From an uncultured Gammaproteobacteria bacterium (GTDB lineage Bacteria > Pseudomonadota > Gammaproteobacteria > Eutrophobiales > Eutrophobiaceae), in contig CATOTD010000003.1 of NCBI GenBank assembly GCA_951812995.1, positions 331,288 to 395,287 of the forward strand: 64,000 bases of DNA, read 5' to 3'. The notes beneath the pieces are model-generated. The model was given only the letters and a program-made list of their open reading frames with translations, ran no database searches and had not been told where the DNA came from. The translations under genes were made by a program, and so were the position numbers. The number at the start of each line of letters is the position of its first letter. The stretch's first letter is position 1. Positions 1 to 64,000 of this stretch are shown here, one piece after another.

Positions 1-1
1 T

Positions 2-223
2 GACATAGCCGATGTAAAACAATGCTCACAAGAAAATGGTGTCGATCATATTCTGGCCGCACGCTTTCTGCAACGTTTTGTCAAGCACGATACACCGTGG
101 ATTCATATAGATTTATCCAGCAGTAACAGAAAGGGTGGGTTGGCACATATACCAACGGACACGATTGGCTTTGGGGTACGCTACAGTGTTAATTTATTGC
201 TGAATAATTATTTAAATAAATAA
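2..223 (+). CDS. 3' end of an M17 (leucyl) aminopeptidase-family gene (partial, begins upstream of window)
   Basis: The frame is open from the window edge to TAA at 221-223. The translation ..GVDHILAARFLQRFVKHDTPWIHIDLSS..TIGFGVRYSVNLLL resembles the C-terminal end of M17 peptidases. Assigned by recall, not a search. Confidence 0.5.
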   Translation, partial: DIADVKQCSQENGVDHILAARFLQRFVKHDTPWIHIDLSSSNRKGGLAHIPTDTIGFGVRYSVNLLLNNYLNK

Positions 224-242
224 CAGGCAGGGATATAAAACG

Positions 243-1019
243 ATGTCGGGTGGGATGCTAAAAAAAATACGGATCTTCATACTCCTGTACATTTTATTTA
301 TGGTCGCGGTTGCGGGGTGGTTGGCCAAGGCGCGATCCACTGATTGGGACAAACCACTTAACGTTGTTATCTATGCAATCAATGGCGATGACAGCGCAGC
401 AAGTAAAAAGTATATAGATAAAATTGGAAAAACACATTTTGATGCCATTGAAAGTTTTTTTGAACGCGAAGCACGGCACTACAATTTATCGTTAAGCAAA
501 CCGGTTGATGTTACGTTTGTCGGGGAACTTGAATCGAAGCCACCCCTCCCACCACGCCATGGCTCCACTTTATCAATCATGTTATGGAGCCTGAAGTTGC
601 GTTATTGGGCCTGGAAAAATGATCAATATCCTTATGCAGAAGACGTACAAATATTTGTGCTTTATTTTGATCCAGAAGAAGCATCAATACTCGCACACTC
701 GCTGGGATTACAAAAAGGGCTGATAGGCGTGGTGAACGCCTTTGCCAGCAAGGAGATGAAGACTACAAATCATGTCATTATTGCACATGAATTGTTACAT
801 ACCGTAGGTGCTACGGATAAATATGATCCAGCATCAAATATGCCGATCTACCCTACAGGCTATGCGAATCCGAAACAAGAACCCTTATTTCCACAAAAGC
901 AGGCCGAGATTATGGCCGGGCGAGTCGCGATAAGCGAGACCCGGGCCGAACAACCCACAACGTTTAAACAGGTCATGTTGGGTAATGTAACAGCGGCTGA
1001 AATCAATTGGTTAAAATAA
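243..1019 (+). CDS. membrane-anchored hypothetical protein with HExxH motif (possible Zn-metallopeptidase)
   Basis: 258-aa ORF with an N-terminal hydrophobic helix (IRIFILLYILFMVAVAGWLA) and an HELLH motif (IIAHELLHTVGATDKYD). Confidence 0.5.
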   Translation: MSGGMLKKIRIFILLYILFMVAVAGWLAKARSTDWDKPLNVVIYAINGDDSAASKKYIDKIGKTHFDAIESFFEREARHYNLSLSKPVDVTFVGELESKPPLPPRHGSTLSIMLWSLKLRYWAWKNDQYPYAEDVQIFVLYFDPEEASILAHSLGLQKGLIGVVNAFASKEMKTTNHVIIAHELLHTVGATDKYDPASNMPIYPTGYANPKQEPLFPQKQAEIMAGRVAISETRAEQPTTFKQVMLGNVTAAEINWLK

Positions 1020-1057
1020 GGCGTTATCGATCAGGCTGGGTCGGATCGAGTGTGGGT

Positions 1058-2447
1058 TGGAGTTATAACCGAATCTGGTGTCTGAATAAATTTGAAGTAT
1101 GCGGCGTGCCTTGCTGAAATCGGTTTTGTCTAGCAATCGAAAGTAACAAGAGGAGCACGCCACACATGACAAAAGATACTGTGATTAATCTGGGTACACC
1201 AGAGGATATTGACCCGTTGACTGAATTGCTACGTAGCGGTGCCAAACAGCTGATAACAGAAGCGATTCAGGCGGAGTTGGCCGAGTTGATGGCAAGTTTT
1301 GATAATCAGAAAACGAGTGAAGGCAGACAGCGTGTTGTGCGCAATGGCTATCACCCAGAACGAGAAGTATTGACCGGTGTTGGCAAAGTACCAGTGTCGG
1401 TGCCAAAGATCCGTAGCCGAGAAGGCGAGCCTGAGAGCTTCCAATCGTTAATAGTGCCTCCTTACATCCGGCGTACAGCGACCCTGGACGCGGCGATTCC
1501 CTGGCTTTATTTGCAGGGTGTTTCGAGTGGTCAGATGCAGAGCGCCCTGGAAGTGATTGTCGGGCCTGATGCCAAGGGCTTATCCGCCAATGCAGTTGGT
1601 CGCCTGAAACGTCAGTGGGAATCAGAGTACAAAACCTGGAGTACACGTTCAGTGACTGACGAATGGGTCTATATCTGGGCTGATGGCATCTACAGTGGTC
1701 TTCGAGGTGACGATGGTTGATTGTGTTGTCTGGTCATCATTGGCGTGAACAGCCGCGGTCAGAAGCACTTCCTGGCAATTAAGGATGGTGTCAGGGAATC
1801 GAAGCAGAGCTGGTGAGAAGTCTTGTTGTCGTTGAAACAGCGAGGTTTAAACCAACCACCGAAGCTGGCGATTGGCGACGGTGCTCTGGGATTCTGGGTA
1901 GCATTGGAAGAAGTCTATCCTGAGACAACAGCACAACGCTACTGGATGCATAAGACCGGTAATGTACTGAACTATCTGCCGAAGTCTGTCCAGGAGAAAG
2001 CGAAACAAGGGCTACATGACATTTGGATGGCAGAGGGGCGCACTGATGCAGAGAAGGCATTTGATGCATTTGAGGAACGTTTCGGTGTCAAGTATCCCAA
2101 GGCAGTGGCCATGCTTATCGAAAGACCGTGATGCGTTGCTGGCATTTTATGACTTTCCAGCAGAGCACTGGACCCACATCAGGACAACGAATGTCACCCC
2201 GTCGAGTTTTGCCACAATCCGGCACAGGACACGGCAAGCGAAAGGTCGTATCACACGAATAACGATGCTGACGATGATCTACAAAATGGGATTATGCGCA
2301 GAAGATTCCTGGCGCAAACTGCGAGGCTTCAGACACCTGGCGAAGGTGATTGGAGGCGTGAAGCCTAAAGATGGAATCGAAGTAACTGAGAACGACAAGG
2401 CAACCGCATGATTAACTTGTCAGACACTACTTTTGACAATAGCTCTC
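1058..2447 (+). mobile_element. degenerate IS256-family insertion sequence
   Basis: Imperfect terminal inverted repeats share the core GTGTCTGA (left ~1060-1092, right ~2411-2447 reverse-complemented). They enclose a broken IS256/mutator-type transposase. No matching target duplication was seen, so boundaries are approximate. Confidence 0.55.
1166..2411 (+). pseudogene. IS256-family transposase, interrupted by in-frame stops and a frameshift (three ORF pieces 1166-1720, 1823-2131, 2016-2411)
   Basis: The pieces translate to contiguous IS256-type transposase sequence (..RVVRNGYHPEREVLTGVGKVPVSVPKIR.., ..WVYIWADGIYSGLRGDDG*..CLVIIGVNSRGQKHFLAI.., ..FYDFPAEHWTHIRTTN..). Stops lie at 1718-1720 and ~1815. 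Confidence 0.8.
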
Positions 2448-2448
2448 A

Positions 2449-2743
2449 ATGGACACGTGGTTCTTGTACCCAAAGTGCGGAACCGAAATATCGACAAGGC
2501 CAGTATCCTCCTCACCCTCCTTGGTCGTCTTGGCCTTTGAATACTTGACCGTCCAACGCGCATCGGTGTCTTTCTGCGCTGCCTTGGACAGATCATCGGG
2601 CCAGATGTCAGATGCGGCCTCACCTGCCTTGGCGCGCGCTTTCTCTTCTTTCGTCATTCGTTGGCGCAGAGCTGAGCTTCAAACGCGGCAAACAGGGCCT
2701 TGAAGACACCCGCCTGGGTCAGCTTCTCTCTGAAAAGCCAGAT
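2449..2743 (-). pseudogene. internal fragment of an IS5-family transposase gene (piece A', with a ~60-bp deletion)
   Basis: Near-identical to 3691-4046 of the full copy (MTKEEKARAKAGEAASDIWPDDLSKAAQKDTDARWTVKYSKAKTTKE..HFGYKNHVSI). It lacks ~60 bp around 2657-2665 and is cut at 2448/2449 by the IS256 end. Confidence 0.65.
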
Positions 2744-3129
2744 GGAAGCCTCTAAAAACCGTGCATTTTTGGGTGTGATCTGATTCACTTGATGTGGGAG
2801 GATTTTGTTTATGCACGCACCTGGATTGTTTGATTTGACGGATCATTTGGCGCGGCTTTCGGCGATGGGAGATCCGCTTGAGGTTTTGGAGCGGCACGTT
2901 GATTTCGAAGTGTTTCGCCCAGTTCTTGTTGAAGCGCTTGATTATGGGGAACGTCCCAAAGGTGGTCGCCCACCCTATGATGCCGTTGTGATGTTCAAGG
3001 TTCTGGTCTTGGCCTCGATGCACAATCTGAGCGATGAGCGGATGGAGTTTCTCATTCGTGACCGTTTCAGTTGGTTGCGTTTCCTGGGATTTCAAATCGG
3101 GGAGCCGACACCTGATCAGAAGACGATCT
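2744..3129 (+). mobile_element. inverted left arm of an IS5-family element (IR GGAAGCCTCTAAAAAC plus transposase N-terminus 2805-3129)
   Basis: Reverse complement of the segment equivalent to 4041-4428, with a few SNPs (MGDPLEV vs MGYPLEV, ALDYGERP vs ALGYGERP). It ends at ..GACGATCTGG, directly abutting the right end of the full copy. Confidence 0.65.
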
Positions 3130-4428
3130 GGAGACCTCGAACAACACTGATTCTGGATGGATTTTGACGCGAGCACCAGTCGTTGTCACCCGCATAGTGG
3201 GTGTGAAGGTCAAGGTCGGTGGTATTTGAGGCTGTGTTGCGCTGTTTGGGACTGCCAGGGCGGGTATTTCCGGAATTTGGGCGGAGTCAGGCTGTGGCCT
3301 GTCGTCGCTCGTGGAAGATGAGACGGCGGAAGTTGTAGCTCAGGTTGGCCATGGTCATGCGGGCCTTCGCACGGGTTTGGCCGATTGAGCGGATGGTCAG
3401 AGCCATGGGCCCTTTCTCGTAGCCGAACACAGGCGCGGATGGCGGAGCGTGTCGCGTTGCCCCGACGAATATGCCTGGCCATGGGTTTGCCGCGTGGCTT
3501 CTTGCGGTGAATGTGTGAGCGGTACCCTTGCGCCTTCAGCCAAGCCTCATTCCTGGCCGAGCGGTACCCGGTATCAGCCCAAACCGCCTTCGAGCTGTTT
3601 GTCTCGTCCAGAACCGAGGAGCGTTCATGCCCGTCGTAGCGAGCCGCATTCGTGCCAGTCTCACCCCGGATGAAGCGCCATTTGCGGTCTATGGACACGT
3701 GGTTCTTATAGCCGAAGTGCGGAACCGAAATATCGACAAGGCCAGTATCCTCCTCAACCTCCTTGGTCGTCTTGGCCTTTGAATACTTGACCGTCCAACG
3801 CGCATCGGTGTCTTTCTGCGCTGCCTTGGACAGATCATCGGGCCAGATGTCAGACGCGGCCTCACCTGCCTTGGCGCGCTCCTTTTCTTCTTTCGTCATC
3901 CGCTGGCGCGGGGCAGAGACCAACGTGGCATCCACAATCTGACCGCCAGTCGGTTTGTATCCCCGCGCGCAGAGCTGAGCTTCAAACGCGGCAAACAGGG
4001 CCTTGAAGACACCCGCCTAGGTCAGCTTCTCTCTGAAAAGCCAGATCGTCTTCTGGTCAGGGGTCGGCTCCCCGATTTGAAATCCCAGGAACCGCAGCCA
4101 ACTGAAACGGTCACGAATGAGAAACTCCATCCGCTCATCGCTCAGATTGTGCATCGAGGCCAACACCAGCACCTTGAACATCACAACGGCATCATAGGGC
4201 GGACGACCACCTTTGGGACGTTCCCCATAGCCAAGTGCTTCAACAAGAACTGGGCGAAACACTTCGAAATCAACGTGCCGCTCCAAAACCTCAAGCGGAT
4301 ATCCCATCGCCGAAAGCCGCGCCAAATGATCCGTCAAATCAAACAATCCAGGTGCGTGCATAAACAAAATCCTCCCACATCAAGTGAATCAGATCGTACC
4401 ACAAAATGTACGGTTTTTAGAGGCTTCC
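3130..4428 (-). mobile_element. full-length IS5-family insertion sequence (~1.3 kb)
   Basis: The terminal IRs GGAGACCTCGAACAAC (3130-) and GGAAGCCTCTAAAAAC (reverse complement of 4428-) are related at about 12 of 16 positions. The element encloses one transposase gene. Confidence 0.7.
3287..4367 (-). pseudogene. IS5-family (DDE) transposase with a nonsense codon and a frameshift
   Basis: The N-terminal piece 4017-4367 ends at TAG, where the sister fragment at 2716-2718 has CAG. The same frame continues in 3210-3935. The authentic C-terminus (..MTMANLSYNFRRLIFHERRQATA*) lies in another frame and ends at 3287-3289. Confidence 0.75.
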
Positions 4429-4432
4429 AGTT

Positions 4433-4516
4433 GACTATCCGAACGGCAAGTTTGCGCGGCTCCACGATCCTGAAGGGAACCCCATCGAACTTTGGGAGCC
4501 GATAAACACGTTTTAG
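4433..4516 (+). pseudogene. C-terminal stub of a VOC/glyoxalase-family gene truncated by the IS5 element
   Basis: The frame reads DYPNGKFARLHDPEGNPIELWEPINTF*, typical of the last strand of VOC-family proteins (..DPeGN.ieLwep). It starts right at the IS end at 4428. Confidence 0.45.
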
Positions 4517-4780
4517 TATGTGCTTAAATTCCCTTAGGCAAGTGCGTTACCCATATATTAAAGCCGCTTTCATCTTAAAAATGTGCGATTAGTTGGCCTT
4601 TGGATTTGATCGCAACATCAGGCATAAATATGGCTTTAATGACTGACAACAGGAGGTTCAGCTAAACATACTTTCGCATGCTTCCAAACTTGTCCATCAG
4701 GATTTTATGCTGGGTAATACGCGGGGAAAAATGCTATTGTTTTGCATAATTCCACGGATCAGACGGATCATATCCCCATC

Positions 4781-5392
4781 TTATGAATTCCTGAATTTTT
4801 TTGCTATCCAGTAATCAACGCTGACATACTTTCCACCGCCCATCACGAGTAAGGCAAGTAACATAATAAAGTAGGTTGCGGCAAATTCAATGCCGTTATT
4901 CAGCATTACCAGCGCACCATTCTCGGTTAGCCAACTGTAGTTACCATGTTCTTGTAAAATATCTTTGGCACGATCTAGCCGTTCAATCGCACCCATTGTC
5001 CGCTCTGTCGCAAAAAAACCGCTTCCTTCGGCAATAGCAAGCCATCCATTTTGTAAATGTACAGTCGTAGCTGCAACAAGCATAGTTACCATCAGCGGTA
5101 TTGAAATCCAACGCACGCCCAGACCAAGTAGCAATAAGATTGCGCCGCCCGCTTCTGTTAGCGATGCCATCCAAGCCATCAAGGTCGGGAAGGGTAGTCC
5201 CAATCCCCAATCTGGATTTCCAAACCACTCAATCGTGCTATCAATCGAATTCATTTTCTTTGCACCCGCCATCCAGAAAATCGGAACCAGATATAAGCGT
5301 AATAGCAATGAAGCAATAAAACCAAATGCCTCAATCACCGTATCCAAAAGATTCTGTGCCCAATTTATTAAACTTATTATGGTTGCCATCAT
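4781..5392 (-). CDS. DoxX-family inner-membrane protein
   Basis: 203-aa ORF with 4-5 hydrophobic helices and DoxX-like sequence (..YLVPIFWMAGAKK.., ..EAGGAILLLLGLGVRWISIPLMVTMLVA..). Confidence 0.6.
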   Translation of the reverse strand: MMATIISLINWAQNLLDTVIEAFGFIASLLLRLYLVPIFWMAGAKKMNSIDSTIEWFGNPDWGLGLPFPTLMAWMASLTEAGGAILLLLGLGVRWISIPLMVTMLVAATTVHLQNGWLAIAEGSGFFATERTMGAIERLDRAKDILQEHGNYSWLTENGALVMLNNGIEFAATYFIMLLALLVMGGGKYVSVDYWIAKKFRNS

Positions 5393-5530
5393 TACCTCCT
5401 ATAAAACATTCGCTGTGATCAGATAAAGGGTTGTATGCGTATTATGAGCAATTTAGATATGCGCATGTTTTGAATTAAAAAGTAGCATTATCGTGATTGG
5501 TTTGCATACAATTCGACACGCTTTAAGTTT

Positions 5531-6736
5531 TTACCATTCCCAACCTAGCATCAGGCAATTCAAACCGCTGCCAATACCAAGAAAACCGACGCGATCGCCT
5601 TTTTTAAGAAACTGTCTTTGATCGGCAATGGCCGCCGTTAAAGGTACAGAGACGGTACCGATGTTGCCAAGATATTGATAGGTACTAAAATCTTTCTCGG
5701 GCGAGATACCAAGCTCTTTTAATATTGTATCGCGATGTCCTTGACCCACCTGATGACAAATTACTTTATCGACCTGGTCTCTGGCCCAACCCATTTTGGT
5801 AAGAAACGATCCCCAAGTTTTCACACCTAATCTGGCACCATGTTTTAATACGGCAACAGAGTCCGTGGACATGAATTCTGATAGTGCAGCAGGTAATTTT
5901 TCTGAAGGCATGATGCCCGCTAATGCCGGTGGCAATTTGTTGTTAGTCATCACTTCTTTTATTGCTGAAGGCAGTATTTCCGGGTGCATTATCTGATCTA
6001 TTGCGGCCAGTAATTTGTCGGGTGAAAACATCAATTCACCCAGTGCTACCGGCGATAGTGTGATACCCCAACGACAAAGTCGGTGATGCTCTGGCGCAGA
6101 TTGGTTGACACCACCAAGCAAGCGATGCGTTTGCTTATTATCGAATGAGCCATCGCTCAGCAATACTGCCGCCGCGCCAGAACCGCCCGTTAAAGTTGCG
6201 AGTGAACTTGAAAACATTTCCATGCACCTATCATTTAACATGCGCTCGATCATGATATCAACGATTTCGCGTGATGTTTCGCAGGAAACCACCATACCGG
6301 CCCTGATCTGCTTTAATTCAATTCGATTCGCGATATCAATGATGCCATTCAGCACACCTAGACAGGCGTTTGAAATATCATAAATATTAGCATCGTTACT
6401 AATACCTAATTGGGCTGCTACGGCGCAAGCGGTGGCGGGTTCAAAATTCTCTCGGCAAACACCCGTATAGATGAGTGCCTCGATATCTTTTGCTGTGATA
6501 TTGGATTGTTCCAGGGCCTTATGTGCGGCACTGGCGGCACCCTCTGAAAGCACGTGATTCTCTTCCCACCAGCGCCGTTCACTGATGCCAGTCAAGGCTT
6601 CTAATTGTCCAGATGCTATATTGAGCACGTCATACATTGGCATTAAGCGATTCTCAAGATCATCGGACGTGACGACGACTGGTGGTAGCTCATAGCCGAT
6701 GGACTCCATATGGACGCGGGAATATTTCATTGACAT
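5531..6736 (-). CDS. KAS III (FabH)-like 3-oxoacyl-ACP synthase with a ~70-aa insertion
   Basis: 401 aa. The Cys-His-Asn triad context is intact (ISNACLGVLNG, ICHQVGQGH, GNIGTVSVP). Its start lies 4 bp downstream of the PfaC-like stop, so it is probably co-transcribed. Confidence 0.75.
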   Translation of the reverse strand: MSMKYSRVHMESIGYELPPVVVTSDDLENRLMPMYDVLNIASGQLEALTGISERRWWEENHVLSEGAASAAHKALEQSNITAKDIEALIYTGVCRENFEPATACAVAAQLGISNDANIYDISNACLGVLNGIIDIANRIELKQIRAGMVVSCETSREIVDIMIERMLNDRCMEMFSSSLATLTGGSGAAAVLLSDGSFDNKQTHRLLGGVNQSAPEHHRLCRWGITLSPVALGELMFSPDKLLAAIDQIMHPEILPSAIKEVMTNNKLPPALAGIMPSEKLPAALSEFMSTDSVAVLKHGARLGVKTWGSFLTKMGWARDQVDKVICHQVGQGHRDTILKELGISPEKDFSTYQYLGNIGTVSVPLTAAIADQRQFLKKGDRVGFLGIGSGLNCLMLGWEW

Positions 6737-6739
6737 ATT

Positions 6740-9700
6740 CTATGTGATTCGGAGTGCAAAATCTTTCATCTGATAAATAATTCTGCCATCTACCGTTAAA
6801 AACCCATCTGCTTTCAGGGTTCTGGTTTGATCATCAATCGCGGTAATAACCGCCTGTACAAGGACTGTATCATCCACGGGCAAAATTTGGCCTCGGTAGA
6901 TCCATTCATGCGTCTGGTTGCGTGCCATACTTTCAAAAGCAACCTCCCCGGTTGTCAACGCATCTTGCCAGCGCGAGACCGCAAATACCTTAAGCAGTTG
7001 CAGGCAGGATTCGAGACCTAATGAGCCAGGCCAGACCGGATCTTGATGGAAATGAGCCTTAAAAAACCACGCTTCTTTTTTTACATGTGCTATCCCTTCA
7101 ATAAATCCCAAGCCGTTTGGCCCTCCATCAGGGACTTGCAAACTGATCTCGTCTATCATACGCATCATGTCCGCTGGCATCGGTGCGGTAGTGGGATAAG
7201 CACATGATCTGCCGCTGGCACGCTCTTCTGTGTTGGCCTGATAAGGTGCGGCACCTCGAATCCCGACCTGTTCTGCCAGGGTCGCATGTGAGAAAAAACC
7301 AAAATAGGTGTCGCCTTTATAAACCATGCCCAGATCTGAATATATCGCATAATCAAAATTCTGAATAATCATGTCGCCTGATTGAGAGACGTTTGTGATC
7401 TTGACCACCGTGCTCAGCGTGCCTATATCAGGCTGTACCATAAGATATTGTGTTGCCTTGCCCCCGAGATTTCTGAAGGACAGATCGGTTGCACTGCTTA
7501 AGGCTGAACCTAAATAGGCGGCCAACCAACCGCACGGTTGTAGCGCGACTTCAAGCAAGACTGCAAACGGCATATAAGGCTGATTGTCTTCAGTAAAATA
7601 CCACGCATCAGCGGGCACATCATATTCAGCTTCGATAACACCCCCCGCCTGCATAACCCATGGTTCGCAATCCTTGATTGCTGTAACATGATCAATAAAT
7701 TTATACGGCGGCCCTGGCAAACGCGCAATCCGGCGGTCGCTATCAAAGACTTTGTATCGGTCGCCAAATGCCGCTGAAGGTTTGCCAACCGCAAAGGCGA
7801 GGATGGAATCATTATCAAACAAGATTTGTTTTGTTTTTGCCTGATTTGCCCAGCGTGCTTCCAGGCGTTCGCGTTGCAACCCGCTGAGTTGAACGGACAT
7901 ATTCTTTATCTGCACGATGGCACGATGGTCGCCGTAAATTAAGGCCTCGGCCAAAACATAAGGCGTGCCATTTTCCAGATAGCCGATCTCTTTTAAGGTA
8001 ATTTCATATTGCACGGCTTTGGTTTTTTCAGTGATCTGACCGCGACATTTCAATTGGCTGATCTGATCAATAACAGGTTCGTAAATAAATTCATCCGTTG
8101 TGCCTATCCAACCCATGCGTAACAAATAAACACGCAAGGTATGCAGACAACATTCATACATTAATGTACCCGGCATAACACGATCATCGACAAAGTGGCA
8201 GATTAAAAACCAATCGTCTGGTCGGATATCGGCTTCACCCGTTATCTGGCCTATACCAAACCGACCACCATCAGGGTCAAGTTTTAAAATACGATGCACT
8301 AATGTCATGCGGCCGGCAGGTAGTCCAACAAGATTTGTTAATCCAGTATGGGCAAAGTTTTTACCAAAACACGCAGCCAGATCACCTGTGCGCAAGGCAT
8401 TGAGTTGTTCATCGTTATAACTTTCAACACGCATGGCAACGAGCTGTCGCCAGTCTTTAGTGCGCGTACCTGGTGCCGATTGCTTTTCCATGCGGGTCAA
8501 CACAAGGCCCTGCCCCGCATCCAACACTTGTCGGGTAAAAAAACCAGCACAGCCATTAGACATTGTGAGTAGCGTTTGTCCATTGACGGTACCGACAAAA
8601 TTAAAACGAAATAACCATGTATCGCCCTGCCGGAAGAAATGTTCTATGTGAATGTCGTAACGTATTTTTTGCCCTGCCGTAGGTAGCGATCCATGAAAGG
8701 TAATACATGCATCAAGCAAGCGATAAACAGCCAAGCCTTTTGTGATGTGATCGATGCCGAGGTAGCCAGTTAAAAACAGATCTGCTTGCCCTGCCTCTAC
8801 AGCGATGCAAGTAGGTATGCGACCAAGATCCAAATACCAGGCCGCGGGCAAGATGTCGTGTTCTGTCATGACACGACCGTTTGCAGTCCAGTCGTCTGTC
8901 AAGCCATCGGCTTTACCGTGCACTTCCAAAATGCGATCAACCAGCATCAAAGGTTCATCAGGAAGGCGTACTCGACTTGGATATTGATCAATATCGGCAA
9001 AACGTTCGCCCAGCAGCTTGCCAATAGAACCAGTGGCAAATTCCAGACACGCTGCTCGATTAAATTGGCAATCAGTAGCTTTGTTTATTTGACATTGTTC
9101 TTGTATTGTAAGTGCTATGGGCATTTCAATATTGCCGCCAGCAATTAACTGTAGTTGCATATACAGTGCTTGTTCGAGCGTTTTTGTCATGCCTTGACTT
9201 ACGCGCAAAAAGGTCTCTTGTGTTTTAGCATGTGCTATCTCAGAGCGTTGCATTTGCTGAATCATGGGTTGCAGATCACCATTTTCGACCATCGGCAGCG
9301 AACTTATATCTTGTTGTTCAATAATATCTGCCTTGCTTTGTTTGCTATTTAATTCAATAACGGTTGATTCTTTTTGTCTTGTTGTACGCGGTAGTGGTAC
9401 TTTGCATGGGTCACCACCCGTCTTGATACTGACATGGCTTTTGTATTTTTCTCCCGGTATCTCTTCTGTCCTATCAAGTTGTGACAAGTCAATCGCTACA
9501 CCTTCTGCATAGAGTCTTGCTAACAATGCCAGAATATTATCAACACTGTCCTGACCTTTAACACAGAGTGCCTTGGCGAAATAAGCCCCCCCCGCTGCGT
9601 TTTGACCCAGTATCTGATCAATCATTCTGGTACATGACTCACCTGGCCCCATCTCGATAAACAAGCGCACACCATCTGCATAGGCACTTTGAATCACCTT

Positions 9701-12700
9701 GGTATAATCAAAAGGTGCCAAAGCCTGTTCCACAATTGAATCGGCCGCCGAGTCTTGCGTCACGGCATAGGCACCACCACGGATACCGCTATAAAAAGTA
9801 ACGTTCCGAGGTGGTGTAGTAGCAAAGAGATGTAAGTCTCGATATTCCTTTGCAACGGGTTTTACCACTTCACAATGGACTGTTGTCACACCCGCAAGCG
9901 GATGATATTGCGCGGCAAGTTCTTTGACGGCCGTATGCAATGCTTTACGATCACCGCCTATGACGCATTCATGCGGGGTATTGATGATCAGTAAATAGAC
10001 GTGTTCATGATGCGCTAATACAGTTTCGACTTTATCAGCACTGGTGTTGATGACACCCACAGCCCAATCAACCGGTGCCTCCGAACCCCATACTTTTTGT
10101 ACGGCTGTACACGGGCCGGCAAGTTTTTCAGTAAATAGGGTACTTGCCTGTATTCTCTTCATCATCTCATCGCGTGCAGTCCAGGTACGTGTCGAGAAGA
10201 GGCCGACCGTCTCGCCTAAACTGTAACCAATAACGGCATCAGGTTTGATGCCAAAATGACTCACAACATCACTCACAAACGTACCTAAGCAAACCTGACC
10301 AAAGATAAGTGCTTCATGGGTTAAGGTTTTATCCTCTTCTATTTCCCAAAATCGACCCTTTGCAAATTGGGAAGCTAATGTTTCGTTTTCTGCATCAAGT
10401 TTTTTCAGCACCTCGGGAAAAGCAATGCTCAATTCCTGGCCCATACCCCAAAAGTGATTGCCTGATCCAGGATAGACAAATGCGATCTTACCTTTATTGG
10501 CTAACGGATCAGTTGTATAAAAACATTTTTCATTATTGCATGATGTATTGTTTTTTATGGCGATGAGGGCCTCATCAATGGCTGTTTTCAATTCAATGTC
10601 ATCTTTTGCCAGAAATGCAATGCGGAATGGATTGTTTTTTTTATCTTGAACAAACTTAATATCAAAAGCTAAGGTTTTCAGTTTACGCACAAGCGACGCT
10701 AAATCTGTAGCGGAGACAGTAAACAACCTTGCTGTCGGCAGCTTCGATATTGGTTGCATATCACCTTCTTGCAACACAACGCTGACACTATTCCCATCAA
10801 GGCTCGTCGCATTGACCAGACTCCGACGTGGCCCTTGTATTTTATCCTTTAACCAAAAACGCGCGTTGGATTCGTGTGCTTTAGGGCGTATGTGATGATG
10901 CAATGCGCTAACAGCACCGGCAACACTCATAAGACCCGTCGCCGCGCCAACATGACCGAGTTGAAAATGATTTGTTTTTATATTTTCAAGAATTGATATA
11001 TCAGATAAGTGTTCGCTTGCTGTTGAAAATGAAATCTGATCAATGTCATTTAAGTGTATCTGCGCATCGGAACAGGCATTTTCCATAGCCGCCATCTGTG
11101 CAGATTGTGTAACGCCCGATTCATTACATCCAGCAAAAGCTGCACCAAACCCTTTGATAACAGAATACACTTGGTCATCATCACGTAGCGCATCTTCATG
11201 GCGTTTTAATATAAAAGCAGTTGCGCCATCGGCGATGGTTGATTGCGGGTAATGTTCAATATGACCTTTGACGGCTCTTAAATCACTGGCGAGATCGACG
11301 GCACCCACAATGACTTGATCCAGTTCATTTTTTTGTAAGGCACGCAGGCCTAACTCTAAAGCACGCAACCCCGAAGTGTCTTCGGCAGAGACAGTAAATG
11401 ACGGCCCGCCAATGCGAAAGGTACGTGCAATGCGGCTTGCAACAGCACCACCCAAGGCACCCATAGTGCGGTTTGCATTTAATGCCGGGCCACTGGCTGC
11501 ACGTAGATGCGCTATCCATTCGTTTAATTCATTGTCATACAGATGTATACCGAGGTCTTGCAACCATGCACGCGCATATTTTTTCTGCATCCAACGGAAA
11601 TGAAAGTTGGTCGTATTTAAGTCCAGCGCGATGCCAATGAATACGCCAGTGCGACATTGTTGCTCTGTCGTGAGTTCTGAAAGCCCAGCATTTTCTAGTG
11701 CATTCGCCGCGACTTCCAGCATCAATAGTTGTTGTGGCAACATCTCTTTTAATTCTGCTGGCGGGATCCGATAACGCCCCAATGGCACGTTCACTGCATC
11801 TATCACATAAGCCTTGCAATCATTACGCTTTGTACCCCACTCGTGCTCGGGTTGCGTGGGCGATGTATCTGCACCAAACAGGACCGCTGCAGCAAACGCC
11901 CGCTGATCATGCCATGGCCCAAGGCGAGTCGCCATACCGACTATCGCTATATCTTGATAGACTGGTCTAAGATTGACCGTAGCAGGCGGGTCATGTATTT
12001 CTTTTGCATACGCCTGTAACAAGACATGCGCGTTGATACCGCCAAACCCAAAACCACTCAGCGCGGCCCGCCGCGGCTCACCCGCTTCCACATCCCATGC
12101 TTCAGGCTGCGTTAATACCTTGAATGGACTATTGTGCAGATCTATTTTATCTGCGGGTGATGTATAATTTGCGGTCGGTGGCAAGATGCCATGTTTCATC
12201 GCCAACAATGTTTTCATCAAGGCCGCAGCACCCGCGGCCGTTAATAAATGACCCACATTACTTTTGACTGATCCAATAACACACTCGCCTTCTGCACCAT
12301 GCTGTTGCCAGATATTATTTAATGATCTGAACTCCACAGCATCACCCACAGGTGTGCCAGTACCATGGCATTCAATATGCTGCACCTGATGGGGTGACCA
12401 ACCGGCATTCGCATAGGCCGATTGCATTGCGCGGACCTGCCCTTCTGTATCGGGGGCCATGATAGTACCCGCAATATCATTCGCAAGACCTATCCCGGCT
12501 ATCGTGGCATAGATATGATCACCATGCACTATGGCATCTTCTAAACGCTTAAGGACAAATATGCCCGCCCCTTCGCCAACAACAAGGCCGTCTGCCTTGC
12601 TGTCAAATGGAGCACATTGACCCGACTTTGAAATGGCGTTAAGTTGTGAAAAGCCCATCTGGGTATAGAGGCAATCTGGCCGTGATACACCACCCGTCAG

Positions 12701-13330
12701 CATTGCATCTGCACGACCAGATACTAATTCATCAACGGCATATTTCAATGCGTAGAATGATGCCGCACAAGCTGCATCCAGGGTATAGGTGCCGGCACCA
12801 AGCCCCAATGCCTTAGCTAATAAACCCGCCGGTAAGCCCGCCACATAACGATTGAGGGAGTCGGTGTGTTTTAATGCGTCTGCGGCAGTAATATTCAACT
12901 GTGCTTCAAATAGTCTTTTTAATTGTGCATCACTAAAAAGAGAGGATGATTCTGTTGGCAAGACAATATTGCCAATGATGATACCCACACGTTCTTTATT
13001 GATTTTATCGGTATTCGCATCAACCCAGGCATTTTGCCCGGCCTGCAATAATATTTGATACATCGGATCTAACCTAAGCAATAAATCTGGCGCAACATTA
13101 AACCCCTCAGGGTCGAAGTTAAAATCCTGGATCAAACAGGCACGACGAGAATTGACTTTATCGGGTGCTAATTCATTAGCATACAAATCATCTGGATCTA
13201 AACGCCAACGATCAGCACCCACATCTATTGCAGCATCTTTGGCAGCCAAAATATTGTGCCAAAATTCATCAAGATCGCGTGCACCTGGAAACACACCACC
13301 CATACCAACGATTGCAATTTTTTTTGTCAT
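6740..13330 (-). CDS. pfaC: PfaC/PfaB-like multidomain PUFA-type synthase subunit: KS-CLF-AT-DH(FabA-like)x2
   Basis: 2196 aa. The domains are KS (LDAACAASFYAL, ECHGTGTPVGD, GSVKSNVGH) and a second KS-like domain lacking the Cys (TVSAEDTSG). They are followed by AT (FVYPGSGNHFWGMG, GYSLGE) and two FabA-type dehydratase motifs (HFVDDRVMPGTL, HFHQDPVWPGSL). Confidence 0.85.
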   Translation of the reverse strand: MTKKIAIVGMGGVFPGARDLDEFWHNILAAKDAAIDVGADRWRLDPDDLYANELAPDKVNSRRACLIQDFNFDPEGFNVAPDLLLRLDPMYQILLQAGQNAWVDANTDKINKERVGIIIGNIVLPTESSSLFSDAQLKRLFEAQLNITAADALKHTDSLNRYVAGLPAGLLAKALGLGAGTYTLDAACAASFYALKYAVDELVSGRADAMLTGGVSRPDCLYTQMGFSQLNAISKSGQCAPFDSKADGLVVGEGAGIFVLKRLEDAIVHGDHIYATIAGIGLANDIAGTIMAPDTEGQVRAMQSAYANAGWSPHQVQHIECHGTGTPVGDAVEFRSLNNIWQQHGAEGECVIGSVKSNVGHLLTAAGAAALMKTLLAMKHGILPPTANYTSPADKIDLHNSPFKVLTQPEAWDVEAGEPRRAALSGFGFGGINAHVLLQAYAKEIHDPPATVNLRPVYQDIAIVGMATRLGPWHDQRAFAAAVLFGADTSPTQPEHEWGTKRNDCKAYVIDAVNVPLGRYRIPPAELKEMLPQQLLMLEVAANALENAGLSELTTEQQCRTGVFIGIALDLNTTNFHFRWMQKKYARAWLQDLGIHLYDNELNEWIAHLRAASGPALNANRTMGALGGAVASRIARTFRIGGPSFTVSAEDTSGLRALELGLRALQKNELDQVIVGAVDLASDLRAVKGHIEHYPQSTIADGATAFILKRHEDALRDDDQVYSVIKGFGAAFAGCNESGVTQSAQMAAMENACSDAQIHLNDIDQISFSTASEHLSDISILENIKTNHFQLGHVGAATGLMSVAGAVSALHHHIRPKAHESNARFWLKDKIQGPRRSLVNATSLDGNSVSVVLQEGDMQPISKLPTARLFTVSATDLASLVRKLKTLAFDIKFVQDKKNNPFRIAFLAKDDIELKTAIDEALIAIKNNTSCNNEKCFYTTDPLANKGKIAFVYPGSGNHFWGMGQELSIAFPEVLKKLDAENETLASQFAKGRFWEIEEDKTLTHEALIFGQVCLGTFVSDVVSHFGIKPDAVIGYSLGETVGLFSTRTWTARDEMMKRIQASTLFTEKLAGPCTAVQKVWGSEAPVDWAVGVINTSADKVETVLAHHEHVYLLIINTPHECVIGGDRKALHTAVKELAAQYHPLAGVTTVHCEVVKPVAKEYRDLHLFATTPPRNVTFYSGIRGGAYAVTQDSAADSIVEQALAPFDYTKVIQSAYADGVRLFIEMGPGESCTRMIDQILGQNAAGGAYFAKALCVKGQDSVDNILALLARLYAEGVAIDLSQLDRTEEIPGEKYKSHVSIKTGGDPCKVPLPRTTRQKESTVIELNSKQSKADIIEQQDISSLPMVENGDLQPMIQQMQRSEIAHAKTQETFLRVSQGMTKTLEQALYMQLQLIAGGNIEMPIALTIQEQCQINKATDCQFNRAACLEFATGSIGKLLGERFADIDQYPSRVRLPDEPLMLVDRILEVHGKADGLTDDWTANGRVMTEHDILPAAWYLDLGRIPTCIAVEAGQADLFLTGYLGIDHITKGLAVYRLLDACITFHGSLPTAGQKIRYDIHIEHFFRQGDTWLFRFNFVGTVNGQTLLTMSNGCAGFFTRQVLDAGQGLVLTRMEKQSAPGTRTKDWRQLVAMRVESYNDEQLNALRTGDLAACFGKNFAHTGLTNLVGLPAGRMTLVHRILKLDPDGGRFGIGQITGEADIRPDDWFLICHFVDDRVMPGTLMYECCLHTLRVYLLRMGWIGTTDEFIYEPVIDQISQLKCRGQITEKTKAVQYEITLKEIGYLENGTPYVLAEALIYGDHRAIVQIKNMSVQLSGLQRERLEARWANQAKTKQILFDNDSILAFAVGKPSAAFGDRYKVFDSDRRIARLPGPPYKFIDHVTAIKDCEPWVMQAGGVIEAEYDVPADAWYFTEDNQPYMPFAVLLEVALQPCGWLAAYLGSALSSATDLSFRNLGGKATQYLMVQPDIGTLSTVVKITNVSQSGDMIIQNFDYAIYSDLGMVYKGDTYFGFFSHATLAEQVGIRGAAPYQANTEERASGRSCAYPTTAPMPADMMRMIDEISLQVPDGGPNGLGFIEGIAHVKKEAWFFKAHFHQDPVWPGSLGLESCLQLLKVFAVSRWQDALTTGEVAFESMARNQTHEWIYRGQILPVDDTVLVQAVITAIDDQTRTLKADGFLTVDGRIIYQMKDFALRIT

Positions 13331-13369
13331 TACATTATGGGTTGATAACGGTTAGGGGAAAAATGTTAC

Positions 13370-16300
13370 TCAGGCTTTAAGGCTTAAATTATTTTCCTTG
13401 AAGGCTAGATGCAATGCGCTATCACGCACGCATTCATACCCTTCCATTAATGCAAGTATATGATCTTCATTTTTAAGAAACTCAATTGTTGCGCGGGCTC
13501 GATGATCAGTGTGTTCGACTACTTCAGCAATAACCTTGGCACCCTCTTTTGGAAAATTTCGTTCATATTGACGATAATGGGCAATGGCCGTTGGGAGTGA
13601 ACCAATGCCTTGCTGTGCAAAGCTCCACAAGATCATTAACTGAAATGCCGAGTCCAGTATGAGTGGGTCCGACAACCAACTTGAACGCACAGGTTTCCTC
13701 ATCCACGTCGTGGCAGACGGTGCGGCATTTACATTGGCAACAATACCTGCATCACTGCAAGCTAAAACTTCTCGAATGCCCTGTAAGTGCGGCCCATGAA
13801 ATAATTGCCCATTTTGATAATACGCACCCTTCTTGTATGGATATATCCCTTTTACGCCGACCAATGTTGGCGATACAATTTTTTCATGCGACTCTGTCAG
13901 AACCATTATCGCACGCGCGTGTAACACATCATCAGAGCGTAACTCAACGGGAACAAACGCAATATCTTCTTTTTGTATCATGGTGCCAGCTAGGATTCGA
14001 CACTGTATATTATCATCGGCTTTTAAGGTAATACCTTTTAGTAAACGGAAATCATCAAAGCCATGAAACTGCATCCCCGGGTTCAGATGCAAGGCACCAT
14101 GTGCAAACCATTCAATGATGACAGCAACCGGTAATACGGCTTGGCCATTCATGATATGTGAGTTCAAAAAGTCGTGCGAACTAACGGACAGACTGCGGGC
14201 AAACGCTAATACCAAGTCACTACCTGCGGCTGTCGGTATGGCACTATGCAATGGTATTGATGTTAGTGTATTGTGTGATTCGCCGAAGACGACAGTTTCA
14301 ACCGGCCCCTCTGATTCTATTTCATGTATTAGATAATCTGCGCCCGCATGCAAGTCGATAACACCAACGCCCTCTTCGGCAAATACTTTTTTCAAGGCAG
14401 GCGTGACCATGCCACCATCCCATGGCCCCCAGTTGACAGACAAGACCTTGCATCCTTTTCTTTGCTGGTTTTCAAATTGGGCAATCTTATTTAAGACTTC
14501 ATTGGCAGCGGCATAAGCAACCTGACCTTTCCTGCCAAAACGTGCCGTGGTTGATGAAAACAACACCATCAATTTCAATTCATCAGCGCTGGTTGCTGAC
14601 AACAAATTTTGTAATCCATCTACTTTGGTAGCATAAACTTGATTAAACTGCTCTGCCGTTTTATCTTCTATCAGTCGATCAGCAAGCACACCTGCGGCAT
14701 GAATAATGCCGACTACATTGCCCAACGCAATGCGTGCCCTGGCAATCGCACTCGCTACGGCATCCGTATTTGTTACATCAACGGCTACGTATTGGACTTT
14801 AACACCGGTTTGCTCTATTCGTTCCAGCGAACTTTTTAGCTCACGATTAGCCAGGATTGATCGATAACGTTTCTCCAAATCTGCCGGCCTTGGTTTTTTT
14901 TCTGCATTATCAAGGATTGCTTTTTTTATACTGGCCGCATCCGTTAGTGGCAATAACCAGTCTGGTTCAATGGTGGGTGCTGGGCTACGTCCTAGTAACA
15001 GTAAATTACATTTATAGGTCTTGGCTATTTTGATGCCGACCGCAACCGTTACGCCGCGCGCACCACCTGAGATAACGATCAGATCTTCTTGATTAAGCAG
15101 TGTGTACTCGGGTTGTTTATTATGCGCTAATGCTTCTGCTTGTAATGATGCGCACATGATCTGATCATTGATCAAACCCACCTCCAGCGGCCCGTTAAGA
15201 AAAAATTCTTTTTGCAGTGTTGCAAGAGAGAGTGCATCAGGTGCTACATCAATGCACTTGCAGTTGACATCTGGCCATTCTTTATCGGCCGTTTTTATCA
15301 TGCCATGAAAGCCCGCTTGCATCGGCGTACCCGTTAAGCTGTCGGCAAAGCCAAAACGACCGCCTAAACGAGTAATTGCAACCAGAATCCCTTTCGATTT
15401 TTTGAGTGCGCCACTGCACGCTTGTAATAAGCCAAGGGTGTCAAGTAAGCATTGTTTATCTGGATTATCGCCGACACAAATAATCAAACCGCCCAGGTTG
15501 CTATCGGGTTTTTCATTATGGGCGACTAAACGGGTTTTATAATCATTATGTTTTAATGCTTCTGCCAATTGCCTTGCTAATTGTCCACCAGATCGGGTTA
15601 GCCAGATTTCTTTATCTTTATTAAATGCAATTTTATTGCGTTGCGCTTCCTGTTCAAGTTCAGTCATACGCACAACATGGCGTATAATCTTTGATTTTTT
15701 TTCAGGTTTAATTTCTTTAGTGGCGACCTTGTTTTCTAAAGTCGTGATGGAAGTTGCGGCACCCATTTTTTCATTCATATACACAACAATTTGTTGCAGG
15801 GTTTGTAATGCCGCAAGATCGTCCGCCGCCATCGTTGGCAGGTTTGGCATTTTGTCTTGTAATGCCGATAAGATCTCAACACGCTTGATAGAATCGATAC
15901 CCAGATCGTTGTCCAACTGCATGTCAAGATCCAACATGGCAACGGGATAACCGGTTTTATCCGCTACAACTTCAAGTAGCATTTCTGATAGCTGTGCAAC
16001 AGGTTGTGCATTCACTGCAACCACATCAGCAGCATTAAATACAGCCACTATTGATTGCAGCGTTTGCAAGGCCGTCATGTCATCAGGGTTAAGTGCGGGT
16101 AGTTCAGGCACGACTGTTTGTAATGCCGATAAGATTTCAACACGTTTGATTGAATCAATGCCCAGATCACTATCGAGGTTCATATTCAGATCCAGCATCG
16201 CAATCGGATAACCCGTTTTCTCTGATACGATTTCCAATAATATTTTTTCAAAGTCGTGAGTTGTGGCCGTCGATTCTGTCGCAGTCGCTAACGGTGGTGT

Positions 16301-19300
16301 GTCTGTTGGCGCAACAATCAATCGGCTCGCAACAATAAATTCAACAATATGTTGCAGTAACTGAAATGTGCCCAATTCTTCGGGACTCACCGCCGCCAGC
16401 CACGGCAATTTTTCTTGTAGCGCAGAGAGTATTTCAACGCGCTTGATTGAATCGATACCCAGATCAGTATCCAGACTCATTTCCAGACTAAGCATTTCTA
16501 TTGGATAACCGGTTTTTTCAGACACCACATTCAGCAACAGATTGTTGATATCAATAGCAGGCTGTTGATTGATTACGGGGGTCGCTTGCTTTGTATCAGT
16601 GATTTCTTTTATGACGGATTTCGCAACAGATGCGGTGGCAAGGCTTTTCTGCACAGCCTCATTCAATTCAACTTGCTGTATTGCCGGTTGCATTGGGGGC
16701 TGTTGCGTTTGTTGTTGGGGTGCCTGCTGTACCAAGGGCGGCGCTGACATCAGGCGTTGCTGCTGCGCTAACAAAGACTGGATAGACTGTTGTGCCGCTT
16801 CTTGTCCGGCAAGATATTGTTGTTGTAAGTGCGCTGTTTGTTCCTGCATTTTTTGTAATGCCAGGATGCTTTCCTGAGTCGCCCGCAATAGCTGATTATT
16901 TTCTTGTACTGTAGTCTTGGCGACAGTGTTATGCGTTTTTATGGCGGCTACTTTATTGGACTCGTGCACGGTTTTTTTTTCAGGTTTACCAGTGGGTGGT
17001 CGCTGTTCGCGTGGTAGCCTCACATTGGCACCACTGATTGCGATTGTCATGGCCGGATGCGGCTCTTGCTCGGGTCTTGCAAGCCGCAAACAACTTGCAT
17101 CCCACTTTGTTAGGTCAACTTGATGGCCTTTTGCCGCGAGAGTTGACAAGGCCATGGCCAAATCGTATTGCCCCGATTGCTTGCCGACTGAAGCATCAAT
17201 AGCAATGTTGGTTATATTTTTATCATGCAGTATTGAACCAATCAGCTTCGTTAATGTTTTGCCAGGCCCTACCTCAATGAAAGTATGAATACCCGCGGCA
17301 TAAATTTTTTCCACTTGTTCGACAAAACGAACGGGCGCACCCAACTGCTGTGCAAGTAGTTCTTTTACTTTGACGGCCGCTTGCGGATAAGCATCAGTGG
17401 TTGTATTTGAAAATACCGGATAAGTATTTTCAGAAAATTCAAATGTTGCCAGTGCCTCGGCAAAAGGTTTGATCGCGGCCGTAACAAAAGGACTATGGAA
17501 GGCAGCAGCAACCGGTAATTTTATAGCGCGTATTTTTTCTGCTTTGGCAATTTTGGCAAAACTGTCGATATGATCTGACGCACCCGATAAGACGACTTGA
17601 TTCGGTGCATTATGATTCGCTATAACAAGTTCGATGGCATGTTTTTTTAATAAACAATCAACTTGTGCATACGATGTGACCACCGCCAACATTGAACCAC
17701 GGTCGCCTTTACCTGCCGCCATTAATTCGCCACGCACGCGTGACAAGCGATATAAGGTGTCGGTATTGTAATAGCCTGCCGCTGACAGTGCGGCTAACTC
17801 ACCATAGCTGTGGCCGATGCCAGCACTCGGCACAATGCTAAAATGATCCAAGATATGCAATATACCCATGCTGACTGCGCCTATCGCTGGTTGTGCATTT
17901 TGTGTTTGGCGCAATATAGCTTCCTGTTTTTTTGCCGCCGCTTTGGAAAACACGGGAACAGGATATAAGACATCCAGCAAACTTTGCTTACCGGTCGCTG
18001 CAATAAACGTGTGATTCGCTGCCTCCAACGCACTTAAAAACTGCGGAAACTGGCACGCCAGATCGCGACACATACCCACATATTGCGCACCTTGTCCAGG
18101 AAAGACAAAGGCAATTTTGTTATTTTCATCTCCAGCACTGTATGTAACCCCGTTTGGCTGTTGCCACGCAGTCTCTGCTGAAGCATTTAATTGTTGTTTG
18201 ATATCTGCTTGCAGTTTTTGCAAGTCTACCTTTGTTTTCTCGACAACAATCGTCAAGCGATGCGCTGCTGAAGGTGCAAATACCTGACAGGAATCATAGG
18301 CAAAAAATCGGAGCTTGTTCCATGAGTCCAATACGGAGGCATCTGGTAACTGTTTAATCAACGCCGCTTTAGAATCAGCACTGAGTGCGATAATCAATAC
18401 CTGCCCATCCCATTCGATATCTGTTTTCGTCTGCTCTGCTTCTTCCAATACACAGTGAAAATTACTGCCGCCAAACCCAAAAGCACTTAATGCCGCACGA
18501 CGTGGCGTTGTTTGTGTTTTTAACCAGGGGCGTTTAATTGAATTAAGATAGATCGGTGCTGTGCCGGGATTGATGATCTCTAAGGGCTCGTCGACCTTGA
18601 TGCTTGGTGGCAAGACTTTATGTTTTAATGCCATTGCGGTCTTGATAAGTCCAGCCACACCTGCTGCGGCCTTGGTATGCCCAATCATGGACTTTACTGA
18701 TCCGACAGCGCACCAGGTTTCGTCTTGATTATCCTGACGATATACATCTGCTAATGCTGTGGCCTCAACCGCATCACCGACTGCTGTGCCAGTGCCGTGT
18801 GCTTCGACTAGCTCGATACTCCGCGGCCTTACATCCGCTGCATGATAGGCGCACCACAAGGCCCGGGTTTGTCCTTCGGCACTCGGTGCATAGATCGCGT
18901 TGCCTTTGCCGTCGGATGAGGATCCGATACCACGCAATACAGCATAGACCTTATCGCCATCGTGCAACGCATCATCCAATCGTTTTAAGATAACCGCACC
19001 TAGACCTTCGCCAAGCACAGTGCCATCGCCTTCTTTTGCGAATGGACGACTGTTCCCCGTTGGTGATAACGCCGGTGTCTTGCTAAAACACATATACATG
19101 AAAATATCGTTGAAGGTGTCCATGCCGCCGGTAATGGCCATATCAGCACGACCAGCATGGAGCTCTAATGCCGCAAGATGGATGGCACTGAGTGAGCTGG
19201 CGCAAGCCGCATCAACCACACAGTTGGTACCACCCAGATCAAATCGATTGGCAATACGACCGGCCGTTACATTACCCAACAAACCGGGAAATGAATTTTC

Positions 19301-19855
19301 TTGCCAGGGCACGTAAGCATCGGCGATACCTTGTACGACCGCTTCCGTTGTCACCGGATCAACCCCTGCATCAGTCAAGGCTTTACGCCAGATGGGATGA
19401 CCGAGTCTTGCACCCAATGGAATAACAAGCTCCAAAGTGCCCGTAACACCCAAGATAACACTGGTACGATCACGATCGAATGCACGACCATCACCCGCAT
19501 CTTTAGCGGTGGCGTAGCCCGCATCAAGTAATGCCTGGCGCGCAACCACCATGCCTAATAACTGCGTTGTATCTGTCGCTTCAATATTGTTGGGGCTCAT
19601 GCCGTATAACAAGGGATTAAAATCAACCGCATTAATAAAGCCGCCGCGTTTGCCATACGTCATATCTGGCGACAATTTATCTTCGTCAAAATAATCCGCC
19701 GGATCCCAGTGTGTTGCAGGTATGGCCGTTATCGCATCCACACCTTCACGAATATTGGCCCAATATTCTTCAGCGTTATCTGCTTTAGGAAAGAGGCAAC
19801 CAATACCGACTATTGCGAGCGGACGCTGCGCGTGTTCATTTTTGTTTTTTGCCAT
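13370..19855 (-). CDS. pfaA: PfaA-like multidomain PUFA-type synthase subunit: KS-MAT-ACPx3-KR-DH
   Basis: 2161 aa. The domains are KS (VVDAACASSL, EAHGTGT, GSVKSMIGH), MAT (FVFPGQGAQYVGM, GHSYGE) and a Q-rich linker. Three tandem ACPs follow, each with LGIDSIKRVEILSAL. The protein ends with KR (ISGGARGVT) and a C-terminal PKS-type DH (HIMNGQAVLPVA). Confidence 0.9.
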   Translation of the reverse strand: MAKNKNEHAQRPLAIVGIGCLFPKADNAEEYWANIREGVDAITAIPATHWDPADYFDEDKLSPDMTYGKRGGFINAVDFNPLLYGMSPNNIEATDTTQLLGMVVARQALLDAGYATAKDAGDGRAFDRDRTSVILGVTGTLELVIPLGARLGHPIWRKALTDAGVDPVTTEAVVQGIADAYVPWQENSFPGLLGNVTAGRIANRFDLGGTNCVVDAACASSLSAIHLAALELHAGRADMAITGGMDTFNDIFMYMCFSKTPALSPTGNSRPFAKEGDGTVLGEGLGAVILKRLDDALHDGDKVYAVLRGIGSSSDGKGNAIYAPSAEGQTRALWCAYHAADVRPRSIELVEAHGTGTAVGDAVEATALADVYRQDNQDETWCAVGSVKSMIGHTKAAAGVAGLIKTAMALKHKVLPPSIKVDEPLEIINPGTAPIYLNSIKRPWLKTQTTPRRAALSAFGFGGSNFHCVLEEAEQTKTDIEWDGQVLIIALSADSKAALIKQLPDASVLDSWNKLRFFAYDSCQVFAPSAAHRLTIVVEKTKVDLQKLQADIKQQLNASAETAWQQPNGVTYSAGDENNKIAFVFPGQGAQYVGMCRDLACQFPQFLSALEAANHTFIAATGKQSLLDVLYPVPVFSKAAAKKQEAILRQTQNAQPAIGAVSMGILHILDHFSIVPSAGIGHSYGELAALSAAGYYNTDTLYRLSRVRGELMAAGKGDRGSMLAVVTSYAQVDCLLKKHAIELVIANHNAPNQVVLSGASDHIDSFAKIAKAEKIRAIKLPVAAAFHSPFVTAAIKPFAEALATFEFSENTYPVFSNTTTDAYPQAAVKVKELLAQQLGAPVRFVEQVEKIYAAGIHTFIEVGPGKTLTKLIGSILHDKNITNIAIDASVGKQSGQYDLAMALSTLAAKGHQVDLTKWDASCLRLARPEQEPHPAMTIAISGANVRLPREQRPPTGKPEKKTVHESNKVAAIKTHNTVAKTTVQENNQLLRATQESILALQKMQEQTAHLQQQYLAGQEAAQQSIQSLLAQQQRLMSAPPLVQQAPQQQTQQPPMQPAIQQVELNEAVQKSLATASVAKSVIKEITDTKQATPVINQQPAIDINNLLLNVVSEKTGYPIEMLSLEMSLDTDLGIDSIKRVEILSALQEKLPWLAAVSPEELGTFQLLQHIVEFIVASRLIVAPTDTPPLATATESTATTHDFEKILLEIVSEKTGYPIAMLDLNMNLDSDLGIDSIKRVEILSALQTVVPELPALNPDDMTALQTLQSIVAVFNAADVVAVNAQPVAQLSEMLLEVVADKTGYPVAMLDLDMQLDNDLGIDSIKRVEILSALQDKMPNLPTMAADDLAALQTLQQIVVYMNEKMGAATSITTLENKVATKEIKPEKKSKIIRHVVRMTELEQEAQRNKIAFNKDKEIWLTRSGGQLARQLAEALKHNDYKTRLVAHNEKPDSNLGGLIICVGDNPDKQCLLDTLGLLQACSGALKKSKGILVAITRLGGRFGFADSLTGTPMQAGFHGMIKTADKEWPDVNCKCIDVAPDALSLATLQKEFFLNGPLEVGLINDQIMCASLQAEALAHNKQPEYTLLNQEDLIVISGGARGVTVAVGIKIAKTYKCNLLLLGRSPAPTIEPDWLLPLTDAASIKKAILDNAEKKPRPADLEKRYRSILANRELKSSLERIEQTGVKVQYVAVDVTNTDAVASAIARARIALGNVVGIIHAAGVLADRLIEDKTAEQFNQVYATKVDGLQNLLSATSADELKLMVLFSSTTARFGRKGQVAYAAANEVLNKIAQFENQQRKGCKVLSVNWGPWDGGMVTPALKKVFAEEGVGVIDLHAGADYLIHEIESEGPVETVVFGESHNTLTSIPLHSAIPTAAGSDLVLAFARSLSVSSHDFLNSHIMNGQAVLPVAVIIEWFAHGALHLNPGMQFHGFDDFRLLKGITLKADDNIQCRILAGTMIQKEDIAFVPVELRSDDVLHARAIMVLTESHEKIVSPTLVGVKGIYPYKKGAYYQNGQLFHGPHLQGIREVLACSDAGIVANVNAAPSATTWMRKPVRSSWLSDPLILDSAFQLMILWSFAQQGIGSLPTAIAHYRQYERNFPKEGAKVIAEVVEHTDHRARATIEFLKNEDHILALMEGYECVRDSALHLAFKENNLSLKA

Positions 19856-19858
19856 AAA

Positions 19859-21556
19859 TCACTCAGTTAAATATTGTTCTATCGCTTCAAGTGGTAGCGG
19901 TTGGAAGCGGGTTAATGGGGGCGGCACGGCGACACCTTGCCTTAATATCCCATGCACACGACTTAAGACGGCCGCGCCATACATAATATTCATTGCAACT
20001 GTTACAACATCACGCTGCTCGGTTGTCGCGAGGAAAGTGTTGCGGGTCCATTCATTGAATGCGCCCATAGCCGGGCCGCACCAAATCTGATAATCAATTT
20101 GTCTATCTTCGACACCTGCATTGGCCCAACGGGAAGACAGTCCAAGATACCAGCGAAAGATGAGTGCCATTTTATGTTTAGGATCATGATGCGCTTTTTC
20201 TATTTGTGCGGGATCATGTTCATTGAAAAACGCGAGCGTCTTTTGCCAAACATCTTGTAATGTCATTTTGAAAATAGTTTTTTCCAAATTAATTTTATCC
20301 GCGTCAGGCATAGCCTCAATGGAGGCATATTTTTTATAGAGTTCATACAGTTTGTTACCGCGCATGGCAAACATGGTGCCGCGTTTTAATACTTGTAACT
20401 TCACGCCCATTTCAAACATATCAACGGCGGGTGCCATGGTAATGTCGGCCGGTCCCGCATCTGCCAACATCGCTCTTACAATGCCCGATGATCCTGACTC
20501 CTTGCAGGCCTGATTAACCGTACCTGTCACAATATAGGCCGCTCCCATTGCAAATGCGCCTAATGCAGAAGCAGGCGTTGCAATACCGCCGGCCGCACCC
20601 ACACGCAATGGGCTTTGATAGTTGTACTGCATCTGATATTGATCGCGTAACGCCAACATCGTCGGTAATAATGTAAGTGCGGGGCGATTATCAGTATGCC
20701 CCCCCGAATCGGCTTCGACTGTTAGGTCTTGCGCCATAGGGATGTATTGCGCCAACTCAGCTTCTGTTTCAGAAATAGCACCTTGTGCTAATAATGCAGT
20801 CAATAATTTTTCAGGTGGTGGACTGAACCATTGACGCGCTAATTCTACGCGCGATGCCTTAGCAATGATTTTGTTTGGCGCAACAATATCACCTTGTGTA
20901 TCTCGATAGAGGCCTTTAACACGATAGCGTACTACCGGCAAGGTGAGTTTCATATAGGCCGATGTTTCGACAAGATTGATACCGTAGCGAAGATACAGAT
21001 CAACGATTGCCTCTTCACGACCTTTTTCACTCGGACTGTAAATAAGATTAAAACAATAGGGTTTGTCAGGCAGTGATGCTTGTAATCGTTGTATGGCCTG
21101 CTCTACTGCTGGCAACGTCAAACCAGCCGCACCAAACGATGCCAGCATATCCGCATTGGCTATCGCCGCAACTAATTCTGTCGAAGCAATGCCATTTGCC
21201 ATCGAACCCGTCATATACGGATACGTGATGCGGTGATCCATACAGAATTGCTTATTGCCTAATGCGCGCATTGTTTGTTTTGGAACAAACGCAAGACACT
21301 GATAGCGACCAACACCGTTGGCAGGGGCCGCAAAGTGTATCGATCCATCCACTGCGATCTTCACCCCAGTCTTGTCTTCAATCAACGAAAAAGGGGTATT
21401 AAGATGGTGTAGATGCGCTGGCAAATCGTCTAAATCTCGCAGTTCACTATTTTTGTCTGGTTGCCAATAACCGCCCTGATCAAACGGTGTGTCAGTATTG
21501 ATTACATTGATGGACGGTATAATGTTGGGAGTCGAACTCACGCTTATAAAACTCAC
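19859..21556 (-). CDS. pfaD: PfaD-like enoyl reductase (nitronate monooxygenase/2-nitropropane dioxygenase fold)
   Basis: 565 aa. It shows PfaD-type sequence throughout (..ITYPYMTGSMANGIAS.., ..VEADSGGHTDNRP.., ..AAGGIATP..). Its stop lies 4 bp upstream of the PfaA-like start. Confidence 0.85.
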   Translation of the reverse strand: MSFISVSSTPNIIPSINVINTDTPFDQGGYWQPDKNSELRDLDDLPAHLHHLNTPFSLIEDKTGVKIAVDGSIHFAAPANGVGRYQCLAFVPKQTMRALGNKQFCMDHRITYPYMTGSMANGIASTELVAAIANADMLASFGAAGLTLPAVEQAIQRLQASLPDKPYCFNLIYSPSEKGREEAIVDLYLRYGINLVETSAYMKLTLPVVRYRVKGLYRDTQGDIVAPNKIIAKASRVELARQWFSPPPEKLLTALLAQGAISETEAELAQYIPMAQDLTVEADSGGHTDNRPALTLLPTMLALRDQYQMQYNYQSPLRVGAAGGIATPASALGAFAMGAAYIVTGTVNQACKESGSSGIVRAMLADAGPADITMAPAVDMFEMGVKLQVLKRGTMFAMRGNKLYELYKKYASIEAMPDADKINLEKTIFKMTLQDVWQKTLAFFNEHDPAQIEKAHHDPKHKMALIFRWYLGLSSRWANAGVEDRQIDYQIWCGPAMGAFNEWTRNTFLATTEQRDVVTVAMNIMYGAAVLSRVHGILRQGVAVPPPLTRFQPLPLEAIEQYLTE

Positions 21557-21776
21557 TATATAATTAAAATATCAGGTCATTTTTTGTCGGGGGATATGCA
21601 ATAGATTGTTTGCATCTGATTAAATCAGCTTGTAATGTGTCCTCCCGAATCACTGAATTGTAGCATTTTTTCGTGATGAAACCCTGTCGCATCATGATCA
21701 TGGATGATTTCAATTGAATCGAACTGAGTCTGGATTTTACAATATAACAGCCCTGTTATTTTAGTTATAATAGCTA

Positions 21777-22853
21777 ATGAAATCGAAAACTGATTTTACC
21801 AGCGGGCTGGAAGATACAGCCTATCAAAATGAGATATTGCAACAGGTGTCGCGTACATTTGCGTTGACGATACCGCAATTACCAGAATCACTGCGCCAGA
21901 TCGTAAGCAATGCTTATCTCTTATGCCGCATTGCCGACACCATTGAGGATGATAAATCAATGGCGGCCGCACTAAAACGAGAATACGCCGAACGTTTTAT
22001 AGCCGTCGTCCAGGGTACTGACAATGCCGACCAGTTTGCCGAAGCGCTATTCCCCCTATTATCTCCCACCGCGACTGATGCTGAACATGACTTAATAGCC
22101 AACACCGCGCCTGTCATTCGCATCACACATAGTTTTAATGAACGTCAACGAGCCGCACTCGAAAGGTGCGTCTCGATCATGGCCGAGGGTATGGCGCGTT
22201 ATCAGGATGCCGAAACACTACGTGGTATGGCAGATCTGGACGACATGCAACAATATTGTTATTACGTGGCGGGGGTTGTTGGCGAGATGCTAACTGAACT
22301 GTTCTGTGATTATTGCCCAGAAATGGATGCCCAGCGTGACGCAATGATGCCTTTGGGCGTGTCATTTGGTCAGGGCTTGCAAATGACGAATATTTTAAAG
22401 GATATATGGGAAGATCATGAGCGGGGGGCTTGCTGGTTGCCAAGGGATATTTTTTATAAGCACGGTGTCGATATACAGTATAAGGTGCCGGGCGAAAATA
22501 AAGTCGGGTTTAATGCGGCTTTAACCGAATTAATCGGTGTCGCCCATGCGCATATAAGCAATGCCTTGTCTTACACTTTGCAGATCCCGGCCAAGGAAAG
22601 AGGTCTGCGGCGTTTTTGTTTATGGGCATTGGGTATGGCTGTCTTAACGCTTGATAAGATCCAAAAAAAACCAGATTTCACAACTGGACAGGATGTGAAA
22701 ATAAGCCGTCGTGATGTTAAGGCAACAATCTTTTTTACCAACCTGTTTGTCGGTAATGATTGGGCGCTAAAACGTCTATTTCGGTTCGTTGGACGGTGTT
22801 TGCCCATGGCCGACATTCATGAAAATCTATCAAGACATCAGAAACTTGCATGA
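21777..22853 (+). CDS. sqs: squalene synthase (squalene/phytoene synthase family)
   Basis: 358 aa with Asp-rich motifs (RIADTIEDD; YCYYVAGVVGEMLTELF; GQGLQMTNILKDIWED), similar to SQS-type enzymes. It sits immediately upstream of shc. Confidence 0.8.
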   Translation: MKSKTDFTSGLEDTAYQNEILQQVSRTFALTIPQLPESLRQIVSNAYLLCRIADTIEDDKSMAAALKREYAERFIAVVQGTDNADQFAEALFPLLSPTATDAEHDLIANTAPVIRITHSFNERQRAALERCVSIMAEGMARYQDAETLRGMADLDDMQQYCYYVAGVVGEMLTELFCDYCPEMDAQRDAMMPLGVSFGQGLQMTNILKDIWEDHERGACWLPRDIFYKHGVDIQYKVPGENKVGFNAALTELIGVAHAHISNALSYTLQIPAKERGLRRFCLWALGMAVLTLDKIQKKPDFTTGQDVKISRRDVKATIFFTNLFVGNDWALKRLFRFVGRCLPMADIHENLSRHQKLA

Positions 22854-22958
22854 CAATAAAAACTGATAATAACAAGGCCTGGCTGTCGCTGATAACTTGC
22901 ATAAATTATTATCATCGCCGCCATCTATTTTATACCGCTACATGAACAAGCAAACCTG

Positions 22959-24917
22959 ATGAATCTTGAAATACGAAACAACGGCATAACCAGTCATCCA
23001 TTGGATGAACGGCGCTCTCCTAAGCTGGCTATGCGTTTGGACGTAGCAATTCAAGCAGCGACAAGTCGATTACGCCAACAACAACACGATGACGGACATT
23101 GGGTCTATGAACTTGAGGCCGATTGCACCATCCCGGCAGAATATATCTTGATGAATCACTTCGTTGGTGAAATTGATGATGAAACCGAACTGAAGATTGC
23201 GCAATATTTACGCGAACAGCAAAATATGGAAGGTGGTTGGTCGCTTTATACGGGTGGTGATTTTGATCTTAGTTGTTCGGTCAAGGCCTATTACGCCTTA
23301 AAACTCACGGGCGATGATCCACACGAAGAGCACATGATTCGCGCAAAGAATATGATCCTGAATCATGGCGGGGCCGCACATGCGAATGTGTTTACACGGA
23401 TCACGATGGCCTTGTTTGGGCAGGTACCCTGGCGTGCAGTCCCCTTCATCCCGGCAGAAGTGATTATTTTACCAAAGTGGTTTCCATTTCATATTGACAA
23501 GGTATCTTATTGGTCGCGAACGGTCATGGTCCCGCTGTTTGTTTTATGCACTATGAAACCGTTGGCAGTGAACGCTCGTGGGATTGATATTAGAGAGTTA
23601 TTTATTACGCCGCCCGAAGATGAACAACATTATTTTAAGGTTACAACACCACTTAACAGAGCCTTCCTGCTGCTGGATAATTGTGGTCGTTTAGCAGAAA
23701 AACTCGTACCGGAATTTGTGCGCCAATACTCAATTCGTAAATGTGAGCAATGGTTTCTGGCACGCATGAATGGCGAACATGGTATCGGCGGGATTTTCCC
23801 GGCGATGGTTAATGTGTTTGAGTCTATGGTCGTTCTGGGTTACGCGAAAGCACATCCAGCCCGTAAGCTCGCCCGACAAGCGATTGATGCATTAGTAACA
23901 AAACGCGGTGATAGCATGTATGTCCAGCCTTGTGTATCGCCAGTCTGGGATACCTGCTTGGCGAGTCAGGCAATGATCGAAGCACAAACTGAAAACGACC
24001 TCACACCCGCGATAGAGCGCGCCCTTGACTGGTTAAAAGATCGACAACTCAGCGATGAACCTGGCGACTGGCGCATAGCAAGGCCACGCCTTGCCGGTGG
24101 GGGCTGGGCCTTTCAGTACAGTAATTATTTTTATCCCGATCTTGATGACACCTCAATGGTGGCCTGGGCAATGCATCGTACGGGTAATGAAAAATATGCC
24201 GAATCGATTCAACGTGCTGCGATTTGGGTAGCGGGTATGCAATCCAATGGCGGTGGCTTTGGATCATTTGAAGTCAATAATACCCAGTATTATCTCAACG
24301 CCATTCCATTTGCCGATCATGGTGCCTTACTTGACCCACCAACAGCGGATGTCACAGGTCGCGTAATAGCATTGCTATCGCTGGCTGATAAAGAAAAATA
24401 TGCAGGCTGTATCCAGGCCGCGATCAAGTTTTTAAAAACAGATCAGGAAGCAGATGGATCCTGGTTTGGTCGTTGGGGAACAAACTATATTTACGGTACC
24501 TGGTCTGTTCTGACCGCACTTGAAATAGCAGCAGAAGATCCAACACAGGACTACATCAGAAAAGCCGTTACATATTTGCAAAAGATGCAAAACAAAGATG
24601 GCGGTTGGGGTGAAAGTAATGACAGTTATTACCCACCAAAACATTACCGACCCTATAAAAGCACCGCCTTTCAAACGGCATGGGCATTACTTTCATTATT
24701 AGCCGTCGGCGAAGCTGGCACAGAAACCGTCAGGCGCGGCATTGACTACTTAATAGCGAATCAAGCAGTGGATGGTCATTGGTACGATGACAGTTATACC
24801 GCACCTGGATTTCCGCGCGTGTTCTATTTGAAATACCATGGTTATACCAAGTATTTCCCGCTTTGGGCACTGGCACGCTACCGCAATATCATCCAAGATA
24901 AATCTTGCGTAGCTTAG
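22959..24917 (+). CDS. shc: squalene-hopene cyclase
   Basis: 652 aa with repeated QW motifs (..QQHDDGHW.., ..QNMEGGW.., ..QNKDGGWGE.., ..QAVDGHW..) and the catalytic DxDDT motif (YPDLDDTSMV). Confidence 0.92.
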   Translation: MNLEIRNNGITSHPLDERRSPKLAMRLDVAIQAATSRLRQQQHDDGHWVYELEADCTIPAEYILMNHFVGEIDDETELKIAQYLREQQNMEGGWSLYTGGDFDLSCSVKAYYALKLTGDDPHEEHMIRAKNMILNHGGAAHANVFTRITMALFGQVPWRAVPFIPAEVIILPKWFPFHIDKVSYWSRTVMVPLFVLCTMKPLAVNARGIDIRELFITPPEDEQHYFKVTTPLNRAFLLLDNCGRLAEKLVPEFVRQYSIRKCEQWFLARMNGEHGIGGIFPAMVNVFESMVVLGYAKAHPARKLARQAIDALVTKRGDSMYVQPCVSPVWDTCLASQAMIEAQTENDLTPAIERALDWLKDRQLSDEPGDWRIARPRLAGGGWAFQYSNYFYPDLDDTSMVAWAMHRTGNEKYAESIQRAAIWVAGMQSNGGGFGSFEVNNTQYYLNAIPFADHGALLDPPTADVTGRVIALLSLADKEKYAGCIQAAIKFLKTDQEADGSWFGRWGTNYIYGTWSVLTALEIAAEDPTQDYIRKAVTYLQKMQNKDGGWGESNDSYYPPKHYRPYKSTAFQTAWALLSLLAVGEAGTETVRRGIDYLIANQAVDGHWYDDSYTAPGFPRVFYLKYHGYTKYFPLWALARYRNIIQDKSCVA

Positions 24918-25633
24918 GCATCATTGCCGCTTTGCCGACTGAGGCAAAGTGTTTGTATAGTAAAAAATTAAAAGTTGGGCGGCCTGTCGAAATACAAAAA
25001 GGACTCTTTTTATGTCTTTCTGGTATGGGTCATGAGCGTGCCATTATCGCCGCAAATAAATTACTCGCTTTAAGGGTAGATGGCGTGATTAGCTGGGGTG
25101 TCGCGGGTGCGATTGAACCAACGATAAATGCAGGCGATTTGATTCTCGCAAGCGCGATTATCAAGCAAGATAGCCGCTATACGACTACAAGTCAGTGGCA
25201 TGACTGGGTCTTTGAATACTTACAACAATCCTCTGCAAACCTCATCAACGGTGACATCGTATCAAGTAAAGAGGCTTGCGCCTCAACGGCAGATAAAAAA
25301 AAATTGTTCGATGCAACAGGTGCCCTGGCAGTTGATATGGAAAGTGCCGCTATTGCAGAGATAGCAATGAAAAATAATCTCGACTTTCTTGTGCTCCGTG
25401 CCATCGCAGACAACGCCCATACCCACATACCAGAGGCCGTACTAAATCATACAAATTATCTTGGCCAGCCAGCAATTTTTAATTTTACGTTATCCTGTCT
25501 GTTAAAGACGACTCAGATACGGGAAATCCTGATATTGGCAAAAGCCTACAGGAAAGGGTTGGCATCATTATCGCGCATCGCCCCAGGCTTAAAAAACCAG
25601 CATTTTTTCTATTCTGACGATTCATTGCCATAG
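24905..25633 (+). CDS. hpnG: hopanoid-associated phosphorylase/nucleosidase (HpnG-like, PNP/UDP family)
   Basis: 242 aa of MTA/SAH-nucleosidase-like sequence (GIIAALPTEA.., ..GVAGAI.., ..AVDMESAAIAE..). It overlaps the shc stop. The start codon is uncertain (non-ATG in the ORF track). Confidence 0.65.
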   Translation: MRSLGIIAALPTEAKCLYSKKLKVGRPVEIQKGLFLCLSGMGHERAIIAANKLLALRVDGVISWGVAGAIEPTINAGDLILASAIIKQDSRYTTTSQWHDWVFEYLQQSSANLINGDIVSSKEACASTADKKKLFDATGALAVDMESAAIAEIAMKNNLDFLVLRAIADNAHTHIPEAVLNHTNYLGQPAIFNFTLSCLLKTTQIREILILAKAYRKGLASLSRIAPGLKNQHFFYSDDSLP

Positions 25634-25707
25634 CTACTTGAATTGGCTACTTGCTATGGATGACTAATCTGTTTTACAGATCCCGCATTACTAATAAAAT
25701 ATTAAAA

Positions 25708-26454
25708 ATGAGAATCAGTAACGCACAAATTGAAACATTCAAAGCCACAGGCTTTCTTATTATCCGTAACTTATATGGTTTGCAACAGATGCAGGCAATG
25801 ACTGCATGGACTGAAACAGTCGCCAATTACCCCGAGATACCTGGGAAATATATGATGTATTTTGAACAAAGCAAATTGGATCCTGATAAACGTATATTGT
25901 CACGGGTAGAAAATATTGAGCCATTTCACCAGGGCTTTAGTGCTCTATTTTTAGGCGGTGAGATACAACGAATCGCATCACAATTATTCGATGATGAGGC
26001 CGTTTTGTTTAAAGACAAAATAAATTTCAAGATGTCTGGCGGTGGTGGCTTCAGGGCGCATCAGGATGTGCAGGCCGGTTGGAATCGTTATGCCAAATTA
26101 CATATCACTGCTCTTGTTAGTATTGATGCTGCTACCATTGACAATGGTTGTCTGGAAATAGCCAGTGCTTGTCACAATAAAGGTTTAATCGGCGAAGCAT
26201 GGAAACCTCTCGCAGAGGATGCGCTTGATTATACATCACTTACAACTGATTCAGGCGATGCTGTTTTTTTTGATTCATTTACACCGCATCGTTCAAAACC
26301 GAATTTAACAAACAAAAAACGCCGGGCGCTTTATGTGACATACAATGCCGCGGTTGAAGGAGATCATCGTAGGCAATATTATGCTGACAAACGCCTTGGT
26401 TACCCACCTGATATTGAACGTGAGGCCAATAAGGAATATGTGTTTAGAGTTTGA
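25708..26454 (+). CDS. phytanoyl-CoA dioxygenase (PhyH) family Fe(II)/2OG oxygenase
   Basis: PhyH-like N-terminus (MRISNAQIETFKATGFLIIRNL) and an HxD...H triad context (RAHQDVQ.., ..FFDSFTPHRS). The ORF is open from 25651. ATG at 25708 was chosen as the start. Confidence 0.65.
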   Translation: MRISNAQIETFKATGFLIIRNLYGLQQMQAMTAWTETVANYPEIPGKYMMYFEQSKLDPDKRILSRVENIEPFHQGFSALFLGGEIQRIASQLFDDEAVLFKDKINFKMSGGGGFRAHQDVQAGWNRYAKLHITALVSIDAATIDNGCLEIASACHNKGLIGEAWKPLAEDALDYTSLTTDSGDAVFFDSFTPHRSKPNLTNKKRRALYVTYNAAVEGDHRRQYYADKRLGYPPDIEREANKEYVFRV

Positions 26455-26502
26455 TGTTTCCGAACAAGCTATTTTTAGCTGGCCAACATTGAATAAATCA
26501 TT

Positions 26503-29118
26503 ATGAACCAAACGCATACATCAACATCCGAGCGTCTGATTCGATCCTGGCTACGCTTTATTGAACAATACCGGCTAGCAATAATCATCAGTATGATTGC
26601 GCTTACGGCAGCGTCCGTCTTGTATATCAAAGATAATCTGGAAATGAGTACCAGTACGGCAGACATGCTGTCGCAAGAATTGCACTGGCGACAACTCGAC
26701 ATCAAATACGAAAAACTATTTCCACAATTCTCCAACAATATCCTTGTTGTCATTGAAGCAAAGACACCAGATCAGGCAAGCGACACAGCAGCAGCATTAC
26801 ATGCTGTATTGAAACAAGATTTAAAATTCTTAAACGATATTTATTATCCTGCGCACCTGCCCTATTTTCGCCAGTCTGCTTTTTTATTTCTCGATCTTGA
26901 TGAATTGCAAGATCTGTCTGATCAACTGGCAACAATCCAGCCTTTTTTAGGCACCCTGATCGAGGATCAAAATCTGCGTGGTTTGTTTAATATGTTGGGG
27001 GATGCCATTCAAGCCAAGCAAGCGGGTGAAGACATTGATATAAAACCGTTACTGCTGGAGATAAATATTGCGCTTGAAGATAGACAACACCAAGTCTCCT
27101 GGCAACGCTTGCTGGATCCCAATAGCGCAGTGCAAGATATTTATCGAGAATTTATCACCTTGCAAACTAAAGATAGTAGCGAATCACGACTCTCTGATGA
27201 AGCTATCATTGCGCATGTGCGGGCCAGCATAGATAAAATGGGTATCCATGATGACGCTGCAATCAAGATCAGGTTGACTGGTGGCACCGTACTCTCTTAT
27301 GAAGAATTAAAGAGTGTCTCCAATGCGAATATTCAAGCCATCGTAGTATCTCTGATACTCGTTACAATTATTCTATCAGTCGGGTTGGGATCGGTGTGGC
27401 TGGTGTCTGCATGTTTAATAACGTTGCTATGTGGGCTAATCGCGACCACTGCTTTTGCAACGGCTACAATTGGCGAATTAAATCTTATCTCGGTCGCTTT
27501 TGCGGTGCTCTATATAGGCCTCGGGATTGATTTTGCCATTCATTTATTATTACGTTTTCGAGAAGAAAAAAAGACGACAACAGACCATAGCCATGCCTTG
27601 CAACAGGCGACAGCACGTGTTTTTAAGTCATTAATCCTATGTGCGGCCACAACATCCATTGGATTTTATTCTTTTATGCCGACTGATTATTCAGGCGTAG
27701 CGGAATTAGGCTGGATTGCCGGTAGCGGTATGTTTATAAGTTTGTTTTTCACGCTTACATTATTGCCCGCGTGCCTGAGCTTTATCAAGACCGTGCCAGG
27801 GAAAAACCACCAGAACATTCACATACATGCATGGTTGAAGATACTGATCAACATTCCATACAACTATACAAAATCAATTCTGTTGGTTACGTTAATCATT
27901 GTAATTAGCCTTGGTTTTCAATTTAACAAGATCAGCTTTGACACAAACACATTAAACCTCCAAGACCCTGAAAATGAATCGGTACAGACCTATCGTGACT
28001 TATTAAAAGACAGCAAGACCTCTCCTTGGAGTGGTATTTTGCTCAAAGAGGATAGGGGTACACTGACCAAGACTAAAGCAGATATTGAATCGCTGACATT
28101 AGTTGACGAGGTCATTTGGCTACTTGATTTCATACCCGTTGAACAAGAGGATAAATTATTTATCATTGATGAGATGAACTTATTGTTAGGCGCATTAACG
28201 CCGCCAGAATCAACAACAGCGATCACGCATGAGGAACGTCTACAGGCAATCCAGCAATTAAGCAACACGTTGGCATCGGTATCAGCAGCAGGGTTTCTGG
28301 ACGATGATTTGCGTTTATTAAAACATAGTCTGGTTGCTTTAAAGTCGCGATTGGACGCACCTTCAGCCAGAGGACAACTGTCTCAATTAGAACAACAATT
28401 ACTGCATAGTTTTGCCGGCAGGATGCGCCGCTTGTCGGACGCATTAGCTGCTGAAACAGTCGTATTAGAAGATATCCCGGCAGCAGTGCATGATCGCTGG
28501 GTCAGTAGTGGTTATTACAAAATGAAAATATTGCCGACAGAAGATCTTAATAACAATGAAAATATGAAAGATTTTGTGCGCCAGTTACAGACGTATGACA
28601 ATAACGTCATCGGTTCACCGATTATCAGTATTGAGGCCGGCGCAGCAGTCATGACCGCATTTAAAACGGCTTTTACGTACGCCATTATCGCCATTGCAAT
28701 ATTGCTGTTTATAAAAATAAAAACGGATGCCATCATCATTCTGGCATCGCTGTTTATTGGTGGCATATTTACCTTTGGCTTTATGTTGTGGTTAAACATT
28801 CCCCTTAATTTTGCCAATATAATTGGCTTGCCATTATTGCTGGGTATTGGTGTTGATAGTGGTATCCATATTGCTGATCGGTTTCGTCAAGAACATGAAT
28901 CCGGCAGAAATATTTTTATGACCAGCGCGGCTCGTGGCGTTATAGTCAGTTCACTAACCACCATTTGCAGTATCGGGAATCTAGCATTTTCGTCACATCA
29001 AGGTACGGCCAGCATGGGCTTACTATTGGTGCTAGGGCTTGTCTCAATGATGATTTCCACGATGGTCGTACTGCCGGCATTTTTAATATGGCAACAATCA
29101 TTAAACGCCAAACCATAA
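26503..29118 (+). CDS. hpnN: HpnN-like RND/MMPL-family hopanoid transporter
   Basis: 871 aa with two 6-helix bundles separated by large soluble loops, i.e. RND/MMPL topology. It lies in hopanoid-cluster context between hpnG and hpnA. Confidence 0.75.
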   Translation: MNQTHTSTSERLIRSWLRFIEQYRLAIIISMIALTAASVLYIKDNLEMSTSTADMLSQELHWRQLDIKYEKLFPQFSNNILVVIEAKTPDQASDTAAALHAVLKQDLKFLNDIYYPAHLPYFRQSAFLFLDLDELQDLSDQLATIQPFLGTLIEDQNLRGLFNMLGDAIQAKQAGEDIDIKPLLLEINIALEDRQHQVSWQRLLDPNSAVQDIYREFITLQTKDSSESRLSDEAIIAHVRASIDKMGIHDDAAIKIRLTGGTVLSYEELKSVSNANIQAIVVSLILVTIILSVGLGSVWLVSACLITLLCGLIATTAFATATIGELNLISVAFAVLYIGLGIDFAIHLLLRFREEKKTTTDHSHALQQATARVFKSLILCAATTSIGFYSFMPTDYSGVAELGWIAGSGMFISLFFTLTLLPACLSFIKTVPGKNHQNIHIHAWLKILINIPYNYTKSILLVTLIIVISLGFQFNKISFDTNTLNLQDPENESVQTYRDLLKDSKTSPWSGILLKEDRGTLTKTKADIESLTLVDEVIWLLDFIPVEQEDKLFIIDEMNLLLGALTPPESTTAITHEERLQAIQQLSNTLASVSAAGFLDDDLRLLKHSLVALKSRLDAPSARGQLSQLEQQLLHSFAGRMRRLSDALAAETVVLEDIPAAVHDRWVSSGYYKMKILPTEDLNNNENMKDFVRQLQTYDNNVIGSPIISIEAGAAVMTAFKTAFTYAIIAIAILLFIKIKTDAIIILASLFIGGIFTFGFMLWLNIPLNFANIIGLPLLLGIGVDSGIHIADRFRQEHESGRNIFMTSAARGVIVSSLTTICSIGNLAFSSHQGTASMGLLLVLGLVSMMISTMVVLPAFLIWQQSLNAKP

Positions 29119-29157
29119 ATAACATAAACGATCCGCTTGTAAGATAATATCTATGGT

Positions 29158-30144
29158 ATGAAAACATTAGTCACGGGTGCGAATGGTTTTGTGGGTTCAG
29201 CCGTATTACGACTGCTGATTGATAATGCGCATGATGTACGTGCCTTGGTAAGATCTGGTTCCAACAGACGCAATTTTGTCGGCCTGGATATTGATATTTT
29301 TGAAGGCGATCTAAGAAATACTGATTCCTTGAAACAGGCTGTAACCGGTTGCAATATTGTATTTCATATTGCCGCCGATTATCGTTTATGGTCGCCCGAC
29401 CCAGACGAGATGTATAAAACGAATGTCGATGGCACACGAAACTTGATCATGGCCGCCACCCAAACTGGCGTTGAAAAAATTGTCTATACCAGCAGCGTCT
29501 CAACGTTAGGCATTAATAAAGACGGCACACCATCTAACGAAACAACACCTGTCGCGCTTGCAGATATGATTGGGCATTACAAACGTTCAAAATATCTGGC
29601 TGAACAAGCCGTCAACAAGCTGGTGCAGGAGCGAGCCAGTCCGGTCGTCATTGTTAATCCGTCAACGCCAGTCGGCCCGCGCGACATTAAACCAACGCCG
29701 ACCGGCAGAATAGTACTTGACACCATTCGTCATCGTATGCCGGCCTATGTCGATACGGGTCTGAATATTGTACATGTCGATGATGTCGCAAAGGGGCATT
29801 TGCTTGCACTGGAAAAAGGGGTGATTGGCGAGCGTTATATTTTGGGTGGTGACAACATGTCATTTGCGAATATTTTAGAAACAATTTGCATCAATCAAGG
29901 CATAACGCCACCTGCTATTCGATTGCCTCATAATGTGGTTTTGCCGATTGCATGGGTTATGGAACGCATCGCCCGCATTACCCATAAAGAACCACGGGCG
30001 ACTGTAGAGGGTGTAAGGATGTCTAAGCATATCATGTTCTACAGTAGCGAAAAGGCGATGAAAAACTTGGGTTACCAAGCAAGACCCGGTACCGAGGGTC
30101 TGAATGATGCGGTTGATTGGTTTAATGCGGAAAACTATACATGA
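29158..30144 (+). CDS. hpnA: HpnA-like NAD-dependent epimerase/dehydratase (hopanoid-associated sugar epimerase)
   Basis: 328 aa with a Rossmann motif (VTGANGFVGSAV) and the SDR YxxxK motif (YKRSK). Confidence 0.75.
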   Translation: MKTLVTGANGFVGSAVLRLLIDNAHDVRALVRSGSNRRNFVGLDIDIFEGDLRNTDSLKQAVTGCNIVFHIAADYRLWSPDPDEMYKTNVDGTRNLIMAATQTGVEKIVYTSSVSTLGINKDGTPSNETTPVALADMIGHYKRSKYLAEQAVNKLVQERASPVVIVNPSTPVGPRDIKPTPTGRIVLDTIRHRMPAYVDTGLNIVHVDDVAKGHLLALEKGVIGERYILGGDNMSFANILETICINQGITPPAIRLPHNVVLPIAWVMERIARITHKEPRATVEGVRMSKHIMFYSSEKAMKNLGYQARPGTEGLNDAVDWFNAENYT

Positions 30145-30290
30145 TCGTTTATATATAAAAGGGAATTATATATTTGACTCCAACTTCACTACAAAATACA
30201 AACACAATGATTTGTTAGTTTTTTCAAGTAACAAGCTCACCATGCTCACCTGTTACCTTATGCAATTTTTCAATTGCACTCCATTTTGGG

Positions 30291-30593
30291 TTAAACCATC
30301 TTTTCTTGTCTTTCGTTTGCACGCAACGACAATAAAAAGGTTTTTATCGGTTTTTTATCTTTGTTGAATACTGCAATATCAAGCGGATACTCTTTTTTGG
30401 TATCAGATGGCCTTACTTTTACACGCCACTGTGGTCGTGTTTGTAATTGTTCTTTGGGGTATCCGTAATCTTCGACAAGTGTTTCGGAAAAGACTTGTAC
30501 TGCTTCTACTTCTTCTGGCGTAGCTTTTACCTCTTCACCACTTATATAGTCTTTGATGTAACCTGCTCTCATTATCGTCCTGTATATCCGCAT
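30291..30593 (-). CDS. IS passenger ORF, HsdR-N/PD-(D/E)xK-like N-terminal domain, probably decayed
   Basis: 100-aa ORF conserved in all three IS copies. It reads ..EEVEAVQVFSETLVEDYGYPKEQL..YPLDIAVFNKD.. . An alternative frame at its 3' end reads NLFIVVACKRK..QL, resembling the (E)xK strand of HSDR_N domains. Confidence 0.45.
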   Translation of the reverse strand: MRIYRTIMRAGYIKDYISGEEVKATPEEVEAVQVFSETLVEDYGYPKEQLQTRPQWRVKVRPSDTKKEYPLDIAVFNKDKKPIKTFLLSLRANERQEKMV

Positions 30594-30612
30594 TCTATTT
30601 CCATTGCTTTGC

Positions 30613-31542
30613 TCATGCTAGCACCTCGCGATAGGTAATCCGTTTACCTATCGCGTTGCTTATAAGTGATTCTATACGTTGATTGGTTGGTAACTTACAT
30701 TGTCCGTTATTCAGTCTAAAAGTCACTTCGTTCACATAGCGATGTAAGTGTTTAGTGCTGGCATGATGCCATACCCCATACAGACCGCGTTTGAGTAAAG
30801 CCCAGACACTTTCAATGCTATTGGTATGAATGTTGTTTGAACCCACATATTCTCCCGCACTATGGGTTACCGTACCATGCTGATAAGCAGACTGTAAATG
30901 CTGATATGACCTGTGTTCATCTGTGTAAATGGTGGCCCCATATTCCACTGAACAGCCAATCTCTTTGTGCAGGGTCGGTATATCAGTTGATGGGATAGGC
31001 TTAGCCCTTGTGCGGCCACCGCGCTCACGCATTCCGACCACTACCTGCTTGCCAGCTACGCCACGGCCTGCGCGGACTTTCTTGTGTTTGTGTTTGTTAT
31101 GTTCCTTCCCACCGATATAGGTCTCATCAATCTCAACAATGCCAGAAAGTAAATTATCTGTATTATCGTTACAGGTTTCACGAATGCGGGCCTGCATAAA
31201 CCAGGCGGTCTTTTGAGTTACTCCGATTTGTTTAGATAACTGCAAGCTAGATATGCCCTTGCGCGAGGTGACAGTTAAGTAAATAGCATACAGCCATTTA
31301 TGTAGTGGTACATGAGAACGTTCAAAGATAGTGCCGGTTCTCACTGTAAACTCACTCTTGCAGTCCCGGCATAAGTAATATCCTGTCCGCTTTCCTTTGC
31401 GCGGGGTAATACGCTTAAATCCCCCACAATGAGGACAGGATATGTAATCTCCCCAGCGTTGTCCCTCAAAATACAATCTAGCGGCTTCAGCATCCGGAAA
31501 CTGGCGAAATAACTCAAATGTGGATATGGTATTGTCTTTCAT
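30613..31542 (-). CDS. IS1595-family transposase (ISXO2-like DDE domain with N-terminal zinc ribbon)
   Basis: 309 aa with a zinc ribbon (CPHCGGFKRITPRKGKRTGYYLCRDCKSEFTVRTGT) and DDE-region motifs (IVEIDETYIGGKEHNKH.., ..IYTDEHRSY.., ..HTNSIESVWALLKRG). Confidence 0.9.
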   Translation of the reverse strand: MKDNTISTFELFRQFPDAEAARLYFEGQRWGDYISCPHCGGFKRITPRKGKRTGYYLCRDCKSEFTVRTGTIFERSHVPLHKWLYAIYLTVTSRKGISSLQLSKQIGVTQKTAWFMQARIRETCNDNTDNLLSGIVEIDETYIGGKEHNKHKHKKVRAGRGVAGKQVVVGMRERGGRTRAKPIPSTDIPTLHKEIGCSVEYGATIYTDEHRSYQHLQSAYQHGTVTHSAGEYVGSNNIHTNSIESVWALLKRGLYGVWHHASTKHLHRYVNEVTFRLNNGQCKLPTNQRIESLISNAIGKRITYREVLA

Positions 31543-31868
31543 TGATGACCCTCCGTTTTATTGCATTTTTATGTTAGATTATATGGGTTATCTATTGGAG
31601 TAAAATATATAATTCCCATATAAAACTATCTTAATAGATAAAAATTCTGCTATGCAACCACCCTCCAAATAAGCAGGCATTGATTGGAATGTGGTACGTT
31701 CTCGTGAAGACTTACAAGGATAAGGCGATTTTGGGCAAGGGCTATTGGCCAAACATGTGCCATGGCAATTGACGGGGCGCGCAAGCAATGGGTGGGTATG
31801 GATTAAGCTAAAGACCGATTGGCTAAGTGACTAAGTTTGGGTATCCTGTAATTAAATTAATCTGCTTT

Positions 31869-31908
31869 CAAAAATAAAAACGCCCCGAATGCGAAGCAAT
31901 GCGAGGCG
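31869..31908 (-). terminator. Rho-independent terminator of the tracrRNA
   Basis: On the minus strand, the stem CGCCUCG..CGGGGCG (31881-31908) is followed by UUUUUAUUUUU (31869-31880). Confidence 0.6.
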
Positions 31909-31999
31909 TTTAGGTTTAACCTTAAAAGGTTAAAAATCCTGCGAAACATTTGTTTCTTATTATGAATAAATGTTGGACAGGCTTCAGTCAGTTATAATT
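31869..31999 (-). ncRNA. tracrRNA of the type II-C system
   Basis: The minus-strand RNA begins AUUAUAACUGACUGAAGCCUG, 21 nt perfectly complementary to repeat positions 16-36 in crRNA sense. UCC, a 4-nt bulge (AACA) and UUUAUUC extend the pairing to repeat positions 6-15. Two hairpins follow (GAAAC-AAAU-GUUUC and UUAACCUU/AAGGUUAA), then a terminator. The ends are approximate. Confidence 0.75.
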
Positions 32000-32010
32000 T
32001 ATCGCCACCT

Positions 32011-32038
32011 AGCTTAATAAAAAATAAACTATTGTCAA
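32011..32038 (-). promoter_or_regulatory. candidate sigma70 promoter for the tracrRNA
   Basis: The minus strand reads TTGACA (32033-32038), a 16-nt spacer, then TAAGCT (32011-32016). This would place the start a few nt upstream of the anti-repeat. Confidence 0.3.
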
Positions 32039-32101
32039 TAGCCAGCTTAGAAAATTCAAATATTTTTGCTAATAGGTATTCAGCGTTATATATTTAGGAC
32101 T

Positions 32102-35100
32102 ATGACTAAACAAAAACTATCTTATATTCTCGGATTGGACATAGGGGCTAATTCTATCGGTTGGGCAGTTGTAGACTGTGAAAAAGAAGAAGGAGAACAT
32201 CATCAGGGAATATATGCCGGATACAAGCCCACTCGCTTGCGTGCACTGAATTCCCGCATCTTTGAGGATATGCTAGATGCAAAGACCAAAGTGCCCAAAA
32301 ACCAAAAACGCCGGTCGGCAAGAGGGGCACGCAATCGCCGTAGTTATTATAAAAAACGCCGCAAAGAACTTATAAAAACACTCAAAGCAGCAGGGTTTTT
32401 GCCCAAGAGCTACAAGCGGCAAACCTCAGAAAGCATACTCAACGAGATAGATAGAACATTTGCCGAACGCAAACTTGGCAAACCTTGGTCTAAAGACTGG
32501 ACAGCAGCCGACAAGACGTACCGCTCTGCTTATGCCATGCGTAACTTTGCATTAGAAGAAAAACTTGAGCCTTTTGAATTGGGACGGTTGCTACTCCAGT
32601 TGCAACGCCGCAGAGGTTATTTCAGCAATCGGGGCGCAAAATACATTGAACTCATTAGACATCTTTCTCTGGAGGCACTGGAAGATGACGAAAAATCTAT
32701 GAGTGCTGAGGAAAAGAAAGAAAGCGGCCCGGTACTTGCCGCCATTAGTGAGCTGGACAAGCAACTAGATGGGCGCACACTCGGGCAGTTTATCTGGCAA
32801 GAAGCGAAAGAAAAACAAATACCACCGCAACGTATTACTTTATTTGAGTTTGAGAAAACCCAAATACGCAAAGAAGAAAAAATCATTGAGTCATTACAAT
32901 TCCGTGCTCAGCGTGAAATGTATGAACAAGAATTTGATGCCATCTTAAATAAGCAAAATTCATTTCATGATATGGACAATGAAACCATTAAGGCAATCAA
33001 AAAAGCCATTTTCCATCAACGCCCTTTGCAGTTGCAAAAGGGTAAGGTGGGCAACTGCAACATTTACCCACGAAAAAAGCGGGCGGCCTTAATGCGGTTA
33101 GAGATGCAGGAATGTCGCATTTGGCAAATGATAAATAATATAAAAATCGGCAAACAACCACTGAGCGAAGAACAACGTCAAACACTTTTTACATTGGCCA
33201 ATGACCCTGACAAACTGAATAAATCAGGACGCATTGCGTGGAAAGAAATTACCAAAGCGTTAGGTGTGAAGCAACACAACTACAGTAGAGGCGATGATGG
33301 TGAAGGAAAAACGGGACTGATTGGCAATAGAACCGCTCAGGCTATCAGTGCCTGTATTGGTAAAGACCAGTGGCGGGCATTGAGCCCGAAAGATAAAATC
33401 GCATTGGTAGAAGACCTGCTTTCTATACACAACAAGCGGGCTTTATATAAGCGATTGGTAGGGTACTGGGGGTTTGCTCGTTATGAGAGCGGCGATGACC
33501 CTGCAAAAGGTGCCTTGGGACTGGTGATGAACGAGCAATTAGAAGATGGCTATGGCAAACATAGCCTGAAAGCTATCAATGCCTTGTTGGAGCATCTGCG
33601 AGAAGGTAAAGATTACTATGCGGCAGTGAAGGAGATAGGTGCGCTTGAGAGTATCGCCAAGCCTATCAGGGAGGTAGCAGAGGATTATGTGTTGTCTGTG
33701 GATAGTGTCCCGGAAATTGCTAACCCAACCGTGCAAAAGGCACTGTATGAAATACGGCGCGTGGTCAATGCTATAGTGAAATTGTATGGTAAGCCTGCCA
33801 TTATCCGCCTGGAGATGGCACGTGATATGAAATCTTCTAAAAAACACCGCCGTGAAATTGAAAGCCAGCAAAAACAAAACAGAAAAAACAATGAAGAGGC
33901 AGAAAAGGAAATCCTGAAACACTTCAAGAGCAAAGATTCCAACATTACCTTGGAGATATTAAGAAACAAAGCGGCTAGTCGTGTCCAGATAGAAGACCGC
34001 AACAAGTATAAAATGTGGCGTGAACAAGGATGTAGATGCCCTTATTGTGGAGAAGGTATCAGTATTGGCGATCTATTTTCAGGGGAAGCAGAAATTGAGC
34101 ATATCCTGCCCTATACAGGTTTTAGACAAAGTTATATGAATACAGTGGTCAGTTGTCGAAACTGCAATCAGACTAAGGCAAAGCGCACACCTTATGAGGC
34201 CTGGGGGCATACTGAAAGATGGTCTCACATAGAGAAATTTGCCAAAGCAAAGTATGCCAAAAACAAAGGGCTATATCCCAAACAACGCAACATCCTCAAA
34301 AAAGAACACAATCCTGAAGATGAAGAGGCCTTTGTTGAGCGTCAGCTCAATGATACGCGCTATATTGCAACCGCATCCAAGAAAATGTTGGACAATTATG
34401 GCGTGCCAGTTGATGTGAATAACGGCATGGCAACTGGTGAATTACGCAGGCTGTTTGGGTTAAACACTGTCTTACCGAGAGAACCTGATACGGGCGCGTA
34501 TGAAAAGACTGATGAAAAAATTGATACCGAGACAGGCGAGATATTGCAATACAGCGCGAAAAAGGTAGAAAAAATTAAATCCCGGCAAGATCATCGACAC
34601 CATGCAGTAGATGCCTTTGTCATCGCCATGACCGACCGCGCCATGCTAAAGGCGATGATTGAAGTACACAAACAACAACAAGACACCGACCCATCACATA
34701 AAGAAACCAAAGAAGACTGGATTAAGAGAAAGCGTTTAGTATTACCTGAAAATTGGCAAGATGACGACAACCTACATGATCTACTAAAAAGCCGACTGGA
34801 CGATACTGTCGTATCACACATGACCAAGCGCAAAGTATGGGGTGCGTTACATGAAGAGACGCTCTATAGAAAATCACATTTTAAGCAAAGTCTGAAGCTG
34901 GATACTAAATCAGGTACTTTGAAAAAAGTACAGAAAATTGCCCAAGTTGAGGCTGGCGGTAATACACCGTGGATTGCCAATGAGCCGTTGCGTGCCAATT
35001 TGCTGGAATGGGCAACCAACATGCAGGAACTAACACTTGCCAAACGTAGCTTACCAAATTGGAATGGAAACAAGCTGTATGAGTTTGCCTATCAAACACC

Positions 35101-35851
35101 TTGCGTGAGCAATAGAAAAAGCCTCGTTGACTGGGCGAATGGACTATCAAAACTCAATGCAGATTGGCAGCCTGGCACTGGTACCTGGATTGCTGAAAAA
35201 TCTATTCATGATGTTCTTTTTCGTTGGCTAAAAAAGCATAACTTGCTTGGTAAAGAAGCTAATGCGATAAAGAAGAAACTGGATAGTGATCCCCCTTATA
35301 TACGTAATAAAAAAGGACATTCTATTATTATCAAGCGTGTAAGCCTTGCTGATCGCCTGACGGATTCTTATGTCAAAATGGGCAATTCCTATGTAACCCC
35401 CGGCAGCAATCATCATTTTGTGCTATTCCATAATGGCAAGGAAGGCGAGGAAAAGCAAAGACGGATTCGTATGGAAACCATGCTGGATACAGCAAAGCGC
35501 GCCAGTGCTGGCCAACCCATTGTCGTCAAAGAGCCATCGTCAGAGTGGGAAGGAGAGTGGCACTATGAGTTGCATCTATGTGTTAATGACATAGTGCGTT
35601 GCGAGGATATGAGTATCTTTGACGATAATGAAAAGTTTGCGCCTGAACATAAAAAAACCCCGTATTTTAGAGTGCAGACAATGAATAGTGAAAGTGATAA
35701 AAAAATTGACCTCCGCCTACGCCACCATAGTATTTCCGGTACTGATTCCAACTGGGGGCTATGGCGTATCCAGTCACTTAACAACATCGAACTCACAAAA
35801 GTGCAATTAGGCAATTTAGGCTTGTTGCCAGATGGTTTGATACACGAATAA
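32102..35851 (+). CDS. cas9: Cas9, type II-C (1249 aa from ATG 32102; ORF open from 32066)
   Basis: RuvC-I (YILGLDIGANSIGWAVV), an Arg-rich bridge helix (RRSARGARNRRSYYKKRRK), HNH (EIEHILPYTGFRQSYMNTVVSCRNCNQTKAKRTPYE) and RuvC-III (DHRHHAVDAFVIA). AGGA lies 3 nt (32100-32101) upstream of ATG 32102. Confidence 0.93.
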   Translation: MTKQKLSYILGLDIGANSIGWAVVDCEKEEGEHHQGIYAGYKPTRLRALNSRIFEDMLDAKTKVPKNQKRRSARGARNRRSYYKKRRKELIKTLKAAGFLPKSYKRQTSESILNEIDRTFAERKLGKPWSKDWTAADKTYRSAYAMRNFALEEKLEPFELGRLLLQLQRRRGYFSNRGAKYIELIRHLSLEALEDDEKSMSAEEKKESGPVLAAISELDKQLDGRTLGQFIWQEAKEKQIPPQRITLFEFEKTQIRKEEKIIESLQFRAQREMYEQEFDAILNKQNSFHDMDNETIKAIKKAIFHQRPLQLQKGKVGNCNIYPRKKRAALMRLEMQECRIWQMINNIKIGKQPLSEEQRQTLFTLANDPDKLNKSGRIAWKEITKALGVKQHNYSRGDDGEGKTGLIGNRTAQAISACIGKDQWRALSPKDKIALVEDLLSIHNKRALYKRLVGYWGFARYESGDDPAKGALGLVMNEQLEDGYGKHSLKAINALLEHLREGKDYYAAVKEIGALESIAKPIREVAEDYVLSVDSVPEIANPTVQKALYEIRRVVNAIVKLYGKPAIIRLEMARDMKSSKKHRREIESQQKQNRKNNEEAEKEILKHFKSKDSNITLEILRNKAASRVQIEDRNKYKMWREQGCRCPYCGEGISIGDLFSGEAEIEHILPYTGFRQSYMNTVVSCRNCNQTKAKRTPYEAWGHTERWSHIEKFAKAKYAKNKGLYPKQRNILKKEHNPEDEEAFVERQLNDTRYIATASKKMLDNYGVPVDVNNGMATGELRRLFGLNTVLPREPDTGAYEKTDEKIDTETGEILQYSAKKVEKIKSRQDHRHHAVDAFVIAMTDRAMLKAMIEVHKQQQDTDPSHKETKEDWIKRKRLVLPENWQDDDNLHDLLKSRLDDTVVSHMTKRKVWGALHEETLYRKSHFKQSLKLDTKSGTLKKVQKIAQVEAGGNTPWIANEPLRANLLEWATNMQELTLAKRSLPNWNGNKLYEFAYQTPCVSNRKSLVDWANGLSKLNADWQPGTGTWIAEKSIHDVLFRWLKKHNLLGKEANAIKKKLDSDPPYIRNKKGHSIIIKRVSLADRLTDSYVKMGNSYVTPGSNHHFVLFHNGKEGEEKQRRIRMETMLDTAKRASAGQPIVVKEPSSEWEGEWHYELHLCVNDIVRCEDMSIFDDNEKFAPEHKKTPYFRVQTMNSESDKKIDLRLRHHSISGTDSNWGLWRIQSLNNIELTKVQLGNLGLLPDGLIHE

Positions 35852-35888
35852 TTCCCTATGCTAAATTCATTGTGTGGGCTAACAGGCA

Positions 35889-36797
35889 ATGATAAAACGC
35901 ACCATTGAGGTCAGCAGTTCCGCATATCTTCACCTGAGGGACAGACAGATGGTTGTATGCAGAAAAGAAGAGAAGGACGAGAGGGTGCCTGTGGAAGATA
36001 TGGGGATTCTGATCCTTGCCAATCCGTCAATAACCATCTCGCAAAACCTCATAGCCGCCTGTCAGGAAAACAACTGCATCATCGTTTTCTGCGACAAAAG
36101 GCATTTGCCTGTCTCAATCCTGTTGCCGCTTTCTGGGCATTCAATTCACAGCAGGGTGCTCAACATGCAGACCAGCGTTAAAAAGCCGCTGAAAAAAAGG
36201 CTCTGGCAAAAGATAATCATGGCAAAAATAGTAGCACAGGCAACAACGCTTGCATTTTTCAAAAAAGACCCAGCTTCGCTTTCGCAAATGAAAAAACGGG
36301 TTCAAAGCGGCGATGCGGGCAATCTGGAATCGCAAGCGGCAAGAATTTACTGGAAGAGTCTTTTCGGCAAAGAATTTATCAGAGATTATGAGCAAGAAGG
36401 CGAAAACATCTTGCTCAATTACGGATACAGCATTGTCAGAGCGTCAGTCGCAAGAGCACTGTGTGGCACAGGGCTTCATCCCGCACTGGGAATTCATCAT
36501 CACAATCAATACAACCCGCTTTGTCTTGCAGACGACCTGATGGAACCGCTACGTCCACTTGTTGACAGGCGGGTTTATGAGATGAAACAAGCGGGCAGAG
36601 TCGCCCTTAGCAAAGAAACAAAGCAATCGCTGCTGTCTGTCTTGTCTGAGGATGTGCTTTTTAATGATAAAAAACTGCCGATGAATGTTGCGGTGCAACT
36701 TTATGCGGCCAGCCTTAAAAAGGCATTTTCCGATGGCGTTGATGCTTTGAAAATTCCAACGCTGACTGATATAAGACAACTGCAAATTGAAATTTAG
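35889..36797 (+). CDS. cas1: Cas1 integrase
   Basis: 302 aa with a type II Cas1-like sequence (..NLESQAARIYW.., ..LNYGYSIVRASVARAL.., ..GIHHHNQYNPLCLADDLMEPLRPLVD). Confidence 0.9.
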   Translation: MIKRTIEVSSSAYLHLRDRQMVVCRKEEKDERVPVEDMGILILANPSITISQNLIAACQENNCIIVFCDKRHLPVSILLPLSGHSIHSRVLNMQTSVKKPLKKRLWQKIIMAKIVAQATTLAFFKKDPASLSQMKKRVQSGDAGNLESQAARIYWKSLFGKEFIRDYEQEGENILLNYGYSIVRASVARALCGTGLHPALGIHHHNQYNPLCLADDLMEPLRPLVDRRVYEMKQAGRVALSKETKQSLLSVLSEDVLFNDKKLPMNVAVQLYAASLKKAFSDGVDALKIPTLTDIRQLQIEI

Positions 36798-36801
36798 GAC
36801 A

Positions 36802-37131
36802 ATGGTTTTCGGAGGGTACAGAACTTTGTGGATAGTCGTGATGTTTGACTTGCCAACCGATACCAAGCGGGCCAGGCGGGCTTATACCAATTTTAGAAAA
36901 CTACTCATTCAAGACGGGTTTATCATGATGCAGTTTTCGGTTTATGCCAGGCATTGTGCCAGCGATGAAAATGCAACGGTGCATACGGGGCGGATCCAGG
37001 TTGGACTGCCGCCAGATGGGGAGGTTAGAATTATCACAATCACTGATAAACAGTTTGGCAAAATGCAGGTTTTTTATGGGAAAAAACGCAAAATACCAGA
37101 GCGAGCCCCTCAACAGGTTACGCTTTTTTAA
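36802..37131 (+). CDS. cas2: Cas2
   Basis: 109 aa from ATG 36802 (ORF open from 36787). Cas2-like sequence: ..WIVVMFDLPTDTKRARRAYTNFRKLLIQDGFIMMQFSVYARH.. . It follows cas1 directly and precedes the array. Confidence 0.85.
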   Translation: MVFGGYRTLWIVVMFDLPTDTKRARRAYTNFRKLLIQDGFIMMQFSVYARHCASDENATVHTGRIQVGLPPDGEVRIITITDKQFGKMQVFYGKKRKIPERAPQQVTLF

Positions 37132-37141
37132 CCTGTTGAGG
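37108..37141. other. perfect 12-bp inverted repeat (hairpin) spanning the cas2 stop at the cas/array boundary
   Basis: CCTCAACAGGTT (37108-37119) pairs with AACCTGTTGAGG (37130-37141) around a 10-nt loop. No flanking U-tract exists on either strand. Confidence 0.3.
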
Positions 37142-37181
37142 GAGCTAAAACCCTTATACAGCAAGGCAATAGAGGCGACGT

Positions 37182-40100
37182 ATTATAACTGACTGAAGCC
37201 TGCCCTCTATTCACAACCGGCGCGGTGGTGCCCAAAGCCGATCTCGAATTATAACTGACTGAAGCCTGCCCTCTATTCACAACGTATCGCCGCAGTCAAC
37301 AAATCGATCTCTTATTATAACTGACTGAAGCCTGCCCTCTATTCACAACTCAGCCCGCCACTGCCCCGATGGATGATGATTATAACTGACTGAAGCCTGC
37401 CCTCTATTCACAACAGTTGCCGAGCGGCTGACGCACAGCCGCGGATTATAACTGACTGAAGCCTGCCCTCTATTCACAACCAGCGGGCAATAAAGCAATT
37501 TGCGAAACAGATTATAACTGACTGAAGCCTGCCCTCTATTCACAACGTTCAACCCCTTACTCACAACCAAGTTAGAATTATAACTGACTGAAGCCTGCCC
37601 TCTATTCACAACCAGAAGTAATCGAGTATGCAATCCTCAAGGATTATAACTGACTGAAGCCTGCCCTCTATTCACAACAATCTGCGTGCGGTGGTCGATG
37701 CGGCCCTGATTATAACTGACTGAAGCCTGCCCTCTATTCACAACCTCTCGAGAGAGAGAGAGAGGGTACAAGCGATTATAACTGACTGAAGCCTGCCCTC
37801 TATTCACAACTATAACATGACCCAACAATGGCAACGAATAATTATAACTGACTGAAGCCTGCCCTCTATTCACAACTATTCCAGCGCATGACCGCCGCGC
37901 TCGATAATTATAACTGACTGAAGCCTGCCCTCTATTCACAACACCATTACACATAGGTAGATAGCTAGTTTAATTATAACTGACTGAAGCCTGCCCTCTA
38001 TTCACAACAATAACAACTCTGCCACCTTTAACTTGAGATTATAACTGACTGAAGCCTGCCCTCTATTCACAACTCCTCCGAGATACTACTTTTAGCAAAA
38101 TAAATTATAACTGACTGAAGCCTGCCCTCTATTCACAACAGAAACAGTCAAAGGACCTTTAATTGTAAAATTATAACTGACTGAAGCCTGCCCTCTATTC
38201 ACAACAAAAAAGGGGAAGGATACAATTAGCTAAAATTATAACTGACTGAAGCCTGCCCTCTATTCACAACGCAATAGTGCCGCTTATGCACGGCTCGATT
38301 ATTATAACTGACTGAAGCCTGCCCTCTATTCACAACGCCAACCAGGACGACCCTCACCCCACGGCGATTATAACTGACTGAAGCCTGCCCTCTATTCACA
38401 ACCTACAAGGGTCTATCTTCTCGAACTGATTTATTATAACTGACTGAAGCCTGCCCTCTATTCACAACCATAACTTGCAATATGCCTTAATAGACCACAT
38501 TATAACTGACTGAAGCCTGCCCTCTATTCACAACCAAAAAGCCAAAAACGAATACACCGAGATAATTATAACTGACTGAAGCCTGCCCTCTATTCACAAC
38601 AGCGATGAACTACATTACAGCTACCATCGAATTATAACTGACTGAAGCCTGCCCTCTATTCACAACCAGAAAGCCAAAAACGAATACACCGAGATAATTA
38701 TAACTGACTGAAGCCTGCCCTCTATTCACAACTGCTGAAAAAGCGATCAGATGGTTCTCCAAATTATAACTGACTGAAGCCTGCCCTCTATTCACAACGC
38801 GATTATGCGATTGGATGTTGGCGTTTTATTATAACTGACTGAAGCCTGCCCTCTATTCACAACAGATGAAGCTCGAATAGGTATCTTATGTTCATTATAA
38901 CTGACTGAAGCCTGCCCTCTATTCACAACTTTCATGGCATAGTTGATAACTGCATCCTGATTATAACTGACTGAAGCCTGCCCTCTATTCACAACGCGCG
39001 AGATACTTGCAAAGACCGGCATCGAATTATAACTGACTGAAGCCTGCCCTCTATTCACAACGATGACAACTCTGCCACCTTTAACTTGAGCATTATAACT
39101 GACTGAAGCCTGCCCTCTATTCACAACACACAGGCTAACCTCGCAATGCCTCTCGCTATTATAACTGACTGAAGCCTGCCCTCTATTCACAACATTTCGG
39201 AGGAGAGGCCTTTGCCATGATTTATTATAACTGACTGAAGCCTGCCCTCTATTCACAACGATTACAACTCTGCCACCTTTAACTTGAGCATTATAACTGA
39301 CTGAAGCCTGCCCTCTATTCACAACCAAAAAGCCGAAAACGAATACACCGAGATAATTATAACTGACTGAAGCCTGCCCTCTATTCACAACGATTTAAGC
39401 AATGATATTGACTTGTTTAATATTATAACTGACTGAAGCCTGCCCTCTATTCACAACATGCACGGGCAACGAGAAAAACAACATCAAATTATAACTGACT
39501 GAAGCCTGCCCTCTATTCACAACAGAAACGGTCAAAGGCCCTTTAATTGTAAAATTATAACTGACTGAAGCCTGCCCTCTATTCACAACAGAAACGGTCA
39601 AAGGCCCTTTAATTGTAAAATTATAACTGACTGAAGCCTGCCCTCTATTCACAACCGCATAGCAGGCACAACGAAACTCGAACTCATTATAACTGACTGA
39701 AGCCTGCCCTCTATTCACAACTGGCAAAAACTTCAAGACAAAGGCAAAGAGATTATAACTGACTGAAGCCTGCCCTCTATTCACAACTGATAGCTAAACT
39801 GGTGATTTGCACCGAGGATTATAACTGACTGAAGCCTGCCCTCTATTCACAACCAGACGTTCAAACTGATGCGCTTGTTGCTGATTATAACTGACTGAAG
39901 CCTGCCCTCTATTCACAACACACCTTTGAAGTCTCCTGATGTTGTCAAGATTATAACTGACTGAAGCCTGCCCTCTATTCACAACCAATATCCAGTAGTG
40001 ACAAGATACAAGCTTATTATAACTGACTGAAGCCTGCCCTCTATTCACAACTAAAAAAGGGTAGACCTGTTCAACCCCTTAATTATAACTGACTGAAGCC

Positions 40101-43100
40101 TGCCCTCTATTCACAACCAAATCCATCTCATAATCACCAGACTCGTAATTATAACTGACTGAAGCCTGCCCTCTATTCACAACCCCGCACCGCCGATTGA
40201 ATAGAGTTGTTGAATTATAACTGACTGAAGCCTGCCCTCTATTCACAACCGGCGCGGTGGTGCCCAAAGCCGATCTTGAATTATAACTGACTGAAGCCTG
40301 CCCTCTATTCACAACAAGTTGAAACAACGCCGCCGCGATCGCTGTATTATAACTGACTGAAGCCTGCCCTCTATTCACAACTGTAACCATAACCGATAGA
40401 ATCGTAAAGCCATTATAACTGACTGAAGCCTGCCCTCTATTCACAACTTTCATCGCATAATTGATAACTGCATCCTGATTATAACTGACTGAAGCCTGCC
40501 CTCTATTCACAACCATCATTGTCATGCAATCATCAGATTCACGATTATAACTGACTGAAGCCTGCCCTCTATTCACAACTAATATCCAATAGTGACAAGA
40601 TACAAGCTTATTATAACTGACTGAAGCCTGCCCTCTATTCACAACTGACAACTTTAACTCTGGGTCCCTGTGGTAATTATAACTGACTGAAGCCTGCCCT
40701 CTATTCACAACAACTTGAGCCCCATGCAACCTGTGAACATGATTATAACTGACTGAAGCCTGCCCTCTATTCACAACAGAAACAGTCAAAGGCCCTTTAA
40801 TTGTAAAATTATAACTGACTGAAGCCTGCCCTCTATTCACAACCCCGATGAGAGGCCTTTGCCATGATTTATTATTATAACTGACTGAAGCCTGCCCTCT
40901 ATTCACAACCCGGAGGAGAGGCCTGTGTCATGATTTATTATTATAACTGACTGAAGCCTGCCCTCTATTCACAACCAATATCCAATAGTGACAAGATACA
41001 AGTTTATTATAACTGACTGAAGCCTGCCCTCTATTCACAACGAAATAGCTATAAGTCCGCAACAATGTATAATTATAACTGACTGAAGCCTGCCCTCTAT
41101 TCACAACCCGGATGAGAGGCCTGTGCCATGATTTATTATTATAACTGACTGAAGCCTGCCCTCTATTCACAACAACATCCGACCCACGATACATCCATAC
41201 GATATTATAACTGACTGAAGCCTGCCCTCTATTCACAACTCTGGAGACATGGAATTATATGTTGACTTTATTATAACTGACTGAAGCCTGCCCTCTATTC
41301 ACAACCCGATTGCCTTCACATCTGCATTCACAGTCATTATAACTGACTGAAGCCTGCCCTCTATTCACAACAGGCAAAGAGTTAACGAACAAAGAAAAAA
41401 TATTATAACTGACTGAAGCCTGCCCTCTATTCACAACTTATCTGAGAAAGAGTAAGAGAAACACCATATTATAACTGACTGAAGCCTGCCCTCTATTCAC
41501 AACCTGTGCCATGATTTACTTGGTTACAGGGGCATTATAACTGACTGAAGCCTGCCCTCTATTCACAACAGCAGGTACCGAGAAAAACAACATCAAAAAT
41601 TATAACTGACTGAAGCCTGCCCTCTATTCACAACTGATTTGTATTTTAGTGCTGAGGAACATACATTATAACTGACTGAAGCCTGCCCTCTATTCACAAC
41701 CAACAATGTATAAAATATTCCTCCGCCGCGATTATAACTGACTGAAGCCTGCCCTCTATTCACAACAGTCGAAGGTCTTGTCGCTAAGAGTGGCAAATTA
41801 TAACTGACTGAAGCCTGCCCTCTATTCACAACACCTCGAATGGGTATCTTATGTTCGGATGAATTATAACTGACTGAAGCCTGCCCTCTATTCACAACGC
41901 TAGCCACGGTTGGTATCTATATATTCACATTATAACTGACTGAAGCCTGCCCTCTATTCACAACCCCTCTCGTACCAATTACTGATATATCTGATTATAA
42001 CTGACTGAAGCCTGCCCTCTATTCACAACTTATAGTTGCTAACCAAATCAGCAATATATATTATAACTGACTGAAGCCTGCCCTCTATTCACAACATGTA
42101 ACCTATGAACATGTGAATTACGTACATTATAACTGACTGAAGCCTGCCCTCTATTCACAACTTCTCTTTGTTCGTTAACTCTTTGCCTTTGATTATAACT
42201 GACTGAAGCCTGCCCTCTATTCACAACCGTTGCCGATGCCCGCCGCGGCGTGCAAATATTATAACTGACTGAAGCCTGCCCTCTATTCACAACTGCGGAA
42301 GTTATTCAGCATCACGCCGCCTCATTATAACTGACTGAAGCCTGCCCTCTATTCACAACGGCCACCAGCTCGTGTATGCCGCCGGCGGCATTATAACTGA
42401 CTGAAGCCTGCCCTCTATTCACAACCAATAAGATCGAGGTCGCCTGCGGCGGTACATTATAACTGACTGAAGCCTGCCCTCTATTCACAACCAACAGTAG
42501 CCAACCATTCCATAGTTACGTATTATAACTGACTGAAGCCTGCCCTCTATTCACAACCAACAGTAGCCAACCATTCCATAGTTACGTATTATAACTGACT
42601 GAAGCCTGCCCTCTATTCACAACCTTCAAAGGTGTCGCACTGTCCATACAATAATTATAACTGACTGAAGCCTGCCCTCTATTCACAACGTAACTTCCAC
42701 TGAGGCTGAGGCTGAAGCATTATAACTGACTGAAGCCTGCCCTCTATTCACAACGTTAATGCTGTCGACCTCCCTACCCTTCCCATTATAACTGACTGAA
42801 GCCTGCCCTCTATTCACAACTAATCTCATTTTTGCCGCTATGATAGCTAAATTATAACTGACTGAAGCCTGCCCTCTATTCACAACGGTCTTACTCTTGG
42901 AAAGTGCGCGGTGATTATTATAACTGACTGAAGCCTGCCCTCTATTCACAACATGAGCGGGCAACGAGAAAAATAACATCAAATTATAACTGACTGAAGC
43001 CTGCCCTCTATTCACAACGTTGAAGGTCTTGTCGCTAAGAGTGGCAAGATTATAACTGACTGAAGCCTGCCCTCTATTCACAACTTTTGCCGTGCGGCCC

Positions 43101-46100
43101 GCGACCTGCGGCCAATTATAACTGACTGAAGCCTGCCCTCTATTCACAACGGCGAGGCTGTCGTTGAAGAAATGCAACGAATTATAACTGACTGAAGCCT
43201 GCCCTCTATTCACAACAATCGGCTTTGCGGGCAATTACACCCGCAAATTATAACTGACTGAAGCCTGCCCTCTATTCACAACAACTAACCAAGAAAGGTC
43301 GGTTATCTGAGAATTATAACTGACTGAAGCCTGCCCTCTATTCACAACTACAAAGTTAAAGTTTTCAGTGCCTTTGAAATTATAACTGACTGAAGCCTGC
43401 CCTCTATTCACAACAATCTGCGTGCGCTGGTCGATGCCGCGCTGATTATAACTGACTGAAGCCTGCCCTCTATTCACAACAGTCCGCGACAGGGATGTCG
43501 CGGAACCTGTATTATAACTGACTGAAGCCTGCCCTCTATTCACAACGCCTTGTGGCATGGCGATACATTGAGTTTCATTATAACTGACTGAAGCCTGCCC
43601 TCTATTCACAACCTGGCAGGATGTCGAGGCGTTGACTAGATAATTATAACTGACTGAAGCCTGCCCTCTATTCACAACCAACAATGCATTGAGTACTCAA
43701 CAGCCGCAATTATAACTGACTGAAGCCTGCCCTCTATTCACAACGCCGATGGCTCCCTTACCGTTCGGAAAACGATTATAACTGACTGAAGCCTGCCCTC
43801 TATTCACAACAGAAACAGTCAAAGGCCCTTTAATTGTAAAATTATAACTGACTGAAGCCTGCCCTCTATTCACAACGTTGGCTACTGTTGGTATCTATAT
43901 ATTTACATTATAACTGACTGAAGCCTGCCCTCTATTCACAACCATCACGCCCATGCAATCATCAGATTCACGATTATAACTGACTGAAGCCTGCCCTCTA
44001 TTCACAACAACGATTGCGATCAAAGCGACAGCAACTGTATTATAACTGACTGAAGCCTGCCCTCTATTCACAACGCCGAGCAAGACCATCTTCGATCGCA
44101 TCGTATTATAACTGACTGAAGCCTGCCCTCTATTCACAACACACAAGCGACTTTAGTGTCGCACCAACACATTATAACTGACTGAAGCCTGCCCTCTATT
44201 CACAACAGGCGACTTGGTTATGTCTGATGCGCATGGATTATAACTGACTGAAGCCTGCCCTCTATTCACAACACTACCCGCGCTAGCCATCGCGGCCAAG
44301 TTATTATAACTGACTGAAGCCTGCCCTCTATTCACAACGCATATTTTAATGATGTCCCCCAGCATAAAATTATAACTGACTGAAGCCTGCCCTCTATTCA
44401 CAACCGATAACATCAACATCATCATCGACAAAGTATTATAACTGACTGAAGCCTGCCCTCTATTCACAACGGTTAAGGTGTTTTCGTTGCTAAGAAGGTC
44501 ATTATAACTGACTGAAGCCTGCCCTCTATTCACAACGTCGCGGTGTGTCTCTTCACACTGATTTTTATTATAACTGACTGAAGCCTGCCCTCTATTCACA
44601 ACTCCATCTTGACCATGATATTGATCAGCGGAATTATAACTGACTGAAGCCTGCCCTCTATTCACAACAGCCGATATGATGTAAAAAGTCATTGTTGATT
44701 ATAACTGACTGAAGCCTGCCCTCTATTCACAACCCTAGTCGATTGGACTTCAACCACAGCTATATTATAACTGACTGAAGCCTGCCCTCTATTCACAACC
44801 GGCCTAGTCGATTGGACTTCAACCACAGCATTATAACTGACTGAAGCCTGCCCTCTATTCACAACAGTAATGGCGGCATCAAGAGCGGCATGAGATTATA
44901 ACTGACTGAAGCCTGCCCTCTATTCACAACTCGTCAGGCGTTGCGGCTACCCTATCCAAAATTATAACTGACTGAAGCCTGCCCTCTATTCACAACTTAA
45001 AACAAGCCGGGGATTTTGATGCCCTGATTATAACTGACTGAAGCCTGCCCTCTATTCACAACTCAACTGGAGACCTCGAACAACGCTGATTCATTATAAC
45101 TGACTGAAGCCTGCCCTCTATTCACAACAACAACGAAGCTCGAACTCTGCGTTGATAAATTATAACTGACTGAAGCCTGCCCTCTATTCACAACACATAT
45201 TTACAAACGGATCGTAGTGTCGTTATTATAACTGACTGAAGCCTGCCCTCTATTCACAACCCTGCCCGCGCCGGATTAGCGCGGCTGGTCATTATAACTG
45301 ACTGAAGCCTGCCCTCTATTCACAACAGTTGCCGAGCGGTTGATACACAGCCGCGGATTATAACTGACTGAAGCCTGCCCTCTATTCACAACTGACTTGG
45401 TTGTGAGTAAGGGGTTAAACAGATTATAACTGACTGAAGCCTGCCCTCTATTCACAACGCCAGACATCGAGGTGTTGATGATTGATTGATTATAACTGAC
45501 TGAAGCCTGCCCTCTATTCACAACCAATTGGGTTTCTAATACGTTCCCAAATTGATTATAACTGACTGAAGCCTGCCCTCTATTCACAACAAGATTTACT
45601 GCCATAAGAAATCTGCACTTATTATAACTGACTGAAGCCTGCCCTCTATTCACAACTACCAAGAGTAAGACCCACGCAGGCTAACCATTATAACTGACTG
45701 AAGCCTGCCCTCTATTCACAACTCGATTGGATCTGCATAGCATCAAGACGACATTATAACTGACTGAAGCCTGCCCTCTATTCACAACAAGACGACCCAG
45801 GGTCCAACAGGATCGCCTATTATAACTGACTGAAGCCTGCCCTCTATTCACAACGGCTTCCGGTAACGAAGAAAGAGCCTTAAAATTATAACTGACTGAA
45901 GCCTGCCCTCTATTCACAACCAGCGGGCAATAAAGCAATTTGCGAAACAGATTATAACTGACTGAAGCCTGCCCTCTATTCACAACGCGCGGCGGCACGG
46001 TGGTATTAAAAATTTAATTATAACTGACTGAAGCCTGCCCTCTATTCACAACTCGGGGTGCGACCGGTGCGCCCAGGCTCGAATTATAACTGACTGAAGC

Positions 46101-49100
46101 CTGCCCTCTATTCACAACACTAAGACATCTGTCGTCTGTTTTTTCAGCATTATAACTGACTGAAGCCTGCCCTCTATTCACAACACTCATAATCACCGCG
46201 CCTTGTGCGATTGCATTATAACTGACTGAAGCCTGCCCTCTATTCACAACAAAGTGTAACAGTGTTAGATGTTATCAGTGATTATAACTGACTGAAGCCT
46301 GCCCTCTATTCACAACGCTGGACGATGAGCCCGCCCCGGCGGCTGATTATAACTGACTGAAGCCTGCCCTCTATTCACAACGCGAAAAATGTCAGGGCAG
46401 ATGATTTTGCGATTATAACTGACTGAAGCCTGCCCTCTATTCACAACTCCGCGCCCGTATCAGCAAATATCGCCGCGATTATAACTGACTGAAGCCTGCC
46501 CTCTATTCACAACAGCACAGCTAGCCACCACCACCGGTGATTAATTATAACTGACTGAAGCCTGCCCTCTATTCACAACGGGCGACAGCTTATACACAAT
46601 AGACTTACGATTATAACTGACTGAAGCCTGCCCTCTATTCACAACAGAATTCCAGGCAACCAAACCCCAGATCGATTATAACTGACTGAAGCCTGCCCTC
46701 TATTCACAACTCATCTGTGATCGTGCTTGCGGTATATCGTATTATAACTGACTGAAGCCTGCCCTCTATTCACAACTCGCCAAACCAGCGCGTTTTGCCG
46801 TGCGGCATTATAACTGACTGAAGCCTGCCCTCTATTCACAACTTTGCGTCACCGGCAGGCAGGCCATTCTTCATTATAACTGACTGAAGCCTGCCCTCTA
46901 TTCACAACCGCGCTGGGGCGGGTCTTGTTGCTGGTCTGATTATAACTGACTGAAGCCTGCCCTCTATTCACAACAACGATTACGATCAAAGCGACAGCAA
47001 CTGTATTATAACTGACTGAAGCCTGCCCTCTATTCACAACCGCCGGACTAGCCGAAGTCAACGACACTGCATTATAACTGACTGAAGCCTGCCCTCTATT
47101 CACAACAGGCGACTTGGTTATGTCTGATGCGCATGGATTATAACTGACTGAAGCCTGCCCTCTATTCACAACCGCTTTCTGATCATCTTGATTTTTTCAC
47201 ATATTATAACTGACTGAAGCCTGCCCTCTATTCACAACTCAAACAGATTTGTATGCGCAGGCTTTAGGATTATAACTGACTGAAGCCTGCCCTCTATTCA
47301 CAACCCCAACAACATAACCGCCTAATCCTAGCTGATTATAACTGACTGAAGCCTGCCCTCTATTCACAACCGATGGCGCGCTGGCTAAAGGGCATCGCTG
47401 ATTATAACTGACTGAAGCCTGCCCTCTATTCACAACGAGCGCGGGCACCGGCATAGCCAGCCCGCATTATAACTGACTGAAGCCTGCCCTCTATTCACAA
47501 CGAGCGCGGGCACCGGCATAGCCAGCCCGCTATTATAACTGACTGAAGCCTGCCCTCTATTCACAACCAATCTTTGCGGAGAGACGACCTCTAAATCATT
47601 ATAACTGACTGAAGCCTGCCCTCTATTCACAACTTTTGCCGTGCGGCCCGCGACCAGCGGCCAATTATAACTGACTGAAGCCTGCCCTCTATTCACAACG
47701 ATCGGCGCGGGATAACGCAAGATCGTACAATTATAACTGACTGAAGCCTGCCCTCTATTCACAACCATCGGCGATGATGAGGCGGAGATTAGCCGATTAT
47801 AACTGACTGAAGCCTGCCCTCTATTCACAACGGACTTTGCGATAAGGCCGAGGCCTGCGAGATTATAACTGACTGAAGCCTGCCCTCTATTCACAACTCA
47901 AACAGATTTGTATGCGCAGGCTTTAGGATTATAACTGACTGAAGCCTGCCCTCTATTCACAACGCCGAGCGGGCCGGGAGATGTTCAAAATGAATTATAA
48001 CTGACTGAAGCCTGCCCTCTATTCACAACCAGCAAATCGACTATCAAATCACCAAAGGCATTATAACTGACTGAAGCCTGCCCTCTATTCACAACAAAAG
48101 TGCACCCGCGCCGGACTTTGCGATAATTATAACTGACTGAAGCCTGCCCTCTATTCACAACTGGCATCGGGGTTAGTTCGCCTGCGGCGAAATTATAACT
48201 GACTGAAGCCTGCCCTCTATTCACAACTTGATCAGATAATCTTTGATGCTGAAGAGTATTATAACTGACTGAAGCCTGCCCTCTATTCACAACGATTGGC
48301 CGCGCGGCCAGTCATCGCTTTGTATTATAACTGACTGAAGCCTGCCCTCTATTCACAACTCAAACAGATTTGTATGCGCAGGCTTTAGGATTATAACTGA
48401 CTGAAGCCTGCCCTCTATTCACAACGCCGAGCGGGCCGGGAGATGTTCAAAATGAATTATAACTGACTGAAGCCTGCCCTCTATTCACAACCAGCAAATC
48501 GACTATCAAATCACCAAAGGCATTATAACTGACTGAAGCCTGCCCTCTATTCACAACAAAAGTGCACCCGCGCCGGACTTTGCGATAATTATAACTGACT
48601 GAAGCCTGCCCTCTATTCACAACTGGCATCGGGGTTAGTTCGCCTGCGGCGAAATTATAACTGACTGAAGCCTGCCCTCTATTCACAACTTGATCAGATA
48701 ATCTTTGATGCTGAAGAGTATTATAACTGACTGAAGCCTGCCCTCTATTCACAACGATTGGCCGCGCGGCCAGTCATCGCTTTGTATTATAACTGACTGA
48801 AGCCTGCCCTCTATTCACAACGACTCACCTGCGGGCGGCGGCCGGGGATATATTATAACTGACTGAAGCCTGCCCTCTATTCACAACGCAATCGAACAGG
48901 CGTTAAAACCAGTGCAAATTATAACTGACTGAAGCCTGCCCTCTATTCACAACCGGCGGTGGTGTCATTAAATGCGGTATCAGATTATAACTGACTGAAG
49001 CCTGCCCTCTATTCACAACCGCCGGACTAGCCGAAGTCAACGACACTGCATTATAACTGACTGAAGCCTGCCCTCTATTCACAACTCGGAGCGACGCATG

Positions 49101-52100
49101 GCCGCATGGCCGAGCATTATAACTGACTGAAGCCTGCCCTCTATTCACAACACTAATATAGTTGATTTGACCAGCGAATTTATTATAACTGACTGAAGCC
49201 TGCCCTCTATTCACAACATTCTGATCGTTGATGAAGCGCAGTTTCTGATTATAACTGACTGAAGCCTGCCCTCTATTCACAACATTCTGATCGTTGATGA
49301 AGCGCAGTTTCTGATTATAACTGACTGAAGCCTGCCCTCTATTCACAACCGGCGCGGCGACCGGCAGAGCCGCGGGCGCATTATAACTGACTGAAGCCTG
49401 CCCTCTATTCACAACCACCCGGGTACTTATAATAGTGCTTTGTTTATTATAACTGACTGAAGCCTGCCCTCTATTCACAACAGATGTGCCCAAATCAAAT
49501 AATGCATCGCGATTATAACTGACTGAAGCCTGCCCTCTATTCACAACGTTCTGATGGTGCGGCTCGCAAGGCCTTTAATTATAACTGACTGAAGCCTGCC
49601 CTCTATTCACAACGACTGCTGAGGCGGAGCTGAATAGCATTCGATTATAACTGACTGAAGCCTGCCCTCTATTCACAACGCCGCACCGATAACAACTGCC
49701 TCTATTACAATTATAACTGACTGAAGCCTGCCCTCTATTCACAACAGATATTGCCGAAGCCATGCTCTATCTATAATTATAACTGACTGAAGCCTGCCCT
49801 CTATTCACAACCATCGGCAACGTCTACTATCAATCTTTCAAATTATAACTGACTGAAGCCTGCCCTCTATTCACAACGTCAAATAAACGCGTTTTTTGTT
49901 TATTTGAATTATAACTGACTGAAGCCTGCCCTCTATTCACAACATAATGAATAACACTTACATCACTAGCGATATTATAACTGACTGAAGCCTGCCCTCT
50001 ATTCACAACCATCAAGGAAGAGGCCAGCAAACGAAACGCATTATAACTGACTGAAGCCTGCCCTCTATTCACAACTATCTGCTAATGCTCGTGCTCGCGA
50101 TCGCGATTATAACTGACTGAAGCCTGCCCTCTATTCACAACTAGGTGCGGAATGTGTTTGATAAATTTGTAATTATAACTGACTGAAGCCTGCCCTCTAT
50201 TCACAACCAAGGTATCGAGGGGGTGTTCCCCTCCCTGATTATAACTGACTGAAGCCTGCCCTCTATTCACAACACTCTCCGCCCAGGCCTCGTTAAAACT
50301 CAAATTATAACTGACTGAAGCCTGCCCTCTATTCACAACTTGCGCATCATCGACCGGCTCGTCGATCATATTATAACTGACTGAAGCCTGCCCTCTATTC
50401 ACAACGATCGCGCCAGTCATAACGCACCGGCGACCATTATAACTGACTGAAGCCTGCCCTCTATTCACAACGGCGGGGATTAGATAAAGATGCTGATGAT
50501 GATTATAACTGACTGAAGCCTGCCCTCTATTCACAACCAGCAAATCGACTATCAAATCACCAAAGGCATTATAACTGACTGAAGCCTGCCCTCTATTCAC
50601 AACCACTGTCAAGCCAGAACCTTCTCTGATATTATTATAACTGACTGAAGCCTGCCCTCTATTCACAACGTTTGCGCATTGCTCGTGGCATTCGCCGCGA
50701 TTATAACTGACTGAAGCCTGCCCTCTATTCACAACTCAACCACGCGCCGTTGCGCCGCGATTTTGATTATAACTGACTGAAGCCTGCCCTCTATTCACAA
50801 CTAGGGGTAGAAGTCACCGATCGACTCCTTGATTATAACTGACTGAAGCCTGCCCTCTATTCACAACTATGGGCACGATGCTCCGCGCCCTGGCTAAATT
50901 ATAACTGACTGAAGCCTGCCCTCTATTCACAACTTTGGATCGCGCGGTTCGACACACCCACCGATTATAACTGACTGAAGCCTGCCCTCTATTCACAACG
51001 CTCAACCGCGCATCGACTGCTGAGGCGGAATTATAACTGACTGAAGCCTGCCCTCTATTCACAACTTATTTGATGAGGTAAAGATAGCTTATCAAATTAT
51101 AACTGACTGAAGCCTGCCCTCTATTCACAACTACGATCTGGCATACCCGCCCGCGCCGGATATTATAACTGACTGAAGCCTGCCCTCTATTCACAACGAG
51201 ACTTGCGATCGGATCGATCGCAACGCGATTATAACTGACTGAAGCCTGCCCTCTATTCACAACTGCCGCCACGGCATGGCGGGATTGTCGCGAATTATAA
51301 CTGACTGAAGCCTGCCCTCTATTCACAACACTAACTCATGTATCCCGCCCGATGCAAAATTATAACTGACTGAAGCCTGCCCTCTATTCACAACGCGCGG
51401 CGGCACGGCGGCATTAAAAATCTAATTATAACTGACTGAAGCCTGCCCTCTATTCACAACCGGCGCGGTGGTGCCCAAAGCCGATCTCGAATTATAACTG
51501 ACTGAAGCCTGCCCTCTATTCACAACTGGCGCAGACTTTGACAGATAGCCTTGTTCATTATAACTGACTGAAGCCTGCCCTCTATTCACAACTCCTTTAC
51601 ACTGATAACATCTAACACTGTTATTATAACTGACTGAAGCCTGCCCTCTATTCACAACTTTTGTTACAGGCGCATCTGCATCGCTAGCATTATAACTGAC
51701 TGAAGCCTGCCCTCTATTCACAACTACCGGATAAATCCAACTGCGGCGACCAGTATTATAACTGACTGAAGCCTGCCCTCTATTCACAACGGAATACTTC
51801 AGCATAAAATCGTTTTATCAATTATAACTGACTGAAGCCTGCCCTCTATTCACAACTTGTTCAAAATGAGCTGAGGTACAAAAAAGATTATAACTGACTG
51901 AAGCCTGCCCTCTATTCACAACAGTTCCCAAGGTAAGACCCACGCAGGCTAATTATAACTGACTGAAGCCTGCCCTCTATTCACAACCGGATGCGGCCGT
52001 TCAGCAACAGCTCTTGAATTATAACTGACTGAAGCCTGCCCTCTATTCACAACTTAAAAAGTTATGCGGGTATTTCCAGGTGAATTATAACTGACTGAAG

Positions 52101-55100
52101 CCTGCCCTCTATTCACAACCAACAAGATCGAGGTTGCCTGCGGCGGTACATTATAACTGACTGAAGCCTGCCCTCTATTCACAACTAATATCCAATAATG
52201 ACACGAAACAAGTTTATTATAACTGACTGAAGCCTGCCCTCTATTCACAACTACTAATCGCTTGGCCAGAAACCTGTGCATATTATAACTGACTGAAGCC
52301 TGCCCTCTATTCACAACCTTCATCGCGTAGTTAATGACTGCATCCTGATTATAACTGACTGAAGCCTGCCCTCTATTCACAACACATACTATTGCTTATT
52401 ATAAGTGTATGTAATTATAACTGACTGAAGCCTGCCCTCTATTCACAACCATCGGCACAGATAGCAAAACCAAACTGATATTATAACTGACTGAAGCCTG
52501 CCCTCTATTCACAACTGTTATCGGTGCGGCGGTGCCGCGCGATTGATTATAACTGACTGAAGCCTGCCCTCTATTCACAACCTACTAATCGCTTGGCCAG
52601 AAGCCTGTGCAATTATAACTGACTGAAGCCTGCCCTCTATTCACAACGCTAGAGGCGTTGCGGCTTTAGCTTGTGTTATTATAACTGACTGAAGCCTGCC
52701 CTCTATTCACAACGCCCTTTTAGAGTTAACCTCATTATTCCCAATTATAACTGACTGAAGCCTGCCCTCTATTCACAACATGAGCAACGTCTACATCACC
52801 AGCGATGATATTATAACTGACTGAAGCCTGCCCTCTATTCACAACACATATTTACAAACGGATCGTAGTGTCGTTATTATAACTGACTGAAGCCTGCCCT
52901 CTATTCACAACCTCGACAGGCTTCGCACCAGGGTTTGATTGATTATAACTGACTGAAGCCTGCCCTCTATTCACAACAGATGATTGTATCAGTTAGTGTA
53001 TCATATTATTATAACTGACTGAAGCCTGCCCTCTATTCACAACAGTTCCAAGAGTGAGACCGACACAAGCTAAATTATAACTGACTGAAGCCTGCCCTCT
53101 ATTCACAACAGCTTTGTGGTGCCTGTCATGCGAAAGCTTATTATAACTGACTGAAGCCTGCCCTCTATTCACAACCATAGGTTGGACTATTGATACAAAT
53201 TTTAATTATAACTGACTGAAGCCTGCCCTCTATTCACAACAGGAAAATCGTGGATACAACGTAATTGGCGATTATAACTGACTGAAGCCTGCCCTCTATT
53301 CACAACAAGAATCTTAAGCTCGACCATACTAAGATAATTATAACTGACTGAAGCCTGCCCTCTATTCACAACAATAGCGGCACAAGTTCCAAGAGTGAGA
53401 CCATTATAACTGACTGAAGCCTGCCCTCTATTCACAACTCAAGCAATCAACAACCTGCGGTTTACTCGATTATAACTGACTGAAGCCTGCCCTCTATTCA
53501 CAACATTGTATCAAAATCACTAAAGCCCGAAGCCATTATAACTGACTGAAGCCTGCCCTCTATTCACAACCTATAGAGGCTTGCTCAACCCAACTATTTA
53601 ATTATAACTGACTGAAGCCTGCCCTCTATTCACAACTTCTCGAGCTCACTCCTTTCGCTGTTCACGATTATAACTGACTGAAGCCTGCCCTCTATTCACA
53701 ACAAGTGCGATCGCCGCCGATGGTTTCATACGATTATAACTGACTGAAGCCTGCCCTCTATTCACAACCCCTGCCTGGACAGGGACAACTCCATAAGAAT
53801 TATAACTGACTGAAGCCTGCCCTCTATTCACAACTCGACTACGCGGCGTTGTGCCGCGATTTTGATTATAACTGACTGAAGCCTGCCCTCTATTCACAAC
53901 CTTTACTGCAATGCTTGAGATGTCGATCGGATTATAACTGACTGAAGTCTGCCCTCTATTCACAACTTTTTGGTAAACCTAACTATATGCCTTTTGATTA
54001 TAACTGACTGAAGCCTGCCCTCTATTCACAACACGTCACAACGCGCCTGCATTTATTAATCGATTATAACTGACTGAAGCCTGCCCTCTATTCACAACTA
54101 GTTACAAAAGCTCCTACTGAAGAAGGAGATTATAACTGACTGAAGCCTGCCCTCTATTCACAACTCCGCGAGGCGTGGCCGTGCAGTTACCTGTATTATA
54201 ACTGACTGAAGCCTGCCCTCTATTCACAACCTATCCAAGTCAGCTACTTCAAACACTTCAATTATAACTGACTGAAGCCTGCCCTCTATTCACAACTTCA
54301 TTGTGCAATGCAAGAACCTGTTGCTTATTATAACTGACTGAAGCCTGCCCTCTATTCACAACCCCCAGATAACCGATCCAGTTTTAAAAGGAATTATAAC
54401 TGACTGAAGCCTGCCCTCTATTCACAACTCGTACTGACTTGACGCCTGAGGATTTACGATTATAACTGACTGAAGCCTGCCCTCTATTCACAACAAGAAC
54501 CTTAAGCTCGACCATACCAAGATAATTATAACTGACTGAAGCCTGCCCTCTATTCACAACTCTTATCGTCAATGAACCCTAAGTTATCGAATTATAACTG
54601 ACTGAAGCCTGCCCTCTATTCACAACAGGCAAAATGGCGAAAGGGTGAGACAATTCATTATAACTGACTGAAGCCTGCCCTCTATTCACAACCTTTACCA
54701 TTGTTAGCGTTATGGTCACATGATTATAACTGACTGAAGCCTGCCCTCTATTCACAACGGCAGTCCACAAAACCCCATTACAGCGATCATTATAACTGAC
54801 TGAAGCCTGCCCTCTATTCACAACCAGCCCGTGCGTTTCAAGCGCGAAAGATTTATTATAACTGACTGAAGCCTGCCCTCTATTCACAACATTTCAATAT
54901 TACGTTGAACTGGTTTCAAAATTATAACTGACTGAAGCCTGCCCTCTATTCACAACGCGCCTGGCCGCCGACCGCGCGGCGACTGAATTATAACTGACTG
55001 AAGCCTGCCCTCTATTCACAACCAGCATGTCGCGGGTCTTGCCCGCCGCTCGATTATAACTGACTGAAGCCTGCCCTCTATTCACAACTGAAGCGAGAGG

Positions 55101-55326
55101 GTGCGTTGTTCAAAATGAATTATAACTGACTGAAGCCTGCCCTCTATTCACAACTTGTAATGGGTATAGTGCTTGTTGTCATGGATTATAACTGACTGAA
55201 GCCTGCCCTCTATTCACAACGTATGCAAAGATACCCCGCGGCCTCTCTCTATTATAACTGACTGAAGCCTGCCCTCTATTCACAACTGCTTGATGACTAC
55301 CCTGTCACCAGTTCGGATTATAACTA
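37182..55326 (-). CRISPR. type II-C CRISPR array: 275 complete 36-nt repeats, 275 spacers, plus a 10-nt terminal partial repeat
   Basis: The plus-strand repeat is ATTATAACTGACTGAAGCCTGCCCTCTATTCACAAC. The crRNA sense is the reverse complement, GTTGTGAATAGAGGGCAGGCTTCAGTCAGTTATAAT. This is the GTTGT...AAT form typical of II-C and is complementary to the minus-strand tracrRNA. The period is 66 nt. 260 spacers are 30 nt and 15 are 29 nt, and the arithmetic 37218+274x66-15=55287 matches the last spacer start. One repeat carries a SNP (C->T at 53948). Confidence 0.97.
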
Positions 55327-55563
55327 GGTGTCTAACGCCCAAAGTAGCGACGCATATTAGCGTGTCTAGCCCGAATGGTAGTGTTACCTTTGTTTGTTAA
55401 GTGCTATTCGATAATAAATTACTCTAAAAATATGGGAATTATATACTTGACTCCAGCTTCACTACAAAATACAAACACAATGATTTGTTAGTTTTTTCAA
55501 GTAACAAGCTCACCATGCTCACCTGTTACCTTATGCAATTTTTCAATTGCACTCCATTTTGGG

Positions 55564-55866
55564 TTAAACCATCTTTTCTTGTCTTTCGTTTGCACGCAAC
55601 GACAATAAAAAGGTTTTTATCGGTTTTTTATCTTTGTTGAATACTGCAATATCAAGCGGATACTCTTTTTTGGTATCAGATGGCCTTACTTTTACACGCC
55701 ACTGTGGTCGTGTTTGTAATTGTTCTTTGGGGTATCCGTAATCTTCGACAAGTGTTTCGGAAAAGACTTGTACTGCTTCTACTTCTTCTGGCGTAGCTTT
55801 TACTTCTTCACCACTTATATAGTCTTTGATGTAACCTTCTCTCATTATCGTCCTGTATATCCGCAT
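55564..55866 (-). CDS. IS passenger ORF (HsdR-N-like), copy B
   Basis: The 100-aa ORF differs from copy A at one residue (MREGY vs MRAGY). Confidence 0.45.
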   Translation of the reverse strand: MRIYRTIMREGYIKDYISGEEVKATPEEVEAVQVFSETLVEDYGYPKEQLQTRPQWRVKVRPSDTKKEYPLDIAVFNKDKKPIKTFLLSLRANERQEKMV

Positions 55867-55885
55867 TCTATTTCCATTGCTTTGC

Positions 55886-56815
55886 TCATGCTAGCACCTC
55901 GCGATAGATAATCCGTTTACCTATCGCGTTGCTTATAAGTGATTCTATACGTTGATTGGTTGGTAACTTACATGGTCCGTTATTCAGTCTAAAAGTCACT
56001 TCGTTCACATAGCGATGTAAGTGTTTAGTGCTGGCATGATGCCATACCCCATACAGACCGCGTTTGAGTAAAGCCCAGACACTTTCAATGCTATTGGTAT
56101 GAATGTTGTTTGAACCCACATATTCTCCCGTACTATGGGTTACCGTACCATGCTGATAAGCAGACTGTAAATGCTGATATGACCTGTGTTCATCTGTGTA
56201 AATGGTGGCACCATATTCCACTGAACAGCCAATCTCTTTGTGCAGGGTCGGTATATCAGTTGATGGGATAGGCTTAGCCCTTGTGCGGCCACCGTGCTCA
56301 CGCATTCCGACCACTACCTGCTTGCCAGCTACGCCACGGCCTGTGCGGACTTTCTTGTGTTTGTGTTTGTTATGTTCCTTCCCACCGATATAGGTCTCAT
56401 CAATCTCAACAATGCCAGAAAGTAAATTATCTGTATTATCGTTACAGGTTTCACGAATGCGAGCCTGCATAAACCAGGCGGTCTTTTGGGTTACTCCGAT
56501 TTGTTTAGATAACTGCAAGCTAGATATGCCCTTGCGCGAGGTGACAGTTAAGTAAATAGCATATAGCCATTTATGTAGTGGAACATGAGAACGTTCAAAG
56601 ATAGTGCCGGTTCTCACCGTAAACTCACTCTTGCAGTCCCGGCATAAGTAATATCCTGTCCGCTTTCCTTTGCGCGGGGTAATACGCTTAAATTCCCCAC
56701 AATGAGGACAGGATATGTAATCTCCCCAGCGTTGTCCCTCAAAATACAATCTAGCGGCTTCAGCATCCGGAAACTGGCGAAATAACTCAAATGTGGATAT
56801 GGTATTGTCTTTCAT
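55886..56815 (-). CDS. IS1595-family transposase, copy B
   Basis: 309 aa, intact, with a handful of substitutions relative to copy A. Confidence 0.9.
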   Translation of the reverse strand: MKDNTISTFELFRQFPDAEAARLYFEGQRWGDYISCPHCGEFKRITPRKGKRTGYYLCRDCKSEFTVRTGTIFERSHVPLHKWLYAIYLTVTSRKGISSLQLSKQIGVTQKTAWFMQARIRETCNDNTDNLLSGIVEIDETYIGGKEHNKHKHKKVRTGRGVAGKQVVVGMREHGGRTRAKPIPSTDIPTLHKEIGCSVEYGATIYTDEHRSYQHLQSAYQHGTVTHSTGEYVGSNNIHTNSIESVWALLKRGLYGVWHHASTKHLHRYVNEVTFRLNNGPCKLPTNQRIESLISNAIGKRIIYREVLA

Positions 56816-56860
56816 TGATGACCCTCCGTTTTATTGCATTTTTATGTTAGATTATATGGG

Positions 56861-57766
56861 TTATCTATTGGATTCAAGTATATAATTCCCAAAAATATAG
56901 ATACAGCTAATAAGTATTACTGGCGCGGCAGCTACAACACCTATGAAATTAGAAGAATCCCCAGAATCTCCAATTAGTGCAAATATGATTAGTAGTAGCA
57001 ATGATAGTAATAAGGTAACTACCGATAACCAGTGATATCTAAAATAATTAACCCACGTCATCAACCACAGAGTAATAAGCGCAATAAAAGCTGATATTTC
57101 AAATAACAATAAGTCACTAAAAGCTAAATGACTGACTGACCCTTGAAGTATAAATAAGGCATCAGGATTGTTTAAATCTGATGTAAAGAATGAAACGAAG
57201 GAAAGCAAATATAAAGACCAAAAACTATATGAAAATAAAATGACTGATACAATCAGTTTAACTATGAGGATCATAAATTTTGCCGCACCATAATTGACCG
57301 CATAATAAATTAGACCGCCAGCCAAACCACTGTACATACATAGTTTGTGTAGCATTGTTATCGACACCATACTATGGAAGTTATTAGTGCGTGTAATCGG
57401 ATAAAATGGTTCAACATCGGTGTGCATGATGCTGTCTAAGAAGACGTGGCTAAAACTGCCGATGAATGCACTTAAAAATGAAACCCACCATGCAATATTA
57501 ATAGGTTGGTCTTTGTATAGACCTAAAATTTTAAGCCCAAGTTCTGATAAGTATTTGCCTGTCAGTGCCGATATAATAGCAATTATAAACGCACCAACAT
57601 AAGTATGCGTAAAACCATGAAGATGCCCTTCTCCTGTAATCATTATAATCAAAGGCTGGATATCCATTACAATTTGAGTCCAGCCAAATATCATTAAACT
57701 AAAGCTACCTTGTAAGATTGCTTTAATTAAGATGCCTGGACCCATGTGTACGGGGGTAAAGGGCAT
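56861..57766 (-). CDS. DUF4184-like membrane metal-dependent hydrolase family protein, 3' end replaced by IS copy B
   Basis: 301 aa. The N-terminus is MPFTPVHMGPG.., with His-rich motifs (GEGHLHGFTHTY, FSHVFLDSIMH) and a polytopic C-terminal half. The last 9 codons (GNYILESNR*) are IS-derived. Removing the IS restores ..IYIFRVIYYRIALNKQR* ending at ~55384. Confidence 0.5.
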   Translation of the reverse strand: MPFTPVHMGPGILIKAILQGSFSLMIFGWTQIVMDIQPLIIMITGEGHLHGFTHTYVGAFIIAIISALTGKYLSELGLKILGLYKDQPINIAWWVSFLSAFIGSFSHVFLDSIMHTDVEPFYPITRTNNFHSMVSITMLHKLCMYSGLAGGLIYYAVNYGAAKFMILIVKLIVSVILFSYSFWSLYLLSFVSFFTSDLNNPDALFILQGSVSHLAFSDLLLFEISAFIALITLWLMTWVNYFRYHWLSVVTLLLSLLLLIIFALIGDSGDSSNFIGVVAAAPVILISCIYIFGNYILESNR

Positions 57767-57890
57767 AATTCTCCTAAAAACCTAACGAGTCATCTGATTG
57801 TTATACGATTTTTTTGGGAATTATATACTTTACTCCAATAGATAACCCATATAATCTAACATAAAAATGCAATAAAAAGGAGGGTTATCA

Positions 57891-58822
57891 ATGAAAGACA
57901 ATACCATATCCACATTTGAGTTATTTCGCCGGTTTCCGGATGCTGAAGCCGCTAGATTGTATTTTGAGGGACAACGCGCTGGGGAGATTACATATCCTGT
58001 CCTCATTGTGGGGAATTTAAGCGTATTACCCCGCGCAAAGGAAAGCGGACAGGATATTACTTATGCCGGGACTGCAAGAGTGAGTTTACAGTGAGAACCG
58101 GCACTATCTTTGAACGTTCTCATGTTCCACTACATAAATGGCTATATGCTATTTACTTAACTGTCACCTCGCGCAAGGGCATATCTAGCTTGCAGTTATC
58201 TAAACAAATCGGCGTAACCCAAAAGACCGCCTGGTTTATGCAGGCCCGCATTCGTGAATCCTGTAACGATAATACAGATAATTTACTTTCTGGCATTGTT
58301 GAGATTGATGAGACCTATATCGGTGGGAAGGAACATAACAAACACAAACACAAGAAAGCCCGCGCAGGCCGTGGCGTAGCTGGCAAGCAGGTAGTGGTCG
58401 GAATGCGTGAGCGCGGTGGCCGCACAAGGGCTAAGCCTATCCCATCAACTGATATACCGACCCTACACAAAGAGATTGGCTGTTCAGTGGAATATGGTGC
58501 CACCATTTACACAGATGAACACAGGTCATATCAGCATTTACAGTCTGCTTATCAGCATGGTACGGTAACCCATAGTGCGGGAGAATATGTGGGTTCAAAC
58601 AACATTCATACCAATAGCATTGAAAGTGTCTGGGCTTTACTCAAACGCGGTCTGTATGGGGTATGGCCTCATGCCAGCACTAAACACTTACATCGCTATG
58701 TGAACGAAGTGACTTTTAGACTGAATAACGGACAATGTAAGTTACCAACCAATCAACGTATAGAATCACTTATAAGCAACGCGATAGGTAAACGGATTAC
58801 CTATCGCGAGGTGCTAGCATGA
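57891..58822 (+). pseudogene. IS1595-family transposase, copy C, frameshifted
   Basis: A GC insertion near 57976 (ACAACGCGCTGGGG vs ACAACGCTGGGG in A and B) splits the gene into 57891-58094 and 58091-58822. Confidence 0.85.
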
Positions 58823-58841
58823 GCAAAGCAATGGAAATAGA

Positions 58842-59144
58842 ATGCGGATATACAGGACGATAATGAGAGAAGGTTACATCAAAGACTATATAAGTGGTGA
58901 AGAAGTAAAAGCTACGCCAGAAGAAGTAGAAGCAGTACAAGTCTTTTCCGAAACACTTGTCGAAGATTACGGATACCCCAAAGAACAATTACAAACACGA
59001 CCACAGTGGCGTGTAAAAGTAAGGCCATCTGATACCAAAAAAGAGTATCCGCTTGATATTGCAGTATTCAACAAAGATAAAAAACCGATAAAAACCTTTT
59101 TATTGTCGTTGCGTGCAAACGAAAGACAAGAAAAGATGGTTTAA
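58842..59144 (+). CDS. IS passenger ORF (HsdR-N-like), copy C
   Basis: Identical protein to copy B. Confidence 0.45.
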   Translation: MRIYRTIMREGYIKDYISGEEVKATPEEVEAVQVFSETLVEDYGYPKEQLQTRPQWRVKVRPSDTKKEYPLDIAVFNKDKKPIKTFLLSLRANERQEKMV

Positions 59145-59257
59145 CCCAAAATGGAGTGCAATTGAAAAATTGCATAAGGTAACAGGTGAGCATGGTGAGC
59201 TTGTTACTTGAAAAAACTAACAAATCATTGTGTTTGTATTTTGTAGTGAAGTTGGAG

Positions 59258-60292
59258 TCAAGTATATAATTCCCATTTTTTCTTGCGAAGGAACTCTTTT
59301 AACGCATCACCATTTGATAATAAAAAGCTGTTTTGCTTATTTTCTACAAGGTGGATACCCAGATCATCCACCAGATTAGGTAATTTCTTGTTGTCTATAG
59401 ATGGAACCACTAAGAACAACTCAGTCTTAGCACTTCCATAGAAATGCTTATAACTTACCAGTTGTCCAATACCCTTGTATAATTGCCCTGAAAGAGAGCA
59501 AGATGTTTTCACCTCAAATATTGCAATAGCTCTATCTTTTTCGATAATTGCCACATCAATATTTTTGTTCTTAACTACCGAACGTCCTTGTTTCAGGCCG
59601 ATTTTCTCTAGCTGTTTTTGCAACTCATTGCAGATTGGGCCATGAAGGTATTCATACTCAGTTTCCGCCTCAATGCTACTCTTGGTTTTTTTACCTTCAT
59701 ATTCCAAACTGTTATTCCAGACAGGCGTTATTAATGGCACGCCGCCATTATCTGATTGCTTATACTTTTCTTTTAGGTCATTAACCGATGATACAAAACT
59801 TGCAATCTGGTTTCCTATATCCGGGGATGTTAAAGCGGCAATTGGAATGATAGGATTGGTTTGCTCACCATCACTAACATCAATCAACCATTTGTCAAAG
59901 TACGAATGAGCAAACTCTTTTTTTATCCTTTTCCCGGCAGTGAAAATCCCTCGGCTACAGAGCCAAATATCCTTTCCTTTTTTTACATATACGCCAGATG
60001 TGTTGCGATCCGGTGTGAGCGGAATATTTATTTCAACATCTGGAGAAAGAGTGGACTTATCCAGCGAAAAGGTAAATAAATGTGGGACTCTATTGTTCCA
60101 TTGACCCTCGGGTATGCCTATCCTTAAAGTTCCCTCGCTCGTCTTCAGTTTGTAGGTTTCTATATCAACTTTTTCGCCACTTGGAAATGACCATTGACGT
60201 TTTTCATTACCGGAAGAGGCATCTTTAATGCGTTTTCTAAATTGCTTGATAGCGGCTTGAATGTCATTTTCTTGTGTAATTACGTGTGGCAT
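59258..60292 (-). CDS. hypothetical protein with C-terminal PD-(D/E)xK nuclease-like domain; last 5 codons are IS-derived
   Basis: 344 aa. The C-terminal part has ..NIDVAIIEKDRAIAIFEVKTS..LYKGIGQLVSY.., the D...E-x-K plus QL..Y pattern of restriction-endonuclease-like folds. The native frame ends ..EFLRKKK, then runs into IS copy C (WELYT*). Confidence 0.5.
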   Translation of the reverse strand: MPHVITQENDIQAAIKQFRKRIKDASSGNEKRQWSFPSGEKVDIETYKLKTSEGTLRIGIPEGQWNNRVPHLFTFSLDKSTLSPDVEINIPLTPDRNTSGVYVKKGKDIWLCSRGIFTAGKRIKKEFAHSYFDKWLIDVSDGEQTNPIIPIAALTSPDIGNQIASFVSSVNDLKEKYKQSDNGGVPLITPVWNNSLEYEGKKTKSSIEAETEYEYLHGPICNELQKQLEKIGLKQGRSVVKNKNIDVAIIEKDRAIAIFEVKTSCSLSGQLYKGIGQLVSYKHFYGSAKTELFLVVPSIDNKKLPNLVDDLGIHLVENKQNSFLLSNGDALKEFLRKKKWELYT

Positions 60293-60675
60293 ATTGATGT
60301 CTCCTGTTCTTGTATAACAACCAAATTCACCAGCGGCGTTAGCTGCGGCTAGATTTTTAAATTTTTCTGACTAATTCTAACTATAGATTATGTAGCATAA
60401 CTATATGTTAGTCAACCACATTGACAAACAAAATTAGTTTCAAGGATTATGTAGCGCTTTGACTACCCTCGCCCTTTATCCCTGGCACAGCCACCAAACC
60501 CAAATAGGCGTTTTTTGTTTTGGCAGGATACGTTTATTCCTCTTTTATATGTCGCTAATCATGTTTTAACGACATATACTTACAGAATAAAAAATACCTG
60601 AACAAGCGTTGGTCGCCATTGCGGCAATCTCTGATCTAATGGTAGCCACATCAACCTTATTGTAATGATAATATT

Positions 60676-60938
60676 ATGAATTTTTTACTCACAATTTTCA
60701 CCGGTCGCCGAGTTGTCAACAGGCTATTGACGGGGCTTTTTTATGCGTTGTCGGCATTGCGGCAAACGCCGACAAGCCCGATTTTTCACTGGCCAACAGT
60801 TATCAACCCAACATGGATGCGGTATTGACCGATTATTGGTTGAGCGAAAAATATGATGGTGCACGCGCTTTGTGGAATGGCACGGCACTGATTTCCCGTG
60901 GTGGCAAAGTCTATGCTGTGGGGGGACATGTGAATTGA
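60676..60938 (+). pseudogene. 5' stub of a LigE-type (periplasmic, ATP-dependent) DNA ligase gene
   Basis: The frame reads ..GAFLCVVGIAANADKPDFSLANSYQPNMDAVLTDYWLSEKYDGARALWNGTALISRGGKVYA.. . It has a signal-peptide-like A-x-A and adenylation motif I (KYDG). This frame is not in phase with ATG 60676. It is truncated at the MITE-like element end (~60921). Confidence 0.5.
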
Positions 60939-61924
60939 TCATGTGGAATGAGGCGGAATGAGGTGACATGGGATGGAATGGAAAGGCTTTTATAGCAAGG
61001 GTTTAAGAAGCCGATAGAAGCCGCAACGAAGGGCGAAAATAGTCGATTTAAGCCGCCGCGAGACAACTGAATTGATCACTGTTAGCTTAATCAGCGAATA
61101 AGGCCGTATAATCAAGCACTTAAGCCTGTGCTAAGTGCGAAAAAGGTGGGTACAAAGTAGTGCGGATTTAAAAAATAGCCGATTTTTGCGGGTTCAGGGA
61201 CAACTGAATTGATCATCGCGGCGGAGCATCTTTAGGCGCATTTAAGTTATTGAAAAGTAAGCACTTTATGCGTTTAATAGCGCTCTAAAATGTATAAAAA
61301 GGGCGTTTAAAGCGGTGCGGTGGTTAATAATTAACCTAATAAAGCGCACCACTTTAATAAATCATTGTTTTTATTGATTAAAAAGCATAGAAACAACAGA
61401 AAATCAGGGATATTGCCTGTGGATAACTTTGTAAAGGTGGGAACATTTTTGGGGCGATTGGATGTTTCAAGGCTGTGGTTAAAAAGTAACCAGACAATGC
61501 AAATTATCAAACATACATATCTTGCCCTGATTTATCAAAAACGACCGACCCCATTTATACTGAAAATCCAGTGCCGGACACCGGCACCTTGCAGGAAAAC
61601 TACACCGGAAATAACAACTATCCGGTTGATGAAATTGAGACGGGGATACCGTCATTTTTAGGCAATCCATAAGCCTTAAAATCAGGACAAAAATCACCCT
61701 CAAAAAGGCCGCCAAAATCGACCCAAATATTGGGCTTGATTTAACCCCAAATTAAGGGATGATTAAGGGGCACTTAAATACCCTTAAAAAGGCCTAAAAA
61801 AGACCCAAAAAATGACCACCAAAATCAACCAAATATCAGCCCTATCTGTGTATAACTCTATGGATAAGTACCTAAAAAAGAGTAATCAATTCAGATGTCC
61901 CGAATGATCAATTCAGATGTCCCC
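60922..61924. mobile_element. ~1-kb non-coding MITE-like element bounded by 20-bp inverted repeats
   Basis: GGGGACATGTGAATTGATCA (60922-60941) matches the reverse complement of 61905-61924 (GGGGACATCTGAATTGATCA) at 19/20 positions. Extra copies of the motif lie at 61060-61078 (+), 61198-61216 (+) and 61883-61901 (-). There is no credible transposase ORF. Both outer ends coincide with truncation points of other genes. Confidence 0.4.
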
Positions 61925-61925
61925 G

Positions 61926-62135
61926 TACAACTTCCGCCATCTGATTTTCCACGAGCGACGACAGGCCACAGCCTGACTCCGCCAAAATTCCGGAAATACC
62001 CGACCTGGCGGACCCAAACAGCGCAACACAGCCTCAAATACCACCGATCTTGACCTTCACACCCGCTATGCGGGTGACAACGACTAGTGCTCGCGTCAAA
62101 ACCCATCCAGAATCAGCGTTGTTCGAGGTCTCCAG
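61926..62135 (+). mobile_element. right-end fragment of the IS5-family element (last transposase codons plus terminal IR)
   Basis: Reverse complement of 3130-~3335 with a few SNPs. It encodes ..YNFRHLIFHERRQATA* and ends ..CGAGGTCTCC at 62133 (CCAG to 62135). Confidence 0.75.
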
Positions 62136-63047
62136 ATTCTCAGTCTCTATGCCAAAGGCAATACCACCTGTGACATTGTCGCGCTGTTTCAGGAAATGTA
62201 GGGCGTGGCGGTCTCAACCAGTCTGCTCTCGCGCGTGACAGCAAAGGTGATTGCGTGGCAATCGGCCACTGGTGCTGATATACCCCAGCGCATACCTTGA
62301 CTGCATAGTCGTTAAAATCCGCCAGGACAAGAAAGTCATCAACAAGGCTGTCTATCTGGCACTGGGCGTGAACCTGGACAGGCACAAAGCGCTTTTAGGG
62401 CTGTGGCTGTCAGAGCACGAAGGTGCCAAGTTCTGGCTCAATGTCTTGACCGAACTTCATAACCGCGGTGTACGAGACATCCTGATTGCCTGTGTTGACG
62501 GACTCAAGAGTTTTCCTGATCTCATCAATACCGTCTACCCGCAAACCCGCATCTAGCGATGCATTGTGCATAGGATCAGGCACGCGATGCAGTATGTTAC
62601 CTGGAAGGACTACAAGGCGGTTGTAGTCGACTTGTAGCAAATCTACCAGTCAGCTACGGAGGCGGAAGCACTGTTGGTGCTTGATGTCTTTGGTGACGAA
62701 TGGGATGCCAAATACCCTAAGACCAGCCGTTCCTGGCAGAGTCATTGGCAGAACCTCAACACCCTGTTTGATTACCCGCAGGACTTGCGCAAGGCAATCT
62801 ATACCACCAACGCCATTGCATCGCTCAACAGCGTCATCAGGAAAGCCATCAAAAAACGTAAGTTGTTCCCAACCGATGACGCTACCAGAAAGGTGAGCTA
62901 TCTGGCCATTCAAGATGCATCAAAGCAGTGGACTATGTCGATTAAATATTGGAAACCAGCGATGAATCGCTTTATGATCGAATTCGAAGACCGACTAAAG
63001 GACTTCGTTTAACCAACGGCAGTTACACAGTTTTTGGTAAAGGCTCA
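62136..63047 (+). pseudogene. 5'-truncated, stop- and frameshift-containing IS256-family transposase with its right IS end
   Basis: The pieces 62251-62556 and 62674-63012 read ..NKAVYLALGVNLDRHKALLGLWLSEHEGAKFWLNVLTELHNRGVRDILIACVDGL.. and ..WDAKYPKTSRSWQSHWQNLNTLFDYPQDLRKAIYTTNAIASLNSVIRKAIKKRKLFP.. . The 5' part was removed by the IS5 insertion at 62135. The downstream end ~63013-63047 resembles the right end of the IS256 copy at 2411-2447. Confidence 0.75.
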
Positions 63048-63086
63048 TAGGCATCGGTTATTATCTTATTTTATTATTATACTTTT

Positions 63087-63108
63087 GAAGTTAAACATAT
63101 AATTTCTA
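63087..63108. repeat. solo IS1595-type terminal inverted-repeat-like 22-mer
   Basis: GAAGTTAAACATATAATTTCTA, reverse-complemented, gives GAAATTATATGTTTAACTTC. This matches about 17/20 positions of the IR GGGAATTATATATTTGACTCC of copies A-C. Its orientation implies an element body to the left, not the transposase to the right. Confidence 0.35.
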
Positions 63109-63131
63109 TAAAAAAATTAACCTTGTGATAC

Positions 63132-64000
63132 TTACGCCGTTAATTCTTTATAGGTAAGTGTTTTGCCAGTCATTCGACTAAATAACTATCCAATCTTTCC
63201 TGCGTATCTCGTTCACAAGATCCTTTATTCAATCGGAAAAAAAACTCGTCCACATAAGCCTGGCAATGTTTTCTGCTCCAGTTATGATAAATTCCATTAT
63301 AGCCACGCTTTAACACAGCCCAGACGCTTTCAATACCATTTGTATGTGCCATACCATTTACAAATTCCTTTGCACTGTGATTAACAGTACCATGCTGATA
63401 ATCCCTCTCAAAACCTGAATATCCTTTATGCTCATCAGTATATAAATGGCTTTCAGCGGTGATATTTTATGAATTGTAGATTGCAGGGTATGCTTATCAG
63501 TATTATTTATCGGCATTGTCTTGACATGACCACCGCGTACTTTCATGCCCATGACCGCATATTTACCAACCGTCCCACGTCCTGCTTTTAGCTTTTTGTT
63601 TGCGTGTTTATTGGATTCCTTGCCACCAAGGTAGGTTTTATCAATTTCAATGTGTCCACTCAATACTTCAAGGTCTTCACCACAAACTAATCGTAATCGA
63701 TGCAACATGTACCAAGCAGTTCTTTGTTGTATTCCAAGTTCTTTAGATAATTGTAAAGAGAAGACACCTTTCTGTGAAGTCATGAGTGTGTAAGAAGTAT
63801 AAATCCACTTGCGGGAATCTACTTTGCTACGTTCCATTGGGGTATTAGTAAAAACATTGAAATATCCACGACAATTACCGCACCAATAATCACTTGATTT
63901 TTTCTGCGGTGTGATTTTTCCATTACATCCACATTTCGCACAAACAGGTTTATTGCCCCAACGTATTTTTTCAAAATACTGAATTGCATCAGTCTTGGTC
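63132..64000 (-). pseudogene. second-type IS1595-family transposase with at least 2 frameshifts; N-terminus runs off the window
   Basis: The frames read ..KPVCAKCGCNGKITPQKKSSDYWCGNCRGYFNVFTNTPMERSKV..HIEIDKTYLGGKESNKH.., then shifted ..HLYTDEHKGYSGFERDYQHGTVNHSAKEFVNGMAHTNGIESVWAVLKRG.., then shifted ..RMTGKTLTYKELTA*. By eye it is about half identical to the copy A transposase. Confidence 0.75.

Follow-up and report, generated by a model that had tools for sequence, protein, structure and literature searches.

[quoted passage not shown] In N. meningitidis a minimal cas9-cas1-cas2 operon lies antisense to an array of 36-nt repeats that start with GTTGT and finish with a -10-like box (TACAAT), the repeat transcribed last receives the new spacers, and the PAM follows the protospacer after 4 nt. 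The PAM is N4CC for Nme2Cas9 and N4CN for SmuCas9. Arrays in N. meningitidis hold a few tens of spacers (25 in strain 8013), and its Cas9 comprises about 1082 aa. C. jejuni shares the minimal operon and the antisense array, and each of its repeats carries a promoter; its arrays are very short, with a handful of spacers, and its Cas9 has 984 aa (835 residues in the solved construct 5x2g). According to a proposal made in a 2025 study, the Cas9 of II-C systems monitors how much crRNA is present and makes acquisition slower in longer arrays; in Neisseria, recombination and natural competence cause arrays to collapse, and acquisition falls with array length. As rising crRNA damps acquisition in this model, arrays are predicted to be self-limiting and one of 275 spacers is unexpected.

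Such an array is present in the window, by which we mean the whole 64,000-nt stretch of DNA that was analysed. According to a published survey, II-C arrays located near cas genes had a mean of 17.4 and a median of 12 spacers with a maximum of 184 (n = 2003), and the maxima were 158 for II-A, 71 for II-B and 587 overall (PMC12814883, Suppl. Table S4). The window array thus contains about 20 times the usual number and lies above every type II array in that survey. The sequence-only reading had called it exceptionally long for type II, which is supported by these figures. In our own sample of 87 related loci the 42 complete arrays have a median of 18.5 repeats and a maximum of 105, and close relatives by Cas9 carry arrays of 6-53 repeats. 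A more distant relative, L003 (Gammaproteobacteria MAG OZ242292.1), may rival or exceed the window array, as the retrieved locus stops within the array after at least 132 repeats. L003 also has cas9-cas1-cas2 and a TATAAT at the end of its 36-nt repeat, but its repeat differs and its Cas9 is only 39% identical to ours. Hundreds of spacers are also found in very long class 1 arrays such as that of Haliangium ochraceum (587 spacers). These are type I systems with a leader-driven single long precursor, whereas in the window the effector is Cas9 and transcription probably starts in each repeat.

We conclude that the window very probably contains a complete chromosomal II-C locus whose 275 spacers arose mainly through repeated acquisition and not through duplication or assembly error. 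The host is an uncultivated bacterium, its nearest relatives being gammaproteobacterial MAGs. The features of the locus are listed in Table 1.

Table 1. Features of the CRISPR-Cas locus and its surroundings, in window coordinates.
Feature	Position	Strand	Description
IS1595-family copy A	30162-31618	-	upstream of tracrRNA gene; own 8-bp target duplication ATATAAAA
tracrRNA gene	31871-32005	-	predicted, 5' end approximate; upstream of cas9
cas9	32102-35851	+	1249 aa; Pfam RuvC_III, HNH_4, Cas9_a
cas1	35889-36797	+	302 aa; Pfam Cas_Cas1 8e-30
cas2	36787-37131	+	114 aa; Pfam CRISPR_Cas2 1e-17; PADLOC Cas2_II 1e-45
Leader-like segment	37132-37181		between cas2 and repeat 1; presumed integration site of new spacers
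CRISPR array	37182-55316	-	275 repeat-spacer units; crRNA-sense repeat GTTGTGAATAGAGGGCAGGCTTCAGTCAGTTATAAT
Single-unit tandem duplicates	39488-39619, 42456-42587, 49182-49313		
7-unit tandem duplication	47862-48785		spacers 163-169 = 170-176; two identical 462-bp copies
Sole variant repeat	53931-53966		no. 255 of 275; single C>T; near presumed old end
Degenerate terminal ('extra', presumed oldest) repeat	55317-55352	-	17/36 positions match consensus
IS1595-family copy B	55434-56891	-	~100 nt past array end; own 8-bp duplication AAAAATAT
IS1595-family third copy	~57817-59273	inverted	duplication ATTTTTT(T/C)

An exact search for the repeat ATTATAACTGACTGAAGCCTGCCCTCTATTCACAAC yielded 274 copies, all within 37182-55286 and none elsewhere in the window, and the one 132-nt gap between exact matches is occupied by the variant copy. 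The repeat is thus 36 nt long and identical in 274 of 275 cases, with a start-to-start distance of 66 nt (257 cases) or 65 nt (15 cases); 260 spacers measure 30 nt and 15 measure 29 nt. Tandem Repeats Finder independently returned a period of 66 starting at 37182, and chance origin is no concern for a 36-mer in 275 copies. The repeat number and the 15 shorter spacers given by the sequence-only reading are borne out by these counts. Of the span it had assigned to the array, 37182-55326, the start is correct, while the end falls inside the remnant of the degenerate terminal repeat. This remnant follows spacer 275 (55287-55316) and has kept the first 9 nt (ATTATAACT), the rest having diverged; in crRNA sense it reads AGTTATAAT, which includes a -10-like box upstream of spacer 275. 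Such a 'mutated extra repeat' has been described in 60% of II-C arrays (PMC12080349), and the remnant is consistent with that pattern.

The array begins 50 nt downstream of an intact cas9-cas1-cas2 operon. The Cas9 translation shows the split RuvC with inserted HNH of type II enzymes, according to Pfam, to PADLOC (Cas9 models, 3e-89) and to the catalytic motifs, with RuvC-I (DIGANSIGWA), HNH and RuvC-III (DHRHHAVDA) all found. The protein is larger than the N. meningitidis enzyme and much larger than that of C. jejuni. Its best matches among solved structures are Cas9 chains of ~1080-1095 residues (E ~1e-44, residues ~270-790 only), which we take to be the Neisseria and Geobacillus II-C enzymes, NmeCas9 presumably among them; for the C-terminal ~450 residues there is no close relative among solved structures. 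No homologue of this Cas9 exceeds 69% identity, and MAG contigs of megabase size carry many of the homologues. Cas1 matches the PADLOC models Cas1_II (4e-108) and 'Cas1, subtype II/NMENI' (2e-90), the latter a further likeness to N. meningitidis. Among the flanking genes on either side, a Pfam scan within the window detected neither csn2 nor cas4; it identified transposases, an epimerase, an MMPL transporter, an HSDR_N-like ORF and a YdjM-like protein. Type II-C is defined by cas9, cas1 and cas2 only, without the csn2 of II-A or the cas4 of II-B (PMC3737331). Since neither gene accompanies the operon and a tracrRNA is present, we assign the locus to II-C, an assignment supported by the Cas1 model match and the nearest Cas9 structures. 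Both the minimal module directly before the array and the subtype had been proposed from the sequence, and both stand. A composite transposon carrying the locus was considered in view of the IS1595-family copies and rejected, because each copy has its own 8-bp duplication and no single target-site duplication is shared at the outer ends.

The predicted tracrRNA contains a 40-nt anti-repeat complementary to the CRISPR repeat (31998 down to 31959, ATTATAACTGACTGAAGCCTGTCCAACATTTATTCATAAT), and three hairpins come after it. A terminator-like stem (31898-31881) followed by TTTTTATTTT on the minus strand, with a T-run at 31880-31870, serves as its putative intrinsic terminator. The complementarity was found as a reverse-complement BLAST match between the tracrRNA region and the repeats, and was also read directly from the sequence. 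Upon co-folding with the crRNA-sense repeat all 36 repeat bases were paired at -80.1 kcal/mol, compared with -46.3 ± 2.3 kcal/mol for shuffled repeats. No Rfam family matched the tracrRNA.

[quoted passage not shown] In the window the repeat begins with GTTGT, as in N. meningitidis, and every copy terminates in TATAAT (crRNA sense); in the related loci a TAnAAT ending is present in 22 of the 62, and nearly all repeats end in TAnnnT when inspected by eye. Judged by its sequence and position, the TATAAT at each repeat end is probably a promoter that starts each crRNA. A standard sigma-70 -35/-10 scan called no promoter at the repeats, because they lack a -35 box and, of an extended -10, have just the G. 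The repeat-borne promoters suggested earlier thus remain a reading of the sequence, based on the TATAAT box in every repeat. If each repeat starts its own transcript, expression would not drop with distance over the 18 kb.

The spacers themselves provide evidence of how they were acquired. Partly overlapping spacers allowed us to reconstruct flanks of protospacers, and the PAM given here is deduced from these flanks, not from actual target genomes. In crRNA sense a C was present at position +5 of the 3' flank in 19 of 19 independent cases (chance ~0.25^19 by our own arithmetic), while the 5' flanks gave no signal. This consistent 3' signature corresponds to a PAM of N4C, with the same 4-nt spacing as in N. 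meningitidis. The array comprises 257 distinct spacer sequences, which collapse to 229 distinct protospacer sites. Near-duplicate spacers differ mostly at every third base: 66 of 79 mismatches fall in one codon phase, compared with 47.1 ± 2.6 expected, and none of 5000 randomisations reached the observed value. As only 1 of 9900 repeat bases is altered, and some same-site spacers are shifted by 1-3 nt, we regard the near-duplicates as independent acquisitions. Overlapping and same-site spacers are also closer to each other along the array than at random (medians of 37.5-38 versus 66-82 units, P ~0.01), so that the array resembles a real chronological record of acquisition. Megablast of the whole array, run against 50,697 phage records as well as 72,556 plasmids, gave no match, nor did a scan of five spacer patterns against IMG/VR, and no spacer target was identified in the collections searched. 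Both the PAM and the argument on target diversity therefore draw entirely on evidence internal to the array.

We propose that Cas1-Cas2 together with Cas9 would select protospacers followed by N4C, the roles of the proteins being those of their families and the PAM signature being that observed, and that new units would be inserted at the cas2-adjacent repeat. The minus-strand crRNAs, each probably started, as happens in Neisseria and Campylobacter, at the TATAAT of the repeat before it, would pair with the tracrRNA across the full 36-nt repeat, as they do in silico, and guide Cas9. The spacers would then document a prolonged struggle against a restricted number of mobile elements that kept evolving, in which protospacers were taken again from sequence variants, and a few duplications would have contributed ~10-18 units. 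Exact duplicates account for only ~18 units and comprise the tandem duplications in Table 1 as well as scattered, non-colinear identical spacers (1 and 217, 4 and 124, 5 and 133, 8 and 95). Exact re-acquisition of spacers already held (1 = 217, 5 = 133) weighs against the explanation we favour.

The length of an array, according to a model as quoted in PMC12814883, is set by acquisition over deletion, and an unusually low deletion rate would therefore yield the same array. It is possible, with a modest chance of being right, that the array is real but owes its length to low spacer loss, or is the old archive of an idle system, and not to high or continuing acquisition. Given the part that recombination and competence play in array collapse in Neisseria, a low-recombination host might leave an array unpruned, and the lack of a current target in the collections searched would also suit an idle system. 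However, the cas genes are intact without exception, as is the tracrRNA, and the repeats are nearly uniform; six same-site families with several members lie in the 60 units nearest cas2, which points to repeated sampling in recent times; and, as the duplications demonstrate, recombination takes place inside the array. The very active or long-sustained Cas9-dependent adaptation invoked by the sequence-only reading is supported as regards Cas9 dependence, in view of the C at +5, but 'very active' goes too far, as length alone fits low deletion too. Low loss partly overlaps with the explanation by repeated acquisition.

An assembly artefact, in which the array was inflated by spurious tandem expansion or by joining arrays of different strains, is unlikely, and we give it very little weight. 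The sequence is apparently metagenome-assembled, with the Cas9 cluster on a single 417-kb contig and MAGs as relatives, and the perfect 462-bp tandem duplication, the three single-unit tandem duplicates and the scattered identical spacers could be read in this way. Yet with 257 of 275 spacers distinct, expansion could explain no more than the ~18 duplicate units, and in joined strain arrays one would expect old spacers to recur in long colinear blocks, whereas the scattered duplicates are non-colinear. Related spacers are clustered as in a true time series, and both array ends are flanked by unique sequence. The contig names of relatives resemble the output of long-read assemblers, and since a perfect 462-bp duplication normally breaks short-read assembly, long reads were probably used.

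Repeated acquisition at the cas2 end presumes that unit 1, next to cas2, is the newest and unit 275 the oldest. The opposite polarity, with new spacers received at the cas-distal end, would agree with most CRISPR types, where the leader lies at the start of array transcription (here the distal end), but is improbable, since the degenerate distal repeat would be a poor integration substrate, the sole mutated repeat is no. 255, and several papers report that II-C systems acquire at the last-transcribed repeat, as in N. meningitidis. Moreover, loci of this repeat family have a conserved flank on the cas2 side: the motif adjoining repeat 1, CCCTT(A/G)(T/C)(A/C)CAGCA(A/G)G(G/A)CA(A/G)T(A/T)GAG(G/A)(C/G)CGA, is common to L016 and, compared by eye, also present in L082, a small related array whose one variant repeat likewise sits at the cas-distal end. 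The presumed cas2-end acquisition is inferred indirectly from the literature, the conserved leader motif and the location of all decay at the far end.

A more far-reaching joint reading is offered only tentatively. The array would be the longest of type II so far seen and would work over its whole length through 275 repeat-borne promoters, a II-C design that lifts the limit of transcriptional polarity; it would escape the apoCas9/crRNA feedback of the Neisseria type, and would be an ordered record of escape and reacquisition against a target pool of ~50-60 kb, an effective size that we estimate from 229 distinct sites with 18 overlapping pairs among them. Cleavage by a Cas9 with a one-base N4C PAM may prime the acquisition that drives these cycles.

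The locus takes a well-known system to an extreme and is not a new kind of system; it leaves the understanding of CRISPR unchanged, and its worth is that of an extreme, well-preserved specimen. Its internal redundancy was sufficient to determine the crRNA strand, the N4C PAM and the repeated sampling of targets with no recourse to known phage sequences. The clade of this Cas9, made up of ~1240-aa enzymes, is large and uncharacterised; with its minimal PAM, the enzyme may be of interest for genome editing. As a natural outlier, a II-C array of 275 spacers lends itself to probing the crRNA feedback model of the 2025 study, and it bears on crRNA dilution as a limit to array size and on the role of promoters in each repeat.

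An exact search for the 36-nt repeat ATTATAACTGACTGAAGCCTGCCCTCTATTCACAAC (in crRNA sense GTTGTGAATAGAGGGCAGGCTTCAGTCAGTTATAAT) yielded 274 copies, all within 37182-55286 and none elsewhere in the window. A variant copy with a single C>T change, repeat no. 255 of 275 (53931-53966), lies inside the only double-length gap. The spacing from repeat to repeat is either 66 or 65 nt, the same period being reported by Tandem Repeats Finder, and the whole array comprises 275 spacers over 18.1 kb, 260 of them 30 nt and 15 of them 29 nt long. The sequence-only reading, which had put forward 275 repeats at a 66-nt period with 15 spacers of 29 nt and the rest of 30 nt, was therefore correct in these counts. 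The array itself also stood, but the end given for it, 55326, lands within a degenerate terminal ('extra') repeat. The 9 nt kept in this repeat include a -10-like TATAAT box. That an IS insertion truncated the terminal repeat was rejected, as the IS begins about 100 nt past the array and the repeat is degenerate, not cut. The coordinates of the array's surroundings are collected in the table.

Features of the CRISPR-Cas locus and its surroundings in the window
Feature	Position	Strand	Remarks
Transposase fragments (many)	1166-3935 and 61900-63840		Mutator/IS256 family, DDE_Tnp_1-like gene
Pfa-like polyunsaturated fatty acid / polyketide synthase cluster	5531-21556	-	
KAS III-like gene of Pfa-like cluster	5531-6736	-	
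Hopanoid-type gene set	21777-29118		Squalene/phytoene synthase, squalene-hopene cyclase, PNP_UDP_1 phosphorylase, PhyH dioxygenase, MMPL transporter
IS1595-family copies (three)	30162-31618, 55434-56891, 57817-59273		Two in direct orientation; ~98.5-99% identical
tracrRNA gene	Anti-repeat 31998-31959 (40 nt)	-	Between IS copy A and cas9; followed by hairpins and intrinsic terminator
cas9	32102-35851	+	1249 aa; RuvC_III, HNH and Cas9_a domains; catalytic motifs visible
cas1	35889-36797	+	Best fits type II models, including 'subtype II/NMENI'
cas2	36787-37131	+	Directly upstream of array
Spacer 120 unit	45027-45092		Self-match to IS-associated repeat
Terminal ('extra') repeat, degenerate	55317-55352		After spacer 275; retains only ATTATAACT; 17/36 positions identical overall
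Further IS1595 fragment	63358-63837		

Domain matches and flanking genes agree with the proposed minimal cas9-cas1-cas2 module without csn2 or cas4; neither of the latter was found among the genes flanking the locus in the window, which encode IS1595-family transposases, an epimerase, an MMPL transporter and a YdjM-like protein. The solved structures closest to the Cas9 of the window are Cas9 chains of ~1080-1095 residues, aligned over residues ~270-790 only, which we take to be the Neisseria and Geobacillus II-C enzymes. When the anti-repeat region was co-folded with the minus-strand repeat, all 36 repeat bases were paired at -80.1 kcal/mol, as compared to -46.3 +/- 2.3 kcal/mol for shuffled repeats. 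An Rfam scan of the window gave no match, and thus no curated tracrRNA or other RNA family, and the window holds no tRNAs. Operon and tracrRNA features place the crRNA on the minus strand, antisense to the cas operon, as are the arrays of both N. meningitidis and C. jejuni (PMC3737331). The features of the locus are those by which subtype II-C was defined in the same publication (PMC3737331). The type II-C CRISPR-Cas9 locus is genuine and intact, and its array is record-class.

A 2026 survey covered 82,981 arrays; its 2003 II-C arrays located no more than 10 kb from cas genes held 17.4 spacers on average (median 12, maximum 184), and the longest arrays had 158 spacers in II-A, 71 in II-B and 587 among all arrays (PMC12814883, Suppl. 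Table S4). In Bifidobacterium, the mean for II-C arrays is 25 spacers and the largest has 59, and according to reviews typical bacterial arrays have less than 50. The exceptional length claimed for a type II system was borne out: at 275 spacers the array exceeds every type II array of the 2026 survey; we do not claim it to be unique. Our own sample comprised 87 related loci, 65 with arrays, 42 of those complete. The complete arrays have a median of 18.5 and a maximum of 105 repeats, and the seven closest Cas9 relatives (58-69% identity) are associated with 6, 9, 18, 21, 26, 29 and 53 repeats. A locus with a 39% identical Cas9 from a Gammaproteobacteria MAG (L003, OZ242292.1) carries an array of at least 132 repeats (15027-23735) that reaches the end of the fetched locus, and its repeat likewise ends in TATAAT. 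This example indicates that counts of very long II-C arrays may be too low for long-read MAGs. Two other fetched loci, L086 and L087 (ENA ERZ25069786), contain sister-clade cas9 genes (~1307 aa, 36-37% identical) on ~1.95-Mb contigs; an ankyrin-repeat gene is present near cas9 in L086. Neither has a called cas1 or cas2 beside cas9 or an array seen downstream of it, and L086 holds a 4-repeat match at an unrecorded position. Possibly these are host-associated bacteria whose Cas9 loci are decaying or have been repurposed.

Four internal tests agree that the array is a real acquisition record. The 275 spacers comprise 257 distinct sequences, which fall into 229 different protospacer sites, so that duplication accounts for at most ~18 units (one repeat plus spacer each). 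Exact duplication affects a block of seven units, present twice in tandem (47862-48323 = 48324-48785), and three single units copied in tandem; a few further copies are scattered. Partial overlaps were found in ~20 spacer pairs, in which one spacer gives the flank of the other. In the 3' flanks rebuilt in this way (crRNA sense), position +5 is C in 19/19 independent cases, with weaker preferences for G at +4 (10/19) and a pyrimidine at +6 (15/19), while the 5' flanks showed no signal. Read from the array alone, this pattern points to an N4C PAM located where that of a Cas9 is expected. The one-sided signal independently confirms the crRNA strand and shows that spacer choice is PAM-guided and hence Cas9-assisted. 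Near-duplicate spacers form 41 pairs differing by 1-6 bases, and 66 of their 79 mismatches fall in one codon phase (47.1 +/- 2.6 expected; 0 of 5000 randomisations attain 66). Since only 1 of 9900 repeat bases in the array is mutated, these are not in-array mutations; one site was acquired separately from diverged alleles of protein-coding targets, the differences being mostly synonymous. Several same-site spacers are offset by 1-3 nt. Overlapping or same-site spacers lie a median of 37.5-38 units apart versus 66-82 by chance (P ~0.01), which shows that array order carries time information.

The same data bear on mis-assembly, by which the array would be inflated or chimeric and which we regard as very improbable. 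Spacer uniqueness caps any expansion at ~18 units, the scattered duplicates are not colinear, as they would be in concatenated strain arrays, and the temporal clustering of related spacers counts against scrambling. Moreover, a perfect internal duplication of 462 bp is presumably resolved, as a rule, only by long-read assemblies, and the contig names of relatives resemble long-read assembler output.

Regarding the polarity of this acquisition record, recent papers state that in II-C systems new spacers enter at the last-transcribed repeat and each repeat has a promoter (PMC12814883; PMC12080349), and that the oldest, 'extra' repeat is often mutated (PMC12080349). Both signs of decay in the array are cas-distal: the terminal repeat is degenerate, and no. 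255 is the only repeat with a mutation. The 50-nt flank on the cas2 side contains a motif common to L016 and, read by eye, L082, two fetched loci with the same repeat family, and the variant repeat in the small L082 array is cas-distal as well. Taken together with the published II-C behaviour, we infer from these features that unit 1 (37182), next to cas2, is probably the newest. L082 was the single locus found in a metagenome scan with a degenerate repeat pattern; it has a 4-repeat array, a spacer set unlike that of the window and a 1062-aa Cas9. The window's own Cas9 has no record elsewhere.

Every repeat ends in a perfect TATAAT. In 62 related loci the repeats are all antisense to cas9, 22/62 end in TAnAAT and almost all, by inspection, in TAnnnT. 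A scan with the standard -35/-10 consensus did not call the repeat promoters; judged by its motif, the TATAAT of the repeat probably has promoter activity. The degenerate extra repeat could not pair with the tracrRNA, and its TATAAT would continue to promote transcription of spacer 275 without an extraneous crRNA being formed. By keeping exactly this box the terminal repeat matches the 'mutated extra repeat' strategy (PMC12080349). A promoter-like site, TTCCCA-16-TATTAT (55438-55411, minus strand), partly formed by the end of IS copy B, the IS1595-family copy following the array, points into the array in crRNA sense and is weak, no better than shuffles in the consensus scan.

No match was found for the whole array in INPHARED phages and PLSDB plasmids (megablast), or for five degenerate or core spacer patterns in IMG/VR. 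When the spacers were compared by blastn-short with the remainder of the window and with every fetched locus, only one meaningful match emerged, that of spacer 120, with 26/30 nt at 62110-62135 and 25/26 at 3128-3153. These sites are at the edge of a 212-bp repeat (61926-62137 vs 3126-3337, inverted, 94% identical) adjoining IS256/Mutator transposase fragments. The mismatches are PAM-proximal, which makes self-cleavage unlikely, and spacer 120 appears to be derived from another copy or junction of an IS256/Mutator-associated mobile element. IS debris is plentiful around the locus, and two direct IS1595-family copies bracket it entirely. A composite transposon is ruled out, as each copy has its own 8-bp target duplication and the copies are thus independent insertions; a 100-aa ORF with a weak HSDR_N_2 match is present in each. 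Further proteins of the Pfa-like cluster are a 2196-aa KS-AT-FabA-domain protein, a 2161-aa KS-AT-ACPx3-KR-DH protein and an NMO/FabD-insert enoyl-reductase-like protein.

A back-of-envelope estimate from 18 overlapping pairs among 229 sites, weighted to the most-sampled targets, gives an effective target space of ~55 kb, which implies that a few mobile elements are covered deeply and redundantly. Spacer GC is ~0.40-0.47 in units 1-75 vs ~0.48-0.55 in units 75-225, and six same-site families with multiple members are concentrated in the 60 cas2-proximal units. The GC shift and these families suggest a recent, repeated contest with one AT-richer element.

Array length is acquisition divided by loss (PMC12814883). 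In Neisseria, acquisition is stimulated by apoCas9 as long as crRNA is in short supply and slows down as crRNA levels rise, and array collapse is driven by recombination and natural competence (PMC12477760). The length observed here could reflect sustained pressure from co-evolving elements, which the six cas2-proximal families would fit, feedback that is weak in this clade of Cas9, infrequent deletion, or several of these together; 'very active adaptation' would be one possible reading of the array length. Identical re-acquisitions were noted for spacers 1 and 217 and for spacers 5 and 133, one possibility being that old, diluted crRNAs protect poorly. The locus points to an uncharacterised clade of ~1240-aa Cas9 proteins with a putative N4C PAM, and the array is of value chiefly because it offers a natural system in which to test how II-C array length is controlled and whether crRNA expression is independent of position.

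Follow-up and report, generated by a model that had tools for sequence, protein, structure and literature searches.

The window analysed here, a stretch of 64,000 nucleotides, carries a CRISPR array behind a cas9-cas1-cas2 operon, together with several pieces of an IS5-family insertion sequence (Table 1). The array contains a spacer that matches one end of this element.

Table 1. Positions in the window of the features discussed in the text
Feature	Position	Strand	Remarks
Piece X	2446..2743	-	internal IS fragment; ends AGAT (2740-2743)
Piece Y	2744..3129	+	left end of a further copy, inverted (IRL and transposase 5' part)
Near-target 1	3124..3153	-	copy Z right end and flank AGATCG; PAM TCTTCT present (from 3114-3123)
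Copy Z	3130..4428	-	full length, 1299 bp
Copy Z left end and flank	4405..4440	+	flank AGTTGA (4429-4434), then CTATCC (4435-4440)
tracrRNA candidate	31870..31998	-	anti-repeat, hairpins, intrinsic terminator
cas9	32102..35851	+	1249 aa
cas1	35889..36797	+	
cas2	36787..37131	+	array begins 50 nt after cas2
Leader-like segment	37132..37181		between cas2 and first repeat; partly conserved in relative L005
CRISPR array	37182..55286	-	275 repeats of 36 nt, 274 spacers
Repeat at seed end of spacer 120	45027..45062	-	follows the guide in crRNA sense (GTTGTGAATAG...)
Spacer 120	45063..45092	-	guide sense: GAATCAGCGTTGTTCGAGGTCTCC-AGTT-GA
Repeat on PAM-distal side of spacer 120	45093..45128	-	crRNA-sense 3' end ...AGTTATAAT
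IS5-family right-end fragment	61926..62133	+	94% identical to copy Z
Near-target 2	62110..62139	+	IS fragment right end and flank AGATTC; PAM absent (TCAGTC, 62140-62145)

The CRISPR-Cas locus, its guide strand and its PAM

The presence of cas9, cas1 and cas2 without csn2 or cas4 places the system in type II-C, and it is apparently intact. Judged from its sequence, the Cas9 protein looks competent. It has the RuvC-I (GLDIG), HNH (...EHILP) and RuvC-III (HHAVDA) motifs, its catalytic motifs align with those of solved Cas9s, and the Pfam domains RuvC_III, HNH_4 and Cas9_a are found. The nearest solved relatives are compact Cas9 structures (E roughly 1e-38 to 1e-44), which we take to be the GeoCas9 and NmeCas9 entries, the search output naming them only as Cas9. 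The protein is only distantly related to characterised Cas9s, and its protein cluster stems from one contig only. The IS1595 copies that flank the CRISPR-cas locus each have their own 8-bp duplication, and we rejected the idea that they form a composite transposon.

Within the array, 259 spacers are 30 nt and 15 are 29 nt long, 256 are unique, and all repeats except one (274/275) are identical. One more spacer and a 9-nt repeat stub lie just beyond the array at 55287-55325. Degenerate repeats are found at the cas-distal end, here as well as in relatives, which suggests that new spacers probably enter on the side of the leader-like segment. In crRNA sense the repeat ends in TATAAT, so that a -10-like hexamer (AGTTATAAT) stands 5' of each guide. 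In type II-C systems of the N. meningitidis and C. jejuni style, every repeat contains a promoter from which transcription starts within the spacer; here a sigma-70 scan found no complete promoter at this position.

The PAM was inferred from natural flanks, using overlapping spacers within the array (15 distinct cases). A C occupies position 5 in all fifteen, 3' of the protospacer on the guide-sense strand, and position 6 is T in seven cases, C in six and G in two; the opposite side of these protospacers has no conservation. The PAM is thus N4C, and overlapping spacers allow guide polarity and PAM to be read from the array alone. The same polarity emerges from the candidate tracrRNA, whose putative anti-repeat (31978-31998) is complementary to the 3' part of the repeat at 21/21 positions. 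The candidate can pair with the minus-sense repeat over its full 36 nt with one 4-nt bulge, the predicted duplex reaching -79.8 kcal/mol versus -42.5 in the opposite orientation, and its predicted intrinsic terminator spans 31898-31881 and a T run. An Rfam scan of the whole window gave no match.

Copies and target sites of the IS5-family element

IS5 (IS5 group of the IS5 family, ISfinder) has a DDE transposase whose N-terminal region is DUF772, terminal repeats of 16 nt that start with GGA, a 4-bp duplication and a degenerate palindromic target. The element in the window shares all of these features, with a single DUF772-type DDE transposase (DUF772 and DDE_Tnp_1); intact relatives of this protein are 361-383 aa long and carry PF05598, those of 361 aa also PF01609. 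It differs from IS5 in its target, which is ANNT (AGNT-like) where that of IS5 is YTAR, and in its closest sequence relatives, which are alphaproteobacterial elements of 65-70% identity, including the nearest relatives on plasmids. In composition the element is foreign, with 56.8% GC versus 44.8% for the window. The protein cluster of its transposase (90% identity or more) comprises 102 members, which lie on contigs of 150-811 kb, and the source genome apparently carries dozens of copies.

The original prediction counted two copies in the window, where there are in fact four pieces (X, Y, Z and the right-end fragment). It also placed the IS end 2 nt too far out. Ends of the form CTGG...CCAG were dropped for GG...CC, with 4-bp ANNT duplications: copies and relatives resemble one another only up to these boundaries, the right end reads ...GGTCTCC, and the same ends are found in three relatives (L001, L002 and L049). 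The terminal repeats of copy Z, GGAAGCCTCTAAAAAC and GGAGACCTCGAACAAC, agree at 12/16 positions. Its transposase is a pseudogene: a TAG at 4017-4019 splits the gene, and the corresponding codon in copy X is CAG. An IS256-family element cuts piece X short on the left, and the right-end fragment is inserted in an IS256-family transposase pseudogene.

In one related IS, six of eight copies have perfect 4-bp ANNT duplications (AGTT, AGTT, ATAT, AACT, AGCT and AGCT), and a relative on a Sphingomonas plasmid is flanked by AGGT on both sides. All flanks of the window's element are likewise ANNT. None of its pieces is a simple insertion: the sole duplication is an inverted pair, AGAT at the end of piece X and its reverse complement ATCT at the end of piece Y (3126-3129), and the duplications beside copy Z do not match (in IS sense, AACT on one side and AGAT on the other). 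These unmatched flanks, together with the inverted AGAT/ATCT pair, indicate that the locus has been rearranged by transposition.

Spacer 120 and the right end of the element

Spacer 120 is the 30-mer TCAACTGGAGACCTCGAACAACGCTGATTC, flanked by two perfect 36-nt repeats. Of the 274 spacers it alone has a genuine match at another place in the window. The original prediction had its last 26 nt matching the minus strand at 62110-62135 in full and 3128-3153 at 25 of 26 positions, and both counts are confirmed (E-values of 2.8e-10 and 6.8e-8); 100 dinucleotide-preserving shuffles gave no such match. As to strand, the second match shares the spacer's written strand, the plus strand, and the guide-sense target there is the minus strand. 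Taken whole, the spacer agrees with 62110-62139 at 27/30 positions (mismatches at guide positions 27, 29 and 30) and with 3124-3153 at 26/30 (mismatches at 8, 27, 29 and 30). Three mismatches thus fall within the four PAM-proximal nt at both sites.

With a minus-strand crRNA and an N4C PAM, the TTGA at the end of the guide is the PAM-proximal seed. That the guide ends in TTGA had been proposed originally, and it is borne out by the PAM from overlapping spacers and by the minus-strand tracrRNA candidate; the same two lines exclude a plus-strand crRNA, in which the 26-nt perfect match would lie under the seed. At its PAM-distal end the guide consists of the last 24 nt of the element's right end, after which come AGTT and then GA. 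PAM-proximal nucleotides do therefore lie beyond the IS end, as had been claimed, but with the element ending in ...TCC they number six and not four. These six, AGTTGA, are the 4-bp target duplication AGTT and the 2-nt flank of one insertion that is absent from the window.

The flanks first reported for the two window junctions stand (ATTC at 62136-62139 and, in guide sense, ATCG at 3124-3127), as do the PAM calls, with an N4C in TCTTCT at the 3124 site and none in TCAGTC at 62140. Neither site combines a full seed match with a PAM, as a functional autoimmune spacer would require, and our analysis suggests that native Cas9 should not cleave either junction.

The opposite end of copy Z also resembles the guide. 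The 8-mer CCAGTTGA is present at 4427-4434, as the original prediction had claimed, and we further note that the CTATCC after it is a valid N4C PAM. Nine PAM-proximal nt there equal those of the guide; total identity over the site (4405-4440) is only 20/30, and we rejected the left end of copy Z as the source of the spacer on this ground. Outside the array AGTTGA occurs at 20 sites, two of them with a PAM and one of them exactly abutting this IS end. We estimate the chance of AGTTGA with a PAM at an IS end at ~0.003 per end, or ~0.01 over the four ends in the window. The 4429-4440 locus lies inside a glyoxalase/VOC-like gene, in the sequence around TTGACTATCCGAACGGCAAG.

The junction sought as the source of the spacer reads …GGTCTCC AGTTGA N4C (GGTCTCCAGTTGA). 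The right-end 22-mer of the element had no matches in GTDB genomes or IMG/VR, and the 36 matches of the right-end 18-mer in JGI metagenomes are all unrelated to this element. No spacer of the array matched phages or plasmids by megablast, and three degenerate spacer-family patterns found no match in IMG/VR. A TTGA-flanked copy was thus not found in plasmids, phages, IMG/VR, JGI metagenomes or GTDB genomes, an absence that is uninformative because those collections contain no copy of this element.

Probable origin and tolerance of the spacer

We consider it likely that spacer 120 is a junction spacer specific to one IS copy; the type II-C Cas9 system that contains it is apparently intact. That it derives from a junction other than the two in the window, as originally proposed, holds and is almost a logical necessity. 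The spacer would have been captured beside an N4C PAM from an integrated IS copy at an AGTTGA junction, in incoming or sibling DNA carrying the element or in a chromosomal copy since lost. Active transposons have been described as hotspots of spacer uptake (PMC5737086). Other copies would share only the PAM-distal part with the guide, and the window copies are probably left uncut because a Cas9 R-loop needs a PAM and then seed pairing. Indeed, NmeCas9 tolerates mismatches poorly, and its active off-targets all retain the seed (PMC4786937). Selection may pass only this geometry: with the flank under the seed the spacer would be harmless and could persist as a relic, and a spacer taken entirely from within a multi-copy element of the chromosome, or one with the flank at its PAM-distal end, would be lethal. 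The position of spacer 120 in mid-array, ~119 spacers from the likely leader end, suggests that it is probably old. An origin from an IS circle or tandem junction was ruled out, AGTTGA reading into GGAAGCC in no register.

A rather unlikely alternative is that the protospacer was at 4429-4440 itself, where a copy in the opposite orientation once lay with its right end abutting AGTTGA-CTATCC. The array would have recorded an insertion at this same AGTT target, either in the present chromosome or in DNA of a sibling lineage. Replacement or rearrangement, possibly driven by Cas9 self-targeting, would then have produced the left-end junction seen today, with seed and PAM as its scar. Both the flank of 6 nt and a valid N4C PAM do occur at 4429-4440, one of only two PAM-bearing AGTTGA sites exactly abuts the IS end there, and the X/Y/Z locus has been rearranged by transposition (unmatched Z flanks, inverted AGAT/ATCT). 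The preferred explanation accounts for AGTTGA and a PAM at the opposite end of Z only as chance (~0.01). On the other side, AGTT is a common target in this IS group, which makes the coincidence less surprising; the left end at the 4429 site matches the guide at 14 of 24 positions, so that the junction would have to be remade at the identical nucleotide; and no attempted reconstruction of the X/Y/Z nest gives a right end joined to AGTTGA there. If true, this origin would tie CRISPR self-targeting to a specific IS rearrangement. On a broader view of this reading, IS-laden genomes would keep only those junction spacers that have the flank under the seed, and their arrays may hold a readable record of single earlier insertions or of the vector by which an element arrived.

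A present function at the IS ends is very unlikely. Cas9 might bind without cutting and hinder the transposase, whose binding terminal repeat the guide spans, or it might kill any cell whose new IS copy lies beside TTGA-N4C. We infer that an insertion into AGTT-GA-N4C in the right orientation would be a perfect target and the spacer a rare tripwire, and self-targeting has been proposed to limit transposons (PMC5737086). Ordinary copies, however, do not offer the PAM and seed pairing that stable Cas9 binding needs (PMC4786937), the tripwire would by our estimate respond to ~1 in 300 insertions, too rarely to matter, and there is one such spacer in 274 in a genome where the element apparently reached dozens of copies anyway. 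We find it harder still to believe that the spacer came from a window junction and that its seed mutated later, relieving autoimmunity. Spacer mutation is a known escape route from self-targeting, and the mismatches do cluster in the seed; but three substitutions within four nt would be needed (AGATTC or AGATCG to AGTTGA) where one would do, the array is not decaying (perfect flanking repeats, 274/275 identical), and the 62110 site, without a PAM, is not a normal acquisition substrate. That the match is chance or a low-complexity or repeat artefact can be practically dismissed in view of its statistics (26/26 and 25/26, E 2.8e-10 and 6.8e-8, 0/100 shuffles) and of its stopping within 2 nt of the IS boundary.

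A copy-specific junction spacer would be a clean natural example of a Cas9 guide directed against the cell's own multi-copy transposon without harm, the layout behind this harmlessness being that the seed faces the unique flank and the PAM-distal end the repeated part. As an ordinary tolerated self-matching spacer it adds an example and no new principle. The autoimmunity survey of Stern et al. 2010 reportedly dealt with self-matching CRISPR spacers that have degenerate targets. Spacer 120 is like those cases in that host mobile DNA is matched, the critical part differs or the PAM is absent, and the cas genes look intact. It is unlike them in that protection would come from spanning the junction of IS and flank, with no secondary mutation, and only one insertion would ever have been a full target.

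In Pyrococcus furiosus, too, spacers derive from IS elements of the host genome, and DNA nicks or breaks at active elements have been proposed as a trigger of uptake (PMC5737086). That archaeal system is of type I/III and its spacers are transient ones seen by deep sequencing, whereas here there is one fixed, boundary-spanning spacer in a Cas9 array. In the type II-C system of N. meningitidis, spacers correspond to chromosomal or integrated elements found in related strains, and transformation is limited as a result (Zhang et al. 2013, in PMC5965381). The window's system has in common with it the cas9-cas1-cas2 operon, 36-nt repeats, 30-nt spacers and an N4-type 3' PAM (PMC5965381), as well as a -10-like hexamer at the repeat end, although embedded promoters are only putative here. 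The single C at position 5 as main requirement recalls Nme2Cas9, SmuCas9 and NarCas9, with their N4CC or N4C PAMs (PMC9433092), but these are not close relatives and the PAM here is inferred from 15 natural flanks. Compared with N. meningitidis, Cas9 is ~170 aa longer and only distantly similar, and the array, with its 274 spacers, is ~ten times larger.

The guide strand of spacer 120 and its matches

Spacer 120, a 30-mer at 45063-45092 with a perfect 36-nt repeat on either side, is the only one of the 274 array spacers that matches the window outside the array above noise. Its last 26 nt are identical (26/26) to 62110-62135 on the opposite strand (BLAST E 2.8e-10) and match 3128-3153 on the same strand at 25/26 nt (E 6.8e-8). 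No comparable match arises in 100 dinucleotide-preserving shuffles, which upholds the original observation of a spacer matching the end of an IS5-family element. The matched element encodes DUF772 and DDE_Tnp_1 domains.

The strand of the guide decides the whole interpretation, as a plus-sense crRNA would place the perfect 26 nt under the seed. Many spacers overlap, so that one shows another's flank, and the PAM can be read from the array itself. Read in minus sense, all 15 distinct overlapping-spacer cases carry C at position 5 of the 3' flank (position 6: T 7, C 6, G 2), while the opposite flank of these spacers shows no conservation. An anti-repeat (21/21) lies upstream of cas9. In the minus-strand reading it pairs along the full minus-sense repeat, save for a 4-nt bulge, and leads into hairpins and an intrinsic terminator; the cofold energy is -79.8 kcal/mol in this sense versus -42.5 in the opposite orientation. 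N4C and N4CC PAMs are also known in other II-C Cas9s (PMC9433092). Overlapping spacers, anti-repeat and PAM precedent thus agree on a minus-strand crRNA, so the guide is GAATCAGCGTTGTTCGAGGTCTCCAGTTGA, with TTGA adjoining the PAM, as had been assumed. The repeat ends in TATAAT at its 3' end in crRNA sense, resembling the promoters embedded in the repeats of N. meningitidis and C. jejuni (PMC5965381); a promoter scan at the repeat end called no full promoter.

Both IS right-end junctions that nearly match the guide carry three mismatches within its four PAM-proximal positions (position 30 being PAM-proximal), in line with the seed-confined differences noted originally, and the PAM calls at the two sites (present at 3124, absent at 62140) also stand. 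Under the established Cas9 mechanism, three such mismatches should prevent R-loop nucleation by this Cas9. NmeCas9, for instance, tolerates mismatches poorly and keeps the seed in all its active off-targets (PMC4786937). In a genome crowded with this IS, only spacers with seed and PAM in unique flanking sequence would be able to persist, and spacer 120, with its seed in the flank, has exactly this geometry.

Survival of self-matching spacers with imperfect targets is well known, as are IS5-type elements, and II-C spacers against chromosomally integrated elements have been described (PMC5965381). Spacer 120 is a well-supported further example of this phenomenon, and the original reading holds with small corrections. 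Unlike in known surviving self-matching spacers, however, protection here is structural, the spacer spanning a junction, rather than mutational. What remains novel is the coincidence at the left end of IS piece Z described below and the size of the array.

Features of the window that bear on spacer 120
Feature	Coordinates	Orientation	Details
CRISPR array	37182-55286		275 repeats of ATTATAACTGACTGAAGCCTGCCCTCTATTCACAAC, 274 spacers
cas9, cas1, cas2	directly upstream of array	plus	
Anti-repeat	31978-31998		
IS5 piece X	2446-2743		internal fragment
IS5 piece Y	2744-3129	plus	left end; 95.6% identical to Z
IS5 piece Z	3130-4428	minus	full length
IS5 right-end fragment	61926-62133		208 bp; within IS256-family transposase pseudogene
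Near-target	62110-62139	guide sense plus	27/30; mismatches 27, 29, 30; flank TCAGTC; no N4C PAM
Near-target	3124-3153	guide sense minus	26/30; mismatches 8, 27, 29, 30; flank TCTTCT; N4C PAM
IS256-family pseudogenes	1166-2445; 62136-63012		frameshifted
IS1595-family copies	30160-31619; 55434-56891; 57812-59276		plus fragment 63358-63837
pfa-type cluster	5531-21556		
Hopanoid cluster	21777-30144		

The IS5-family element and the source of the spacer

Similarity among pieces Z and Y, the right-end fragment and relatives at 80% identity (L001, L002, L049) ends at GG...CC. A more distant relative, of which ten copies were retrieved, ends in GGACACC...GGTGTCC and shows perfect 4-bp duplications in six of eight evaluable copies (AGTT, AGTT, ATAT, AACT, AGCT, AGCT), with every flank reading ANNT. 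AGGT borders a Sphingomonas plasmid relative on either side, and the flanks in the window (AGAT, AGAT, AGTT) obey the same pattern. These ends and duplications indicate that the AG originally counted as part of the IS is target-derived and that the boundary must be moved. Spacer 120 is composed of 24 nt of IS right end, AGTT and GA.

Four pieces of the element are found in the window where two copies had been reported. Z carries TAG at 4017-4019 in place of the CAG found in X (2713-2715), so its transposase is a pseudogene; this nonsense mutation splits a ~386-aa transposase into ORFs of 116 and 241 aa that mimic a two-ORF arrangement. The element differs in GC content from the rest of the window (56.8% versus 44.8%), and among plasmids it is most similar to IS5-family elements of Alphaproteobacteria (65-70% identity); it was therefore acquired horizontally. 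Clustering at 90% identity places its transposase in a group of 102 sequences, carried on contigs of 150-811 kb, and the source genome apparently holds the IS in dozens of copies.

The flank carried by spacer 120 occurs at neither window junction, so the spacer comes from a different junction, as originally proposed. Derivation from a window junction with later mutation is implausible, as three of four neighbouring nt would have had to be substituted while the array otherwise stayed pristine. The IS end was not found in GTDB genomes, IMG/VR or JGI metagenomes; the lineage is essentially unsampled, so the absence of the source junction from these collections says little. Given a probable cas2-proximal leader, spacer 120 lies ~119 acquisitions back and is therefore probably an old memory. 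Active transposons are documented hotspots of spacer uptake (PMC5737086).

A candidate source site lies at the left end of Z, which is followed by AGTTGA (4429-4434), the same six nt as in spacer 120, with the valid PAM CTATCC directly after them. Only two of the 20 AGTTGA sites outside the array carry a PAM, and we estimate the chance of the coincidence, allowing for the ANNT preference, at ~0.003 per IS end or ~0.01 for the four window ends. The locus is clearly rearranged: the flanks of Z are unequal, and X ends in AGAT (2740-2743) while Y ends in ATCT (3126-3129), reverse complements that flank the inverted piece Y and represent an inverted duplication of one 4-bp IS site (corresponding to 4043-4046 in Z). 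Such a scar is expected when two adjacent IS ends initiate an intramolecular transposition inversion. That the protospacer stood at this very site (4429-4440) is nevertheless unlikely, since the IS sequence there (4405-4428) is a left end that matches the guide at only 14/24 nt, and no history that we could construct places a right end at that position.

Visual inspection of the translation identified the Z flank at 4433-4505 as encoding the C-terminal end of a glyoxalase/VOC-like protein (DYPNGKFARLHDPEGNPIELWEP...); Pfam found no family in the ORF spanning it. The 5' part of this gene is absent from the window, which associates the IS nest with a deletion or rearrangement. Of the two IS256-family (Mutator-type) transposase pseudogenes, the first cuts piece X short and the second is itself broken by the IS5 right-end fragment; both ends of the window amount to an IS graveyard. 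Immediately left of that fragment, a direct repeat CAATTCAGATGTCCC occurs twice, 22 nt start to start (61875-61925), possibly marking where a further element ends. The 18-mer GTTGTTCGAGGTCTCCAG is shared by about 17 soil and sediment contigs (among the metagenome contigs L012-L047), where it lies in the conserved context ...ATGATCGAACA-18mer-ACGCAAGGCAGGATTG. The surrounding context is unrelated to this IS, and these contigs were rejected as copies of it; probably they represent a single conserved gene family that has the 18-mer in common with the IS by chance.

The CRISPR-Cas locus and its surroundings

The 1249-aa Cas9 has RuvC, HNH and alpha-helical lobe domains with the catalytic motifs present, and the solved structures nearest to it, with E-values of just 1e-38 to 1e-44, are those of compact Cas9s. 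Neither csn2 nor cas4 is present at the cas locus, which assigns the system to type II-C. Uncultured Gammaproteobacteria MAGs, together with one labelled Thermodesulfobacteriota, encode the nearest Cas9s (44-69% identity). Gene order and 36/30-nt periodicity are the same in these loci, but their arrays stop at 6-50 repeats, against which the ~18 kb array is exceptionally large. Degenerate repeats mark the cas-distal end both of this array and of those in relatives, and the cas2-proximal segment is partially conserved in one relative; the leader is thus probably on the cas2-proximal side.

All but one of the repeats are identical (274/275), and the spacers are 30 nt (n=259) or 29 nt (n=15) long, with 256 unique. 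One further spacer and a 9-nt repeat stub at the far end (to 55325) indicate that the array was formerly longer. Near-identical spacer families differ at scattered sites resembling codon third positions (sp27/50/230; sp15/36/37/55/101; sp43/52/58/228). Most of them fall among the 100 spacers nearest the cas genes, mainly at 37218-43840; examples lie at 38930-38959, 40448-40477 and 52318-52347. They suggest that the same protospacer was sampled repeatedly as one invader diverged into variants. A seven-spacer block, sp163-169, is repeated exactly as sp170-176 (47898-48785), and exact duplicates are scattered elsewhere (e.g. sp1=sp217, sp165=sp172=sp203). Megablast of the whole array against phage and plasmid collections gave no matching record, and IMG/VR searched with three degenerate spacer-family patterns and the spacer 120 IS-end pattern gave no match; invaders of this lineage have yet to be sampled.

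Two of the three IS1595-family copies, which are ~98.5% alike, flank the CRISPR-cas locus. The 8-bp AT-rich target duplication differs from copy to copy (ATATAAAA, AAAAATAT and about ATTTTTT), so they are independent recent insertions, and a composite transposon was rejected. In the host, an uncultured gammaproteobacterium, the pfa-type polyunsaturated fatty acid/polyketide cluster contains PfaD, a KAS III-like gene and two ORFs of ~2200 aa, and it adjoins a hopanoid cluster encoding squalene synthase-like, squalene-hopene cyclase, HpnG, HpnN and HpnA proteins.
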